NCBI RefSeq assembly: GCF_036588685.1
Contig: NW_026963297.1
Location: 2,728,001-2,792,000 of the forward strand
Reading direction: 5' to 3'
Length of the DNA stretch: 64,000 nt
DNA from: Mytilus trossulus
Lineage: Eukaryota
Of this stretch, positions 1 through 64,000 are shown one piece after another. The notes beneath the pieces were generated by a model. The model saw only the letters and a program-made list of their open reading frames with translations. It was not told where the DNA came from and did not search any database. Numbering within the stretch: position 1 is the first letter of the stretch; each line of letters opens with the position of its first letter. The position numbers and the translations under genes are program-made.

Positions 1-166
1 GGAGAAAATTATTTTTTAGTAAAATTAATATTTTTGATAATTATTAATATACTTCTTTACAGAAATTGTTGTCTAAATTTTACAGGATTTTTTTGTTAAA
101 AAAATTAACGTACTTTATTAACCCCTGATCAAGACTCACAAAGCAGTATCATTGCCGGACCCATAA

Positions 167-397
167 GGCAGCAACCAATTGATTTTCGGGGGGGGGCTAT
201 TATAGTTGAGTATAAACATAAAGGCAGGGGGTTGGGGGTGGTGGGCTATGGATTTTGTTTTGAAAAAAAAAATGTTTCCCGTTTTTTGCCCTGAAAAAAA
301 ATGTTTGTTTCACCCTCAGCTGCCACTATATATAATGCGAAAATTGATTTCGACTTGTCACCAAAATTTGTTCTGGAAAAAATATATAACCCACGCC

Positions 398-428
<31 letters not shown>

Positions 429-461
429 TCCAATAAAAACCCGAAATAAATAGTTGCTACC
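167..461. mobile_element. Non-autonomous TIR element (MITE), Harbinger/Tourist-like
   Basis: Imperfect TIR GGCAGCAACCAATT ... AATAGTTGCTACC flanked by TAA on both sides (164-166, 462-464). Related copies lie inside the 1.4-kb repeat (~750-1030) and at ~58030-58218. Confidence 0.65.
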
Positions 462-490
462 TAATTTATTTGAAAAGGTCTTCCCGAATT

Positions 491-3400
491 GACTTGACGT
501 ACACAGAAATATTCGCCACTGGTCTTTACTCAAACAATGATTCACGCATAAATGCATGACTTAAAAAAGTGTAAGGTAAATGATATGTTTGTCTAGTATA
601 TCAGATCAGTTAAATAACATTTTTAAAATAAAAATAAAACGTTACCCTATTTCTTTACCAAATACTCCTTGGAGAAGAAATACCATTTGAAACAAACAGA
701 AAAGATAAAACTGTAGTGATCCCTAATATCCCAAAATGGCTTTCATAAAGGAGCAACCACCTGACTTAAAAAAGGGGGTTGAGTCAGATTTTTTTTCCGC
801 GCAAACGTTTTTATTCAGTTTTTTCGATGCTAGCATTCAAATTTTATTTATTTTACTATATTTAACACTATAATGTATAGGTGAAGCTCTGTATTCCAAT
901 TTTTTTTTATATCATCTGTTTGGCCGGGATATTTTCTTTTTTTATCAAACTGGGGATCAAAATATTTAGCAAGCCCCCCCCCCCCCCCCCCCCCCCTTTC
1001 CCCTCTTTTTAAAGTCAACCGGTTGCTCCCAAACTGGAAGAAAAACTGTCCGAAAAATTTGCATTCGGTTCTACGTAATGAACATTTAAATGACACATAG
1101 TTTACAAGTGTGAACAATTCTTATGTACAGGTATCTAAACAAGGTGTATGGATGTGAACAAATGTAATGTGAAACCAGTGTGCATTACGGTAAACTAAAT
1201 GTAAACATGTTTACTGTACATGGCTTTTGGTGTGAACACGGCCTTATAGAATTATCTCACATTTAGTTTTCTTTTTCTATTGCTTTCTGGCTTCAATTTT
1301 TATTGCAACCAATATCATCGTTTTTGACAACTTTTTTAATACATTATATTTAAATATCTAACACATTAAGTGAAAAATGGCAATATTTTGGATTTTACAA
1401 AAACTTTGCATGCTAGAATATTGTATCTTAATGTTAGAAATAATGTTTATAAATAGAAAGAGTGATGTGATTGCCAATGAGACAACTATCCACAATAGAC
1501 CAAATGACACAGAAATTAAAATTTTGTGTTATTTAAAAAAAATACATTTTTAAGATAATTTTTTGTTATGCAAAACCCTTTTAGATTAAGAAATGGTATA
1601 AGTGACAATTATACCATTATTTGATGAATATCAAATGTCAAAGGAAGGCAATGTGAACAATTACTGTTTCCGTTACGGATTTCAACCATGAGCAAACACG
1701 TGACGCATAGTTAGCTATAAAAGGCCCCGGGGAGACAAAGAGAAACCCCTAGGCATGAGCATACTACAACATTAAACCATGGTCAGTAACATTTAGAACA
1801 GGCAACCACCAACACTAACCACTGGATAGCAGTCGCCTGGTCGGAAATGCACATCTAGATAAAAACACGTTAAAGAAGTCCTCTTTAAAAGATTACATAC
1901 TTGCACCTGAATCGACTTGACGTACACAGAAATATTCGCCACTGGTCTTTACTCAAATAACGATTCACGCATAAATGCATGACTAAAAAAAGTGTGAGGT
2001 AAATGATATGTTTGTCTAGTATCTCAGATCCGTTAAATAACACGTAAAATAAATTTAAAAATCGTTACCCTATTCCTTTACCAAATACTCCTTGGAGAAG
2101 AAATACCATTTGAAACAAACAGAAAAGATAAAACTGTAGTGATCCCTAATATCCCAAAATGGCTTTCATAAAGGAGCAACCACCTGACTTAAAAAAGGGG
2201 GTTGAGTCAGATTTTTTTTTCGCGTAAACGTTTTTATTCAGTTTTTTCGATGCTAGCATTCAAATTTTATTTATTTTACTATATTTAACACTATAATGTA
2301 TAGGTGAAGCTCTGTATTCCAATTTTTTTTTATATCATCTGTTTGGCCGGGATATTTTCTTTTTTTATCAAACTGGGGATCAAAATATTTAGCAAGCCCC
2401 CCCCCCCCCCCCCCCCCCTTTTCCCCTCTTTTTAAAGTCAACCGGTTGCTCCCAAACTGCAAGAAAAACTGTCCGAAAAATTTGCATTCGGTTCTACGTA
2501 ATGAACATTTAAATGACACATAGTTTACAAGTGTGAACAATTCTTATGTACAGGTATCTAAACAAGGTGTATGGATGTGAACAAATGTAATGTGAAACCA
2601 GTGTGCATTACGGTAAACTAAATGTAAACATGTTTACTGTACATGGCTTTTGGTGTGAACACGGCCTTATAGAATTATCTCACATTTAGTTTTCTTTTTC
2701 TATTGCTTTCTGGCTTCAATTTTTATTGCAACCAATATCATCGTTTTTGACAACTTTTTTAATACATTATATTTAAATATCTAACACATTAAGTGAAAAA
2801 TGGCAATATTTTGGATTTTACAAAAACTTTGCATGCTAGAATATTGTATCTTAATGTTAGAAATAATGTTTATAAATAGAAAGAGTGATGTGATTGCCAA
2901 TGAGACAACTATCCACAATAGACCAAATGACACAGAAATTAAAATTTTGTGTTATTTAAAAAAAATACATTTTTAAGATAATTTTTTGTTATGCAAAACC
3001 CTTTTAGATTAAGAAATGGTATAAGTGACAATTATACCATTATTTGATGAATATCAAATGTCAAAGGAAGGCAATGTGAACAATTACTGTTTCCGTTACG
3101 GATTTCAACCATGAGCAAACACGTGACGCATAGTTAGCTATAAAAGGCCCCGGGGAGACAAAGAGAAACCCCTAGGCATGAGCATACTACAACATTAAAC
3201 CATGGTCAGTAACATTTAGAACAGGCAACCACCAACACTAACCACTGGATAGCAGTCGCCTGGTCGGAAATGCACATCTAGATAAAAACACGTTAAAGAA
3301 GTCCTCTTTAAAAGATTACATACTTGCACCTGAATCGACTTGACGTACACAGAAATATTCGCCACTGGTCTTTACTCAAATAACGATTCACGCATAAATG

Positions 3401-6400
3401 CATGACTAAAAAAAGTGTGAGGTAAATGATATGTTTGTCTAGTATCTCAGATCCGTTAAATAACACGTAAAATAAATTAAAAAATCGTTACCCTATTCCT
3501 TTACCAAATACTCCTTGGAGAAGAAATACCATTTGAAACAAACAGAAAAGATAAAACTGTAGTGATCCCTAATATCCCAAAATGGCTTTCATAAAGGAGC
3601 AACCACCTGACTTAAAAAAGGGGGTTGAGTCAGATTTTTTGTTCGCGCAAACGTTTTTATTCAGTTTTTTCGATGCTAGCATTCAAATTTTATTTATTTT
3701 ACTATATTTAACACTATAATGTATAGGTGAAGCTCTGTATTCCAATTTTTTTTTATATCATCTGTTTGGCCGGGATATTTTCTTTTTTTATCAAACTGGG
3801 GATCAAAATATTTAGCAAGCCCCCCCCCCCCCTTCCCCTCTTTTTAAAGTCAACCGGTTGCTCCCAAACTGCAAGAAAAACTGTCCGAAAAATGTGCATT
3901 CGGTTCTACGTAATGAACATTTAAATGACACATAGTTTACAAGTGTGAACAATTCTTATGTACAGGTATCTAAACAAGGTGTATGGATGTGAACAAATGT
4001 AATGTGAAACCAGTGTGCATTACGGTAAACTAAATGTAAACATGTTTACTGTACATGGCTTTTGGTGTGAACACGGCCTTATAGAATTATCTCACATTTA
4101 GTTTTCTTTTTCTATTGCTTTCTGGCTTCAATTTTTATTGCAACCAATATCATCGTTTTTGACAACTTTTTTAATACATTATATTTAAATATCTAACACA
4201 TTAAGTGAAAAATGGCAATATTTTGGATTTTACAAAAACTTTGCATGCTAGAATATTGTATCTTAATGTTAGAAATAATGTTTATAAATAGAAAGAGTGA
4301 TGTGATTGCCAATGAGACAACTATCCACAATAGACCAAATGACACAGAAATTAAAATTTTGTGTTATTTAAAAAAAATACATTTTTAAGATAATTTTTTG
4401 TTATGCAAAACCCTTTTAGATTAAGAAATGGTATAAGTGACAATTATACCATTATTTGATGAATATCAAATGTCAAAGGAAGGCAATGTGAACAATTACT
4501 GTTTCCGTTACGGATTTCAACCATGAGCAAACACGTGACGCATAGTTAGCTATAAAAGGCCCCGGGGAGACAAAGAGAAACCCCTAGGCATGAGCATACT
4601 ACAACATTAAACCATGGTCAGTAACATTTAGAACAGGCAACCACCAACACTAACCACTGGATAGCAGTCGCCTGGTCGGAAATGCACATCTAGATAAAAA
4701 CACGTTAAAGAAGTCCTCTTTAAAAGATTACATACTTGCACCTGAATCGACTTGACGTACACAGAAATATTCGCCACTGGTCTTTACTCAAATAACGATT
4801 CACGCATAAATGCATGACTAAAAAAAGTGTGAGGTAAATGATATGTTTGTCTAGTATCTCAGATCCGTTAAATAACACGTAAAATAAATTAAAAAATCGT
4901 TACCCTATTCCTTTACCAAATACTCCTTGGAGAAGAAATACCATTTGAAACAAACAGAAAAGATAAAACTGTAGTGATCCCTAATATCCCAAAATGGCTT
5001 TCATAAAGGAGCAACCACCTGACTTAAAAAAGGGGGTTGAGTCAGATTTTTTGTTCGCGCAAACGTTTTTATTCAGTTTTTTCGATGCTAGCATTCAAAT
5101 TTTATTTATTTTACTATATTTAACACTATAATGTATAGGTGAAGCTCTGTATTCCAATTTTTTTTTATATCATCTGTTTGGCCGGGATATTTTCTTTTTT
5201 TATCAAACTGGGGATCAAAATATTTAGCAAGCCCCTCCCCCCCCCCTTTCCCCTCTTTTTAAAGTCAACCGGTTGCTCCCAAACTGCAAGAAAAACTGTC
5301 CGAAAAATTTGCATTCGGTTCTACGTAATGAACATTTAAATGACACATAGTTTGCAAGTGTGAACAATTCTTATGTACAGGTATCTAAACAAGGTGTATG
5401 GATGTGAACAAATGTAATGTGAAACCAGTGTGCATTACGGTAAACTAAATGTAAACATGTTTACTGTACATGGCTTTTGGTGTGAACACGGCCTTATAGA
5501 ATTATCTCACATTTAGTTTTCTTTTTCTATTGCTTTCTGGCTTCAATTTTTATTGCAACCAATATCATCGTTTTTGACAACTTTTTTAATACATTATATT
5601 TAAATATCTAACACATTAAGTGAAAAATGGCAATATTTTGGATTTTACAAAAACTTTGCATGCTAGAATATTGTATCTTAATGTTAGAAATAATGTTTAT
5701 AAATAGAAAGAGTGATGTGATTGCCAATGAGACAACTATCCACAATAGACCAAATGACACAGAAATTAAAATTTTGTGTTATTTAAAAAAAATACATTTT
5801 TAAGATAATTTTTTGTTATGCAAAACCCTTTTAGATTAAGAAATGGTATAAGTGACAATTATACCATTATTTGATGAATATCAAATGTCAAAGGAAGGCA
5901 ATGTGAACAATTACTGTTTCCGTTACGGATTTCAACCATGAGCAAACACGTGACGCATAGTTAGCTATAAAAGGCCCCGGGGAGACAAAGAGAAACCCCT
6001 AGGCATGAGCATACTACAACATTAAACCATGGTCAGTAACATTTAGAACAGGCAACCACCAACACTAACCACTGGATAGCAGTCGCCTGGTCGGAAATGC
6101 ACATCTAGATAAAAACACGTTAAAGAAGTCCTCTTTAAAAGATTACATACTTGCACCTGAATCGACTTGACGTACACAGAAATATTCGCCACTGGTCTTT
6201 ACTCAAATAACGATTCACGCATAAATGCATGACTAAAAAAAGTGTGAGGTAAATGATATGTTTGTCTAGTATCTCAGATCCGTTAAATAACACGTAAAAT
6301 AAATTAAAAAATCGTTACCCTATTCCTTTACCAAATACTCCTTAGAGAAGAAATACCATTTGAAACGAACAGAAAAGATAAAAATGTAGAGATCCCTAAT

Positions 6401-7008
6401 ATCTCAATCCTTTTTTCTCGGCTGTAAGAATGCTGTTGCATCTAACGTTTTCTAATGCGCTATCGAGACATCTCTAGTATATTCAAACTACTGCAAATTA
6501 TAAAAATGGCTTTCATGAAGTAGCAACCACTTAATTTAAAAAAAGGGGGAGGGTTATTATTTTTATCTGAGTCAGATTTTTTTTCGCGCGTACGTTTTTA
6601 TTCTTTTTTTTTCGATGCTGGTGATCAAATACTTTTTTTTTCAACATTTAACACTATAATGTATGGGGAAATTCTTGATTCAGAATATTTTTTTTTATCA
6701 TCTGTATGACCATTTTTTTTTTTTTTATCAAATTGGGGATCGGAATATTTCCATTCCCATCCCCCACCCCCTTTTGAAGTCAAATGGTTGTTACCTTACC
6801 ACTAGAAAAATTTTCCAAAAATTTTGAATTCAGTTCTACGTAATGAACATTTAAATGACATATAGTTTACAAGTGGAAACAAATCTGTACAGGTAGCTAA
6901 ACAAGGTGTATAGATGATAGCAAATGTAATGTGAAACCAGTGTACACTACACTAAACTAATTGTAAACATGTTTACTCTCCACGGCGTTTGGTGTGAACA
7001 CGGCCTCA
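491..7008. repeat. Tandem array of ~1.42-kb units (4 near-identical copies plus a diverged partial fifth)
   Basis: Anchor GACTTGACGTACACAGAAATATTCGCC recurs at 491, 1914, 3337, 4749 and 6164 (periods 1423, 1423, 1412, 1415; differences mostly in poly-C length). The unit is a mosaic of MITE and retroelement fragments. Confidence 0.95.
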
Positions 7009-8380
7009 GACTATTTAAATTATAAATCAGTACACATCAAAGATCCAATGGATTTATATATCTGCATGGAATAAAGCAATAATTGGCAATGTTATTAAGT
7101 ATCAAATGATCGTCAATGCCGACTCAAGATCTCTCTGTGATCAGTTCCATAGGATCTGAATCAGATATTTATGAACTACTCGCCTCTTACAATTTTGTGG
7201 AGTCATTTGAAACTATTCCAATTATGCATTTCAGCTTAAAATTAAAACAATATTAGACTTCTGATTGCAATATGTTTTAAAAAAAAAACGTTCATGATGA
7301 TCGTTGACTTTGGGTGGCAGTAGGAGGACCCCGGAAATGCTATATAAAACATACCAAACCTACAAAACAGCAAAGAGACAGTTTATATATACACACTCAA
7401 AATACATTTACCAAAGCGATATATGTCGCTTAATGCCATATCAGCCTATAAGCTTTGGAAGGTAAAAAAAACAAAAGATAGAAGATCAGAGAGTGACGAA
7501 ATAAGAATCCGAATGACATAGCAGTCGCCTTTGTCAAATTTTATAATCAGGTACATCAAAAGCTCCTTACTTTCGGCCCAAAAAGTTGGTGCATGCACCA
7601 TATTAACTCTCTATATATTTTAACTTCTCTATAATATTGAAATTAAACAAGTCTCATTCATTACTGAACTGAATTCGTGCATATGCTTGTGTGCGTTTGT
7701 GGTATTATATGCATTACAATAAGTATTTAGGTACTGTCATGATCATGATGATGGTTTAACTATAATTATATTTTAACTATCAAGTGTGGACACAGATCTG
7801 TGTGGAAAGTATGTTTAGATGTTTGACAGTGTTTTAAAAAAAATCCCCCATAGGGTTCTATGTTGAAGTTCTGTTGTGCCCAGTGACAGTCAACCTTTAC
7901 CAAACACTTAAAATAGCAGACTCATATTCAATATTGTATTTTACTGTACAACATGTATAAGAAGATGTGTTATGAGTGCCAATGAGACAACACTCCATCC
8001 AAGTCACACTTTGTAAAAGTAAACCATTACCATGCCAATCAAGACTATCATTTACTAGGAGACACTACTTTAAATCAGTGCTGACCGTTCATAGATTTTA
8101 TTTAGCTAGACATTACTTTTAATATCAAATCTACATATTGGCTAATATGCTATGATTGCTTCCTGTGTATAATATGTACATTCCTGTAAATAAATTTGGT
8201 GCATGTGCAAGTTACACTGGAGCCATTCATCCTTTTAACTTTGAAATAACTTCTATGCGAATAGATTTTTTTTAAATTATCTATTAAAGAAACACAGCTA
8301 GTATGTGTTGTGCTCCAACGCTGAAGAGAAGCTAAAGATTTGGATCAGGCAATATGAAACCTAATATATGAAATGTACAT

Positions 8381-8674
8381 AACAAGTGAAAGTGTAAGCT
8401 ACTACTCACTGATGATACCCCGTCCAAATATTTTGGTAAACAGGAAGTTGTTGAGTAACTTATCTGAAAAACGCATCACACGGTATAGCTGACATATATA
8501 AACCATGAAACCAAATTTCAGAAATCCTTGTGTTGCAGTTTCTGAAACATGCGACGAAAATATGCATGGGAAAGACGGACGTACTAACAGATGGATGGAC
8601 TGAAGGACGGATGGATGGACGGACGGACAGAGGTAAAACAGTTAACTCCCACTTTTTTACAGCAGTGGTATAAA
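8381..8674 (-). mobile_element. Degenerate Helentron-associated (HINE/DINE-like) non-autonomous element
   Basis: AACAAGTG... end with a short stem-loop, internal GGAC/GGAT microsatellite (8574-8628), other end near ...GGTATAAAA. Same layout as the element at 28441-30032. Confidence 0.4.
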
Positions 8675-9368
8675 ATTTATTTTTACAGTTGTATATATAC
8701 ATAAAACGTATTGTTACAGCTGTTTGTGGTATGAAGTATAAATAAGTAAAATGTATTGTTAAAGTTTTACGAAGTATACATACATGATGATACACTTGTA
8801 TACTACATCTGTATCAAGAATACATCAAAAGTGTTTTTACAGATTATGAAGTATATATAAAATGTATTATACTGCACTCGTTCTTTTTTAGCGGTCAAAA
8901 TGCGTTGACTGTACATTTCTATGTCATATACAGTCACTGACCCGATATCACTTTTTCTCATGAATATTTAAATAGAAAATGCCGAAATAATATTTAATTA
9001 TTCATACAACCTCTTCAACCTGTTCTCGTTTCCAATGCATACAACGATTCCGGGATCGACTCAACCTTGTTTCTTTTGCAATTATTGGAAAAACATATTT
9101 CATATGTTAATATTTTTTGTTTGCAACCTATAAATCATTATGTTTCATGCTTATGGTTGATATTTAAGTCATACTCAAACGATTTCGTTCACCATCGAGT
9201 GGAGTTTTAACAGGTAAATATGTACATTTCATTGTGTTGTATATTTCTCCGCGAGCATGATATGAGGCCTTTCTAAAGGGGATCCGGTTTTCCCTAATAT
9301 TTAAATCAAATAAATTACCTTAACGCATTAAACAACAATTGAAAATGTTGTTTTAGATTGCAGTATAA

Positions 9369-9517
9369 AGACAATAAAAGTGCATTGACTTGACATATTA
9401 ACGATATAAGGATTTGGCCCGAAACGGGGAAATAGCTAGGCACAGCCTCGCATTTCCCCGTTTCTAAGCCTCATCCTTATATCGTTGATATGTCAAGTCA
9501 ATGCACTATTATTGTCT
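9369..9517. mobile_element. Palindromic MITE
   Basis: AGACAATAAAAGTGCATTGACTTGACATATTAACGATATAAGGAT...GAAACGGGGAAAT pairs with ATTTCCCCGTTTC...ATCCTTATATCGTTGATATGTCAAGTCAATGCACTATTATTGTCT, a near-complete hairpin. Confidence 0.75.
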
Positions 9518-11488
9518 ATTTATTACAGAATGATAAGGTATACATATATACACTTTTACATTACATCTGTATCAACAATACATGTAGCATATTAATCTGT
9601 TGCAATAAAAATCCATAATTTCAAATAAAATTTGTAGATTTAGCTAACTAAGTCCTTATATTTGTATAAAATAACATTCGTGTATAGTGGAACATTGTTT
9701 TAACAATGAAATAGCTACAATCAAAATTTGCTTGCTAGTTCCTCTCTGTTATCACAAATAGATAACTTTGGCTCATTTCCCAATCAATCTATCATGAAGG
9801 GAAGTAATTCATAGTCTATTTCAAAAATGATAAAAAGTTCTTTATATTGGTATGTAAAAATTTAAACGTTTCAAATTTATGAAAGTATATTACTACATCA
9901 ATTGTTTTGATACATCAATAACAAAAACTGAAATATATTGCATTGATTCATTTTGTAATTATTCAAAATTATATCAGAAACCTAAACAGAATTATAAAAA
10001 AAATGAACCTGTTAAGGGGAGACAATTCTCGTATATTTTTTTCGAATTGGCACATAATACCACGGAATGTCACTCATAATACAAATGGCACATCCATATA
10101 ATTAATTAACTGCGCAATCGTGCTCCACCTTCAATGATGATTCTGAATTATAAATATAACCAAAAGTTGTTAATCTATAGATAGTGAAGACTAATGAAAG
10201 CTAACCCACTGTAAAAATATTTTTTTGCACCCTTTTTTTAAAACTTCCTTAGAAAAATTCTCGAGTCACTTGACTTTCATAGCTCAAAATTAACGTTTTT
10301 ACAGAATATTTGAATAAAGTAGTTACAGATTATTCGCTTCTCAAAAGTGTAAGACGCAATAAAAATCGTATGCTTGCACAATCTTACCGAAATACGGATT
10401 TAATTAAGTCCTAAACATTTTGACATTTCTTCGTTTATTTTTATCGAAACCCGGTTTAAAGAAATCACAAATACGTGTTAAGATCCGACTAAATACCTAT
10501 TTCCCGATATGGTCAGGTAAAATTGCTAATACATGTATCAAAAGTGTTATTATAGATTATGAAGTCTATATAAAATGTATTATTGCAAATTTATGAAGTA
10601 TACATAAATGTATTCACAACGGTTACAGTTTTACGAAGTATACATTCACTGTTATACTACAGATTGGTAAAAGACAATGCTAAAAATGTATTATTACATA
10701 TGCATGAAGTATGCATACATGAAATATGTCATTAAAGCTGTATGAAATACACATACAAGAATTAGTACAGCTGAATAAATGATACATAAAATGTTATCTG
10801 ACAACAGTTCATTGGCAAAGGTTGTCTTTGATAATGTTAAGTTGACTTTTTATTGTACATCATTTACATAAAAGCTTAAGACAAATAACAAACAAAATGA
10901 AGTTATAAATACTATTCTAATAAGACGTGCCTCTTTCGCTTTATGAATAAACCCATGCTCTAAATCCAATAAAAAAAAATGCACATGCGTATATTGACTA
11001 CTGCAGAATAATGAATTTTATCAAATTGGCATGCATTCAACATATTTCATTAACTTTTAAAAAACACTTCTAAACTGTTCAATGAACAGATGGACATATT
11101 GTTACCAATTAATTTATTATGACTGTCATGCGTTGCATTCCGAAATTGGCATAGTTGACCTAGATACGACAAACGTTCATTATGGCTATTTCAAAAACCC
11201 CTCCCTCTAAAAAATCACAGTGCCAGCCGTTTACTTTTTTACAAACAAAAAAGGGAGGTTCATGGAAGAGCCTATACAATCGCTTTACCCTTATACACAT
11301 TGGACATAGAAATTACCTTAATTGTCCGGATCAAAATCGATAAAGAATCAAGCTTTACATGATACATAATGATTGGTCGAAATCGTTCTCTAGTTATATA
11401 GAGCGTTTTTAACAGTTACTTCGGTCTATAAAACCGCGCGTCAGCTTGAACGTGCACGTGCTTCATGGCTGGATTTATATCCTTGCAC

Positions 11489-11730
11489 GGTATTCGTCTG
11501 GTGCCGAACCAAGTTCCCATGTGATTTGTATACTATGATATGGTAATCGTCTAATACCGAGCCAAGATCCCATTGAGCAGGTTACGTTAGGTTGTACATG
11601 GATTTGTATTCTAAGGTATTCGTCTGGTAGTGCAAAACCAGGATCCCATGGACGAGATTTAGTAACTTTAGGTTGTACATTGATTTGTATTTCATAGTAT
11701 TCGTCTGGTGCCAAACCAGGATCCCATGTA
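11489..11730. repeat. Degenerate short tandem repeat
   Basis: Motif GTATTCGTCTGGT...AACCAGGATCCCATG recurs three times with GGTTGTACAT.GATTTGTATT spacers. Confidence 0.6.
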
Positions 11731-12027
11731 CCAGATTACTTTATTTTTGTAAATTGTTCAAGCTTGACATCTTATTTTATTTTTATTAATATGCTTTTGT
11801 TCCTTATATTATCTTTACGATATTTGTTTTTAGTTAAGCTAACTTCGAATTGGTAAAATATTATCGTTGGTCGTCCCACGTTTTGTCAGCGAGAAAAACA
11901 ACTATAAAAATAAGATAAGACGGGTGTAAGATGTATGTCAATGAAACAGCGACCCAACGACACATATAACAATACGACCTTCAAAAGAACAATAATTTTT
12001 ATAAAGTGTTTTCCATTGGTACTGCCA

Positions 12028-12290
12028 TCATACGTTAAATTCAGTTTCCCCATCACTTATGGTAATCCGAGGCAAATGTTTTAAGGGAATGTATTTTGTT
12101 TTCCTCGGATGATCATTGTCATCTCCCAAGTTGTTTAACATTGATATATTATGCAGCGAATGCGCACCTGATATAAATTGTCTTTTGGTTTTTGATGCAA
12201 ATGGAGCTAGATTTGGTACTGATGTTGATGTTGCTGCTAGAAGTCCATTCTTAGTGTATACATATTCATCACTTGATTCCTCTGTTCCTA
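12028..12290 (-). CDS. Candidate terminal coding exon of an unidentified host gene
   Basis: Acceptor TTGTATTGCAG (AG at 12292-12291), then a phase-1 open frame of 87 codons: GTEESSDEYVYTKNGLLAATSTSVPNLAPF...HLPRITISDGETEFNV-stop. Non-repetitive sequence. No upstream exon identified. Confidence 0.45.
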
Positions 12291-12946
12291 CTGCAATACA
12301 ATGTTGTCATATAATATATATGTACATGCAACCATACAGGTTAAAACCGCAGTGAAAATTTACGAAAGGCAATTAAACGCGATTTGTTCAAATTGGTTTG
12401 AATGTCGTAACTTAAAGTATGAAGAATATTAACTGAAATAATCATGCAAATTAAATGTTATATTTGTTTTCAGTTGAGGTCAATGTTCTGGTGTCGCCCA
12501 ATTAAATGTCGTTTTCTCTCGTTCACAATAAATGTTAGTGAATTTATGTGGGGTTTTATTTTAGTTTGCATGAAAAACTGGTTGACTGGTTGTTTTCCAA
12601 TGTATTTAGGTTACCCTAAGTGATGAGGGACAAAAAAGCAGCAAAACAAAAAGCTTGGCATTAAACTTCAAGTTGAGCAAAACGACCCCCCCCCCCCAAA
12701 AAAAAAAAAACAGGGATTGCCTCGAGAGCTCCAGAAGTTATTACAAGCTTTTCTTCACATAATATCCCCGGTTCATGGCATGCACTTATTCGCTGATAGG
12801 ATGAAAAAGGGTGACGAAATCGTTTTTACGACAAATGAAACATATTCGTGTTTATGTGTGATACATAAATTCCACAATAATCAACAAAATCATGATGGCG
12901 CCTTACAGATTTTAAAAGAGATTACTTCCCCAAAACCAATCTTGTT

Positions 12947-14046
12947 CCCAGATAGCAAACATGTGTTGGGCCCACGTTGGCATTCTGTTGGTAACATTGT
13001 TGGGCCAACGTTGGAAAACTATGTTGGGCCACCGTCATTTTGCTCATCGGCCCTGCGTTGGCCCAACATGTTGGGTCTTTGTTGGGCCAATATCAGTATG
13101 CCAACAAAGTTAACTATTTGCCAACATTCTGCCAACAATGTTAACTGTTTGCCAACAGTCTACCAACATAGTCTAGTTTTGAAATTATGTTGGGCCATTG
13201 TTGGTCGTACTACAATTTGCCAACGTCTTTAATAACGTTTTATTATGCTTTCCTTATAATTTTTATTAGTAATCAGTATATTACAGTCTATACTGCAATG
13301 AATATAGATTTCATACAATTATCTGTCAATAGGAGAGTGAGGAAATTTTTTTTTTTTCATTCTAAACACTCGTGTCAATTGATCAGATTAATTTAATGAT
13401 TCTATTTCAAATGCAACTATATTCAAATTTTATTTACTGTTTTGGGCTGGTTTTAAATATTTTTTGTTTGCGCAAAAAAAAATTCAAACATTAAGATAAA
13501 CACATTTAGATGACTACACAGATTTGAAAATATTGGATAAAGAGAATGAAGAGCACATCTTTTTGTTTGCACTTTGGAATAATATTTTTTTTTAAATAAA
13601 AAAATCTGTGGTATAAAATGGGGAGATAAGTACTTACATTGTAATACGTTGGCATATTGCTGGCACAATGTTGGCTTATATTTCAATATTGTCATGAAAT
13701 ATATCCTAAGAATGAGCATTCAAATACAATTTGTTTAAAATTGGTTCAGTGGGTTCGGTCAGAAGATCTTACACTGAACCAATGGACGACATAAGTCGAA
13801 TATCATTGGACCAACTACTTAAATAACAGTTGGTAAGAAAATGTTGGGCCAACATTTGGCCAACCATACAATAATGACATTTGGTGCCAAGTTGTTTTGC
13901 CAACGAGGGGCCAACAGTGTCAAAATAACTGTTGGCTGAGTGTTGTTGGACCAACGTTGGCCTCTTGTTGTCCTGCCAACGCCAACTGTTTACCAACTGT
14001 GCCAACTAAATACCAATGTTGGCCCAATAAAGTATTGCTATCTGGG
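12947..14046. mobile_element. Non-autonomous CACTA/EnSpm-like (CMC) element
   Basis: TIR CCCAGATAGCAA ... TTGCTATCTGGG, 2-bp TT on both flanks, and dense subterminal GTTGG/CCAAC repeats in both orientations at both ends. Confidence 0.7.
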
Positions 14047-14343
14047 TTGACAATGGTCCCGCTACTAAGAAAATCTCATATGGATTCAATGGAACTGTAC
14101 GCAATTGACATAATGTTTAACAACTAATTACTAGTAACATACTATAAGGATTTCGTACAGTAGCCCTTTTCACAAAAAATTTTAAGATAAATTTTACTCT
14201 TAAGAGTAATCTTAAGATTTTTAGGTTTTTCACAAAAAATCTTACGTAAATCTTAAGAGTAAAAATTATCGTAACTTTAAGAGTGCCATTACCCACTCTT
14301 AAGTATATATTTTAAACTTAAGAGAAATCTTAAGTTGATAAAA

Positions 14344-17300
14344 ATGGCTGCCTTATTTATTTTCGACATTGTAAACAGAAGAGCTTTGAGAAGGGATCGC
14401 GTTTTTCGTGACAGAACCGACGATCTTGATTTTCTTAATGATGACCAGCTAATAGCACGGTATCGTTTTCCCAGGCAGTCTATTTTAGACTTAACAGATA
14501 CACTCAGAGATGCCATTGAAAGACCTTCAAACAGATCAAAGGCAATCCCACCGCATATTCAAGTAAGTATAACACAACACAAATCACATTTTACTTCCGT
14601 CTTGAGAAGTTTGGTCACATTAAAATTTGGTATTAAGATCTATTTAAATAAGAACTATATTTTCGTGCGTATTTAATCAATGACGCATTACCATGATTAC
14701 CTCAGGGCACCAATTACCTCAGGGCACCGATTACCTCAGGGCATACAGCAGCGGACCTAACTGCCATCTGCTCTTGAAGTTGAATGTGCAAATTTGGTGC
14801 TTTCTATCACGTCCGCTATGAAGTGAATGATTGCAAATTATGTTACGCCAATCCCGAACAAGCAACAATACAAGCAAGACTCGATGTTGTACAGATTTTT
14901 TAGAACATTAAAGATCACTAAACTTTTCTTTCTAAAGTCGAAAATTTGTCAGAGTGGAGGCACGAATATACCGGACTGCACCGTACGATAACAATATCAT
15001 ATCAGTGTCAATACTACAACCCGGTCTTTGCTTTGCAACAAATAGACTTAAAATTCTACATCCAGCAGATCGATATATTGATGTCAACATTGAAAATTAA
15101 CACACATTTTCCGCACGTATTTTGTTGTATAAATGAAGAAATCTTCGAATGTAAACTCTGTTGACGCTTTAGCCTTTTGATAAAGAGTGCTTTCTTTCAC
15201 GTCCGCATTTCTATGAAGTATGGCATGCCAAGTTAACATTTAAAATAATGATTACTACAGATGGGAGACACACACAACAAAACAGTACATACTAACATAC
15301 ATTGTTATTTGTAGGACTTAAGAGAGACCACATGTTACATGGATATATTACACATTGATTTAATTTGGATATTTTTAATAAAGAGAGCATCATGTATACT
15401 GTCCTTAATATTTATATACAGATATATACATATTTAACAAATTGTGTTTAAACGGAAAACTGTTATAAAGATGAAACCTATCCAACACTTTAGTATATCT
15501 TGGGTATAAACATCAAATAAATATCTGATATTCACATAGGATATAATAACATACAAAATATTGTACGTATGGGGATTGCACAGATATTCCCGACACCTCA
15601 TAAGTCCGACACCCTACTGGTCCACCACCCCAATATTCCGACAAAGGTTGATAACTGCAATGATAGAAAATTACTTCATGAGGGTGTGGATGTAGGTTTA
15701 TAGAATAGAGAATAACGGAGGGGTATAAAGAATAAAGAAAAATGGACCTATAACAAGGAATAGAGAATAATGAGTTGGAAAAATATAACAATTAGAGAAT
15801 AATGGGCATAAGGTATAGAGAAAAGAGAAAATTGCAAATATTTAAAAGAAAATTAAATTAGATATGACTACTGAACTCCCAATTCCAGACACCAATTCGT
15901 AGAATACTTGTTGGCATGGTATTTGAACGTGTCAAAACAATTGATTTTTAATTTTCTTATAGAAAGTAGACATTAATTTCCGTATACAAGGGTCGTCCCA
16001 TGTCCGTGCTTAGAGCCTCAGAAAACTTGTCAAAAACAGGGTCAATCATCTTGATGACGAGTGAAAATCACAAAAATCGACAATATTAAAAAAACATGGA
16101 AAACCTGTATGACCCATTAACTATAGTAAATCTAGTAATATTGTTAGCGAAAATTTTACAGAGCCTCCACTGACTCAAGTCCCCCACCCCCCTCATAAAT
16201 ATTATTATAGAACGATATATATTTGCGAAAGCAAATTTACAGATCTAACAATGTTGGGTTGATGTTTAGACGAGTTGTATATATATATGTTGTGTGTGCT
16301 GTTTTTAGACCCTTCTACAACGAAATTTGTTTGACATGCACACGTATAAAAATTGCGGTTTTTATCCAACGCAGTAGGTTTGAACGTAGTTTTCAATTTA
16401 GACTCGTTTATATTTTTTGTTTGGGCATGTATCATATTTTCCCTCCGGTTTATATGATCCGTTCATCCTATATATTGACTCTTTAAATTCATGAGTTAAT
16501 CTAAAAATGAGGGTACTTTTTATATGGCCTTCCAAATACCGTTTCGATCCCTAACATCACTGAAGAAACATTTATTGTCGAAATCCGGATATGGTGTACT
16601 AAAGAAATATTGACACCGAATGTTTGTGGCACAACATCCTGTCCACAAGTTAACAATGTTTTTTTTTTTCTGTGACGTATTAAATTTATATTAAGATCCA
16701 TTTTGTTACATCTTGTGATCAATTTTATTTGGCAATCGCCAATGGCAGTCAGCAGGGTTAAAGAACATCAGTTGTTCGACCTGTTAGTCAAATGCGCTTT
16801 GTTTAAATATACTTTTTCACTCTTTTGGTCTTTTGGAAAATGTTGTTTGTGCTGTTTTTAGACCCTTCTACAACGAAATTTGTTTGACATGCACACGTAT
16901 AAAAATTGCGGTTTTTATCCAACGCAGTAGGTTTGAACGTAGTTTTCAATTTAGACTCGTATATATATATAATTTGTTTGACATGCACACGTATAAAAAC
17001 TGCGGTTTTTATCCAACGCAGTCATAGGTTTGAACGTAGTTTTCAATTTAGACTCGTATATATATATATATATATATATATAAACGAGTCTAAATTGAAA
17101 ACTACGTTCAAACCTATGACTGCGTTGGATAAAAACCGCAATTTTTATACGTGTGCATGTCAAACAAATTTCGTTGTAGAAGGGTCTAAAAACAGCACAA
17201 ACAACATTTTCCAAAAGACCAAAAGAGTGAAAAAGTATATTTAAACAAAACGCATTTGACTAACAGGTCGAACAACTGATGTTCTTGAACCCTGCTGACT

Positions 17301-20300
17301 GCCATTGGCGATTGCCAAATAAAATTGATCACAGGTTGTAACAAAATGGATCTTATTATAAATTTAATACGTCACAGAAAAAAAAATTGTTAACTTGTGG
17401 ACAGGATGTTGTGCCACAAACATTCGGTGTCAATATTTCTTTAGTACACCATATCCGGATTTCGACAATAAATGTCTCTTCAGTGATGTTAGGGATCGAA
17501 ACGGTATTTGGAAGGCCATATAAAAAGCACCCTCATTTTTAGAGAAAGTACCCTCATTTTTAGATTAACTCTTGAATTTTAAGAGTCAATATATAGGATG
17601 AACGGATCATATAAACCAGAGGGAAAATATGATACATGCCCAAACAAAAAATATAAACGAGTCTAAATTGAAAACTACGTTCAAACCTATGACTGCGTTG
17701 GATAAAAACCGCAATTTTTATACGTGTGCATGTCAAACAAATTTCGTTGTAGAAGGGTCTAAAAACAGCACAAACAACATTTTCCAAAAGACCAAAAGAG
17801 TGAAAAAGTATATTTAAACAAAACGCATTTGACTAACAGGTCGAACAACTGATGTTCTTGAACCCTGCTGACTGCCATTGGCGATTGCCAAATAAAATTG
17901 ATCACAGGTTGTAACAAAATGGATCTTATTATAAATTTAATACGTCACAGAAAAAAAAATTGTTAACTTGTGGACAGGATGTTGTGCCACAAACATTCGG
18001 TGTCAATATTTCTTTAGTACACCATATCCGGATTTCGACAATAAATGTCTCTTCAGTGATGTTAGGGATCGAAACGGTATTTGGAAGGCCATATAAAAAG
18101 CACCCTCATTTTTAGAGAAAGTACCCTCATTTTTAGATTAACTCTTGAATTTTAAGAGTCAATATATAGGATGAACGGATCATATAAACCAGAGGGAAAA
18201 TATGATACATGCCCAAACAAAAAATATAAACGAGTCTAAATTGAAAACTACGTTCAAACCTATGACTGCGTTGGATAAAAACCGCAATTTTTATACGTGT
18301 GCATGTCAAACAAATTTCGTTGTAGAAGGGTCTAAAAACAGCACAAACAACATTTTCCAAAAGACCAAAAGAGTGAAAAAGTATATTTAAACAAAACGCA
18401 TTTGACTAACAGGTCGAACAACTGATGTTCTTGAACCCTGCTGACTGCCATTGGCGATTGCCAAATAAAATTGATCACAGGTTGTAACAAAATGGATCTT
18501 ATTATAAATTTAATACGTCACAGAAAAAAAAAATTGTTAACTTGTGGACAGGATGTTGTGCCACAAACATTCGGTGTCAATATTTCTTTAGTACACCATA
18601 TCCGGATTTCGACAATAAATGTCTCTTCAGTGATGTTAGGGATCGAAACGGTATTTGGAAGGCCATATAAAAAGCACCCTCATTTTTAGAGAAAGTACCC
18701 TCATTTTTAGATTAACTCTTGAATTTTAAGAGTCAATATATAGGATGAACGGATCATATAAACCAGAGGGAAAATATGATACATGCCCAAACAAAAAATA
18801 TAAACGAGTCTAAATTGAAAACTACGTTCAAACCTATGACTGCGTTGGATAAAAACCGCAATTTTTATACGTGTGCATGTCAAACAAATTTCGTTGTAGA
18901 AGGGTCTAAAAACAGCACAAACAACATTTTCCAAAAGACCAAAAGAGTGAAAAAGTATATTTAAACAAAACGCATTTGACTAACAGGTCGAACAACTGAT
19001 GTTCTTGAACCCTGCTGACTGCCATTGGCGATTGCCAAATAAAATTGATCACAGGTTGTAACAAAATGGATCTTATTATAAATTTAATACGTCACAGAAA
19101 AAAAATTGTTAACTTGTGGACAGGATGTTGTGCCACAAACATTCGGTGTCAATATTTCTTTAGTACACCATATCCGGATTTCGACAATAAATGTCTCTTC
19201 AGTGATGTTAGGGATCGAAACGGTATTTGGAAGGCCATATAAAAAGCACCCTCATTTTTAGAGAAAGTACCCTCATTTTTAGATTAACTCTTGAATTTTA
19301 AGAGTCAATATATAGGATGAACGGATCATATAAACCAGAGGGAAAATATGATACATGCCCAAACAAAAAATATAAACGAGTCTAAATTGAAAACTACGTT
19401 CAAACCTATGACTGCGTTGGATAAAAACCGCAATTTTTATACGTGTGCATGTCAAACAAATTTCGTTGTAGAAGGGTCTAAAAACAGCACAAACAACATT
19501 TTCCAAAAGACCAAAAGAGTGAAAAAGTATATTTAAACAAAACGCATTTGACTAACAGGTCGAACAACTGATGTTCTTGAACCCTGCTGACTGCCATTGG
19601 CGATTGCCAAATAAAATTGATCACAGGTTGTAACAAAATGGATCTTATTATAAATTTAATACGTCACAGAAAAAAAAATTGTTAACTTGTGGACAGGATG
19701 TTGTGCCACAAACATTCGGTGTCAATATTTCTTTAGTACACCATATCCGGATTTCGACAATAAATGTCTCTTCAGTGATGTTAGGGATCGAAACGGTATT
19801 TGGAAGGCCATATAAAAAGCACCCTCATTTTTAGAGAAAGTACCCTCATTTTTAGATTAACTCTTGAATTTTAAGAGTCAATATATAGGATGAACGGATC
19901 ATATAAACCAGAGGGAAAATATGATACATGCCCAAACAAAAAATATAAACGAGTCTAAATTGAAAACTACGTTCAAACCTATGACTGCGTTGGATAAAAA
20001 CCGCAATTTTTATACGTGTGCATGTCAAACAAATTTCGTTGTAGAAGGGTCTAAAAACAGCACAAACAACATTTTCCAAAAGACCAAAAGAGTGAAAAAG
20101 TATATTTAAACAAAACGCATTTGACTAACAGGTCGAACAACTGATGTTCTTGAACCCTGCTGACTGCCATTGGCGATTGCCAAATAAAATTGATCACAGG
20201 TTGTAACAAAATGGATCTTATTATAAATTTAATACGTCACAGAAAAAAAAATTGTTAACTTGTGGACAGGATGTTGTGCCACAAACATTCGGTGTCAATA

Positions 20301-23300
20301 TTTCTTTAGTACACCATATCCGGATTTCGACAATAAATGTCTCTTCAGTGATGTTAGGGATCGAAACGGTATTTGGAAGGCCATATAAAAAGCACCCTCA
20401 TTTTTAGAGAAAGTACCCTCATTTTTAGATTAACTCTTGAATTTTAAGAGTCAATATATAGGATGAACGGATCATATAAACCAGAGGGAAAATATGATAC
20501 ATGCCCAAACAAAAAATATAAACGAGTCTAAATTGAAAACTACGTTCAAACCTATGACTGCGTTGGATAAAAACCGCAATTTTTATACGTGTGCATGTCA
20601 AACAAATTTCGTTGTAGAAGGGTCTAAAAACAGCACAAACAACATTTTCCAAAAGACCAAAAGAGTGAAAAAGTATATTTAAACAAAACGCATTTGACTA
20701 ACAGGTCGAACAACTGATGTTCTTGAACCCTGCTGACTGCCATTGGCGATTGCCAAATAAAATTGATCACAGGTTGTAACAAAATGGATCTTATTATAAA
20801 TTTAATACGTCACAGAAAAAAAAATTGTTAACTTGTGGACAGGATGTTGTGCCACAAACATTCGGTGTCAATATTTCTTTAGTACACCATATCCGGATTT
20901 CGACAATAAATGTCTCTTCAGTGATGTTAGGGATCGAAACGGTATTTGGAAGGCCATACAAAAAGCACCCTCATTTTTAGAGAAAGTACCCTCATTTTTA
21001 GATTAACTCTTGAATTTTAAGAGTCAATATATAGGATGAACGGATCATATAAACCAGAGGGAAAATATGATACATGCCCAAACAAAAAATATAAACGAGT
21101 CTAAATTGAAAACTACGTTCAAACCTATGACTGCGTTGGATAAAAACCGCAATTTTTATACGTGTGCATGTCAAACAAATTTCGTTGTAGAAGGGTCTAA
21201 AAACAGCACAAACAACATTTTCCAAAAGACCAAAAGAGTGAAAAAGTATATTTAAACAAAACGCATTTGACTAACAGGTCGAACAACTGATGTTCTTGAA
21301 CCCTGCTGACTGCCATTGGCGATTGCCAAATAAAATTGATCACAGGTTGTAACAAAATGGATCTTATTATAAATTTAATACGTCACAGAAAAAAAAATTG
21401 TTAACTTGTGGACAGGATGTTGTGCCACAAACATTCGGTGTCAATATTTCTTTAGTACACCATATCCGGATTTCGACAATAAATGTCTCTTCAGTGATGT
21501 TAGGGATCGAAACGGTATTTGGAAGGCCATATAAAAAGCACCCTAATTTTTAGAGAAAGTACCCTCATTTTTAGATTAACTCTTGAATTTTAAGAGTCAA
21601 TATATAGGATGAACGGATCATATAAACCAGAGGGAAAATATGATACATGCCCAAACAAAAAATATAAACGAGTCTAAATTGAAAACTACGTTCAAACCTA
21701 TGACTGCGTTGGATAAAAACCGCAATTTTTATACGTGTGCATGTCAAACAAATTTCGTTGTAGAAGGGTCTAAAAACAGCACAAACAACATTTTCCAAAA
21801 GACCAAAAGAGTGAAAAAGTATATTTAAACAAAACGCATTTGACTAACAGGTCGAACAACTGATGTTCTTGAACCCTGCTGACTGCCATTGGCGATTGCC
21901 AAATAAAATTGATCACAGGTTGTAACAAAATGGATCTTATTATAAATTTAATACGTCACAGAAAAAAAAATTGTTAACTTGTGGACAGGATGTTGTGCCA
22001 CAAACATTCGGTGTCAATATTTCTTTAGTACACCATATCCGGATTTCGACAATAAATGTCTCTTCAGTGATGTTAGGGATCGAAACGGTATTTGGAAGGC
22101 CATATAAAAAGCACCCTCATTTTTAGAGAAAGTACCCTCATTTTTAGATTAACTCTTGAATTTTAAGAGTCAATATATAGGATGAACGGATCATATAAAC
22201 CAGAGGGAAAATATGATACATGCCCAAACAAAAAATATAAACGAGTCTAAATTGAAAACTACGTTCAAACCTATGACTGCGTTGGATAAAAACCGCAATT
22301 TTTATACGTGTGCATGTCAAACAAATTTCGTTGTAGAAGGGTCTAAAAACAGCACAAACAACATTTTCCAAAAGACCAAAAGAGTGAAAAAGTATATTTA
22401 AACAAAACGCATTTGACTAACAGGTCGAACAACTGATGTTCTTGAACCCTGCTGACTGCCATTGGCGATTGCCAAATAAAATTGATCACAGGTTGTAACA
22501 AAATGGATCTTATTATAAATTTAATACGTCACAGAAAAAAAAATTGTTAACTTGTGGACAGGATGTTGTGCCACAAACATTCGGTGTCAATATTTCTTTA
22601 GTACACCATATCCGGATTTCGACAATAAATGTCTCTTCAGTGATGTTAGGGATCGAAACGGTATTTGGAAGGCCATATAAAAAGCACCCTCATTTTTAGA
22701 GAAAGTACCCTCATTTTTAGATTAACTCTTGAATTTTAAGAGTCAATATATAGGATGAACGGATCATATAAACCAGAGGGAAAATATGATACATGCCCAA
22801 ACAAAAAATATAAACGAGTCTAAATTGAAAACTACGTTCAAACCTATGACTGCGTTGGATAAAAACCGCAATTTTTATACGTGTGCATGTCAAACAAATT
22901 TCGTTGTAGAAGGGTCTAAAAACAGCACAAACAACATTTTCCAAAAGACCAAAAGAGTGAAAAAGTATATTTAAACAAAACGCATTTGACTAACAGGTCG
23001 AACAACTGATGTTCTTGAACCCTGCTGACTGCCATTGGCGATTGCCAAATAAAATTGATCACAGGTTGTAACAAAATGGATCTTATTATAAATTTAATAC
23101 GTCACAGAAAAAAAAATTGTTAACTTGTGGACAGGATGTTGTGCCACAAACATTCGGTGTCAATATTTCTTTAGTACACCATATCCGGATTTCGACAATA
23201 AATGTCTCTTCAGTGATGTTAGGGATCGAAACGGTATTTGGAAGGCCATATAAAAAGCACCCTCATTTTTAGAGAAAGTACCCTCATTTTTAGATTAACT

Positions 23301-26300
23301 CTTGAATTGAATATATATATATATGAACTGTTTCGTTATAGGGACTGATTAAAAGAAAGACGAAAGAAATTAAATAGTCAATTAAGCTCAGAGGTCAAAA
23401 ACAAAACAATAATACCGTGTGACGTTTATAAAAAGAAACCCAAGACGCACAGCACTCCACTTACCACAACGCAGAAAACAAGCAAAACAGGGTGTTCTCG
23501 TGTTGTTGTTTTAAGCAATAACGGCTTTCATTATACAGAATTCATTTATTTCTCTTGTCATGAGATTGTAATGTCGTAGTTCTATTGGGTAGTTTTCTTT
23601 CATTTAAATTATTGTTTACATACATGTATATGAGACCGTTTTGTAAAGCCATGATCTTTTAAGCTTAACATACGATATATTGAATTTTGAGAGGCAAATG
23701 GTGACCTAGCAGTAGCTGCTTAAATCTTAATTAACCCATTTGGTGTGTATAGTTGCTCAAGCATCCACATCATTTTGGCCAAAAAAAATAAATAGCAGCA
23801 GTTCAACTCGAAAGTAAGGGTGAGGATATGAGGATAATATTCAGTCGTTTTCGGAGCAGTATGGTCTTTCATTTATGATAATTTAGTTTATGGTAAACAA
23901 GATAGTTCAATCGCATAATTGTATTTCAATAACTTTTGTTCGCAGAAATAAATCTACATCATCGGCTAAGGCAAGCGGGGAGGATGATGATACGCAGACC
24001 CGTGGACGTGTTTCATCTGAAATTAAACCTAGTAGATTGATGGCTTCTCATCTGACTTTAGCAACTAACAACTAAAACACCATATCCTAATATCGTTTCT
24101 TGTGACATGGTAAACGACGTGATAAAAAAATTCAATCTGTAATAGATCGTGATAATTCCTAGTCTAATGAATTCCCGTTTCTATCTAGGTTCAAATACTA
24201 ATTTTATTTTTAATTACAGAATAAACTAAGTTTCAATGTTCCCCGCCATGCACATTACATGTCATATTTTATCTATCAAAGGGTAAGGAACAAGGGAATA
24301 ACTAAAAAAGCACTTTTATATTTTTTATTCTCAATATCTTAAGAAAAATAAAAGCTTCACAGCAAATGAAAAGGGATTTCCATTACAATTAATATATTTC
24401 AAAAGGTCATAACTGGTTAAAAATATTTGATAACGACTTATTTTCGAAAGTATCAAAGACATTGCAGATAATATACGTTTCACTAAATCTGGCAAGAATT
24501 GTACACATGAGAGTGCTAACAAGACCGGACGATCAGACTTCTGGTATTTTTATCTCTCCTGCAACGCGCTTAGATAGGTAATAAAAAAATCAAAAACCTA
24601 AACTATAAGTTGAAACTGAGACTACTATAACACATGTTATAGTAGTCTCAGGTTGAAAGGGCAGTCACTTCAGTTCCTATATTCCGAAGTTCCCCAATTA
24701 TACAGAAGTGCCGCTGTAATGGGGTCCGCTTTTGATATGTCAAATATAAGATTGGGTGGGAAACTTTTACATCAAATATTTTTGAATTGAATGATGCATG
24801 TGATGGTAGTTACGAGGAAACAATAAAAGTCGGTTGAAAATATCAATATATGAATTGGTGTGTATTTTGAATTTAAACAAAAATCTAATTAGTGTCGGAT
24901 TCTGGGGGAGTACATGTGCTTTAAATAAAAAATATTTTTCTGCATAAAAAGGTCCCAAAAAAATTTCGACTCGCTCCGCTCGGCGAAACATCCACATCAT
25001 TCCAACCCTGGCTACGCCACTGGGTTACCTATATAAGCAATTATTTACCCGCAAAAAGGTGAATTATTCACACTTTATATATATATCACATTCATCCGTT
25101 TAAAATCAGTTTCTGATCACTTTAGCTTTCGCAATTTCCAGTATTGAGTACACTATTTTCAATATCCAGTGTACAAATTGTTTTATATTGAGTCACAATG
25201 TTCAATATGTCCAAGCAAATCAGTATATCTATCCTCAGTTGACAAAACCTTTGAAAAATCAGAGACATATGACATATATACACATATATGTCTCTGGAAA
25301 AATGTAACAAGTTGCAGGGCTTAATTTCTGCGAGTAATTTTCTGAATAACACATTTATATTGTTTTCCTATTTACCCACTCATTGTATATCCTCGTACAC
25401 CGGGAATTGCCGGTTGTGTACTACATATTGATTTAGGTGTAATATATATATAATATACTTTTTTTCTTTTTCGTAGGTCATGACAACATTGAGAATATTA
25501 GCAAAGGGCGACTATTTGTCCGAAGTTGCCGATTTGCATGGTATCTCCATTGCCTCTGCATCAAGAATAGTCCATTCTGTTTGCAATGCTATGTGTGATA
25601 GAATCCAGAACATCCAGTTCCCAAGAATGGAAGAAGAACAGAGGAAGATAAAACAGAGATTCTTTGAAATAAGCAGTTTCCCAAATGTGTTGGGTGCCAT
25701 TGATGGAACGCTTATTCCTATCCAAGGGATGTCAGGAGATGATGAGCCAAATTATGTTTGCAGGAAACAATACCACGCCATAAATGTACAGGCCATCTGT
25801 GATGCAGATTTGAAGTAAGTTATTTTTATAAGTTCATTATTCAGTAATTAAACAAAATAACAACAACATTGATATTAGAAATTTTAAAGCTAAATAAAAT
25901 TCGTGAATTTTCGAAAATAAGAGCGTGTACTTATTTACATGTACATTGAATTTCTTTGACATATTCTCCTTTTCCACTGATTCTTATTCAAAATAAAAAA
26001 GAAGATATGGTGTGATTACCAATGAGACAACTCTTTACAAGAGACCAATGACACAGAAATTAACAACTATACCTCACCTTCAACATTGATCAAAGCCCAA
26101 ATAACTATGTCTAAAAACTTTAAAAATGCTCCTTTTTTGCCTTATTCCTAAAAAAGGTGGGTTTTTTTTGTTGTTTTTTAATATAGATTAGACCTTGGAT
26201 TTTCCCGTTTGAATGGTTTTACACTAGTAATTTTGGGGCCCTTTATAGCTTGTTGTTCGGTGTGAGCCACGGTTCTGTGTTGAAGGCCGTACTTTGACCT

Positions 26301-27386
26301 ATAATGGTTTACTTTTTAAAAAAATTGTAATTTGGATGGAGAGTTGTCTCTTTGGCACTTACACCGCATCTTCCTATATCTATGAGGAAATGACCCCCCA
26401 AAATAAGCTCAACCTTCTATTTGTGGTATTGGAAGCTTTTAAAAAACGGGTGGGACCATCAAACCAAAAAAAAACAAGGTTTCTGCTAGCATAGATATTT
26501 GAAAATAAATAGCCAATTAACATAACCTGAACAGGAACCAATGAAAATGTTCAAGTTGCATTTATATAAGTATCTATGATCATGATTTTTTTTAGTAATA
26601 AAGTGTTTCTTCTATATTTTATTTAAAAGGTTTACAAACATAGTTGTTAAGTGGCCTGGAGCCACCCATGATGCCTTCATTCTGGCCAATTCCAATATTC
26701 CTACAATAATGGAGGGTCAGAATGGATGGCTTCTTGGGGATTCAGGATATGGATTAAAGAAATGGCTAATGACACCCTTATTAAATCCAAATTCACAGAA
26801 AGAAATAGCCTACAACAAATCTCATTGCAAGACCAGGAATACGGTAGAGAGGGCATTTGGTGTTCTTAAAGCTCGCTTCAGGTAATCTTTAATACTTGAT
26901 AAAAGCTGTTTTGCTTTTATCTTACTTTCTGTATCAAAAATGACTTATTAAATTGTCAGAATTTCATTATTAATAAATGGGTGTGTAATAACAGAATCAA
27001 ATTGGTAATTGGCAAATTGACTATTCCTTACAACACCAGGAGATGGAATAATTATTGAAAAAGAAACTTTTAATAGTAGTAGTGGAATATTAATTCAGAA
27101 TATAAACATTTCCATTCTCAATTTTAGTATCCAATTTAAACATATTAAACCTTTTTTTATTTACAGATGTCTACATAAAACCGGTGGGTCACTCCAATTC
27201 AACCCTCCTAAGTGTTGTAAGTTGATTGGGGCTTGTTTTAGACTACACAACAAGGCATGTAGTGATGGTCTGCCAGTGCCTGAGGATGAGGATATCCAAG
27301 AGTTAGGACATCATAACATTATAAATGATGACCAACCAAATAATGAGGCAAATGCTATAAGGAGAAGATTAATACAGAGATTTTGA
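14344..27386 (+). CDS. Harbinger (HARBI1-like, DDE_Tnp_4) transposase, 4 exons, ~342 aa
   Basis: Exons 14344-14562, 25477-25814, 26630-26881, 27167-27386, all GT-AG and phase-consistent (1029 nt). Motifs RVFRDR..RYRF, GAIDGT, KQYHAINVQ, WPGATHDA, LLGDSGY, VERAFGVLKARFR, LHN. Confidence 0.9.
16287..17056 (+). repeat. Inverted arm of the 573-bp ribozyme repeat (~1.2 units plus a short partial copy)
   Basis: Reverse complement of the array unit. Copies end at ...TTAGACTCGT followed by (TA)n near 16960 and 17057; (TA)n also precedes the arm at ~16277-16288. Confidence 0.9.
16554..16597 (+). ncRNA. Type I hammerhead ribozyme, variant with stem II mismatch
   Basis: ACATCA-CTGAAGA-AACATTTATTGTC-GAAA-TCCGGA-TA-TGGTGT. 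Same as the array copies except the first base of stem II is A instead of G. Confidence 0.7.
17083..23308 (-). repeat. Tandem array of ~10.9 near-identical 573-bp units, each with a hammerhead ribozyme (non-LTR retrozyme or PLE pseudo-LTR array)
   Basis: Period 572-574 bp, visible in the repeated ORF track and anchors. Bounded by (TA)n at 17057-17082 and ~23312-23323. Confidence 0.92.
17446..17489 (-). ncRNA. Minimal type I hammerhead ribozyme (first of 11 copies)
   Basis: Minus strand reads ACAUCA CUGAAGA GACA-UUUAU-UGUC GAAA UCCGGA UA UGGUGU: conserved core CUGANGA/GAAA, 4-bp stem II, short stem III with palindromic CCGG loop, AUA cleavage triplet, 6-bp stem I. Other copies have their lower coordinate at 18019, 18593, 19165, 19738, 20311, 20884, 21457, 22030, 22603 and 23176. 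Confidence 0.88.
26195..26383 (+). mobile_element. Short 3'-end fragment of the Naiad-like retroelement family
   Basis: Near-identical (reverse complement) to 33069-33255, the 3' terminus of the RT element, ending ...CATCTTCCTATATCTAT. Confidence 0.75.
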
Positions 27387-27432
27387 GTCAAAATAAATTT
27401 TGGATGACACTGATTATACAGTGATTAAGTTT

Positions 27433-30400
27433 TCAAAATACCAAAAAAAAATCAAAATAACTTTCAGAAAATTTAATGACTGGAGACAAACACTGCAGAT
27501 CTATCCCGTACTGCTGTTCTCTGTGCTGTGACGCTCTAATGGCTTCCAGGGCCACAGTAGACCTTCTCTGCATTTCCAGCATCTGCTCCATAATCTTAAG
27601 TTTTTGGGCTCTATACTCCTCTACTTTTTGGAGTTTACTTGCTTTAAGTATGAAATACCTCTCAGAGGAAGCATTTTCATTACTGATGGCAGCTATAAAA
27701 TATATAAATATATAGTTAAAACATTTATAGTGAAAAGAAAAATACTTTAAGTTTAAACATTTGTGTTACATTTTATAAATTTTTTGTTTTGTAAACGACA
27801 AACTTTCATTTCTGCCAACAAAGTTGTATTGATTAACACTAAAATTTTACAGATTTTTAAATGCTTTATTCAAAGTTTTGTTTTGGGTGCCATGTATGTT
27901 ATATAATTATCGGGCAACAGATCAAATTTGAGTTGCATGTTGATAAAGTTAAATTTGTGATATTAATGGCTCTTAATATATTAAGATTGCAAAACATGTT
28001 TATTTTTGACAGCCAATAGGGGATACTGTATTGCACAAGAAATACTCTCAGAATTATTGATGATTTTATCTATTTTTATGGCAAAAGCACAATATGATTA
28101 CCTCTTTTCTTCCCATTTGATGCAAAAGATGAATTAGCACTACTGCTACTGGTTTGTGCCTGTGAACCAACATCTGTTAATATAAAAAATTAAGACAAAA
28201 TTAACCATCATATAAGAATAAGTATTGAATTATTATTTTAAAATATGAAGCAGTTTGCTGATTTCCCTCCTTTTTTGGTGGAATTCTTTTGCATTTATTT
28301 TATAAATTAAATTAACTATTTTTTTATAACATGGTTCTGGTAGTTGTTGTCTCTTAAATACATATATCAAATTTGATAAGTGAGCAACTAAAAATATTCA
28401 ATGATTGCATCTTCATTTGTGACTCACTTACATAATATATAACTAGAGGCTCTAAAGAGCCTGTGTCGCTCACCTTGGTCTATGTGAATATTAAACAAAG
28501 GAAGCAGATGGATTCATGACAAAATTGTGTTTTGGTGATGGTGATGTGTTTGTAAATCTTACTTTACTAAACAGTCTTGCTGCTTACAATTATTTCTATC
28601 TATAATGAACTTGGCCCAGTAGTTTCAGTGGAAAATGTTAATAAAAATTTACAAATTTTATGAAAATTGTTAAAAATTGACTATAAAGGACAATTACTCC
28701 TTAGTGGGTCAATTGACCATTTTCAGATTTGCTCTAATTGCTTTGTTTTTTGAGTTATAAGCCAAAGACTGCATTTTACCCACATATTCTAATTTTAGAC
28801 GTGGCGGCCATCTTGGTTGGTTGACCGGGTCACGCCATACATTTTTTAAACTAGATAACCAAAAGATGATTGTGGCCAAGTTTGGATTTATTTGGCCAAG
28901 TAGTTTCAGGGGAGAAGATTTTTGTAAAAGATAACTAAGATTTACGAAAAATGGTTAAAAATTGACTATAAAGGGCAATAACTCCTAAAGGGGTCAACTG
29001 ACCATTTCGGTCATGTTGACTTATTTGTAAATCTTACTTTGCTGAACATAATTGCTGTTTACAGTTTATCTCTATCTATAATAATATTCAAGATAATAAC
29101 CAAAAACAGCAAAATTTCCTCAAAATTACTAATTCAGGGGCAGCAACCCAACAACGGGTTGTCCGATTCGTCTGAAAATTTCAGGGCAGATAGATCTTGA
29201 CCTGATAAACATTTTTACCTCATGTCAGATTTCCACTTAATGCTTTGGTTTTTGAGTTATAAGCCAAAAATTGCATTTTACCCCTATGTTCTATTTTTAG
29301 CCGTGGCGGCCATCTTGGTTGGTTGACCGGGTCATGCCACACATTTTTTAAACTAGATACCACAAAGATGATTGTGGCCAAGATTGGATTAATTTGGCCA
29401 AGTAGTTTCAGAGGAGAAGATTTTTGTAAAAGATAACTAAGATTTACGAAAAATGGTTAAAAATTGACTTTAAAGGGCAATAACTCCTAAAGGGGTCAAC
29501 TGACCATTTCGGTCATGTTGACTTATTTGTAAATCTTACTTTGCTGAACATAATTGCTGTTTACAGTTTATCTCTATCTATAATAATATTCAAGATAATA
29601 ACCAAAAAACAGCAAAATTTCCTCAAAATTACAAATTCAGGGGCAGCAACCCAACAACGGATTGTCTGATTCATCTGAAAATTTCAGGGCAGATAGATCT
29701 TGACCTGATAAACATTTTTACCCCATGTCAGATTTCCTCTAAATGCTTTGGTTTTTGAGTTATAAGCCAAAAACTGCATTTTACCCCTATGTTCTATTTT
29801 TAGCCGTGGCGGCCATCTTGGTTGGTTGACCGGGTCACGCCACACATTTTTTAAACTAGATACCCCAATGATGATTGTGGCCAAGTTTGGTTCAATTTGG
29901 CCCAGTAGTTTCAGAGGAGAAGATTTTTGTAAAAGTTAACGACGACGGACGACGGACGACGGACGACGACGGACGCCGGACGCAAAGTGATGGGAAAAGC
30001 TCACTTGGCCCTTCGGGCCAGGTGAGCTAAAAAAGAAGATGTGGTATGATTGCCAATGAGACAACTTTCCACAAAAGACCAAAATGACACAAACATTAAC
30101 AACTATAGGTCACCTTACAGCCTTCAACAATGAGCAAAGCCCATACCGCATAGTAAGCTTTAAAAAGCTCTGATAAGACAATGTAAAACTATTCAAACGA
30201 GAAAACTAACTGCCTTATTTATGTAAAAAAATGAATGAAAAACAAATATGTAACACATGAACAAACGACAACCACTGAATTACAGGCTCCTGACTTGGGA
30301 CAGGCTCATACATAAATTATGTGGCGGGGTTAAAGTTATTGGAAAACTGGTCATTATCATGATATATGGACTGCCCACAGGACAGTCATATAGACTAAGA

Positions 30401-33400
30401 CACTGATATAGTCTAATAACTATAATAGACTGTGCAATGTTTCGGAATAGCTTAAATATTTGAAACAAAAAAAAGGCCAATACAGAAAAAAGTGTGAAAT
30501 AATGCTGTATTGTCTAAAGAAATCATCAAACGCCATGAAAAAATGAGAATTGTGGTGGTCTTTATATTAAAATGACCCTAAACAAAAATACCTTCATTTA
30601 AATCATCTGTTGGATTTCTATCTACTGGCATTTCATCCACTGATTGTATCAGGTTGTCTTGTTGAGCTACACATAGAAAAAAAGCATTCTCTGAAATTGA
30701 GTCTGAATATGAATAAAGAACATTTTTGAAAAAATTAAAATTTTGTATAATAGATTCATTTACTCCAAGAATATTTTCGCCAATTTTTGGTTTTGACTTG
30801 GAATTAAATGCATACTGTTCCAGAAATTTCTTAATCTCAAGGTGCATCTTTTTTGCTTGGTCAAGGACCGTACGATCTTTAACTGGTCAGGTTATATGGC
30901 GTTGTCACTTTATTTTCGATTGATGAGTTTGACTGTCCCTTTGTTTTTTTCCTCCATCTTTTCTAATTATGTAACAAATATGATATCAAATTAATGTCTT
31001 TGGCAAGCATGACAGGGGAAAATGTGGAAAACTGAAAAGTAGCAGTAAAAAAGTGTAAAAATATGTGTTATTTTTTCACGCTTGACATATGCAATCTTAG
31101 GACATAATACATTAGTCATGTTAATATAATATTAGTCTAATTATCAATGCAAATTTCATATATATATTCATATAAATGTAGTGGGCTATATGTGGAGAGT
31201 TGTCTGATTGGCAATCATACCACAGCTTTTTATCTATCTGTAGGAAGTTTAAATCTATTCACAGGTTAAAAAGAAGTTGCACTTCGAAAATATGAACAGA
31301 CAAGTTGATTTCCTTACACTGCAGTATTATACCTACATGACCTAGATACCTATCAGTCTTGCCTATAAAAAAACCTTCAAAATATATAACTATATCAAAC
31401 ATACTGAAATATCTTACACTGGGTGCATTTCTTTAACCTAAATCTGTAACATGTTTCAGTATAATGTTTTGAAATCAGAAACATGATTTAAGGGGGTTCG
31501 CAGGTCTAAATCATTAATATTTCGGATTTCTCTTTATTATTCTATAAATGAACTTAATCTTAAAGTAAATAGAAAAATAAAATAAAAAAGTGGGATCATT
31601 GTTTATTTGCGCTCACAATCTGCCTTCGAAAAGTCATACATTTTTGTAAAAATGGGGTTTTTCTGTTGAAGTAATAGGAGAAATAAAGTTAATATCGAAA
31701 TAAAAAAAGGAATTTATTACAGAAATCGCTCAAATTTTACAATAATTTAGTTTAAGTACAGCTTATATGGAAATTATATTAAAAAATATAGGTCACAGAT
31801 GAGTTGAAAAAGAAATTTCCATTTTAAAGCCAAAAAAAATTTTTTCACCAAAGGGAGATAATTTGGAACTTTTTCAATGATGTATACATTTTAAAAGTCA
31901 TCCGGGGCCAACAGGAATTGATTGTTTTGAATGATTTTTGTACCATATGATAAAGTAACAACTACAAAAGGTAACAAATAAAATTTGTATTGAAAAACAA
32001 ATGTTTATTTTTTTCTGAAATTTTTATACCCTCGAGCCTCCTTAAGGTATTATATAAACAAAATGTTTTATAAAACCAAAAGTGAAAACATGTTTTACCT
32101 CTAATCTTTAACTGAAGCCCCTACCCTAGTCCTAACACAACATCTTACTCTTACCCTTAACCAACCTTTAACCCTAACCTTCCCTGTTATCCTATCCATA
32201 CCTGTAACCCGAACCTTGCATAGAAAAAACAACATTTATTACATTTTATGTAATTTACCTGGAACAGGTTTTGAACAAACAAAGCTCTCAAAATCGGGAC
32301 ACCAATCTATCAATAAATTGAACAAATTTGGATTGATATCATTGATGGCATCTTTTCCAGAATCTGTTAGGTTATCAGTTATTTGTGAATACACTTTGTT
32401 GCTGGTTTTTTTTGTTATTACTGGTATATCAGCAGGTCCAGCTTTCTGTTTAAATATTTGGGCATCTCTTTCGTTGGAGGCCACATAGGACTTAAGTGTT
32501 TGACCATCAATAAACTGGTGGTATCTTGCTGGTATTAATGTTGCTATTGGACCATGAACTCTCTCTAAATAGCCATGATCATCTGAAATGACCCAATAAA
32601 ACTGATAAACAATACAGGGACTTTCTGTTTCCTTTTTTTGCTGTCCTTGCCATGGAAATTTTGAAATATTATTATGATTATATTATTGCATATCTACAAA
32701 TCAAAGTGTGACTGAAAGAAAGACAGAAGGACAGACAAGAGTAATGTAGATAAAACTGAACAAAGATTTTCTTAACGTGTCGGGAAAAAAATCATCACCC
32801 CCACTTGATAAGTACCTATATCGACTGTACCGATACCGATAATACACAGTGAAATAATATAAGATACATTGTAAACTAGAAAGTTTCTTTTGAGATATGA
32901 CAATCATGTATGAGATGCCCTGTTCATTGTTCATAGCATGTTTCGGTATCATGTTTCTGTTTCACTTAAAAGAAACGGTGAAACATAAAAATGATTAGGA
33001 AACATGTTTCAGATTCATGTAAAAGAAATGCGCCCCAGGATTACATGCAGACATAAAGAGTTGTGTAAATAGATATAGGAAGATGTGGTGTGAGTGCCAA
33101 TGAGACAACTCTCCATCCAAATAACAATTTAAAAATTAAACCATTATAGGTTAAAGTACGGCCTTCAACACGGAGCCTTGGCTCACACCGAACAACAAGC
33201 TATAAAGGGCCCCAAAATTACTAGTGTAAAACCATTCAAACGGGAAAACCAACGGTCTAATCTATATAAACAAAACGAGAAACGAGAAACACGTATATAT
33301 TACATAAACAAACGACAACTACTGTACATCAGATTCCTGACTTAGGACAGGTGCAAACATTTGCAGCGGGATTAAACGTTTTAATGGGCCCAAACCTTCT

Positions 33401-36400
33401 CCCTTTTTCTGAAACAATAGCATAACATCACAACATATAAAAACATACGATAAAATATCAATTAGCAGACTTAACTCAATCAAAAAACGTATGATTACAC
33501 AAAGAACGAATAAATTTGATCTGCGATATCTGAATACAAATGCACAGTTAATTAAATATTAGAGACAAACAGTCATGACCAAAAGGCTATCAAATAAATT
33601 CAAACACACTGAGAAATATTTAACCAATCAATGTTCACTTTAGAAAAAAAACGTTTTTTTATAATCTTGAAGTTTATACAAATGTTGTAAGAATAAGTGA
33701 AAAATTGAAGATATTACAAATAATCAAAGCTGGTATACAGCCAAGATCCATATAAATAAAAAATGACAAAAAAGCATTATAAACAGTATCAACAGGTCGA
33801 ATTAACAAGAAAATACGATTTGAGAGTACTCGCAGTTACTGACAGCTAGTTAAAAGCCAAAACCAATTAATAGTAAAAAATCATGCATCAGAGACTAAAA
33901 TCGACTAAAACACATCACAGGGATTTAGTATTTTAACGTCATTAATAGTCAAAGAAGACATGACTTGTGCAATGCCAAAAATAAATGTATCGACAGGTAG
34001 TAGTATAGTGAAGAGCGACTTCTATAGAAATAAAAGTTAACGTGGCTGTGTCCCCTATACATCTCGCCTCAAAAGATAATGAAATTTAGTTATGTTTTAA
34101 TTTGCTAATGACAAAATCAATATTAGTGCCAATGTGAACTATATTCAGAGATCTAATTACAATATTGGTACGATAACCCTTACTTATAAGTTTGTTCAAA
34201 GGTTCGATGAGTTTACAAGGATCACATAGTGATTTCCTCGCTTTAAGTACAATATTACCATAAAATTTAGGATGAGAAATACCATTTTTAATAAGCTTTC
34301 TACAGGTATAGCCAAATTTACTAATCAAATCTTTGTATCTATGAAAGAATTTAGTAAAAGTTTTAAGTAATTTATGGTATCGAAATCCCTGACACAACAA
34401 TTTACCAGTGATGCATTGATTACGTTCGTTAAAATCTATGACATCAGAACACACACGGGCAAACCGAACGAGTTGCGATATATAAACACCGTATGATGGA
34501 GCCAAAGGCACATCGCCGTCTAAAAAAGGAAAATTAACAATAGGAAATGAAAAATCGTCTCTTTTGTCGTAAATTTTAGTGTGAAGTTTCCCGTTTGAAA
34601 TTGAAATGTCTAAATCTAGAAAAGGACAACTGCTGCTGTTTATGTTAGATTTAGTTAAAGTAAGTTCGTTTGGGTAAATTTCTGAAGTATATTTAGAGAA
34701 CTCTGGATTATTCAACGAAAAAATATCATCCAGATAACGGTAGGTATTTTTGAATGTATCAACCAAATGTAACAATGATGGGTCTTTACTGAGTTTGGTC
34801 ATAAACTGAGATTCATAGCAATATAGAAATAAATCTGCTATTAAAGGGGCACAGTTGGTGCCCATAGGAATACCTACTACCTGACGATACACTTTATCGC
34901 CGAAACGTACATAAATGTTATCAAGCAGAAAGTTTAAAGCTTCAATCATATCCTCACATTTCCAGTAAGTGTATCTAGCATACTTTCCTTTTTCGTTACA
35001 GAAAAAGGCCTTAAACGAGTTGCAGCAAATAAAATTACAATGAGATTTTTCGAAAGACCATTTTATCAAATACAAAAACTTTTTCTTTATAAGATTGTGT
35101 GGAAGTGTAGTGTACAGAGTAGAAAAATCATAACTGTCAACAGAATTGTAAGGACCATTGAAAGCATGTATTTTATCTAAAACCTCTAAAGAATTTTTAA
35201 CACTCCAAAAATAATTAATACCATTATTTTCATAAGCTTTATTACAAAAGCTAATAACCAGTTCTTTGATAGTAGTAAGGGAGGTGGTTAGAAGCACTGA
35301 TAGATTAGTAGTAGAACACTTACTCGAAGCGGAGATGAAACGGAATTTAAATGGTTTTTTATTGTTTATCAGTGTTTTCCCATTGATGACTTTCACCTAT
35401 CACACATTAACTTACATATGTATTAATGATTGTTGTTCTTGAGTTAATCCCCTTGGTTTACATGTCAATAACCTCTAAAATGTGTTTAAATTCTATATTA
35501 ATTACAAACCATTTGATTTTGGTTGTCCTCCAACTGCACCACTACCACAACTTATGTCAACAGAAGTGTCTGATGTGTCTGAGGTGTCAAAACCACCCTC
35601 AATTCCTTCAACCATGGTTTTTGTGAAGGTTCCTATAATCTAATTCAATAATTAAATTTTAAAAAGTTATAGTTAGATGATTCTTATACAATTTGCTTAC
35701 ATGTATTTATTAGGAAGTAAGCTCATATGAATTATGATTGGTCAATAAGGTACAAAAGTCACTGTCATGTAACATTCATCATCAAAACATACTTGCACTG
35801 ATACACAAGTATTGGACAATCATCATGATCATATGCATGATAAAGAAATTATTTCTCATAAGTAAAATTTGCAAAAGAAAGCATAAAATATTGCCTTCAA
35901 TTTGAATTGTTAAATTCCTATAACTGTGAAACAACAAATAAATCAAAAGTGAGCTTCTTACATCATACCCACAATAATGTAAAGTTTCAAGGAAATAAAT
36001 TTAGGCATAATATAAGTAACTTGCAAATTGTGAAAGTGTTTTGAGGTATTGTCCGAAAAAATTGATGACGGACTGACAGAAAGACAATGGTAAACCATAA
36101 TTAGATTAGTCTCATGGGCAATCATACCTAATCTTCTTATATATGTGTGTACTCACATTTTTTTCCCATGATTTCAACGTATCATCTGGTGGTGGTCCTC
36201 CTCCTGTTTTTTTTACTACCTGGAGTCTAGCAGACTCCTTCTTCTTTGCCAGGCTTTGTATGTCCTGCCATTTTTTTTTTATGTCAGCCACATCTCGTTT
36301 TATGGCCGAAGGGTTTACAGAGTTAACACTGGAAATCAATTCAAGATGTTGTTTAAAAATGAAGAAAAAGCATGTTTTGTGTACTATCTAATATTTTTAA

Positions 36401-36998
36401 CATGATCATTTCCATGATTTCTGACTATTAATAAAAAAAAAAATTAAATCCAGATTCTTCTCCAACAATGTCCAAGGTAAACAATATCACTGGGGTGATA
36501 GTGAGCAATATAAGTAAGAAAGTAAATTTTATTTAAAAGTCGGCATATATTTCATTGTATTTACATAATAACAGACAAAACAAGAGCTCTGGCTAGCCAG
36601 AGACATATAAATACATTTAGTATACATGTCTCTGGGCTAGCTATTTAAACGACTATAATACATTTTTAATTACATACATGTAGGTGCGATAAAAAAAAAG
36701 ACACAGAAAGTAAGCTTTAGCAGGTTTAATTTATATGCGAGTATTCATGAAATCACTGTTTCTATTATTTGTGTGTAATAAATGTGACAAATGATTTATA
36801 TGGGATCTGAAATCAGTGCAGTATGTAAATGTACATGTACCTTTCAGTTATCTCTGAATAGCATTTGTTTTTCGCATCATTTGAAACCGTCATGCTGAAC
36901 TTCCCTTTAATCAATCTGATATTGGTAGCAACACCATCAGTTAGAGCATTCAGCTCACTTTCCGTCCAATTTGGCTTTCTCTTCCTTTTATTTGCCAT
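27433..36998 (-). CDS. Harbinger accessory Myb/SANT-like (trihelix) DNA-binding protein, ~7 exons, ~396 aa
   Basis: Exons 36998-36841, 36328-36157, 35639-35510, 32582-32259, 30666-30592, 28173-28102, 27692-27433 (GT-AG, phase-consistent). N-terminus RKRKPNWTESE...KKKWQDI...KKTGGG, then VEGIEGG.DT and a C-terminal coiled coil. The middle exons are less certain. Confidence 0.75.
28441..30032 (-). mobile_element. Helentron-associated non-autonomous element (HINE/DINE-1-like) with ~502-bp internal tandem repeats
   Basis: Minus-strand 5' end TTTTAGCTCACC with inverted repeat and hairpin, GACG/GGAC microsatellite (29941-29982), internal repeat anchor at 28801/29303/29806, and a 3' end with GGTGAGC subTIR, stem-loop AGGCTC-TTTA-GAGCCT and CTAGTT. 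Confidence 0.8.
31492..32041. mobile_element. Kolobok-like MITE
   Basis: TTAA on both flanks (31488-91, 32042-45); imperfect TIR GGGGGTTCGCAGGTCTA versus TATACCCTCGAGCCTCC (GG termini). Confidence 0.6.
33069..35362 (-). mobile_element. 5'-truncated Penelope-like retroelement, Naiad-type
   Basis: RT ORF followed by ~1 kb of 3' region ending ...CACATCTTCCTATATCTAT. No C-terminal GIY-YIG; a long insert between RT motifs A and B' (insertion-in-fingers-like), as described for N-terminal-EN Naiad PLEs. Confidence 0.75.
34086..35360 (-). pseudogene. Penelope-like reverse transcriptase, N-terminally truncated but otherwise open
   Basis: Motifs KPFKFRFI, YDFSTLYT, QVVGIPMGTNCAP, RYLDD, FLDL, YDKRDDF, YGVYISQL. 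The first ~12 codons of the listed ORF (to 35396) appear to come from flanking DNA. Confidence 0.85.
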
Positions 36999-37855
36999 TT
37001 TGGAAAGTGTAAACAGCAGACGACATCCTGGCAGTTCTCTTTGTAAAACATGTCTAATAATTTGATCTAACCTTATATATCAAATGGTACCCATAAGTTA
37101 ATGTTCACAAAGGTACACAAACGATATAAAAAGCCAATCTATAAAAATCTCGAGCAGACGCTGTCAGTGCAGTTTCACATTCATTCATAAATTTCTGTGA
37201 ATGGAGCTCGGGAGTTGCAACTGGAAGATGAATATAAAAACAGGGAGAGTCATGCAAGTATCACGATATCGACGTACATAAATCAGAATAAAGTATATAT
37301 TTATGGTTGTTTGTTGAATCCAAGCAGCATTATACTTACTTTAAACAGTAGTCAGTACCTAGCACCTTGTCCGTGTGCTGCCATTTTGGATTGAAGTGAT
37401 AATCGGAAGTCGTCATTGCGCATGTGAAACGAAAGTGAAACAAGGTTGCTATGCAATTGTTTATCTTACGAGTAGTCGTAAGTTTTTACTTAAGATAAAA
37501 ACTTAAGAATACTCTTAAGATAAAAAATAATCTTACGACAGCCTTTGTGAAAATGACTTAAGATTTCACTTACGATACTCGTAAGATTAAATCTTAAGAT
37601 TTATCTTAAGATTTTTTGTGAAAAGGGCTGATTTTTAATAGAAAGCATACCTCTTAAACTTAAATACACATCTTTTTCTTATTGCAATAATTTATAACAA
37701 GAGCATAAATTTTAATGTGATGAAGCCTGCTAAGGTCGCATTTCACAACTATCAATCAACTAGATATGATGTAGCATTAGCACTGTTTTAATTAGATGAT
37801 ATCATATACTATTAGAACTCAGCTGCTAAGAATCATTTATGAATCAATAACTATG

Positions 37856-38026
37856 CAGTGGCGGATCCTGAAATTTTCATAAGTGGGGGCCCACTGACTG
37901 ACCTAAGAGGGGGCCCCGCTCCAGTCACGCTTTAGTCATTCCCTGTATAAGCAACCAAATTTTTTCCCAAAAAGGAGGGCCCCGGGACCCCTGCCCCCCC
38001 CCCCCCCCCCCCTAAATCCACCTCTG
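37856..38026. mobile_element. MITE with CAG...CTG ends and 5-bp TSD (hAT5-like)
   Basis: CAGTGGCGGATCC ... AATCCACCTCTG flanked by CTATG on both sides (37851-55, 38027-31). Confidence 0.7.
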
Positions 38027-38545
38027 CTATGAATACACAAAGACATATTTATAGAATAATAACCTTCTATGAAAACCTTTAAAGATCGCCTGTTTTAACA
38101 TATATATAAATATAAGAAGATGTGGTATTGGTACCAATGACACAAGTCAGTTACTCCCCATTCAAGTCACAATTTGTAAAAGAATAACCATTACAGGACA
38201 AATAACGGCCGTCATATTAACAAATAATTCAAGTCTCCTTCATAGTCATTGATAGTAGGCTTCATCTCCACTTTATTGAATAATTTTCAATGAAAAAAAA
38301 CCCAGACCTAGTCAAAGTACATGATATCTAGGTTAAACTTGCCATTCTAAAAATGGCGTACAGATTTAGACTCCCGCAGACCTAAGTAAAATGATAGTAG
38401 GCATTACAGAATCTTAACAAATAAACTTTGAACTTTACTAAGAAAGCCTGAAATAACCTTATTCACTGTAACTGCGGTCCTGAATCTCACGCATGCGCGT
38501 AACGGGCTCTGGGTGGATCCATAACAACAGCGTAAACAAACGATA

Positions 38546-41500
38546 ATGGTGAAGAGTTGTTGTGCGTATATGTGCCACAGTAAGGCAAACGAAGCAGCAA
38601 GAAATGCCGGTATTAGTTTTTTTAGGTTCCCAAAGGATAAAAGAAAGCGGTCATTGTGGACAAAGGTAATAAATAGAGCTGATTGGGAGCCAAATGACAG
38701 CGTCCGCATCTGCTCACTACATTTTGTTGACGGGTGGCACAGTGATGACCCAGATGATATAAATTATGTTCCAACCATCTTCCCATACAAGGAAAAGCCA
38801 CTAAGCACCAAACAGAAGGCACGGGAAACTAGAACCGTCTCCAGACAAGAATCAAAGGTTAAAATTTAAAAGCAAAATACCCCCCCCCCCCCCTTAATTT
38901 TAGTGTCATATGAGTAATGAAGGCCATTTAAAAATACTTGATGGAACTTAATACATGGTAAAAAATATGTAAAAATATTGGGAGGGGGGACTCATAAAAA
39001 TATCTCTTGAGCTAGCTATGAATTTATAATATCAGACTGAAAAACGTTTCATCAATTTAATGAATGAAATGAACCTATAATTTGTGTGGGTATCAGGTCA
39101 CGGGGGGTCAACTTCCTATTATTGGGTATACGGGGATGTGCCAAAAATATGGGTCATAGTTTTGCGAGATTTTATATAAGAATGACCCTCCTTTTTAATG
39201 ACATCCTATATTAAAATGCATTTACGTTTGTTAAATGTATATTGATTTGGGATATGATCTACATAGTATCATATATGAATATGCTAAATTGAGAATCTTT
39301 ATACATTATAAAATATATGTGCACCAAACCATGTCAATTTATATATAAAAACTTAAGGGTAGCTGGTATATTTATGAATTATGAGTGATGATGAGTTAGT
39401 GGTTATAAGCATGGGCCATATTTTAAATATTGTATATAAGAATAGGTCATTCTTTCTTAAATTTCTATATAACTATAGGTATTGAATTTCAGTGAATGTT
39501 ATATTAAAATGGGTACGTTTTTTTAGGCAAAAATGGCACACCCCTAAAGGTTAAGGTATATGGGTTAGGGTAAAATTTGGGGTAAAAATGGTTCAGCATA
39601 TATCTTTAAGGGCTGGGACCATTAAAGTAAAAGAAGGCCATGGATGGTGTGGTACGATTGCCAATGAGACAACTGTCCACAAGAGACCAAAATGGCACAG
39701 ACATAAACCGTGAACATAGTTGTAAAGCACAAACTGCCTTGTCGGCTACATGTATTAGGCCCTAAAATGGGTTTATAAGTTCATTTGTTTTACATAATCA
39801 ATCAAAATAAATTAATTTCAGTACTTCAATAATATTTTTAGAGTATCGTACCTAATAGTTAAAATATTAAATTAAATAAACTATAAAGATAATACAAATT
39901 GAGACATCAAGCCATAATATTCAATTTGTTGATTATAAAAAAAAGACCAAGATAACCAATCATAAATCTTTTGTAAATTACATGCATACAGTGTGCATAT
40001 TACTCATTTACTTTATTTTTTGCTTAAACAGGACTTATTAGCAGAGGAACAACTGCAGAGATGTATAGACCAGACAAATAGAGACAGTGCTATTCTTGCT
40101 CACTCCTATTCCACTGTAGAGCCAGAGGTAGAAATAAGTGTGGACCACAATGCCATGGATGTGGAAGACGACATAGAACTGCCCTATGTGCAAACAAGAA
40201 CAATAGGTACATTTTGTATTTCAAAATTCATATTTTAAATACCAATCAGTACTTATAAAAAAGAAGATGTGGTATGATTGCCAATGAGACAACTATCCAC
40301 AAAAGACCAAAATGACACGAACATTAACAACTGAATGTCACTGTAGGGCCTTCAACAATGAGCAAAGCTCATACCGCAGTCAGCTATAAAAGGCCCTGAG
40401 AAGACTGTAAAACAATTCAAACGAGAAAAACTAACGGCCTTATTTATGTAAAAAAAAATAAAAAAATGAATGAAAAACAAATAAGTAATACATAAACAAA
40501 CGACAACCACTGAATTACAAATACTGGCAGTCAGATGTAGCTAGAATCCCATGTAGGAAAAAGAGGGCAGTTCCATATATAACCCAATAAATTAAAACCT
40601 GATGAAATAATGAAACCCCCCAAAAAATCTTTGCTGAGCTCGGTTGCGTCTGAATGGTAAGCAGGTCTTGCTCAACATGTGACACCAATCATATTGCTCA
40701 ATTTATGTACATTTTTTTTTGTACTTGTAAATCATTTGACACGGTCATTCATGTTTTATTTAATCTTTTTTTAAGGTTTTCAATGTGACCCTGATCCATT
40801 GCTAATGGAAAATCTACTCCTGAGGAAAGAGATTAAGGAATTGAAAGACCAGCTTTCTGAAGAATCAAAGAGGAATAGTGGTATCCACAGAATTAAAGAT
40901 GATGACTCTGCTACCAAGTTCTACACTGGGTTACCAACATTCACAGTGTTTCTCTGGTTGTTCAAGTTAGTACATTAAAAAGCTCAAGCTCTAAATTCAT
41001 AATCAAATATTAAACTTTATTAGATTTCATAACATTTAAAACAACTAATCTTTTGGTGTTATTTAATTTCATAAAAATCAATTAATCTTTGGGTGTTCTT
41101 TAATATTAATTATGTTGAATCTAGATTTTGGTTATTGTTTGCTATTAAGTACATTTTGAAGTCCTTCATTCTATGTCAGATACCTGTGCTGTGTCAGAAA
41201 TTAAAATACAATCCAAATTCAGAGCGGTTTCAGATTTCAATTTGAGTTATCTCCCTTCTTTCAGAAAATTGGTCCTATAGTCATAAGACACCTCAAATAA
41301 AAAAAATAATGCGGATGTTTTTTATAACTCAATGTACAGTTTTCATTAAGAATTATAAAGAAAATTCTTTAATTCGTTCCTATTTAGAAGAATTATACTT
41401 TATCTTAATCGCTTCCTTCCCCTGACATATTTTTTGCATGCAAATTGACCTATCTCATAAAAATCAAGTGATCGCATAATGCTGAATGGATGTCCTTAAC

Positions 41501-42684
41501 TATTATCTAATAGTACATGTTAAACACATTCTAAATATCCATGCTTTTTTATGATGTTGACAAACAGGTGACAATCCTTAAACCTCAGCATCAAAACATG
41601 ATTACCTACCATATATTCACAACAACACTGACCAATTGAGAATAAAAATTTGACAATTATACAAAATTTATGCAAAAAAATGATAAAATCGTGCACAGAA
41701 TACTAAGTTTATGATGTTTGTATGCCTTGATTCAAGAATTTTGTGGTATTTATATGTAACACATATGAAAAGGCCAGAATTATTCATTAAACTTCTTCAA
41801 GACAGTCATTTAGAATTATTTGTTTCTGTTTCAGTTACCTATGTGCAAAGAGTTCCAGAATGCAGTATTGGAAGGGAGATGGAAATACACCCAGTAAGGA
41901 TAGGGTTAGGGTGTCTACTTCCCGACTTCAGCCTATTGAACAGTTCTTAGCTGTTATGATGCGACTTCGTCTTGGATTGTATGTGAGGGATGTAGCGGAT
42001 AGATTTTCAATTTCTGTTTCTTCTTATTCTAGTTATTTCACAACCTGGCTCAACCTTATTCATGCTGAACTTGAAGTTATTAACGTTTTTCCACCTAGAG
42101 ACATCATTACCAGAACAATGCCAAATTCTTTTAAAGATCGATACCCATCTACCAGAGTGATCATTGATTGTACTGAACTTTTTATTCAGAAAGCTTCCAG
42201 TCTTTTAAATCAGAGTTTGACATATTCCAGCTACAAACACCATAACACTCTTAAATTTCTAGTTGGCATCACACCATCAGGTGTTATCTCATTTGTATCT
42301 GAAGGTTGGGGTGGAAGAGTATCAGACCGTGAAATAACAATTGAATGTGGTATACTTGATTTACTAGAGCCTGGCGATAGCGTTATGGCTGACAAAGGAT
42401 TTACTATAAATGATTTACTTGTAAAACGTCAGTGTGCTTTAAATATTCCACCATTCAGAGGTATTAAGGACCAATTTACGACAGATGAAGTATTTCAGAC
42501 ACAAGAAATTGCACAACTTCGTATTCATGTGGAAAGAAGTATTGGACGAGTTAAAAACTTCCATATTTTAGAAGGGGTACTACCATTGTCAATTGCTCCA
42601 CTTAGTACTAAAATATTTCAAACATGTTGTTGGTTGACAAATCTAGATGTTCCTTTAGTTCAGGATGATATAAATGATCTGTAA
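38546..42684 (+). CDS. THAP-domain DDE_Tnp_4 transposase (ISL2EU-type), 4 exons, ~508 aa
   Basis: Exons 38546-38857, 40032-40206, 40776-40965, 41835-42684 (1527 nt, GT-AG). THAP motif C.AYMC...FFRFP...W...ICSLHF...VPTIF, coiled coil, FYTGLP, IIDCTE, YKHHNTLK, GGRVSD, MADKGF, RIHVERSIGRVK. Confidence 0.88.
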
Positions 42685-43190
42685 TTCAAATCTGCTGTAT
42701 AAATTTAAGTTTTTTTTACCTGTTTATTTATTCATAAAATGTGGCCAAGTGAAATTCATTCCATTATACTGCAAAATCTTTAAAACAATAAAGTACAATA
42801 ATACAACTTAAATAATTAACTTTTTTTATTCTGATTTAGATCAACATGACTTACATGTATTTAACTGAATGTGGACTTTGAAAAGTATATATATATATAC
42901 ATGTACATGTACATGTAGGTATTATTTTTAACCTGAGCATTGTGTATTGAAAATCTTTAAATTAAGTTTGTGAAGAATTGCAAGAAATAAAATATTAAAA
43001 AAGTATCTTACTCCATATCTAATTAAATTTTGAAATGATAAAATTTCGAACTAAATTTTTAAATGCTAAAAGGTTAGAAGAACAAGTAAATAATTTTGAG
43101 TGCCCATTTGACACTTTACTTTGTGCTTGCAGTTGATGTTAAATAAGTTAATAAAAGTATTTAATGAGAGTTTAAACATCACATTTCAGC

Positions 43191-44860
43191 TCATTCACAA
43201 ATTTTGGAATAAATACATGTCATATAAAAATCAAGTAGTTTTGGCAACATACTATTACAAAAAACTTCATCAAAACAAATTCTCTCGATAAAAATGTTAT
43301 TTTTGCTAGCATTTGTCCATACAACAAAATCACACCATGGTAGACCCATAATTGCCATCTCTCCTTGCACTTGAGCATAGTACTTCTGATTTCTCTTCAA
43401 TTGTGGTCCCGTTGGTCCCCATTCTAAACAGAAATTAGCCGAATTTAGGTTTAAAATGTCCTCTATCTCCATAGTATTGACTGGAACTCCACCACATGAA
43501 AAAGGACACTTTATTTCTAGTACCCCGGTTTCTGTACCGTCTAAAACCATTCCATCACCAGATGCACCAAGAAAAGACATATGTGGGTAAAGCGTGAGCC
43601 CTGTGGGTAACACTGTTATATCTCCCTTTAAGGCTTTCTGGAAAGTAACATATTCCTGCCTTGCCCGGTCCTCCATGTCGACACCCCACTGCATGGCCTT
43701 TGGTAATTGAGGATACCTGTGGGAATAAGATACATATATATAAAAAAAAATTAATAGAAACTATCAGTTTTACAAATATTTTTAGCTAGATTAACCAACC
43801 ACAAACAAAATTATAACTTACATTGTATTTCATTTAGCTACAGTTTAGTGTGGTCATACTGGGTTATTTATAATTGACTTTAAAGACTCATTAAATTAAA
43901 AAAAAAGAACTAATACATGTTCATGTATTTAGCCTGAAATGACTTACTTATGTGATGTTTGTCAACTCATTTTGAGAGTCAATACATGCAGTTAACTATG
44001 AATTACAGTAAATAATTTATTTCATTGATTTATTTACAAATGTAAAAGAGATAATGTAGTGTATGAATGTTTAGCTTGAATGCTCATTTATACAAACTAT
44101 TAAGCAATAGTGAATAAGAGAAGTGAAGAACAGATAAGCATCTTGTTATTATTTAATATGAATCAATTGAAAGCAGAAGTGTACCTATCCAAGCTAGATC
44201 CTTCTAAAATCTGTTTCACCAGATGCTCTTGTGAGGAATGACATCTGAGAATATCCCCAAACATACTGCTTGTGATACGTCCTATGTGAAGGTCTTTCCA
44301 CATTTGGTTTTTTCTTTGGTCGCAAGTCTCCTTTTCAATAAATGTCACTAATTCCAGGCTTATCTCAACTGGTGGAACTGAAAATATAAATTTGAAAAAC
44401 AGTAACATAATTATATTCTCACAAAATTATGATTGTGGAAAAATAGCTTTTACAGCTGATTATACCTATGAACGTTGCTCATTATTGAAGGATGAACAGT
44501 GACCGACACTTGTTAATTTGCATCTCATTTAATTTTTGGTCTCTTGTGGAGAGTTGTCCACAGTGCAATCATATCACATCATTTTTTTTATATACATATA
44601 CACTGACAATGTATAAATGGTGCTTATCATGATCAAAGAGGGATAATCCATTGACAAAAAATTACCTTATGATTTTTTTCAATTCTAATATTGAGACTTG
44701 TTTATGACTTGATATTGTTGTTTTTTATAACACTCACTATTGTCTGAAGTAAACACCATTTTTCTCATAGCGAGCAGAAGTGGAGACTCTGTTGTAGTGA
44801 CCTCCTCAACAACCATTGCTTCTGGGGCCTTATCAGGGATGTTCCAAAGGCTACACATAC
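43191..44860 (-). CDS. YqaJ/lambda-exonuclease-like protein (ISL2EU ORF2), 5'-incomplete
   Basis: Exons 44860-44738, 44377-44185, 43716-43191. Motifs T..Q.....W......RITSS.FG, AMQWG...E, GL......FLGASGDG, LEIKCP, YYAQVQGEM.I.....CDFVVW. The first visible exon starts in phase 1, so upstream exons are absent or outside the window. Confidence 0.85.
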
Positions 44861-46829
44861 CTATAAAATAAATTTGTCATACTTAAAAGTGCAATATTTC
44901 AATCTATTTGCTTGTTTTATACAAATATTGTGCTGTTCTTGTGGTTATGGCATTGTACATACATAACACATGACGGACACAACTAATTGGTTATTTTATT
45001 TGTTTCAATAAGAAATTGTGTTTTCATAGACAAAACTATTATCGCTGTATAACATTGTAACATTTAGGAGTGAAAATTACAAATTTATTGATGAGAAAAA
45101 AAGGACAGAATAAAATTGATAATTAACAATAATTATGATTAGATACAACCAACTTTAACTGTAGGGCAGTACGTGTTATACCAACACTCCATGTTACATA
45201 AAAGTTAGGACAATGTATTTTTTTTCATACTGTGTATATATATAATTCATCACTATGTTGACAAAGTTTCAAATGAAGGTTTTAAGTGTTTTGCTGTGGG
45301 AAAAGAAGTAAAAATTTGAAATGAAAAACTCAACAGCTTAATTATAACCATAAAAAAATAAAGTAATGGATCAGTATAGGCCTATTTTAAAAAATTCTGA
45401 TAATTTAAAAGTCATCATTTATTTCATATAAGTATATATTAGACATCCAGTTTCTGATATATAAAACAAAATTTGTATAGGTTGAAATTTCCTTCAGAAG
45501 CCACCTACTTCAAAGCAGCCTTAAACTCATAACCCTTTAATGGGTATTAAACTTTAATTTTATTACAGGTTAATTACCATATAAGTTTTAAATTCATATA
45601 GCTGATAGTTCACACTTCTTGGTAGTCCTATAATATATGACTTCGCATTATATATTCACTATTTAACGTTTTCATGCTGATATTTTCATTTTTTATTTTT
45701 TGTCTAATGCGAAGTCATATCGGAATTGATCATTTTCCTTTAGCACTTTCCGCCCTGGTTTGACTGCGGAAAGAATATTGTGAAAATCTAAACTAGCATT
45801 TACTGTACATTAGAAGCATGAACATGTATTAATAAAAGACAAAAAAAATGAATGAAAAAATGTACTTACATTGTTGTGAAAGACTAAATTCCTTAATTAA
45901 TTATCCATGTTCATACCGAACTGATCGTTTGTTTTCCTCCGCCATATTTTAAATTCTGCTGAGTGTATAAATCTAATCGTGACGTCATAATCTTACAAAC
46001 CAAACTTTTTCGACACATTAATTTTTTACAAGTAATGTATTTAAAAATTTCAATGTTTTTACGGGAAATCTGTATGTTTTACATCTATCCACTTGGGAAA
46101 AGTCGGCGAGCGAGGCAATCCTCATTCACCATGTCATAAGGCAGTCCACTTTCACCATGTTTAACGGAAAATCTGTATGTTTTACATCTGTCCACTTTTA
46201 ATAAAATCGGCGAGCGAGGCAATCTTCATTCACCATGTTTAACGGAATATCTGTATGTTTTACATCTGTCCACTTTTAATTAAATCGGCGTGCGAGGCAA
46301 TCCTCATTAACCATGTCATAAGGCAGTCCACTTTCACCATGTTTAACGGAAAATCTGTATGTTTTACATCTGTCCACTTTTAATAAAATCGGCGAGCGAG
46401 GCAATCTTCATTCACCATGTTTAACGGAATATCTGTATGTTTTACATCTGTCCACTTTTAATAAAATCGGCGAGCGAGGCAATCCTCATTCACCATGTCA
46501 TAAGGCAGTCCACTTTCACCATGTTTAACGGAATATCTGTATGTTTTACATCTGTCCACTTTTAATAAAATCGGCGAGCGAGGCAATCCTCATTCACCAT
46601 GTCATAAGGCAGTCCACTTTCACCATGTTTAACGGAAAATCTGTATGTTTTACATCTGTCCACTTTTAATAAAATCGGCGAGCGAGGCAATCTTCATTCA
46701 CCATGTTTAACGGAATATCTGTATGTTTTACATCTGTCCACTTTTAATAAAATCGGCGAGCGAGGCAATCCTCATTCACCATGTCATAAGGCAGTCCACT
46801 TTCACCATGTTTAACGGAAAATCTGTATG

Positions 46830-47001
46830 TGTCAAAGATTCACGACCTTGTTCAAACGTACCCAACGTTACTATTGTTGACGTAACGTTATTGTAACGCA
46901 AACTTGTATGGGATCTGAATTATAGAATTGAAAGCAACACAACGTCTTTTTATTGCCTACAAAAGCGAAGTACTAACCCTAGCATCATAGCATCTTACAT
47001 A
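46830..47001 (+). repeat. 5' LTR
   Basis: TGTCAAAGATTC...CATCTTACATA, identical to 52599-52770. Confidence 0.95.
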
Positions 47002-47002
47002 T

Positions 47003-47016
47003 TGGTACCGTGACCG
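47003..47016 (+). promoter_or_regulatory. Primer binding site, tRNA-His-like
   Basis: TGGTACCGTGACCG just after the 5' LTR resembles the complement of the tRNA-His 3' end (TGGTGCCGTGACTCG). Confidence 0.6.
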
Positions 47017-50000
47017 ATGGATAAGCTGAAAGCAGTGAGAGGAGGCCACAGAAGCGCCGTAACCAGACAGATTCACAAAACTGACGAGAAAATCAACGAA
47101 GGAGAGATCACCCGACGGGACATTCATAGTGCCATTGAAAACCTTGAACGTAAACATGAACTTTTGCAGAAACTAGACGCTGAAATATTGGATTCCTTGG
47201 ATGCCGAAAGTGTGGAACAGGAAATTTTGGATGCAGACGAATTTAATCAGCATATAGACATTAATATTCGCCGCTACAAAGAATGTGATTTGGAGTTGAG
47301 ATCAAGTACACCTCAGGACTCGGTGAGTCAATTAACCTCAAGTATCGTACAAAATACTAGTACAACGCATTCATCTTCAAATAATTTCAATCAGAATACA
47401 AATCAGCACATGCAAACATCGACAAGTGCAAACTCACAAGGAGAATATGAGATCAACAGAGATCCGCCATTAAATGAAACTTATAAGTTCTATCACAAAC
47501 TTCCAAAACTAGATTTGCCGACTTTTTCGGGAGATTTACTTCTATGGCAAACTTTCTGGGAATCGTACGAAACTACTGTCCATACAAACCCATCATTGAC
47601 GAACGTACAACGTTTCACATATTTGAAGGCCCAGCTTCACGGAGAAGCGGAAAGTTGCATATCGGGATTGTCACTTACACACGCAAACTATGAGCAAGCA
47701 ATTTCATTACTACAAGCGCGATATGGTCAACAAGGAATCATTATTGATGCACATATGCAAAAACTAGTCGATTTGCCAAACCCCACAATGTCATTAAACA
47801 GTCTCAGAACATTCTATGACAAAGTTGAAACTAGTATTAGAGGCCTAGAATCACTAGGACAGTGTCAAACAAATTTTGGAACAGTACTTACACCCATCAT
47901 CTTTAGAAAACTACCACCGGAATTGAGAACTACATTGACAAGAGAGCATGATACAAGTACATGGACCATAGACTTACTACGGAAGGCTATAGGTAAGGAG
48001 CTGCGCGCTCAACAAGCTGGCCACGCTATGAACACAGATAATTTAACCCCTACCGCATCGTTTGTAACAAAGGCTACAATGAAAGGAAATTATAGACAAG
48101 TAAATAGAGTACACACAAACTTCAGGAACAACACTGAATCGAATAAACCCAAGCCATGCATATTTTGCAACAAATCCCATTCAGCTGTTGATTGCTCAGA
48201 GATTAAAGATAATGCCAGTCGTTACGAAATAGTCAAGAAAAAACAACTTTGTTTCAACTGTTTTGGTAAACATAAGATATCAGAATGTAGATCACGATAT
48301 AAATGTCGTAAATGTGACAAGAGACATCACACTGCTCTATGTAATCAGGAAATTCAAGCACCTGTACCTCCCGCTGATGCCGCCGCTGTCAATACAGTAA
48401 ATGTTAATGGAGAAGAAAGTAACCCTTTGTCAACGTTTTACACGTCAACACCACAAGCACAGGCACATACCGAGATACTTCTTAAGACAGCAGTAGCACC
48501 TGTATGGTTCGAGGATCGGAGCGCGATGTCTAACATTTTACTAGATGAAGGGTCTCAGAAATCATTTATTTCAGAAGATTTAGCAGCACAATTACAACTT
48601 AAACCTTGTGGAAATTCTACAATTAGTTTATCAACTTTTGGAAACGCCAACCAGAACGTGAGACACATGGATAAGGCTCAGATTACTTTAGAAATTGAAA
48701 CTGGTGGATTTATTCCTATGGATGTACTGATAGTACCGCGCATTGCCGCACCCCTCAGTAATGTTACAAATGTCATCGCTTCAAAACTGCCATATCTCAA
48801 AGGATTACGATTAGCTAACCCAGTCACAGAGGATAGGAAATTTGAACTTTCTCTTTTAATTGGAGCGGACTACTATTGGAGTATTGTGCAGGATCACGTG
48901 ATCAGAGGAGATGGGCCAACGGCCGTAAAATCCCGTTTGGGATACTTGTTGTCAGGACCGATGCATACTTTTACAGGAGAACAATCATCAACAGGAATGT
49001 TTAATGTACTGATTCAACATCAGCAAGAGGAAAGCAGCCTGGAAAAGTTTTGGGATTTAGAATCTATTGGTGTCAAAGCAGACGAATTAGAAACAACCAC
49101 CATGAAAGACTTCAATGATGAATACGAAACAAAATGCATAACTTACCAAGATAATCGCTATACCGCAAAACTGCCATGGAGAAATGATTTCAATGAGTTA
49201 CCTACGAACTATAATGTCACTTTACGCAGAACTTGTAATATGATCGATAGACTCAAAAAGGATACCAACATGCTGAAAATGTATGGCGACATAATTAAGG
49301 ACCAAAAACGCCGAGGGTTCATTGAGCGGGTAACAGAAAATGGAAACCAGTCAAACAGAATTCACTACATTCCTCACCATGCAGTAAAAAAGGACTCATC
49401 TACGACTCCTATACGTATAGTCTATGATTGTAGTTGTCACGAATCACCTCACAAGGCTAGTTTAAACGATTGTCTCATGTCAGTTCCGCCGATGTTAAAC
49501 GATTTGACGGGAATTTTAGCTAGATTCAGATTACACAAGCACGCAGTGACTACCGACATAGAGAAAGCGTTTTTGAATATCGAACTGGATAAAGAAGATA
49601 GAGACGTCACAAGATTTTTTTGGTTGAGTGATCCATCTGACCCAGACAGTCCACTGATAACTTACCGTTTTAGAGTCGTTCTATTTGGAACTACATGCTC
49701 ACCTTACATCTTGAATGCCACCCTTATGAAGCACTTCAAACTCAATTCTTGTAAAACAGCCGAGATACTGAAAAACGACCTGTATGTTGACAATGTTTTG
49801 TCAAGCTTCTGGGATGAGAAAGAAATGCTGAAATTCTACAGAGAATCGCGAGATTTATTGGCAAGAGGAGGATTCAATCTGAGATCATGGACGTCAAATA
49901 GCACAGAATTACTACGCTTAGCCCAATCTGAAAAATGCATAGAAAGAGATACGAACATCAAAATTCTTGGTCTCCGTTGGAATGTGAACAACGATCAAAT

Positions 50001-52434
50001 CTCGTTTCGAAACAACATAAATACAACAACGGAAAGGATAATAACAAAACGTGAGATCTTAAAACAATCTTCAAACATTTATGATCCGCTAGGTCTGCTT
50101 AGCCCCGTCACCGTCAGAACAAAGATGTTAATGCAATTGTTGTGGAAAGAAAAGTTTGCATGGGACTGCCCTTTACCAAAAGAAATCGAATCAACATGGA
50201 GTGATTTGACCAAAGATCTACAATTTGCAATGAACATTGAGATTCCTAGATGTTATTTTGAGTGTTCAGGAATAACGGACATTGAAACAGCAGAATTACA
50301 TATTTTCACAGATTCAAGTCAACTAGCTTATGGAACTTGTGCGTATCTTGTCACAGAAAAGGAGTCTGCATTAATAATGGCAAAGAATCGAGTTGCCCCA
50401 TTGAAAAGTGTCACTCTACCTAATCTTGAACTGATGGCTGCCCTTTTAGGGGCTCGACTTGCGAAACATCTTATTCAAAATCTACATATTGGAAACTTAC
50501 AAATCAACTTCTGGTGTGACAGTCAGATCGTTTTGAAATGGCTTCAATCAACAAAACCACTCAAAAAGTTTGTCGCAAACAGAGTCAAGGAAATTAAGGA
50601 GTCAAATGAAAATCAAAAATGGCGTTATTGTCCGACGGATGCAAATCCTGCAGATTTATTAACTAGAGGCATAACAGGAACGAAATTCATAAACAACAGA
50701 TTATGGTTTCATGGACCCGAGTGGATAACAGACAAAACACAATGGCCAACATGGAGCGGAAACGAAATTGTTGAAAACGAGAATATAATGGAGATTCCCA
50801 CTAATGAAACCTCAGAAAAACAGCACGTCTTACTCACATCTCAGAAACGTCAAGAATTTGGCATACATAAGATTATGGATATCGAACGTTATAGCAGTTT
50901 GAAGACATTAATACGTGTTACAGCCTATGTGATGAGATTTATACAAAACTGTAAGTTAGCACGGAGTGATAGAACATTGTCGGAATTGACCGTTAATGAA
51001 ATACAGCATGCTACATTGACATGGATACAAACGGTTCAGAAATCAGAATATCATGAAGTCTTTAATTATTTCAACAAATCTGTGACAGTTAAGCCGTCTA
51101 TTGTAAGACAATTCAACTTGTACTTTGATGAAAAAAATGCACTTCGTTGCCGCGGGAGAATTCAACATGCACCTTTGGAGGAATCAGCTAAACATCCATA
51201 CTTGTTACCTCCGTTACATAGACTCACTTCACTCATTATTATGGATGCTCATATCAATCATTTACATGAAGGCGTCAACTCTACCGTAACACACTTGCGA
51301 CAAGTATACTGGATACCTCGAATTCGTCAACGAGTCAAAGTTATTCTTAGAAAATGCGTTAACTGTTGGAAAGTAACAGGGCATGCTTACCAACAACCTG
51401 ATCCACCGCCACTGCCCAAAGAGAGGTTACACGAGGATATACCGTTTACTGTTACAGGCGTAGACTTTGCTGGTCCTATGTATGTGCGAAATACAGATGA
51501 TATAAAATCAAAGGTATACTTATGTTTGTTTACATGTGCGTCGACGAGAGCTGTTCATTTAGAACTTGTGAATAACTTATCAGAACCTACATTTATGTTA
51601 GCCTTCAGAAGATTCGCAAGCAGGAGATCCTTACCGAAGTTACTAATATCTGACAATGCACTAACTTTTGAAGCAGCCAGTCGAGAAATCAAACATCTTA
51701 CAAACTCAAATTTAGTGCGCGAAAGTCTAAGCTCTACAGGAACAAATTGGAAATTTATTACAAAGAAAGCTCCGTGGTTTGGTGGTTTCTATGAACGGTT
51801 GATTGGGTTAACGAAAATGTGTTTGAAGAAAGTATTAGGAAGTAACTGTGTCGATTTAGAGACTTTACAAACTGTGTTAACAGAGATCGAAGCAACTCTC
51901 AATGATAGACCTCTAACGTATGTTTCATCCGATCTTACGGATCCAGAACCACTGACACCATCACATCTTTTGTATGGTCGAAAAATTACGCGACTTCCGT
52001 ATCCAGATAGTGAAAACAATGGACATTTTGAACCAATTAACTTTAACAAACGTGTTCAATTACAAAGAGACATTCTAAACCACTTTCAACAGCGATGGAA
52101 ATATGAGTATTTGACCTCATTACGGGAACATCACAGAAGTGTCGGAAATAACGAACAATCGATAGCTATTGGTGATGTTGTTCAAATACATGACGAAACT
52201 TTAAGAAATTCATGGAAACTCGCCGTTGTCGAAGAACTCGTAAAAGGAGAGGATAATCTTATCAGAACTGTAAAACTTCGCACTAAAAACGGAACCACCA
52301 ACCGCCCAATCACGAAATTATACCCAATCGAAGTGAACTGTATTGAATCTGAACCGGAGGATGTTACACGACCCAAGATGTTCCGTCAGGCGAAGTCAGA
52401 TGCTGTACAAAAGATTCACGAGTGGACAAAATAA
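47017..52434 (+). CDS. BEL/Pao Gag-Pol polyprotein (1805 aa)
   Basis: Gag (KLPKLDLPTFSG; three Cys/His knuckles), protease LLDEGS, RT YVDN, Pao-type RNase H LHIFTDSS..AYG, integrase HHCC plus GVDFAGP/SDNA/YERL, C-terminal WKYEYL domain. Confidence 0.96.
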   Translation: MDKLKAVRGGHRSAVTRQIHKTDEKINEGEITRRDIHSAIENLERKHELLQKLDAEILDSLDAESVEQEILDADEFNQHIDINIRRYKECDLELRSSTPQDSVSQLTSSIVQNTSTTHSSSNNFNQNTNQHMQTSTSANSQGEYEINRDPPLNETYKFYHKLPKLDLPTFSGDLLLWQTFWESYETTVHTNPSLTNVQRFTYLKAQLHGEAESCISGLSLTHANYEQAISLLQARYGQQGIIIDAHMQKLVDLPNPTMSLNSLRTFYDKVETSIRGLESLGQCQTNFGTVLTPIIFRKLPPELRTTLTREHDTSTWTIDLLRKAIGKELRAQQAGHAMNTDNLTPTASFVTKATMKGNYRQVNRVHTNFRNNTESNKPKPCIFCNKSHSAVDCSEIKDNASRYEIVKKKQLCFNCFGKHKISECRSRYKCRKCDKRHHTALCNQEIQAPVPPADAAAVNTVNVNGEESNPLSTFYTSTPQAQAHTEILLKTAVAPVWFEDRSAMSNILLDEGSQKSFISEDLAAQLQLKPCGNSTISLSTFGNANQNVRHMDKAQITLEIETGGFIPMDVLIVPRIAAPLSNVTNVIASKLPYLKGLRLANPVTEDRKFELSLLIGADYYWSIVQDHVIRGDGPTAVKSRLGYLLSGPMHTFTGEQSSTGMFNVLIQHQQEESSLEKFWDLESIGVKADELETTTMKDFNDEYETKCITYQDNRYTAKLPWRNDFNELPTNYNVTLRRTCNMIDRLKKDTNMLKMYGDIIKDQKRRGFIERVTENGNQSNRIHYIPHHAVKKDSSTTPIRIVYDCSCHESPHKASLNDCLMSVPPMLNDLTGILARFRLHKHAVTTDIEKAFLNIELDKEDRDVTRFFWLSDPSDPDSPLITYRFRVVLFGTTCSPYILNATLMKHFKLNSCKTAEILKNDLYVDNVLSSFWDEKEMLKFYRESRDLLARGGFNLRSWTSNSTELLRLAQSEKCIERDTNIKILGLRWNVNNDQISFRNNINTTTERIITKREILKQSSNIYDPLGLLSPVTVRTKMLMQLLWKEKFAWDCPLPKEIESTWSDLTKDLQFAMNIEIPRCYFECSGITDIETAELHIFTDSSQLAYGTCAYLVTEKESALIMAKNRVAPLKSVTLPNLELMAALLGARLAKHLIQNLHIGNLQINFWCDSQIVLKWLQSTKPLKKFVANRVKEIKESNENQKWRYCPTDANPADLLTRGITGTKFINNRLWFHGPEWITDKTQWPTWSGNEIVENENIMEIPTNETSEKQHVLLTSQKRQEFGIHKIMDIERYSSLKTLIRVTAYVMRFIQNCKLARSDRTLSELTVNEIQHATLTWIQTVQKSEYHEVFNYFNKSVTVKPSIVRQFNLYFDEKNALRCRGRIQHAPLEESAKHPYLLPPLHRLTSLIIMDAHINHLHEGVNSTVTHLRQVYWIPRIRQRVKVILRKCVNCWKVTGHAYQQPDPPPLPKERLHEDIPFTVTGVDFAGPMYVRNTDDIKSKVYLCLFTCASTRAVHLELVNNLSEPTFMLAFRRFASRRSLPKLLISDNALTFEAASREIKHLTNSNLVRESLSSTGTNWKFITKKAPWFGGFYERLIGLTKMCLKKVLGSNCVDLETLQTVLTEIEATLNDRPLTYVSSDLTDPEPLTPSHLLYGRKITRLPYPDSENNGHFEPINFNKRVQLQRDILNHFQQRWKYEYLTSLREHHRSVGNNEQSIAIGDVVQIHDETLRNSWKLAVVEELVKGEDNLIRTVKLRTKNGTTNRPITKLYPIEVNCIESEPEDVTRPKMFRQAKSDAVQKIHEWTK

Positions 52435-52598
52435 CTTTTCAAATTATGATCGAAATAGACTGTTCAAATTCAAAGTGATTAATTCTTTCTTTTATGATAC
52501 ATAGACTTTAAAGTTAAGTGATGAATTATGATATATGTCTTCAATTTAGTCAAATTTTCATTTCATTTTTATTTATATTTCACTTTCGGCGCCCGGAG

Positions 52599-52770
52599 TG
52601 TCAAAGATTCACGACCTTGTTCAAACGTACCCAACGTTACTATTGTTGACGTAACGTTATTGTAACGCAAACTTGTATGGGATCTGAATTATAGAATTGA
52701 AAGCAACACAACGTCTTTTTATTGCCTACAAAAGCGAAGTACTAACCCTAGCATCATAGCATCTTACATA
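52599..52770 (+). repeat. 3' LTR
   Basis: Identical to the 5' LTR; preceded by a GC-rich PPT-position tract CGGCGCCCGGAG. Confidence 0.95.
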
Positions 52771-53403
52771 GTATGTTTTACATCTGTCCACTTTTAATAA
52801 AATCGGCGAGCGAGGCAATCCTCATTCACCATGTCATAAGGCAGTCCACTTTCACCATGTTTAACGGAATATCTGTATATTTTACATCTGTCCACTTTTA
52901 ATGAAGTCGGCGAGCGAGGCAATCCTCATTCACCATGTTGCATAAGGCAATCCACATTCACCATGTTTAACGGAAAATCTGTATGTGTTATGTCTGTAAC
53001 TACGGGGGTGTTTAACGACTATGAATATCCATGAGGGTCATTCACAGTAATGTTTCTTCTTCTTTGTTAATTGTCTTTGTAAGGCTATCGAGTGTCCATA
53101 TGATACATGTAGTACATGTCCGATTTCCACTAAAAATTTTATAGCAAAATTTACAGTCTATAATTGATGAACTAAATAAAATATTGTTTTCATTGTGATA
53201 TATTTCTACCAGAATTTCCAATAGTTGTTTGAAATAGAGAAATTGTATATTTCGAACGAAAAATTAATTTCGGCGAGCGAGGCAATCCTCATTCACCGAA
53301 ACGAGAAATTAGAAATGGAAGAATTTAAATACCTTAAAATGAAGAAAAAATATCTTCAGTTAATCCTAAATTCCAAATTTTATTATTAAAATTAAATGAA
53401 TAT

Positions 53404-54135
53404 TCAGTAACATTTTTTAAGAACAAGTTGCTGGAGTTTTCGTAGCCAAACTTCCGCCAAAAGGTTTATAGGGTGAATGCCATCTTTATACAAGTCTTTA
53501 AAATTATATGAGTATTTCGTCCTCATAGAGGACCGGTCGCGACCGCGCCTTACTTTGCTGGACTTTAATATGTCAAGAGAAAATTTTGGTCCTGTATCGG
53601 CCGCATTTAAAGAAATTAGTTCTTCGTTTAACTGATCAATTTTTTCAGCTAATACATTATCATCTCCATTTGAGCTAGATTCTGTGTGAACTTGTTTGTC
53701 ATTCCACAATTTAATTGAAAAATGTGGACAGTGTAAAAATATTATTTCAGTTGTCGGATTAACCTCCAAAATTTCCTTCTTGACATCAACCAAATCGGCC
53801 AAAACGTTTGCCACAGATATTTCATTTAAAGAAATATTTCTATCACCCGGCGAGAAATTGGTGAAGTCACAGGTTCCTGTCCAAACCATTAAAAGCGGCG
53901 AATCACACCCTCTAACAGAATCCTTTGCTCTTCTAAGAAGTGATTTGTTACTGCTTTTTGCCCCCTTTTTAAACAATATCTCAATTATATCTTCGTCACG
54001 ATTAACAACATCTTGAAGGTATTTCCCCTTACTGTCCGTCATCAGAATAGCTTTTCTGCGAGGATTATTCCTGTTAGCCAAATTAAATTCGGTTTCAAAA
54101 CGGTCAAGTTGTTTTCTTAAATTTGAATACGACAT
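53404..54135 (-). CDS. SGNH/GDSL hydrolase-fold protein (243 aa) inside the Academ element
   Basis: Intronless intact ORF. Block I ILMTDS, block II KKGA, block III VWTGTCD, block V DGIHP, in SGNH order and spacing. Confidence 0.75.
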   Translation of the reverse strand: MSYSNLRKQLDRFETEFNLANRNNPRRKAILMTDSKGKYLQDVVNRDEDIIEILFKKGAKSSNKSLLRRAKDSVRGCDSPLLMVWTGTCDFTNFSPGDRNISLNEISVANVLADLVDVKKEILEVNPTTEIIFLHCPHFSIKLWNDKQVHTESSSNGDDNVLAEKIDQLNEELISLNAADTGPKFSLDILKSSKVRRGRDRSSMRTKYSYNFKDLYKDGIHPINLLAEVWLRKLQQLVLKKCY

Positions 54136-54165
54136 TTTGTCAAATTACAAATGTAAAAAGAAAGC

Positions 54166-54187
54166 CACGTGGTATTTTCCCGCCAAA
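54166..54187 (-). promoter_or_regulatory. Candidate E-box plus E2F site upstream of the SGNH-like ORF
   Basis: CACGTG at 54166-54171 and TTTTCCCGCCAAA at 54175-54187, 30-50 bp before the ATG at 54135. Motif match only. Confidence 0.35.
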
Positions 54188-54837
54188 TAAAATCTAAGAC
54201 ATAAGTCAAGTAATCAATACGTTTTACTGCTGTAGATACAAAAATCATATATGTATAAGGCTGCTTTATTTCCGTTAATGTCATGTCGTGAGGCAGTTAA
54301 TCGTGATAACGGTATAATATACTATTTAAACGAATTGTGAGCAGACTCCCCCCCCCCCCCCCCCCCTAAAAAAAAATCTTATTGCATTTATTACAAATCG
54401 GTTTCTTGGGAAGAATTTATCGGTTATTTATAATTTGCATTTATTCTATACATAAAGGTGTCTACTCTTAATCAAGTGATTGTACACGTACTCTTTGAAA
54501 TCCGGGGATGTATATCAATACATCGGATCCCGTGCCTTGTCCACTTTGATTCTTTTTATTACATTTGTCATGATCATTTCGGGACCTTTTAAAACGGACT
54601 ATGCGGTTTGGGTTTTACTTATTGTTGAAGGTTAACCGATATTTGCTTACATACTATTTATTTGCACTTTGATGGATAGTTGTCTCGTTGGCAAACACAC
54701 CCCAGTTTTTTTTTTAATTAGTGAAATAAATATCGACAATTTAGAGTTTTTGTTCCAAACAATTCATACATTAATTTTTGGTTTAAATAATGTTATGCAT
54801 TCTTCCATTTCTAAACCTATGATATTTTTGTATGTAC

Positions 54838-57800
54838 TCAAGCGTCAACTATAATCCTCATGATCCTCCTGCGTTTGTCCAATCTTTTTGAGAGCTGTTT
54901 CATTTTTCCTTGAAACTTTCCAGGAAATTTTGGATTTTCGTTGTGAATATACTCTGGAAAAGCTCTATGATGACGACCAGGAGTCTGTGAAAACAAAGAC
55001 TCACCACCAAGAAATGTAATCATTCTGCTGACGTTTAAGTCCCGGTCTGCATTTCGCCGCCTATGTCTATAAAGCTCGTTTTCAATTACTTTGGAATCAA
55101 ATACAGAGTCCAATGCCTCACCAAGTGGTCCTACAATCTGACTACATCTTTGTATTGTATTATTGGTGTACCTACCCTTTGCGGAATCTAGTAAATCCTT
55201 AAATAATCTGTTTAAAATTTCGTTCATGAAATCCATTGGTAAATTTCGACCAATTCCACCCCCGTAGTTAACTGTTCTGTTGTAAATTAAATCGTGCTTC
55301 AATTTATCTGGAAGCCAACCATTTATCGAAACTAACAGTCTATGTGCTAATATGACATATTTTGGATGTTTTGTCGAAAAGAAGTGTACGAGGTCTAACT
55401 TCCAGTGCGACATCATGGCCTCACCGTCCGCCTCACGAACTGCATCTCGTCGGCAGAGCAGATTCAGTCCTGTCCATGTTATAGCCCTACTGTAATTGTA
55501 TTTGAAATCGTCGGACTTGTTTACAGTTGATCTTGACTTAGATTTCTTTCGGCTCTTAGACTTTTTTGACGATTTGCATGCAGATCTACAGTACCAATTG
55601 CCTTCTGGAACGTTTGTCATGTCCAAGCATTTAGTGTGGTACCATTCGTCTGCCGTGCACTTGGAACCAGCACTACACCCAATCATTGGCTCATCATTAC
55701 CGAGATCTTGATGACAGGTGCAGTAAGGGTAGGAGTCTTTCTCGTTTCTGCATGTGTCGCTGCAGAACCAATTATTAGGGAGATTTTCAGTATCCAGTCC
55801 AGCACATGAATAGTGAAAGACTTCACCCTTAGTACAATTCCTACCAGCCCCACACAGTATGACTTCCTCTTCGATGTCTTCTCCACAACAGAATTTCTCC
55901 GGCTCTGTCTGGTCATCCGTTTTCAAAGATTCTGTTTCCAAATGGTGCCAAACATTTTGAACAACAGAGCTAACAACAGACTGTAAATACTCTTGTCTGT
56001 CGTCAACAGACGAGTTTTCTATGGATTCAGGGGCTGTTGATGGTCTATCGCCCTTTTCTGCCATTTCCATAAGTTCCATAGTTAATAAGCAGACATATCC
56101 TTCTGTTACCAAACACATTAACTGCCATGCGTGGTTAAAATTGTCCGATATGTCTGATTTAACTTGACGAAAGTTGAAAATGTTTTTCAGATGATTAAGT
56201 GTTCCTCTGTCTGCAGCACTGGAACCCTTAAAGAACTCATCGAAGTAGTCCTGTAATAAAATCATCTCTTTGTGAAACTCTTGTACTGCAGGCTCGCAGC
56301 CTTCCAATCTTTCCCATGGATTCAAACCATTTACACGTGCCCTGTGTGCATCATTTCCTCGTTCACAACTGAGTCCATCGCCATATACTATCGCAGTGTA
56401 AGGTTTGTCCTGTATAGATGGTATATACCTTTGCAAATTTTCATAAATAGTAATGGCCCCTTGAGTAGAGGAAGGATCGACATCAAAAACTCCAAGGTTA
56501 ATTAGAACACTTCTCTTTGATGAATCCAGTGAATATTCATGAAGCATATGAGAAGTGACACAGTCGGAGAAGTTGGCATTAAACCATGGTAAGTATCGGG
56601 TTATAATGCGAGCGACCATAACTTTCATTCTGTTTGATAGAAGTTCAAAATCATTCTCATTTGGAACAAAAATGTTTGATGGTAGTTCAGCTGCCTTCTT
56701 CAACTCTTCATCGAACTTCCAGTTCAAATGAGTGGTTTGAAGACGGTTGATGGCTATGTATCCTAGAGCCATATTCAGATACGTATTTTTTGAGGTTTCA
56801 GATGGATGTCTACTGGTAACCTTTTTTCCAACATTATCCCAACACATGGAGAAGCCGGGATGTAGATCAATTTGTTCTTTCTCTTCGTCAGATTCATGTG
56901 AAATTACCGACTGTTCATCGCCGTCCGAAATATCATCTGCATCATCTGACGATAAATGTATACCATCACTATTCGAATGGTCACTAAGGGAGTCATCTAG
57001 AACATCATCGTCATCTGTGTCTTCCATTCCATACGGAATTGTATCGTCCATGTTCATTATTATTGTATCCTGGCTGCTAGCTGATAAACTGTTGACTTCG
57101 TCCTCTATGTTAGGAACAACAGCAGCTATAGCTACAGACAAGTCTGCATCTTCATTTGTCACATTGATTCGTCTAACATTTTGTTGTTGATGTTGTTCCT
57201 CAATTATTATTTTACATGTTGTTGCAGCAGAATCAAAGCCTTGCCTGATTTTGTTCAAGATAGATAAGGTGGTATCATACCCTTTACATATTCCGGTATG
57301 TGCAATTTGTTTCATGACATTGCGTTTTAAGCCACCTCTCCAAAACTGTACTGAAAACAGAGACGGAAGAAAGCTAGCAGTCTTAGGAGCTCTAGCGTTG
57401 AGAATGCAGGCAATAGATGTTCCAATCTGTGGTCCTAAGTTTACAGATTTTCCTCTGATTAGACTGTTTTCATTTGCCCGTTTGGTAACTGCCCCTCTTA
57501 GGACATTAGACAGCAATGGACATGCCTGTTCAAAGTCATTTAGAGTCTTTGTCCACGAAAATTGTTCCAGATTAACTATGTTGACATCTTGGAACAAGGG
57601 GAATAGTTTTTGTCCTAGCAATGTCAATACTTCTCTTCGCACCAGGTTCACAACAACTTTGGTGAACGATTTTTTGCTGCCTTTTGTTGCGGTGTACATA
57701 CCTCTTATTGCCCTACCATATTGTCTAGCTTTTACTGCTGAGATAATAGATTCCCACTTGGTACTTTTTGAAGCTTTTTTGGAAAAAAGATTCTTTGCGA

Positions 57801-58975
57801 CTCCTTTTTTCTGTAATGAAACATTTTGAGCTAAGTATCAATATCTAATTATGAATTTTCGTTACAGCTAATTTCCTAATGCTTGTAGAGTAAAACTTTG
57901 GTTGGCTTGCTGTCTTTGTTTGTATAATTGTTTACTCAAATTTGTAATTAAGATTGATATCTCCAATTTTTTGGATTTTTTATGAAAGTTTGTTTCCAGT
58001 TTTTGGAGAAAAAATAATTTGTTTTCAACATGAGAAAAAAATGTTTGTTTCACCCTCAGCTGCCACTATATGTAATGCAAAAATTAAAAGAAAAAAATAG
58101 TTGTCAACTTGTCGCCAAAAAAATAGATTGTTTTTTCGCCAAAGTCGAAAAAAAGTTAGTCCAGAAAAAAAACCCTATAGCCCCCCCACCCCCCAAAAAT
58201 ATCAAATGTTGCTGCCTAACCTTCATACTAAGTCTTCATTCACATGCATTAGGAAATTAGCTGTAATTTGTTATTGCTTATCACCCCACCCCGAATCCGC
58301 ATGTGAAAACAATAGTGCAGCATGGTATTATTTGCAAGTCTATAGAAACAGGTCAATAAGAAGATCTTGAGCATTGAATTTAAACAGTGATAATTAAATA
58401 TAAAGTTGTACAGGTTTTCCATTTTTAATGAAGTGTTCCCCTTTCCACGAAATGTACCATTACGCACGCAAATGAACTAGCCGGGGCTGAATTGATTATA
58501 TATACTAGCAAAATATACACCCCCTCTCTATCTGTCATATAAAGAAAGGAATACTTTATGAAAAAAAAATCACTTGTCATTCATAAATACCACTATTTAC
58601 TTTTCTATATTAAGTGCATATTACCTGGCATGGTGTACTAGTAAATCGAGCTTTCTTGATAGGGGAAGTCTTTGTAATTCCAGTACTGTGTCTTTTTTTC
58701 TGACTAATATAAGAATCGGAAAATGTCCTTCCCCAAAATTCATTCAAGGAATTTTGGTATTTTGCAGTGTCATTAAGTCTGGTCCAACATTCTGGACACA
58801 CAAATTGTCCTAAACGTTTGCTGGAAACAGGGGTAAAAGTTGCACCCGTAACATCTGTTAGCAAATCTCTGGCACTCTGATCTCCAGTAAGGGAATTCTC
58901 TAGCGAAAATCTAAAGTAACCCTTATCTCCTTTTTTTTTGGAAAACGCTTTGTTACAGTTTGCACATGCAGCCAT
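54838..58975 (-). CDS. Academ transposase with two inserted PHD fingers, 2 exons, ~1107 aa
   Basis: Exon 1 58975-58625 (CxxC...CxxC zinc-finger-like N-terminus) joins in phase 0 to exon 2 57810-54838. Core motifs WDNV, GDGLS.ER, EFHKEM, AVREADG, HPKY, NRTVN..G..GRN..MD..NE..N. PHD motifs FHYSC...WFC and WYHTKC...WYC; acidic tract. Confidence 0.88.
57865..58263. mobile_element. Tc1/mariner-like MITE in the transposase intron, holding a MITE fragment
   Basis: TA-CAGCTAATTTCCTAATGC ... GCATTAGGAAATTAGCTG-TA. The interior shares sequence with the 167-461 element. Confidence 0.6.
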
Positions 58976-59034
58976 CGTGGTTTCAAGCAGACGTGAAAAG
59001 GGCGCCAAAATAATAATCCGACAAAAATAAAGAA

Positions 59035-61090
59035 ATGGACATCAAAAGTATCAACGCAAATTTTGAATCAGTTAAAGCCAGTTACAATATAGAATATGAA
59101 GCTAAAGTGGAGCAGCTTCAAGTTGTTTTGTCTGTGCTGAAAGGACGAAATGTATTAGCCTTACTTCCAACTGGATTTGGAAAAACTTTATGTGTAGCCA
59201 TACCAACCATGCTGTCAGAAGATAAAGATTGTATAACGATAGTCATATCTCCATTGACTTTGCTGATCGATGACCAAATATGCAGACTTAATAAACTGAA
59301 TGTACGCTGTGCTAAAATAACAGGAATAGGTGAAATGGAAAGACAGACAGTAACAGGTACATTGAACTTTATTTGGCAGAAATGGGGGGGGGGGGATATT
59401 ATAAATTATTATGTGTGAAAAGAATATAACTGCCGCCAATTTTCCTTTTCAAAAAAGGAATCCATTCTATACCTTTTTATTATCATATATTCACGATCAT
59501 TCACATATAAAGAAATCAACGCCATACGATCAAATTCCCGTCATGTAAATTCATTTTTCGATTTATTGTATTGATAATATTTATCTCATTCATCTTTGGT
59601 ATGTGCCCCTATTCTACTAAAACTTTTTTTTATGTCAATTATAATTTCATAATACTTATTAAAGTTAAACGACGGTGGGAGGGGGAACCACTGAAGCGTG
59701 ACTGAAGCAGCCACTTAGGTCAGTTAGCCTTAGGTCAGTCAGCCTTAGGTCAGTCAGCGGACCCCCTTTCCTTACAAAAAGTAATGGATCCGCCACTGCA
59801 CATATAAACAAGTATACACGGACTTTTATAGTTGACTATGCTGTATAGACTTGCTCATTGTTGAAGGTCGTATGGTGACCTGTAGTTGTCAATTTCTATG
59901 ACTCTATGGAGAGTTGTCTCATTGGCATTCATACCAGATCTTCTTTTTTTTGGCCAACAATTGTACGCGGTTGTAATTTATGGTCAATCACCTTCTTGAT
60001 TTAAATATTAATTTTTTCAGAAATAACCAATGGAAAGTATTCAATTGTCTTCTCATCGCCTGAATCAGTTTTAAAGCCTTATTGGAAAACTGTCTTCCTC
60101 TCAGCTACGTGGCAAACTCACTTGAAATTAATTGCAATCGATGAGGCGCATTGTATATCCGAATGGGGGGATGATTTCAGAAAAGATTACCAGCAGTTGT
60201 ACGAGCTAAGAAGCTTCTTTGGAGCTCCTTTGATGGCATTGACTGGGACTTCAACAAAAAAAGTTAAAAAGGACATAATGGAACACTTGCAACTACTAGA
60301 CGAAGACACTGATCTTGTATACAAGTCACCAGATAGGCCAAACCTATATCTACAAATCTTAAAAAAAGAAAGCACGGATTACGATTCTTGCTTAGACTGG
60401 TTAATAAACCATATTCGCACTAATGGCAAGAAATCGAAAAAAATTATTGTTTACTGCAGATCTATTGACGCAGTATCTGAAATATTTTGTTGTTTAAAAG
60501 ATAGTCTCGGTAAAATGGCTTATGTTGACGGAATTGTGGATGGTAATCAAGTACTTCTGGAGATGTATCACAAAAGCACACACCAGGATTCGAAAGACCG
60601 AATTATCAACGAATTCAAGACAAAAACTAGTCGTATCAGGTGCATTATTGCTACCGTGGCGCTAGGAATGGGTTTGGATATTTCAGACATAGACTTAGTT
60701 GTCCATATTGGCTGTCCAAAAACAGTTCTTTCCTATTGGCAAGAGGCGGGTCGTTGTGCTAGGGATGGTCGACAGGGATATAGTTTGATCTTGTATGACA
60801 ACTTTACTCTTGCCCTCAAGACAACAGACAAAGATATTGCTGATATTGTAAAAAATAAAGACGGGAAATGCATTCGAAAGCAAATTTTAGATGTATTTTC
60901 TGATGAAGACAGCAATCAAGAAATTGAAAAAGAATCTTGTGAAGGTTGTGAATTGGATTGGTGTCAATGCAGCATGTGCAAGTGTTGTACACTTTGTGCC
61001 TCTAAATGTCAGTGTCACACAAGATGTAGTTTTAGTGTACAGAAATTTTTAAATGAAATTCAGAATGTAAATACTACAAATACAGACTGA
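59035..61090 (+). CDS. RecQ-like superfamily 2 helicase of AcademH, 2 exons, ~463 aa
   Basis: Exons 59035-59356 and 60021-61090 (1392 nt). Motifs LPTGFGKT, VISPL, SPE, DEAHCISEWG.DFR, ALTGT, ATVALGMGLD, YWQEAGRCARDG, and a C-terminal Cys cluster. Confidence 0.92.
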
Positions 61091-61107
61091 AATATGGTAT
61101 GGTAGAC

Positions 61108-61438
61108 GGTGAATGAGGATTGCCTCGCTCGCCGGGTATAGGAGACGTATCTATAGTTGTACATTTCTGTGTCAATTTGATATCTTATGGAGAGTTGTCT
61201 CACTGGCAATCATACCACATATTCTTTTTAATATTTCTGATTCATGTATAAAACAAAAAATATTTGTGATCCATGTATAAAAACAAACAAAAAACAGACT
61301 GAAATGTAGTAGACGGTGAATGAGGATTGCCTCGCTCGCCGAGAATGGCAGTCTATTTCTGTTCCAATGAAAATTACAATGTACACACCACAGACTGAAA
61401 TCATAATAGACGGTGAATGAGGATTGCCTCGCTCGCCG
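61108..61438 (-). repeat. Academ right subterminal motifs (3 copies)
   Basis: GGTGAATGAGGATTGCCTCGCTCGCCG at 61108, 61315 and 61412 is the reverse complement of the left minisatellite core. Confidence 0.9.
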
Positions 61439-62776
61439 GGTATAGCAGTCTATTTCTGATACATTTACTAAATTGCAATGTATACTGTTACAATCTTATC
61501 CTGATCCATTTTCAGAAATGCAATGTAGACGATCATTTACAGAAGCTATCAAATTTTCAGATTTTCTGTTAAGGACATATTATATACATAAACTGTATAT
61601 GGTTATCTATATATAATTTTTATATCTATTTAAGAAAATATAGTATTGATAAAGATGCCGATTTTTTTAATTCATGATCATCACTTATTACTTCACTTTA
61701 GTACCATTTGGCACTGGTGCTCCAATAACGGAGGAATATAATTTGGAAAAAATTCGTTTTGTTCCCAATTTCGATTTTTATGTTGACCAGAGTTTTTGAA
61801 TTTCACCGGTGTCAACATCAATGACCTGGATAAACTTTTCTTTCTTTTGGATTATTTAAGGAGAAACAATCAATATAACTACCATAATTCAGGTAAGTAA
61901 TCACTTCTTAACATATTTAAAACATTTACGTGGCTGGTCAAATCAGAATTAAATTTTTTTTCATGCTACGCGTTTTTTGCCAATCGCGATATGACCTCGG
62001 GTGGCACATTGATAGTAAAAAGAAAATATCAGAACAGCAAATGTAAATAGTGAACAAAGCCTCCGAGGTCATATGTTAGCAAATGTAAATAGTGAACAAA
62101 GCCTCCGAGGTCATATGTTATAGGACTAAAGCTTGTGCTGTGACAAATATAGTAAGACACTGTCACCTTTTGTTATAAATAGTATTGTTACCCTCATGAC
62201 TAGAACATGTTACCTCTCTGATGATTTTGCTCACTGGCAAATGGTGGTCAAGGGAGCTAATTAGTTTACTTTTGGAAGGCAAAGTTGACCTTCACCTTTA
62301 CTTCTGAATGGCGTCATCACTGCTGATGACAGAACATTTAATCCAAAAATATTAAAGTTTTTGTCTTATTCAGAAATTGAGAAAATATTGCAAAGATGCT
62401 TTGTATAGTAAGTTGAAGACATACATGTAATATGTTGAATATCTCATAACTAAGCAAATCATTTTCCTGACACATCTGACATGATCAGATTCTGGGCATG
62501 GGAGCACATCGCCACATGATGACGGGCACATGCAGTTGTTTCTGTCATTGTAGGGTTAACTATCTCCACACCCATACAAAAATAGATGTGGATAGTAGAA
62601 TCCACATTGACAGAAACAAGTGCCTGTGCATGGGAGGTTGATGAAAAAACCTTAGGTCAGTATTCACCTTATTTAACTCCCTGCATGGTCAGCTTATTTA
62701 CTGTGAACAACCAGGTGTGAAATTCACATGATATTAAATTTAAATGAATAATAAACATGTTTCATATACCAGGGTG

Positions 62777-63572
62777 TAGTCCTATTCTTATTCAATTTTT
62801 AACGTTTTTATACTGTCTTACTGATATTTTCATTTTTTATTTTTTTTGGGGTGTAATTAAGCCATTTTAGTGTTCAAAGATTCAGATCCATTTAACAATT
62901 TACAAATTACATTAACAAATATAGGTTACTGTACAGCCTTCAACAATGAGCAAAGTCCATACTGCATAGTCAGCTATAAAAGTCCCTGATAAGACATTGT
63001 AAAACAATAGACCACTTTCGAGTTCATCCGTCACCGGCAAAAACTCGTCAATTATACACGCCTTTATGACGTCATTTACCAGATAGAGGGGCTCGCCTGT
63101 ATCCCTGCACTATTTACGTTCATCAAGCGTCTTAGTGATCGTCTTTGTGCAGGATAAACTAGAAATAATGGTTGCTCTGTAGGTACTTACTGACATTTCC
63201 CTAATGACAGCAGTGTTGATTGTCAATTTTGAGAATTCAATTTTCCGAATAATTCGTACAATATAGAATTATAGTTTTCCAACCACTCGCTCAACATTGG
63301 AAGGAAGTGACGACGCCCCTAAACGCTCAAATGACGATGATAAAGGCGCATATAATTGACGAGTTTTTTCCGGTGACGGATGAACTCGAAAGTGGTCTAA
63401 TTCAAGGGAAAACTATTGGCCTTATTTTTGTAAAAAAAATGAAAGAAAAACAAATTTATATGTAACACATAAACAAACGACAACCACTAAACATTGATAG
63501 TAAAAAAAATTTGATCAGAACAGTAAATAGAAATAGTAAATAATGCCCCCGAGCTCATATGTTATAGGACTA
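62777..63572. mobile_element. Non-autonomous AcademH element
   Basis: TAGTCCTAT ... ATAGGACTA termini related to the large Academ; perfect 9-bp TSD ACCAGGGTG (62768-76, 63573-81). Confidence 0.88.
63009..63398. mobile_element. MITE with ~65-bp TIRs and 3-bp AAT TSD (PHIS-like)
   Basis: AGACCACTTTCGAGTTCATCCGTCACCGG... / ...CCGGTGACGGATGAACTCGAAAGTGGTCT, with AAT at 63006-08 and 63399-401. Confidence 0.8.
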
Positions 63573-63697
63573 ACCAGGGTGGGACTTTTATACTTTCATT
63601 AAGTTCTATAAGCTAAGGGAGAACCCATTTAACTTCAAAAAGGGGGGTGTCTTGAGTCAGTTTTTTCTATAATTGTTTAAATAAACCAATTTTTCAA

Positions 63698-63724
63698 GAC
63701 GTTTCGGCCAATGGCCTTCTTCAG
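63698..63724 (-). ncRNA. Isolated minimal hammerhead core (probably inactive remnant)
   Basis: Minus strand CUGAAGA-A-GGCC-AUU-GGCC-GAAA-CG-UC; stem I pairing is poor. Confidence 0.45.
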
Positions 63725-64000
63725 TTCTTTATTTTTCCTCTCAACTACATGGCTGACATTACATTCAATCATTGATAAGATGTTATAGCTAAATGTCCTT
63801 GGAAACGTCATGACGTCATAATACTTTAACGTCACAATAACATGACGTCACAATACTTTAGCATGAATTAAAGTTAAATTTTATAAGTTTTGATCAATTA
63901 AAGTCATTCCTTTTTAACGTTAACTCCAAATGGTCTAATTGTATTAAGTTTTTGCATCCATTGTGCCTCAATATATCTCCTGTAATTTGCTGATTTATCA

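What the first reader, a model, noticed from the sequence alone, without database searches (positions are those of the whole stretch)
17083..23308. 6.2-kb array of 573-bp units, each with a self-cleaving hammerhead ribozyme, hidden in a transposase intron
Seen: every unit contains on the minus strand a complete minimal type I hammerhead (CUGAAGA, stem II GACA/UGUC, GAAA, palindromic CCGG stem III loop, AUA site, stem I ACAUCA/UGGUGU). There are 11 copies, essentially identical, with no credible coding capacity. Known: tandem minimal hammerheads that cleave as dimers typify metazoan non-LTR retrozymes (circRNA-producing) and PLE pseudo-LTRs. Inference: transcription would release 573-nt monomers that can circularise, and the array could come from rolling reverse transcription of such a circle. 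The monomer seems longer than the metazoan retrozymes I recall, so it may be a new family.
Basis: partly seen in the sequence, partly recalled or inferred. Interest (0 to 1): 0.75.

Follow-up and report, generated by a model that had tools for sequence, protein, structure and literature searches.

The report
Ribozyme repeat array in mussel microsatellite
A mussel genome holds eleven near-identical 573-base non-coding repeats, each with a hammerhead ribozyme motif, inserted in a TA microsatellite; they are likely a new member of the known 'retrozyme' mobile RNAs, likely copied in by a Penelope-like retrotransposon's enzyme.

Summary
In detail: 10 full 573-bp units plus 495 bp (17083-23308), 99.8-100% identical, with 11 type I hammerheads on the minus strand. 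The array lies in intron 1 of an intact Harbinger transposase gene of a Mytilus-type genome. Two corrections: the ribozyme has the ordinary invertebrate retrozyme architecture (helices of 6, 4 and 2 bp), not the PLE 'minimal' one; and 573 bp lies within the 51-972 bp range of a 2026 preprint.

New here: two more copies of the family lie beside the array. All three end at the same 3' point, 368 nt downstream of the cleavage site. All are truncated at different 5' points, and all abut (TA)n. Public reads show the same fixed end in TA family-wide, and abundant strand-biased RNA across the unit-to-unit joint (313:1). No read ends pile up at the cleavage site.

Best reading: a non-autonomous Penelope-like retrozyme, inserted by target-primed reverse transcription that starts internally on a circular or multimeric RNA. 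Cleavage, circularity, the helper element and rolling versus local expansion are untested. It is a new member of a known kind.

The parts
17083..23308 (-). Tandem array of 10 full 573-bp units plus 495 bp. 3' end at 17083, with ATATA at 17078-17082 shared with the TA tract; 5'-truncated at unit position 79
17446..17489 (-). Type I hammerhead of the 3'-most unit; predicted cleavage between 17452 and 17451. The other ten lie at 18019-18062, 18593-18636, 19165-19208, 19738-19781, 20311-20354, 20884-20927, 21457-21500, 22030-22073, 22603-22646 and 23176-23219
   Evidence: 11 hits; 0 in 20 shuffles
16287..16960 (+). Second family variant, 1.2 units of a 553-bp period, 93.6% identical to the array unit, same 3' end, 5'-truncated. 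Its hammerhead (16554-16597) has G10.1 changed to A, breaking the first pair of stem II; it is sense to the transposase
16971..17057 (+). 87-bp 3'-terminal fragment of the family, same 3' end, tail-to-tail with the array across the TA tract
16278..16287 (.). (TA)n tract at the 5' junction of the variant copy
16960..16971 (.). (TA)n tract between the variant copy and the 87-bp fragment
17057..17082 (.). (TA)13 tract between the fragment and the array's 3' end; likely the primer for the array
23311..23324 (.). (TA)7 tract at the array's 5' junction
14344..27386 (+). Host gene: Harbinger/HARBI1-type transposase, exons 14344-14562, 25477-25814, 26630-26881 and 27167-27386, 342 aa open; intron 1 (14563-25476) holds the inserts
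   Evidence: exon 2 is 94% identical to a Mytilus edulis 'putative nuclease HARBI1'
14162..14192 (+). Left inverted-repeat end of the Harbinger-like element (31 bp, 97% to 37629-37599); no clean target duplication seen
37599..37629 (-). Right inverted-repeat end of the Harbinger-like element; a Myb/SANT-like partner gene runs on the minus strand between about 37000 and 27433
34086..35396 (-). 5'-truncated Naiad-type PLE reverse transcriptase within the Myb-like gene. It shows that PLE machinery exists in this genome but shares no match above 14 nt with the unit

Best explanation
The array is eleven near-identical copies of a non-coding, hammerhead-bearing 573-bp mussel repeat that is likely a non-autonomous Penelope-like retroelement (a non-LTR retrozyme), likely inserted by target-primed reverse transcription into a (TA)n tract. 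Steps. (1) Shown for the family: tandem copies are transcribed mostly from one strand, read as the ribozyme strand if the library is of the usual stranded type. (2) Predicted: each hammerhead cuts after AUA (or AUC), as a monomer or through the 8-nt palindrome AUCCGGAU as a dimer, and a host ligase would close the 573-nt monomer. (3) Inferred: a TA-targeting PLE protein (Neptune, Hydra or Naiad type; not identified) nicks (TA)n and starts cDNA at a fixed internal point 368 nt past the cleavage site, where the RNA reads UUUAUAU and could pair with the TA primer. (4) Inferred: the enzyme runs on through the cleavage site and unit joint and falls off at random, after 87 nt, 1.2 units and about 10.9 units here. 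For the array the template is most likely a circle copied round and round. (5) Each insertion leaves TA on both sides, so the site is reused. The host transposase would be spared, because the intact ribozymes face the other strand.
For: Same 3' end (within 5 nt) in 3 of 3 insertions, three different 5' ends, and (TA)n at 4 of 4 junctions; only 5 other TA runs of 10 bp or more lie in the remaining 57 kb. Family-wide, loose ends at that 3' point read as TA-rich sequence in 47 and 43 RNA reads (X22, X24) and 54 contigs of X1. Summed contig depth steps up 2.3-2.4-fold at that point in both DNA runs (depth is no copy number). Copies do not end at the cleavage site: none of the 24 loose ends shown, of 1093, marks it. 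Two of three copies exceed one unit, so a cut linear monomer (368 nt from start point to 5' end) cannot be the template without jumping. The tandem form occurs independently: L008 holds 2.1 units at 99.4%, and the two halves of the 553-bp variant share their own 3-nt deletion. RNA: X22 depth is 270-400 over the unit (higher where a second family overlaps the ribozyme) against 0-2 in the flank; unit-to-unit joint 313 reads (63 starts) versus 1 on the other strand; X24 12 versus 0. That is about 140 ppm of bases in X22. The fold is conserved: a second expressed family matches only the 42-nt ribozyme, with stem I A-U changed to G-C, loop III CCGG changed to the also palindromic GCGC, and A17 changed to C (tables 3 and 7; duplex energies). 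All array units share two alleles that L008 lacks and X22 RNA almost lacks (family allele in 262 of 264 and 346 of 357 reads), so the array has one founder. Literature: PLE 5' truncation, tandems and (TA)n targets (PMC8557442); internal RT start in a PLE (PMC11167929); retrozymes as non-autonomous PLEs.
Against: No read ends pile up at the cleavage site in either RNA run, and about 316 same-family reads cross it in X22. This fits circles, but equally no cleavage at all. In the one PLE tested in vitro, unprocessed RNA was the main substrate and the RT start was not homologous to the target (PMC11167929). The monomer is not more self-paired than shuffles: z -1.5 linear and -1.1 circular, unlike the 'highly self-paired' circles of PMC7229834. 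The monomer helix III is predicted to be destabilising (-2.1 versus -5.1 kcal/mol without it). No autonomous partner was found: there is no match to the in-window Naiad, and three short exact unit strings (11-13 nt) were absent from the Naiad/Chlamys/Hydra consensus supplement (a weak test). The PLE 30-40-bp tail and the 5'-adjacent inverted copy were not seen. RNA strand rests on an unrecorded library type, and the RNA comes from other individuals and loci, not this array. One founder is also what local unequal crossover gives.
Confidence: 0.62

Rival explanations
1. Same non-autonomous PLE-type element, but the template was a long uncleaved multimeric transcript of a donor array; the ribozyme is slow or protein-gated and circles play no part in insertion.
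For: No end pile-up at the cleavage site and flat depth across it. In Anolis Poseidon, hammerhead mutants insert normally, cleavage needs the protein, and RNA-seq shows no ends at the site (PMC11167929). Only 1 of 9 Xenopus retrozyme dimers cleaved in vitro. Helix III is weak.
Against: The characterised Mytilus retrozyme cleaves at about 0.1 per min and accumulates mostly as circles (PMC7229834). Its ribozyme may be the close relative seen, but that identity is untested. An 11-mer RNA must escape 10 ribozymes.
Confidence: 0.17
2. A short insertion of about two units was later expanded in place by unequal crossover or slippage into a satellite-like array.
For: All units share two founder alleles. 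This route is proposed for retrozyme arrays in bioRxiv 10.64898/2026.07.22.740005. Neighbouring insertions are only 0.15 and 1.2 units long.
Against: The 4 variants are singletons and none is shared by neighbours. Near-zero divergence leaves little time for about nine expansion steps. Flank contigs of two other individuals start at the TA tract with 8 unlike letters and show no link to the unit (records 8 and 15; weak, since contigs break at TA and the flank may come from another Harbinger copy).
Confidence: 0.13
3. The unit is simply the pseudo-LTR of an autonomous PLE that was amplified without its ORF at this one site.
For: Type I hammerheads and (TA)n targets are features of Hydra and Neptune PLEs. 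24 of 57 Xenopus retrozyme families match known elements, 21 of these 22 being PLEs.
Against: The same unit joint recurs in a 6%-diverged variant, in L008 and in 313 RNA reads. No ORF-like loose end appears among the 24 shown. The ribozyme lacks the PLE min-HHR traits.
Confidence: 0.05
4. The copy number is an assembly artefact (over-expanded repeat).
For: Units are almost identical; 2 of the 4 differences are homopolymer indels; no long reads were seen.
Against: Tandem units are real elsewhere (L008; RNA and DNA joints). Two units carry private substitutions and both ends have distinct TA junctions.
Confidence: 0.03

Closest known systems
Metazoan non-LTR retrozymes, including the Mytilus galloprovincialis 350-390-bp family (Cervera and de la Pena 2020, PMC7229834)
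   Same: Tandem non-coding low-GC units (34%), one canonical-architecture type I hammerhead per unit, same host genus, abundant RNA. That paper reports two similar Mytilus ribozyme families, and two are seen.
   Different: Unit is 573/553 bp; the predicted fold is no more stable than shuffles; the fixed internal 3' end and (TA)n target are not described in the sections read. Its supplement (Figs S4, S5) could not be read, so this ribozyme may already be counted there.
Non-LTR retrozymes as non-autonomous PLE derivatives (Li, Clavereau, Pollet 2026, bioRxiv 10.64898/2026.07.22.740005)
   Same: Meets their working definition (2 or more consecutive units with a complete type I hammerhead, MFE below -5 kcal/mol; here -8.1). 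Length lies within their 51-972 bp and copy number within their range.
   Different: They sampled no mollusc and linked families to PLEs by pLTR homology; here the link rests on insertion anatomy and no parent pLTR was found.
EN+ Penelope-like elements that target (TA)n: Hydra, Neptune, Naiad (Craig et al. 2021, PMC8557442); non-autonomous Chlamys such as MRC1
   Same: 5' truncation, fixed 3' end, head-to-tail tandems, microsatellite target; a type I hammerhead in Hydra; multicopy head-to-tail non-autonomous copies in Chlamys.
   Different: No ORF; no 30-40-bp tail seen; the inverted copies lie tail-to-tail at the 3' side, not at the 5' side. Naiads lack canonical hammerheads, and the Mytilus Naiads are listed without TA preference.
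Poseidon of Anolis carolinensis, in vitro (Frangieh et al. 2024, PMC11167929)
   Same: RT starts inside the RNA rather than at its end; AT-rich target; no RNA-seq ends at the hammerhead site.
   Different: There the start site has no homology to the target; here it abuts UUUAUAU, which could pair with (TA)n. That element is autonomous.

Membership tests
Non-LTR retrozyme | Head-to-tail units, 2 or more consecutive with a complete type I hammerhead (Li 2026 definition; MFE below -5 kcal/mol) | tested here: met
   11 of 11 units; MFE of the 44-mer -8.1 kcal/mol, though in a fold without helix III
Non-LTR retrozyme | No protein coding; low GC | tested here: met
   Longest ATG ORF 39 aa sense and 62 aa antisense; GC 34%
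Non-LTR retrozyme | No LTR, primer-binding site or polypurine tract | not tested
   No LTR-internal-LTR layout; PBS and PPT were not searched
Non-LTR retrozyme | Abundant RNA on the ribozyme strand | tested here: met
   joint reads 313:1 (X22) and 12:0 (X24); strand call assumes the usual stranded library
Non-LTR retrozyme | Self-cleavage | not testable with these tools
   Needs in vitro transcription; no end pile-up in RNA reads
Non-LTR retrozyme | Accumulates as circular monomer | tested here: inconclusive
   Flat depth across the cleavage site and the joint fits a circle or an uncleaved multimer
Non-LTR retrozyme | [quoted passage not shown] | tested here: not met
   573 nt; z -1.5 and -1.1; the 2026 range of 51-972 bp covers the length
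Non-autonomous Penelope-like element (works like) | Fixed 3' end with variable 5' truncation and tandem copies | tested here: met
   3 of 3 window insertions; loose ends at 22808 in reads and contigs
Non-autonomous Penelope-like element (works like) | Microsatellite (TA)n target | tested here: met
   4 of 4 junctions; TA-rich loose ends
Non-autonomous Penelope-like element (works like) | Sequence shared with the pLTR or 3' end of an autonomous RT-EN element | tested here: inconclusive
   None with the window's Naiad or by exact strings in the Craig 2021 supplement; no whole genome held
Non-autonomous Penelope-like element (works like) | Optional 30-40-bp tail, or inverted truncated copy at the 5' end | tested here: not met
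   3' ends vary by 0-5 nt only; the inverted copies face tail-to-tail. Both traits are optional in PMC8557442
PLE minimal hammerhead (min-HHR, Cervera 2014) | No or vestigial helix III, long helix II (7-8 bp in the type example), short helix I, extra base between positions 9 and 10.1 | tested here: not met
   Helices 6/4/2 bp, no extra base; not filed here
Rfam hammerhead families | Score at gathering threshold | tested here: not met
   0 hits; the motif call rests on the structural scan and the covarying sister motif

The most novel reading that the evidence does not exclude
The array is the frozen product of one target-primed reverse transcription that rolled about 11 times round a 573-nt ribozyme-made circle. 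It was primed by pairing of a nicked (TA)n strand to an internal UUUAUAU. This would show how an animal retrozyme circle is primed and point to TA-targeting PLE proteins as the helper, which PMC7761336 lists as not deducible from the repeats.
Probability: 0.35. Interest if true: 0.62.

Novelty: new member of a known kind. Interest (0 to 1): 0.36.

Why it matters
How animal retrozyme RNAs get back into genomes, and by which enzyme, is open. PMC7761336 says the repeats show no motif that names the helper; PMC7229834 and the 2026 preprint propose PLEs. This family gives a concrete, testable signature: a fixed internal start 368 nt from the cleavage site, (TA)n targets, and insert lengths from 87 nt to about 11 units at one site. 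It appears young and highly expressed, so it is a practical substrate for circle-versus-multimer and priming tests. The class itself, its presence in mussels and its size range are known, so surprise is modest.

Tried and rejected
Rfam gave no hammerhead hit. No whole genome is held, so there was no genome-wide count or partner search. The ribozyme pattern in metagenome contigs gave 20 loci: 1 (L008) is the family, and the other 19 have no blastn match to the unit and were dropped as chance. There were 0 matches in viral contigs and prokaryote genomes. Earlier-findings look-ups were empty.

The in-window Naiad was rejected as the sequence parent. Twin priming was rejected for the 87-bp inverted fragment: twin priming joins 5' ends, whereas these face tail-to-tail. 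Pol III B box and poly(A) signal are absent from the sense unit, and one A-box-like match was taken as chance. One unit each of the tandem arrays at 483-6407 and 28723-29940 has no CUGANGA.

The supplement of PMC7229834 could not be read. The supplements of the mussel pan-genome paper PMC7653742 had 0 hits for hammerhead, retrozyme, Penelope or HHR. One search fetched an unrelated paper through a wrong id. No description of this 573-bp family turned up in literature searches; Repbase, Dfam and GenBank MN642551-76 were not searchable.
Full report
Observation. The array is real as described. One unit matches 10 full copies and one 495-bp copy between 17084 and 23308 at 99.8-100%. The 11 copies differ at 4 places, each in a single unit. 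A scan that demands the core and three helices finds 11 type I hammerheads in the 64 kb, all on the minus strand, one per unit, and none in 20 shuffles of the rest of the window. Rfam does not detect them. The unit is 34% GC and has no ATG ORF above 62 codons. It lies in the 10.9-kb first intron of an open 342-codon Harbinger-type transposase, on the opposite strand. The host is a mussel: exon 2 is 94% identical to a Mytilus edulis HARBI1-like protein. A nearby RT is 99% identical to the representative of a cluster that holds M. edulis and M. californianus entries.

Left of the array lie two more copies on the plus strand. One is a 674-bp copy of a 553-bp variant (16287-16960, 93.6%); the other is an 87-bp fragment (16971-17057). 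All three insertions stop at the same point of the unit, within 5 nt, and begin at three different points. All four junctions are (TA)n tracts; the other 57 kb hold five such tracts of 10 bp or more. The common 3' end is 368 nt downstream of the predicted cleavage site, not at it. In the tandem RNA that point lies in the stretch UUUAUAU. The array's end shares ATATA with the tract; the other two copies stop a few bases earlier.

The family beyond this window. A metagenome contig (L008) holds 2.1 tandem units at 99.4%; it is 1 of 20 pattern hits, the other 19 unrelated. Of 24 runs listed, 20 hold the unit, 14 of them with 0.88 or more of its words, under four coded organism labels and marine or mollusc metagenome labels. 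I laid 4 of the 24 on the last unit plus flank. In both DNA runs the summed contig depth over the unit is about four orders above most of the flank (no copy number), and it steps up 2.3-2.4-fold at the common 3' end. Loose ends there read as TA-rich sequence in 54 contigs of X1 and in 47 and 43 RNA reads; only 24 of 1093 loose ends are shown. In RNA run X22 depth is 270-400 over most of the unit on one strand against 0-2 in the flank. The unit-to-unit joint is read 313 times (63 starts) on that strand and once on the other; X24 gives 12 and 0. With the usual stranded library this is the ribozyme strand, but the library type is not recorded. No ends pile up at the cleavage site and about 316 same-family reads cross it. 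These RNAs carry the family alleles, not the two alleles private to this array, so they come from other loci and animals.

The ribozyme. Its helices (6, 4 and 2 bp, with a palindromic tetraloop) are the canonical metazoan type I layout of PMC4209133, not its PLE minimal motif. A second expressed family matches only these 42 nt (361-382 reads at each side). It differs in ways that keep the fold: the outer pair of stem I is G-C for A-U, loop III is GCGC for CCGG (both make 8-nt palindromes, -10.5 and -10.9 kcal/mol), and the base at the cut is C for A. PMC7229834 reports two similar ribozyme families in M. galloprovincialis, usually in 350-390-bp repeats. The second family may be that one, and this one may already be counted there; the supplement could not be read. 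The plus-strand variant copy, the only ribozyme facing the same way as the transposase, has lost the conserved G10.1-C11.1 pair. That is one case and may be simple decay.

Mechanism. Shown: anatomy, shared 3' end, TA targets, tandem form elsewhere and strand-biased RNA across joints. Inferred: target-primed reverse transcription by a PLE protein. 5' truncation, tandems and (TA)n targets are PLE traits (PMC8557442), and a PLE RT starts inside its RNA (PMC11167929). Two of three copies exceed one unit and run through the cleavage site, so the template was a circle or an uncut multimer, not a cut monomer, barring template jumps. I favour the circle for the array. The characterised mussel retrozyme cleaves and is mostly circular, and all 11 units descend from one founder with only singleton changes. 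Against this: the monomer folds no better than shuffles; Anolis Poseidon inserts from unprocessed RNA; 8 of 9 Xenopus dimers did not cleave; and local crossover also gives one founder. No helper was identified. The window's own 5'-truncated Naiad-type RT (longer relatives carry the DKA motif; a motif shared with Naiads) has no match above 14 nt to the unit.

Comparison and novelty. The array meets the working definition of a non-LTR retrozyme and lies within the 51-972-bp range of bioRxiv 10.64898/2026.07.22.740005, which also argues for PLE origin. It departs from the 2020 description in size and self-pairing. It works like a non-autonomous PLE, but membership by sequence is unproven. I found no account of this family or of (TA)n targeting by retrozymes in searches; that covers only the open library, and repeat databases were not searchable. 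Verdict: new member of a known kind, interest 0.36, with a useful handle on priming.

What I saw of each paper. PMC7229834: parts 1-4 of 6 of the text, supplement not readable. bioRxiv 10.64898/2026.07.22.740005: parts 1-3 of 5, supplements not seen. PMC8557442: abstract, passages, sections 6 and 11, supplement parts 1-2 of 59 and two searches in it. PMC4209133: abstract, Results, Discussion. PMC11167929: parts 1-2 of 4. PMC7761336, 10.1101/721605, PMC10886601 and PMC10294476: passages. PMC7653742: a supplement search only. Hammerhead position numbers (G10.1, C11.1, 17), the twin-priming geometry and the BEL/Pao label are from recall, apart from the G10.1-C11.1 remark.

Noticed in passing
window 14162-37629: A 23.5-kb Harbinger-like element with 31-bp inverted ends, an open transposase and a convergent Myb/SANT-like gene carries two kinds of retroelement insert in its introns; if still mobile it would move the array as cargo. 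No clean target duplication.
   Followed up: partly
window 34086-35396 (-): 5'-truncated Naiad-type RT, frame open, 99% identical to a public cluster of 42 members; different from the listed Naiad_Mgal by exact-string search.
   Followed up: partly
window 23177-23218, reads: A second expressed mussel hammerhead family shares only the ribozyme (loop GCGC, AUC site, G-C for A-U in stem I); possibly the published 350-390-nt retrozyme.
   Followed up: partly
window 16554-16597 (+): The only ribozyme copy sense to the host transposase has a broken first pair of stem II.
   Followed up: partly
window 23182: Most genomic depth carries C at the cut site (AUC), whereas the array and the main RNA form in X22 carry A (AUA).
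   Followed up: no
window 483-6407: About 4.2 tandem copies of a 1.4-kb unit at about 98% identity; no CUGANGA in the unit checked.
   Followed up: partly
window 28530-29940: Tandem units of about 500 bp at about 95%; no CUGANGA in the unit checked.
   Followed up: partly
window 46057-46830: Compound minisatellite with 78-, 104-, 182- and 286-bp periods just upstream of the long ORF.
   Followed up: no
window 47014-52434 (+): 1806-codon open frame that looks like a BEL/Pao-type LTR retrotransposon polyprotein (label from recall, not searched).
   Followed up: no
window 38525-43760 and 54838-61090: Transposon-like gene clusters: THAP, DDE_Tnp_4 and YqaJ domains; DUF6589 and a RecQ-like helicase.
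   Followed up: no

What the first reader, a model, noticed from the sequence alone, without database searches (positions are those of the whole stretch)
53404..54135. AcademH transposon carries a third gene encoding an SGNH-hydrolase-like protein
Seen: an intact intronless 243-aa ORF with SGNH blocks (TDS, G, GTCD, DGIHP; Ser-Asp-His triad retained, block III Asn replaced by Cys). It lies between the transposase stop and the left subterminal repeats, inside the Academ termini, with no insertion boundaries of its own that I can see. Known: AcademH/HP is described as transposase (with or without PHD) plus RecQ-like helicase; SGNH domains are known from some LINE ORF1 proteins and the Oskar OSK domain. 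I do not recall an SGNH gene described for Academ. Inference: a three-gene module (chromatin-reading transposase, helicase, esterase- or RNA/lipid-binding protein) that may be an undescribed Academ lineage.
Basis: partly seen in the sequence, partly recalled or inferred. Interest (0 to 1): 0.78.

Follow-up and report, generated by a model that had tools for sequence, protein, structure and literature searches.

The report
Esterase-like gene in Academ DNA transposon
A cut-and-paste DNA transposon of a mussel carries, besides its transposase and helicase, a conserved gene for an esterase-fold protein of a kind so far described in retrotransposons, which suggests that this helper protein serves mobile elements whatever their way of moving.

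Summary
The ORF at 53404-54135 (-) is an intact 243-aa gene. Its AlphaFold model (pLDDT 85.8) matches SGNH/GDSL hydrolases at Z 15-18. Ser35, Gly58, Asp218 and His221 are kept. The block III Asn is a Cys in 147 of 153 aligned relatives.

The gene lies inside a young AcademH-type element, window 45623-62128. The element has terminal inverted repeats, a DUF6589 transposase with a weak PHD match, and a RecQ-like helicase. Two of four copies have 10-bp target duplications. A 5.9-kb LTR retrotransposon is nested in its left repeat array.

The gene is not a one-off capture or a LINE scrap. Three diverged Academ families of this genome keep it at the same place and strand. Between families the ORFs are 48-49% identical, with dN/dS at or below 0.23-0.33. 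A conserved upstream motif is found only at these genes. The Academ-borne ORFs form one clade (support 99).

Their relatives at 28-35% identity are free-standing first ORFs of LINEs and of a gypsy element in the same genome.

No RNA reads covered the ORF. Linkage in other species and Repbase annotation could not be checked.

Verdict: a new variant of a known kind, a retroelement-type esterase module as a stable gene of a DNA transposon.

The parts
45623..45672 (+). Left terminus and terminal inverted repeat of the Academ element (TAGTCCTATAATATATGAC...)
   Evidence: Similarity to the three other copies begins here. The first 11 nt are the exact reverse complement of the right end, and the next bases match imperfectly.
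46053..46832 (.). Left subterminal tandem repeats, outer part (cut off from the rest by the nested LTR retrotransposon)
   Evidence: Multiple staggered matches to the repeat arrays of the other copies.
46829..52770 (+). Nested LTR retrotransposon. It is not part of the Academ element. It has 173-bp LTRs at 46829-47001 and 52598-52770 and a 1805-aa gag-pol ORF at 47017-52434.
   Evidence: The LTR pair is identical over 173 nt. The LTR matches many other places in the genome. ORF.
52771..53301 (.). Left subterminal repeats, inner part. The core CGGCGAGCGAGGCAATCCTCATTCACC is inverted relative to the right-hand repeats.
   Evidence: Repeat family D1 and inverted pairs I4 and I8-I15.
53404..54135 (-). 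SGNH/GDSL-fold accessory gene, 243 aa, with S35, G58, C89 (in place of Asn), D218 and H221
54165..54183 (-). Conserved upstream motif GCGGGAAA-N4-CACGTGG, 30-48 nt before the ATG. It resembles an E2F site plus an E-box (naming from memory).
   Evidence: One match in the window against 0 expected. Present at all 9 intact Academ-linked ORF loci of three families and at none of the other loci.
54838..57699 (-). Transposase, 953 aa, DUF6589 core with a weak PHD-finger match
   Evidence: PF20231 E 3.2e-30; PHD E 0.0037, below the cut-off.
58610..59008 (-). Conserved 132-aa zinc-finger-like ORF upstream of the transposase. It is either a fourth gene or a 5' exon of the transposase.
   Evidence: Weak zf-AD match. 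55% identical counterparts lie at the same place in the two diverged families.
59035..59418 (+). RecQ-like helicase, first coding block (DEAD domain)
   Evidence: PF00270 E 1.3e-11.
60122..61090 (+). RecQ-like helicase, second coding block (end of DEAD domain plus Helicase_C)
   Evidence: PF00271 E 2.2e-18. Best solved relatives are BLM, WRN and RecQ at E about 1e-30.
61098..61463 (.). Right subterminal repeats
   Evidence: Repeat family D3 and inverted pairs with the left repeats.
62079..62128 (-). Right terminus (...GTCATATGTTATAGGACTA). It is preceded in this copy by a 42-bp local duplication.

Best explanation
Shown: the ORF is a working, selected accessory gene of a sub-lineage of AcademH (helicase-encoding, PHD-bearing) DNA transposons of mussels. 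It encodes a free-standing protein of about 240 aa with the SGNH/GDSL hydrolase fold. The Ser-Asp-His triad and the block II glycine are kept. The oxyanion Asn is replaced throughout the family by Cys. It starts at its own Met, lies just downstream of the transposase on the same strand, and has a conserved upstream element of its own.

Shown: it belongs to one large protein family. In the same genome the other members are first ORFs of LINEs (ahead of a PHD ORF and APE-RT) and of a gypsy LTR element (between the 5' LTR and gag).

Inferred: the module was exchanged between element classes once, most likely from a retroelement into an Academ ancestor, and has been kept since.

Inferred mechanism, about 0.35 on its own: like the esterase domain of zebrafish ZfL2-1 ORF1p, the protein is an esterase or acyl-hydrolase that binds acidic membrane lipids. 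It acts in trans on a host substrate and not on the element's nucleic acid. Because it serves both RNA-copied and cut-and-paste elements, its role would be a step common to both. Candidates are membrane-linked trafficking or nuclear access of the element's proteins, or removal of an acyl or acetyl mark used by a host control pathway.
For: Fold:
- AF2 model with pLDDT 85.8 and pTM 0.84.
- Foldseek found 73 PDB matches at E<=0.001, and all listed natural-protein matches carry SGNH/GDSL-type names (three listed rows are designed scaffolds).
- VIA-align gave Z 17.3 to acylhydrolase 4ppy (180 residues aligned, rmsd 3.0), Z 16.0 to PAF-AH 1bwp (171 aligned, rmsd 2.9) and Z 13.8 to the Oskar OSK domain 5a4a.
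- The motif residues follow strands 1, 2 and 3 and precede the last helix, as in SGNH enzymes.

Active site, among P0001-P0154: Ser in 138 of 140 aligned, Cys in 147 of 153 (Asn in 5), Asp in 138 of 139, His in 138 of 139.

Weak sequence link: Lipase_GDSL matched 4 of 21 members, best E 1.8e-4. Atlas neighbours include GDSL and PAF-AH-like clusters.

Inside the element: termini were defined by four copies, and 10-bp TSDs are present in the C8 and C14 copies.

Stable linkage:
- 12 places have a DUF6589/Academ transposase within about 2 kb on the same strand.
- Two diverged families show the same order, SGNH<-Tnp<-zf ORF | helicase->, and the same 11-nt terminus.
- Identity to the window proteins is 49% for the ORF, 58-66% for the transposase and 49-68% for the helicase.

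Selection: between families pS is 0.65-0.80 and pN 0.35, giving dN/dS 0.23-0.33 or less.

Own regulatory element.

Single clade: the 8 Academ-linked rows lie on one side of a branch with SH-aLRT 99.

Retroelement relatives.

ZfL2-1 esterase: it is active, binds acidic phospholipids and liposomes, and does not bind oligo(A) (PMC3905857, passages and Introduction).
Against: - Expression: no read lay on the ORF in three RNA-seq runs of the same species label (6-18% of each run read). Only one run had a few reads on the transposase.
- Sequence level: the window protein matches no Pfam family at E<=1 and no PDB sequence. The SGNH call for this protein rests on a predicted structure plus motif positions.
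- Active site: the oxyanion Asn is missing, so activity may be altered or lost.
- This copy: it has no matching target duplication.
- Other species: named members of the Academ clade come only from Mytilus coruscus. The rest are unnamed and their contexts could not be fetched.
- Direction of transfer: not established, because the tree is unrooted.
- Function: inferred by analogy only.
Confidence: 0.75

Rival explanations
1. LINE scrap: the ORF is the 5' end of a LINE that landed inside one Academ copy and is carried along passively.
For: The nearest non-Academ relatives are first ORFs of LINEs.
Against: No LINE sequence follows the ORF. About 100 bp separate its stop from the Academ subterminal repeats. 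The ORF sits at the same place in three Academ families whose synonymous sites are saturated, with dN/dS at or below 0.33. It forms its own clade. It has an upstream motif absent from the LINE and gypsy copies.
Confidence: 0.03
2. Captured host gene: a cellular SGNH gene was picked up, as Helitrons and Pack-type elements do, and has no role for the element.
For: SGNH gene capture by a Helitron has been reported in platyfish (PMC4021074; search listing and start of the abstract only).
Against: All 30 best places in this genome lie in mobile elements or next to their genes. 29 were tested directly; L014 is assigned only by kinship to L026. No single-copy host paralogue stood out among 154 matches. 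The gene has been retained under purifying selection across Academ diversification.
Confidence: 0.05
3. Non-catalytic binding module: the protein keeps the fold but acts as a binder of RNA, DNA, lipid or protein, like the OSK domain of Oskar, and not as a hydrolase.
For: The oxyanion Asn is replaced by Cys in 147 of 153 aligned relatives. The OSK domain matches at Z 13.8. A Lys/Arg-rich hairpin (residues 190-210) is modelled with lower confidence.
Against: Ser, Asp and His are kept in at least 138 of 140 aligned relatives. That is hard to explain without catalysis. Five relatives still have the canonical GTND.
Confidence: 0.15
4. Silent relic: the gene was functional in the past, but the present copies are not expressed and are merely young enough to be intact.
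For: No read lay on the ORF in three RNA runs. The four copies are 98.7-99.2% identical, so intactness within the family says little.
Against: Only a fraction of three runs of unknown tissue was read. Element genes are often germline- or stage-restricted. Between-family conservation shows function at least until the recent burst.
Confidence: 0.1

Closest known systems
Esterase (ES) domain of ORF1p of CR1/L2/RTEX-type LINEs, e.g. zebrafish ZfL2-1 (Schneider et al. 2013, PMC3905857; Kapitonov and Jurka 2003, seen only in reference lists)
   Same: Both are element-encoded SGNH-fold proteins with a Ser-Asp-His triad. In this genome the same family is the first ORF of LINEs that also encode a PHD protein.
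   Different: Here the carrier is a DDE cut-and-paste transposon with no RNA intermediate. The protein is free-standing, about 240 aa, with only one short N-terminal helix and not a long coiled coil. ZfL2-1 has Asn195 in the oxyanion hole, whereas this family has Cys. Direct sequence comparison with ZfL2-1 was not done, because no tool gave me its sequence.
GDSL esterase/lipase ORF3 of bdelloid rotifer LTR retrotransposons, also in Athena/Terminon Penelope-like elements (Rodriguez et al. 2017, PMC5408684; Arkhipova and Yushenova 2019, PMC6431247)
   Same: The same accessory ORF type is shared between unrelated element classes. This is read as module exchange among elements and not as host capture.
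   Different: Those cases are all retroelements. 'DNA transposon' occurs 0 times in PMC5408684. Their ORFs sit 3' of pol and keep the canonical S-G-N-H residues. Here the class list extends to a DNA transposon, and the gypsy copy sits 5' of gag.
AcademH DNA transposons (Kojima 2020, Mobile DNA 11:15; paper not held, so features are recalled or taken from citing papers)
   Same: DUF6589-type transposase, RecQ-like helicase, and 10-bp target duplications. The 9-10 bp figure for AcademH comes from a passage in PMC10045372. The PHD finger in the transposase of one animal sub-lineage is recalled.
   Different: As far as I recall and could search, AcademH is described with a transposase and a helicase only. 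Here a third conserved gene (SGNH-like) and a conserved zinc-finger ORF are added.
Type I PAF acetylhydrolase alpha subunits and bacterial GDSL acylhydrolases and sialate O-acetylesterases (nearest solved structures)
   Same: Same fold over 170-182 residues at Z 15.6-17.3 and rmsd about 3 A.
   Different: Only 12-17% identity. No detectable sequence match was found with the single protein or with the profile. Asn is replaced by Cys.
OSK domain of Drosophila Oskar
   Same: SGNH-like fold, Z 13.8.
   Different: OSK is listed as a non-catalytic SGNH protein, whereas this family keeps the Ser-Asp-His triad.

Membership tests
SGNH/GDSL hydrolase superfamily | Three-layer alpha/beta/alpha fold with a parallel central sheet | tested here: met
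   AF2 model with pLDDT 85.8. Z 15-18 over 170-182 residues to many SGNH structures. Foldseek probability 1.00.
SGNH/GDSL hydrolase superfamily | Block I nucleophile Ser (GDS-like) after strand 1 | tested here: met
   T-D-S35-K-G after strand 29-33. Ser is invariant in 21 of 21 and present in 138 of 140 aligned relatives.
SGNH/GDSL hydrolase superfamily | Block II Gly | tested here: met
   G58 is invariant in 21 of 21 and present in 133 of 144 aligned relatives.
SGNH/GDSL hydrolase superfamily | Block III Asn (GxND), oxyanion hole | tested here: not met
   The motif is G87-T-C89-D. Cys is found in 147 of 153 aligned relatives, and five relatives have GTND at the same columns.
SGNH/GDSL hydrolase superfamily | Block V Asp-x-x-His | tested here: met
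   D218-G-I-H221. Asp and His are each present in 138 of 139 aligned relatives.
SGNH/GDSL hydrolase superfamily | Match to a curated sequence model (Pfam Lipase_GDSL or Lipase_GDSL_2) | tested here: inconclusive
   The window protein has no match at E<=1. Of 21 family members, 4 match PF00657 (best E 1.8e-4) and 1 matches PF13472 (E 0.049).
SGNH/GDSL hydrolase superfamily | Hydrolytic activity | not testable with these tools
   Needs an enzyme assay.
AcademH DNA transposon | Academ-type (DUF6589) DDE transposase | tested here: met
   PF20231 E 3.2e-30, 105.6 bits against a cut-off of 27. That DUF6589 equals the Academ core is my recollection, supported by earlier scan notes.
AcademH DNA transposon | Separate RecQ-like helicase gene | tested here: met
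   DEAD and Helicase_C domains. BLM, WRN and RecQ are the best solved relatives at E about 1e-30.
AcademH DNA transposon | 9-10 bp target site duplications and terminal inverted repeats | tested here: met
   10-bp TSDs in 2 of 4 copies (C8 and C14). None in the window copy, and the C13 copy is rearranged. The terminal repeat is 11 of 11 nt and then imperfect. The criterion comes from a passage in PMC10045372.
AcademH DNA transposon | Placement of the transposase within the AcademH clade of Repbase families | not testable with these tools
LINE ORF1p esterase (ES) class | First ORF of an APE-RT non-LTR retrotransposon | tested here: not met
   This ORF lies in a DDE transposon. Its 28-35% identical relatives do meet the criterion.
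LINE ORF1p esterase (ES) class | N-terminal dimerising coiled coil ahead of the esterase | tested here: inconclusive
   Only one 17-residue helix (residues 3-19) is predicted before strand 1. Oligomerisation was not tested.
LINE ORF1p esterase (ES) class | Sequence homology to the ZfL2-1/CR1 ES domains | not tested
   No tool returned those sequences. The solved ZfL2-1 esterase was not among the 50 entries shown.

The most novel reading that the evidence does not exclude
A single 'esterase cassette', with a family-wide Cys in place of the oxyanion Asn, circulates among all major classes of mobile elements in bivalves. The classes are LINEs, gypsy and other LTR elements, and, uniquely, a cut-and-paste DNA transposon that gave it a promoter element of its own. 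Its benefit would then be independent of reverse transcription and RNP formation. That points to a common host-directed step, such as membrane or nuclear-envelope passage, germline targeting, or removal of an acyl mark of a host defence. This would recast the long-unexplained role of the LINE ORF1 esterase.
Probability: 0.35. Interest if true: 0.75.

Novelty: new variant of a known kind. Interest (0 to 1): 0.6.

Why it matters
The role of the SGNH esterase in LINE ORF1 proteins has stayed open since it was noticed in 2003. The one structural study proposed lipid and membrane functions tied to RNP handling.

Here the same protein family is a selected gene of a DNA transposon that has no RNA intermediate. 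This is a natural experiment. Whatever the esterase does must help a transposase-and-helicase element as well as LINEs and LTR elements.

It gives a simple test system: a young element with four near-identical copies and a three- or four-gene layout. It extends the idea of accessory-gene sharing between retroelement classes to DNA transposons. It also adds a gene to the sparse description of Academ elements.

The invariant Cys at the oxyanion position is a concrete target for biochemistry.

Tried and rejected
- Sequence searches against solved structures, with the single protein and with the 21-sequence profile, gave only noise. The fold assignment therefore rests on the model.
- Co-acquisition of PHD and esterase from a LINE: BLASTP of the transposase against four LINE PHD ORFs gave only a generic PHD match (E 0.007 in a four-sequence database). 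Rejected for lack of support.
A metagenome scan with the Academ-clade alignment returned 9 loci at 25-35% identity, and none was Academ-linked. L050 and L045 show the LINE layout. L048 shows a BEL/Pao-like pol followed by an SGNH-like piece.
- Cluster look-ups gave names only for Mytilus coruscus and M. edulis proteins. The other 10 had none.
- Expression: three RNA runs gave no reads on the ORF. Run X1 and similar runs, labelled 'RNA?', look like DNA: even depth of 13-19 and a contig break at the poly-C tract.
- Within-family dN/dS is uninformative, with only 2-15 differences per pair.
- Rooting the tree with canonical SGNH enzymes was not tried, because they are too distant to align reliably.
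- Rows left out of the tree: L001 (identical to the window), L010-L012 (fragments), L037 and L038 (the same places as L013 and L018), and database proteins outside 200-300 aa or numbered above P0100.
- Papers not held: Kojima 2020 and Kapitonov and Jurka 2003.
- Supplements were not opened. Supplementary Figure S1 of PMC3905857, an alignment of transposon esterases with accessions, may bear on whether Cys-type or mollusc members were already listed.
- The claim of 'not in print' rests on three searches. One search (AcademH/Academ) found 7 papers holding 'AcademH'; I searched passages for those words in two of them, and none of those passages mentions an esterase. One search (Academ + transposase + esterase) found 0 papers. 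One search (DNA transposon, SGNH, GDSL, transposase, esterase) found only a Helitron capture of a host gene.
Full report
**1. The observation**

The minus-strand ORF 53404..54135 is intact. It is 243 aa long and starts with ATG (sequence). A 106-aa ORF on the opposite strand inside it (53696..54016) starts with TTG, and I take it as a by-product.

**2. The element around it**

- Genes. Upstream on the same strand lies a 953-aa ORF (54838..57699). It matches DUF6589 (PF20231, E 3.2e-30) and, weakly, a PHD finger (E 0.0037, below the cut-off). On the other strand lie two coding blocks with DEAD and Helicase_C domains (59035..59418 and 60122..61090). Their best solved relatives are BLM, WRN and RecQ at E about 1e-30.
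- Copies. The genome is 1.3 Gb. The window is C22:2728001-2792000. There are three more copies of the whole unit at 98.7-99.2% identity, on C13, C8 and C14.
- Termini. Similarity to these copies begins at window 45623 (TAGTCCTATAATATATGAC...). In the C8 and C14 copies it ends at the sequence that in the window ends at 62128 (...GTCATATGTTATAGGACTA). The first 11 nt are perfect inverted repeats.
- Target duplications. The C8 and C14 copies are flanked by 10-bp duplications (CTATAGACCA and CATTTATTGC). The window copy is not. The C13 copy is rearranged at its right end. A length of 9-10 bp is what a citing paper gives for AcademH (PMC10045372, passage).
- Nested insertion. The left subterminal repeat array is split by an LTR retrotransposon at 46829-52770. 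Its 173-bp LTRs are identical and it has many copies elsewhere.
- Conclusion. The ORF lies well inside the Academ termini. About 100 bp separate it from the inner repeats and 702 bp from the transposase stop.

**3. The fold**

- Sequence level. Pfam finds nothing in the window protein at E<=1. PDB sequences give nothing with the protein or with the profile.
- Model. An AlphaFold2 model built on the 21-sequence alignment has mean pLDDT 85.8 and pTM 0.84.
- Foldseek. It finds 73 PDB chains at E<=0.001. All listed natural-protein matches carry SGNH/GDSL-type names (esterases, acylhydrolases, acyltransferases), and three listed rows are designed scaffolds.
- VIA-align. Z is 17.3 to acylhydrolase 4ppy (180 aligned, rmsd 3.0), 16.0 to brain PAF-acetylhydrolase 1bwp (171 aligned, rmsd 2.9) and 13.8 to the OSK domain 5a4a. 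The two top rows are designed scaffolds.
- Motif positions. Ser35 follows strand 1, Gly58 follows strand 2, G-T-C follows strand 3, and D-x-x-H precedes the last helix. This is the SGNH layout as I know it.
- Weak sequence links. Lipase_GDSL matches 4 of 21 members, best E 1.8e-4. The protein-atlas neighbours include GDSL and PAF-AH-like clusters.
- Active-site columns, among the 154 proteins P0001-P0154:

| Residue | Kept in | Note |
|---|---|---|
| Ser35 | 138 of 140 aligned | |
| Asp218 | 138 of 139 aligned | |
| His221 | 138 of 139 aligned | |
| Cys89 | 147 of 153 aligned | Asn in five, as GTND |

  The five GTND members fix the Cys as the counterpart of the block III Asn.

**4. Is it a stable Academ gene?**

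- Matches in the genome. The genome holds at least 154 six-frame matches to the protein (150 listed) and 103 matches to DUF6589.
- Linked places. I compared the two lists by eye and used the transposase tblastn. At 12 places an ORF homologue lies within about 2 kb of an Academ transposase on the same strand and downstream of it.
  - Four are copies of the window family.
  - One is a decayed copy on C6.
  - Five are intact copies of two further families (C8:67.5 Mb, C8:29.3 Mb, C3:33.1 Mb, C12:49.7 Mb, C14:80.8 Mb).
  - Two are fragments (C1, C5).
- Gene order. I fetched the rest of one element of each further family. Both have the same order and strands: SGNH-like gene, transposase, a zinc-finger-like ORF, then the helicase on the other strand. 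Both have the same 11-nt terminus on the helicase side.
- Divergence. Identity to the window proteins is 49% for the SGNH-like protein, 58-66% for the transposase, 49-68% for the helicase and 55% for the zinc-finger ORF.
- Selection. Between families the synonymous sites are saturated (pS 0.65-0.80) while pN is 0.35. This gives dN/dS of 0.23-0.33 or less. Within families there are too few changes to judge.
- Upstream motif. The non-coding DNA upstream of the ORF is otherwise unalignable. Even so, all three families keep GCGGGAAA, 4-7 nt, then CACGTGG, starting 35-48 nt before the ATG. The pattern occurs once in the window against 0 expected. It is found at all 9 intact Academ-linked loci and at no other fetched locus. 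By memory the two halves resemble an E2F site and an E-box. That naming is not tested.

**5. Relatives outside Academ**

- The top 30 loci. The matches at 28-35% identity are not next to DUF6589. Of the 30 best places (L001-L030), twelve loci are the Academ ones. Of the other eighteen:

| Neighbour downstream | Loci |
|---|---|
| Ty3/gypsy gag and pol | 5 |
| 774-834-aa PHD-containing ORF, then APE-RT | 6 |
| APE-RT directly | 4 |
| No neighbour within 1.5 kb | 3 |

- The three unresolved loci. Two of them proved to be LINEs when more DNA was fetched. The third, L014, is the near-twin of one of these in the tree.
- The gypsy case. It is clean. The five copies share a 5' boundary 466 bp before the ORF. 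The 260-bp LTRs of one copy are identical. The ORF lies between the 5' LTR and gag.
- Size of the family. A profile search of 1.84 billion representatives found 1738 proteins at E<=0.001 and 272 at E<=1e-30, most of them about 240 aa.
- Tree. In a tree of 122 rows, the 8 Academ-linked ORFs lie on one side of a branch with SH-aLRT 99, together with 7 database proteins. The gypsy rows and the APE-type LINE rows are also single groups.
- Direction. The tree is unrooted, so the direction of transfer is an inference. It rests on the much greater diversity on the retroelement side and on the presence there of members with the canonical Asn.

**6. Expression**

I laid three RNA-seq runs with the same species label, reading 6-18% of each. 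None gave a read on the ORF, and one run gave a few reads on the transposase. A fourth run of uncertain kind covers everything evenly and is probably DNA. Expression is therefore not shown. Silence is not shown either.

**7. How it probably works**

- What is shown. The gene is an SGNH-fold gene with a conserved triad. It is an integral, selected part of an Academ sub-lineage. It shares ancestry with first ORFs of retroelements.
- What is known from ZfL2-1. The esterase domain of ZfL2-1 ORF1p is enzymatically active. It binds acidic phospholipids and liposomes and does not bind oligo(A). Its authors proposed membrane-linked roles (PMC3905857, passages and Introduction).
- What is known from rotifers. 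GDSL ORFs are shared between LTR elements and Penelope-like elements in rotifers. This was read as module exchange (PMC5408684, passages; PMC6431247, passages).
- What I infer. The Academ protein is likewise an esterase or acyl-hydrolase acting in trans on a host lipid or acyl mark. Its presence in a cut-and-paste element argues that the benefit does not depend on an RNA intermediate. The invariant Cys may tune the oxyanion hole or add a second reactive group. This is open.

**8. Novelty**

- Known already. SGNH esterases in LINEs, LTR elements and Penelope-like elements are known, and AcademH is known.
- Searches. I found no text that joins the two. One search listed 7 papers with 'AcademH'; I searched passages for 'AcademH'/'Academ' in two of them, and no esterase is mentioned there. 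One search found 0 papers. One search found only a Helitron that captured a host SGNH gene.
- Not available to me. The AcademH paper, Repbase and Dfam were not available, and supplements were closed. I therefore rate this as a new variant of a known kind, with that reservation.
- Earlier scan notes. Notes on other DNA of this genome list SGNH ORFs in gypsy, tyrosine-recombinase and LINE elements. These agree with what I found independently. None of the Academ or SGNH notes listed describes an SGNH gene in an Academ element.

Noticed in passing
window 58610-59008 (-): A 132-aa zinc-finger-like ORF (weak zf-AD match) lies between the transposase and the helicase. It is 55% conserved at the same place in two diverged Academ families. 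It is either a fourth gene or a 5' exon that gives the transposase a DNA-binding domain. Its start is only 26 bp from the helicase ATG on the other strand.
   Followed up: partly
L031/L032 (G000:C13:170500-186499): The C13 copy is rearranged. It runs collinear to window 61816 and then joins the inverted right terminus. Its left flank is the reverse complement of window 61807-61866. It looks like a self-insertion or an inversion between two copies.
   Followed up: partly
window 45613-45622 and 62129-62138: The window copy has no matching target duplication (CACTTCTTGG against AAGCTTGTGC), unlike the C8 and C14 copies. It also has a 42-bp local duplication just inside the right end (62017-62120).
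   Followed up: partly
window 63503-63572: A second Academ-type right terminus, 79% like the first and ending in the same TTATAGGACTA, lies 1.4 kb beyond the element. It has no partner in view.
   Followed up: no
window 57862-58266: A 405-bp unit with 37-nt inverted ends sits between the transposase ORF and the zinc-finger ORF. RNA reads and contigs pile up on it far above the surroundings, and many run on into unrelated sequence. It is probably a high-copy MITE.
   Followed up: no
window 46829-52770: A young LTR retrotransposon with identical 173-bp LTRs and a single 1805-aa gag-pol ORF is nested in the Academ subterminal repeats. It has many near-identical copies elsewhere in the genome.
   Followed up: partly
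L037:4146-10000 plus L043:1-2243 (G000:C11): An 8.1-kb gypsy element with identical 260-bp LTRs carries an SGNH-like ORF between the 5' LTR and gag. Five copies share this layout.
   Followed up: yes
L038, L040, L041, L042; L026 with L055: LINEs with three separate ORFs: a free-standing SGNH-like ORF, a 730-830-aa PHD-containing ORF, and APE-RT. A second LINE type has the SGNH-like ORF directly ahead of APE-RT (L039, L023-L025, L029).
   Followed up: yes
L048 (metagenome contig, 8883 bases): A BEL/Pao-like pol is followed by an SGNH-like piece (6256-6917) and then a gag-like start. This may be another LTR class with the ORF ahead of gag, in another organism.
   Followed up: no
window 54343-54366: A C tract of about 20 nt, followed by A9, lies between the transposase and the SGNH-like gene. 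Assembled contigs of run X1 break here, and RNA reads show back-and-forth joints that look like artefacts.
   Followed up: no
window 41860-42684 (+) and 43191-43694 (-): A PIF/Harbinger-type DDE_Tnp_4 transposase ORF and a YqaJ-like recombinase ORF lie just outside the Academ left end.
   Followed up: no
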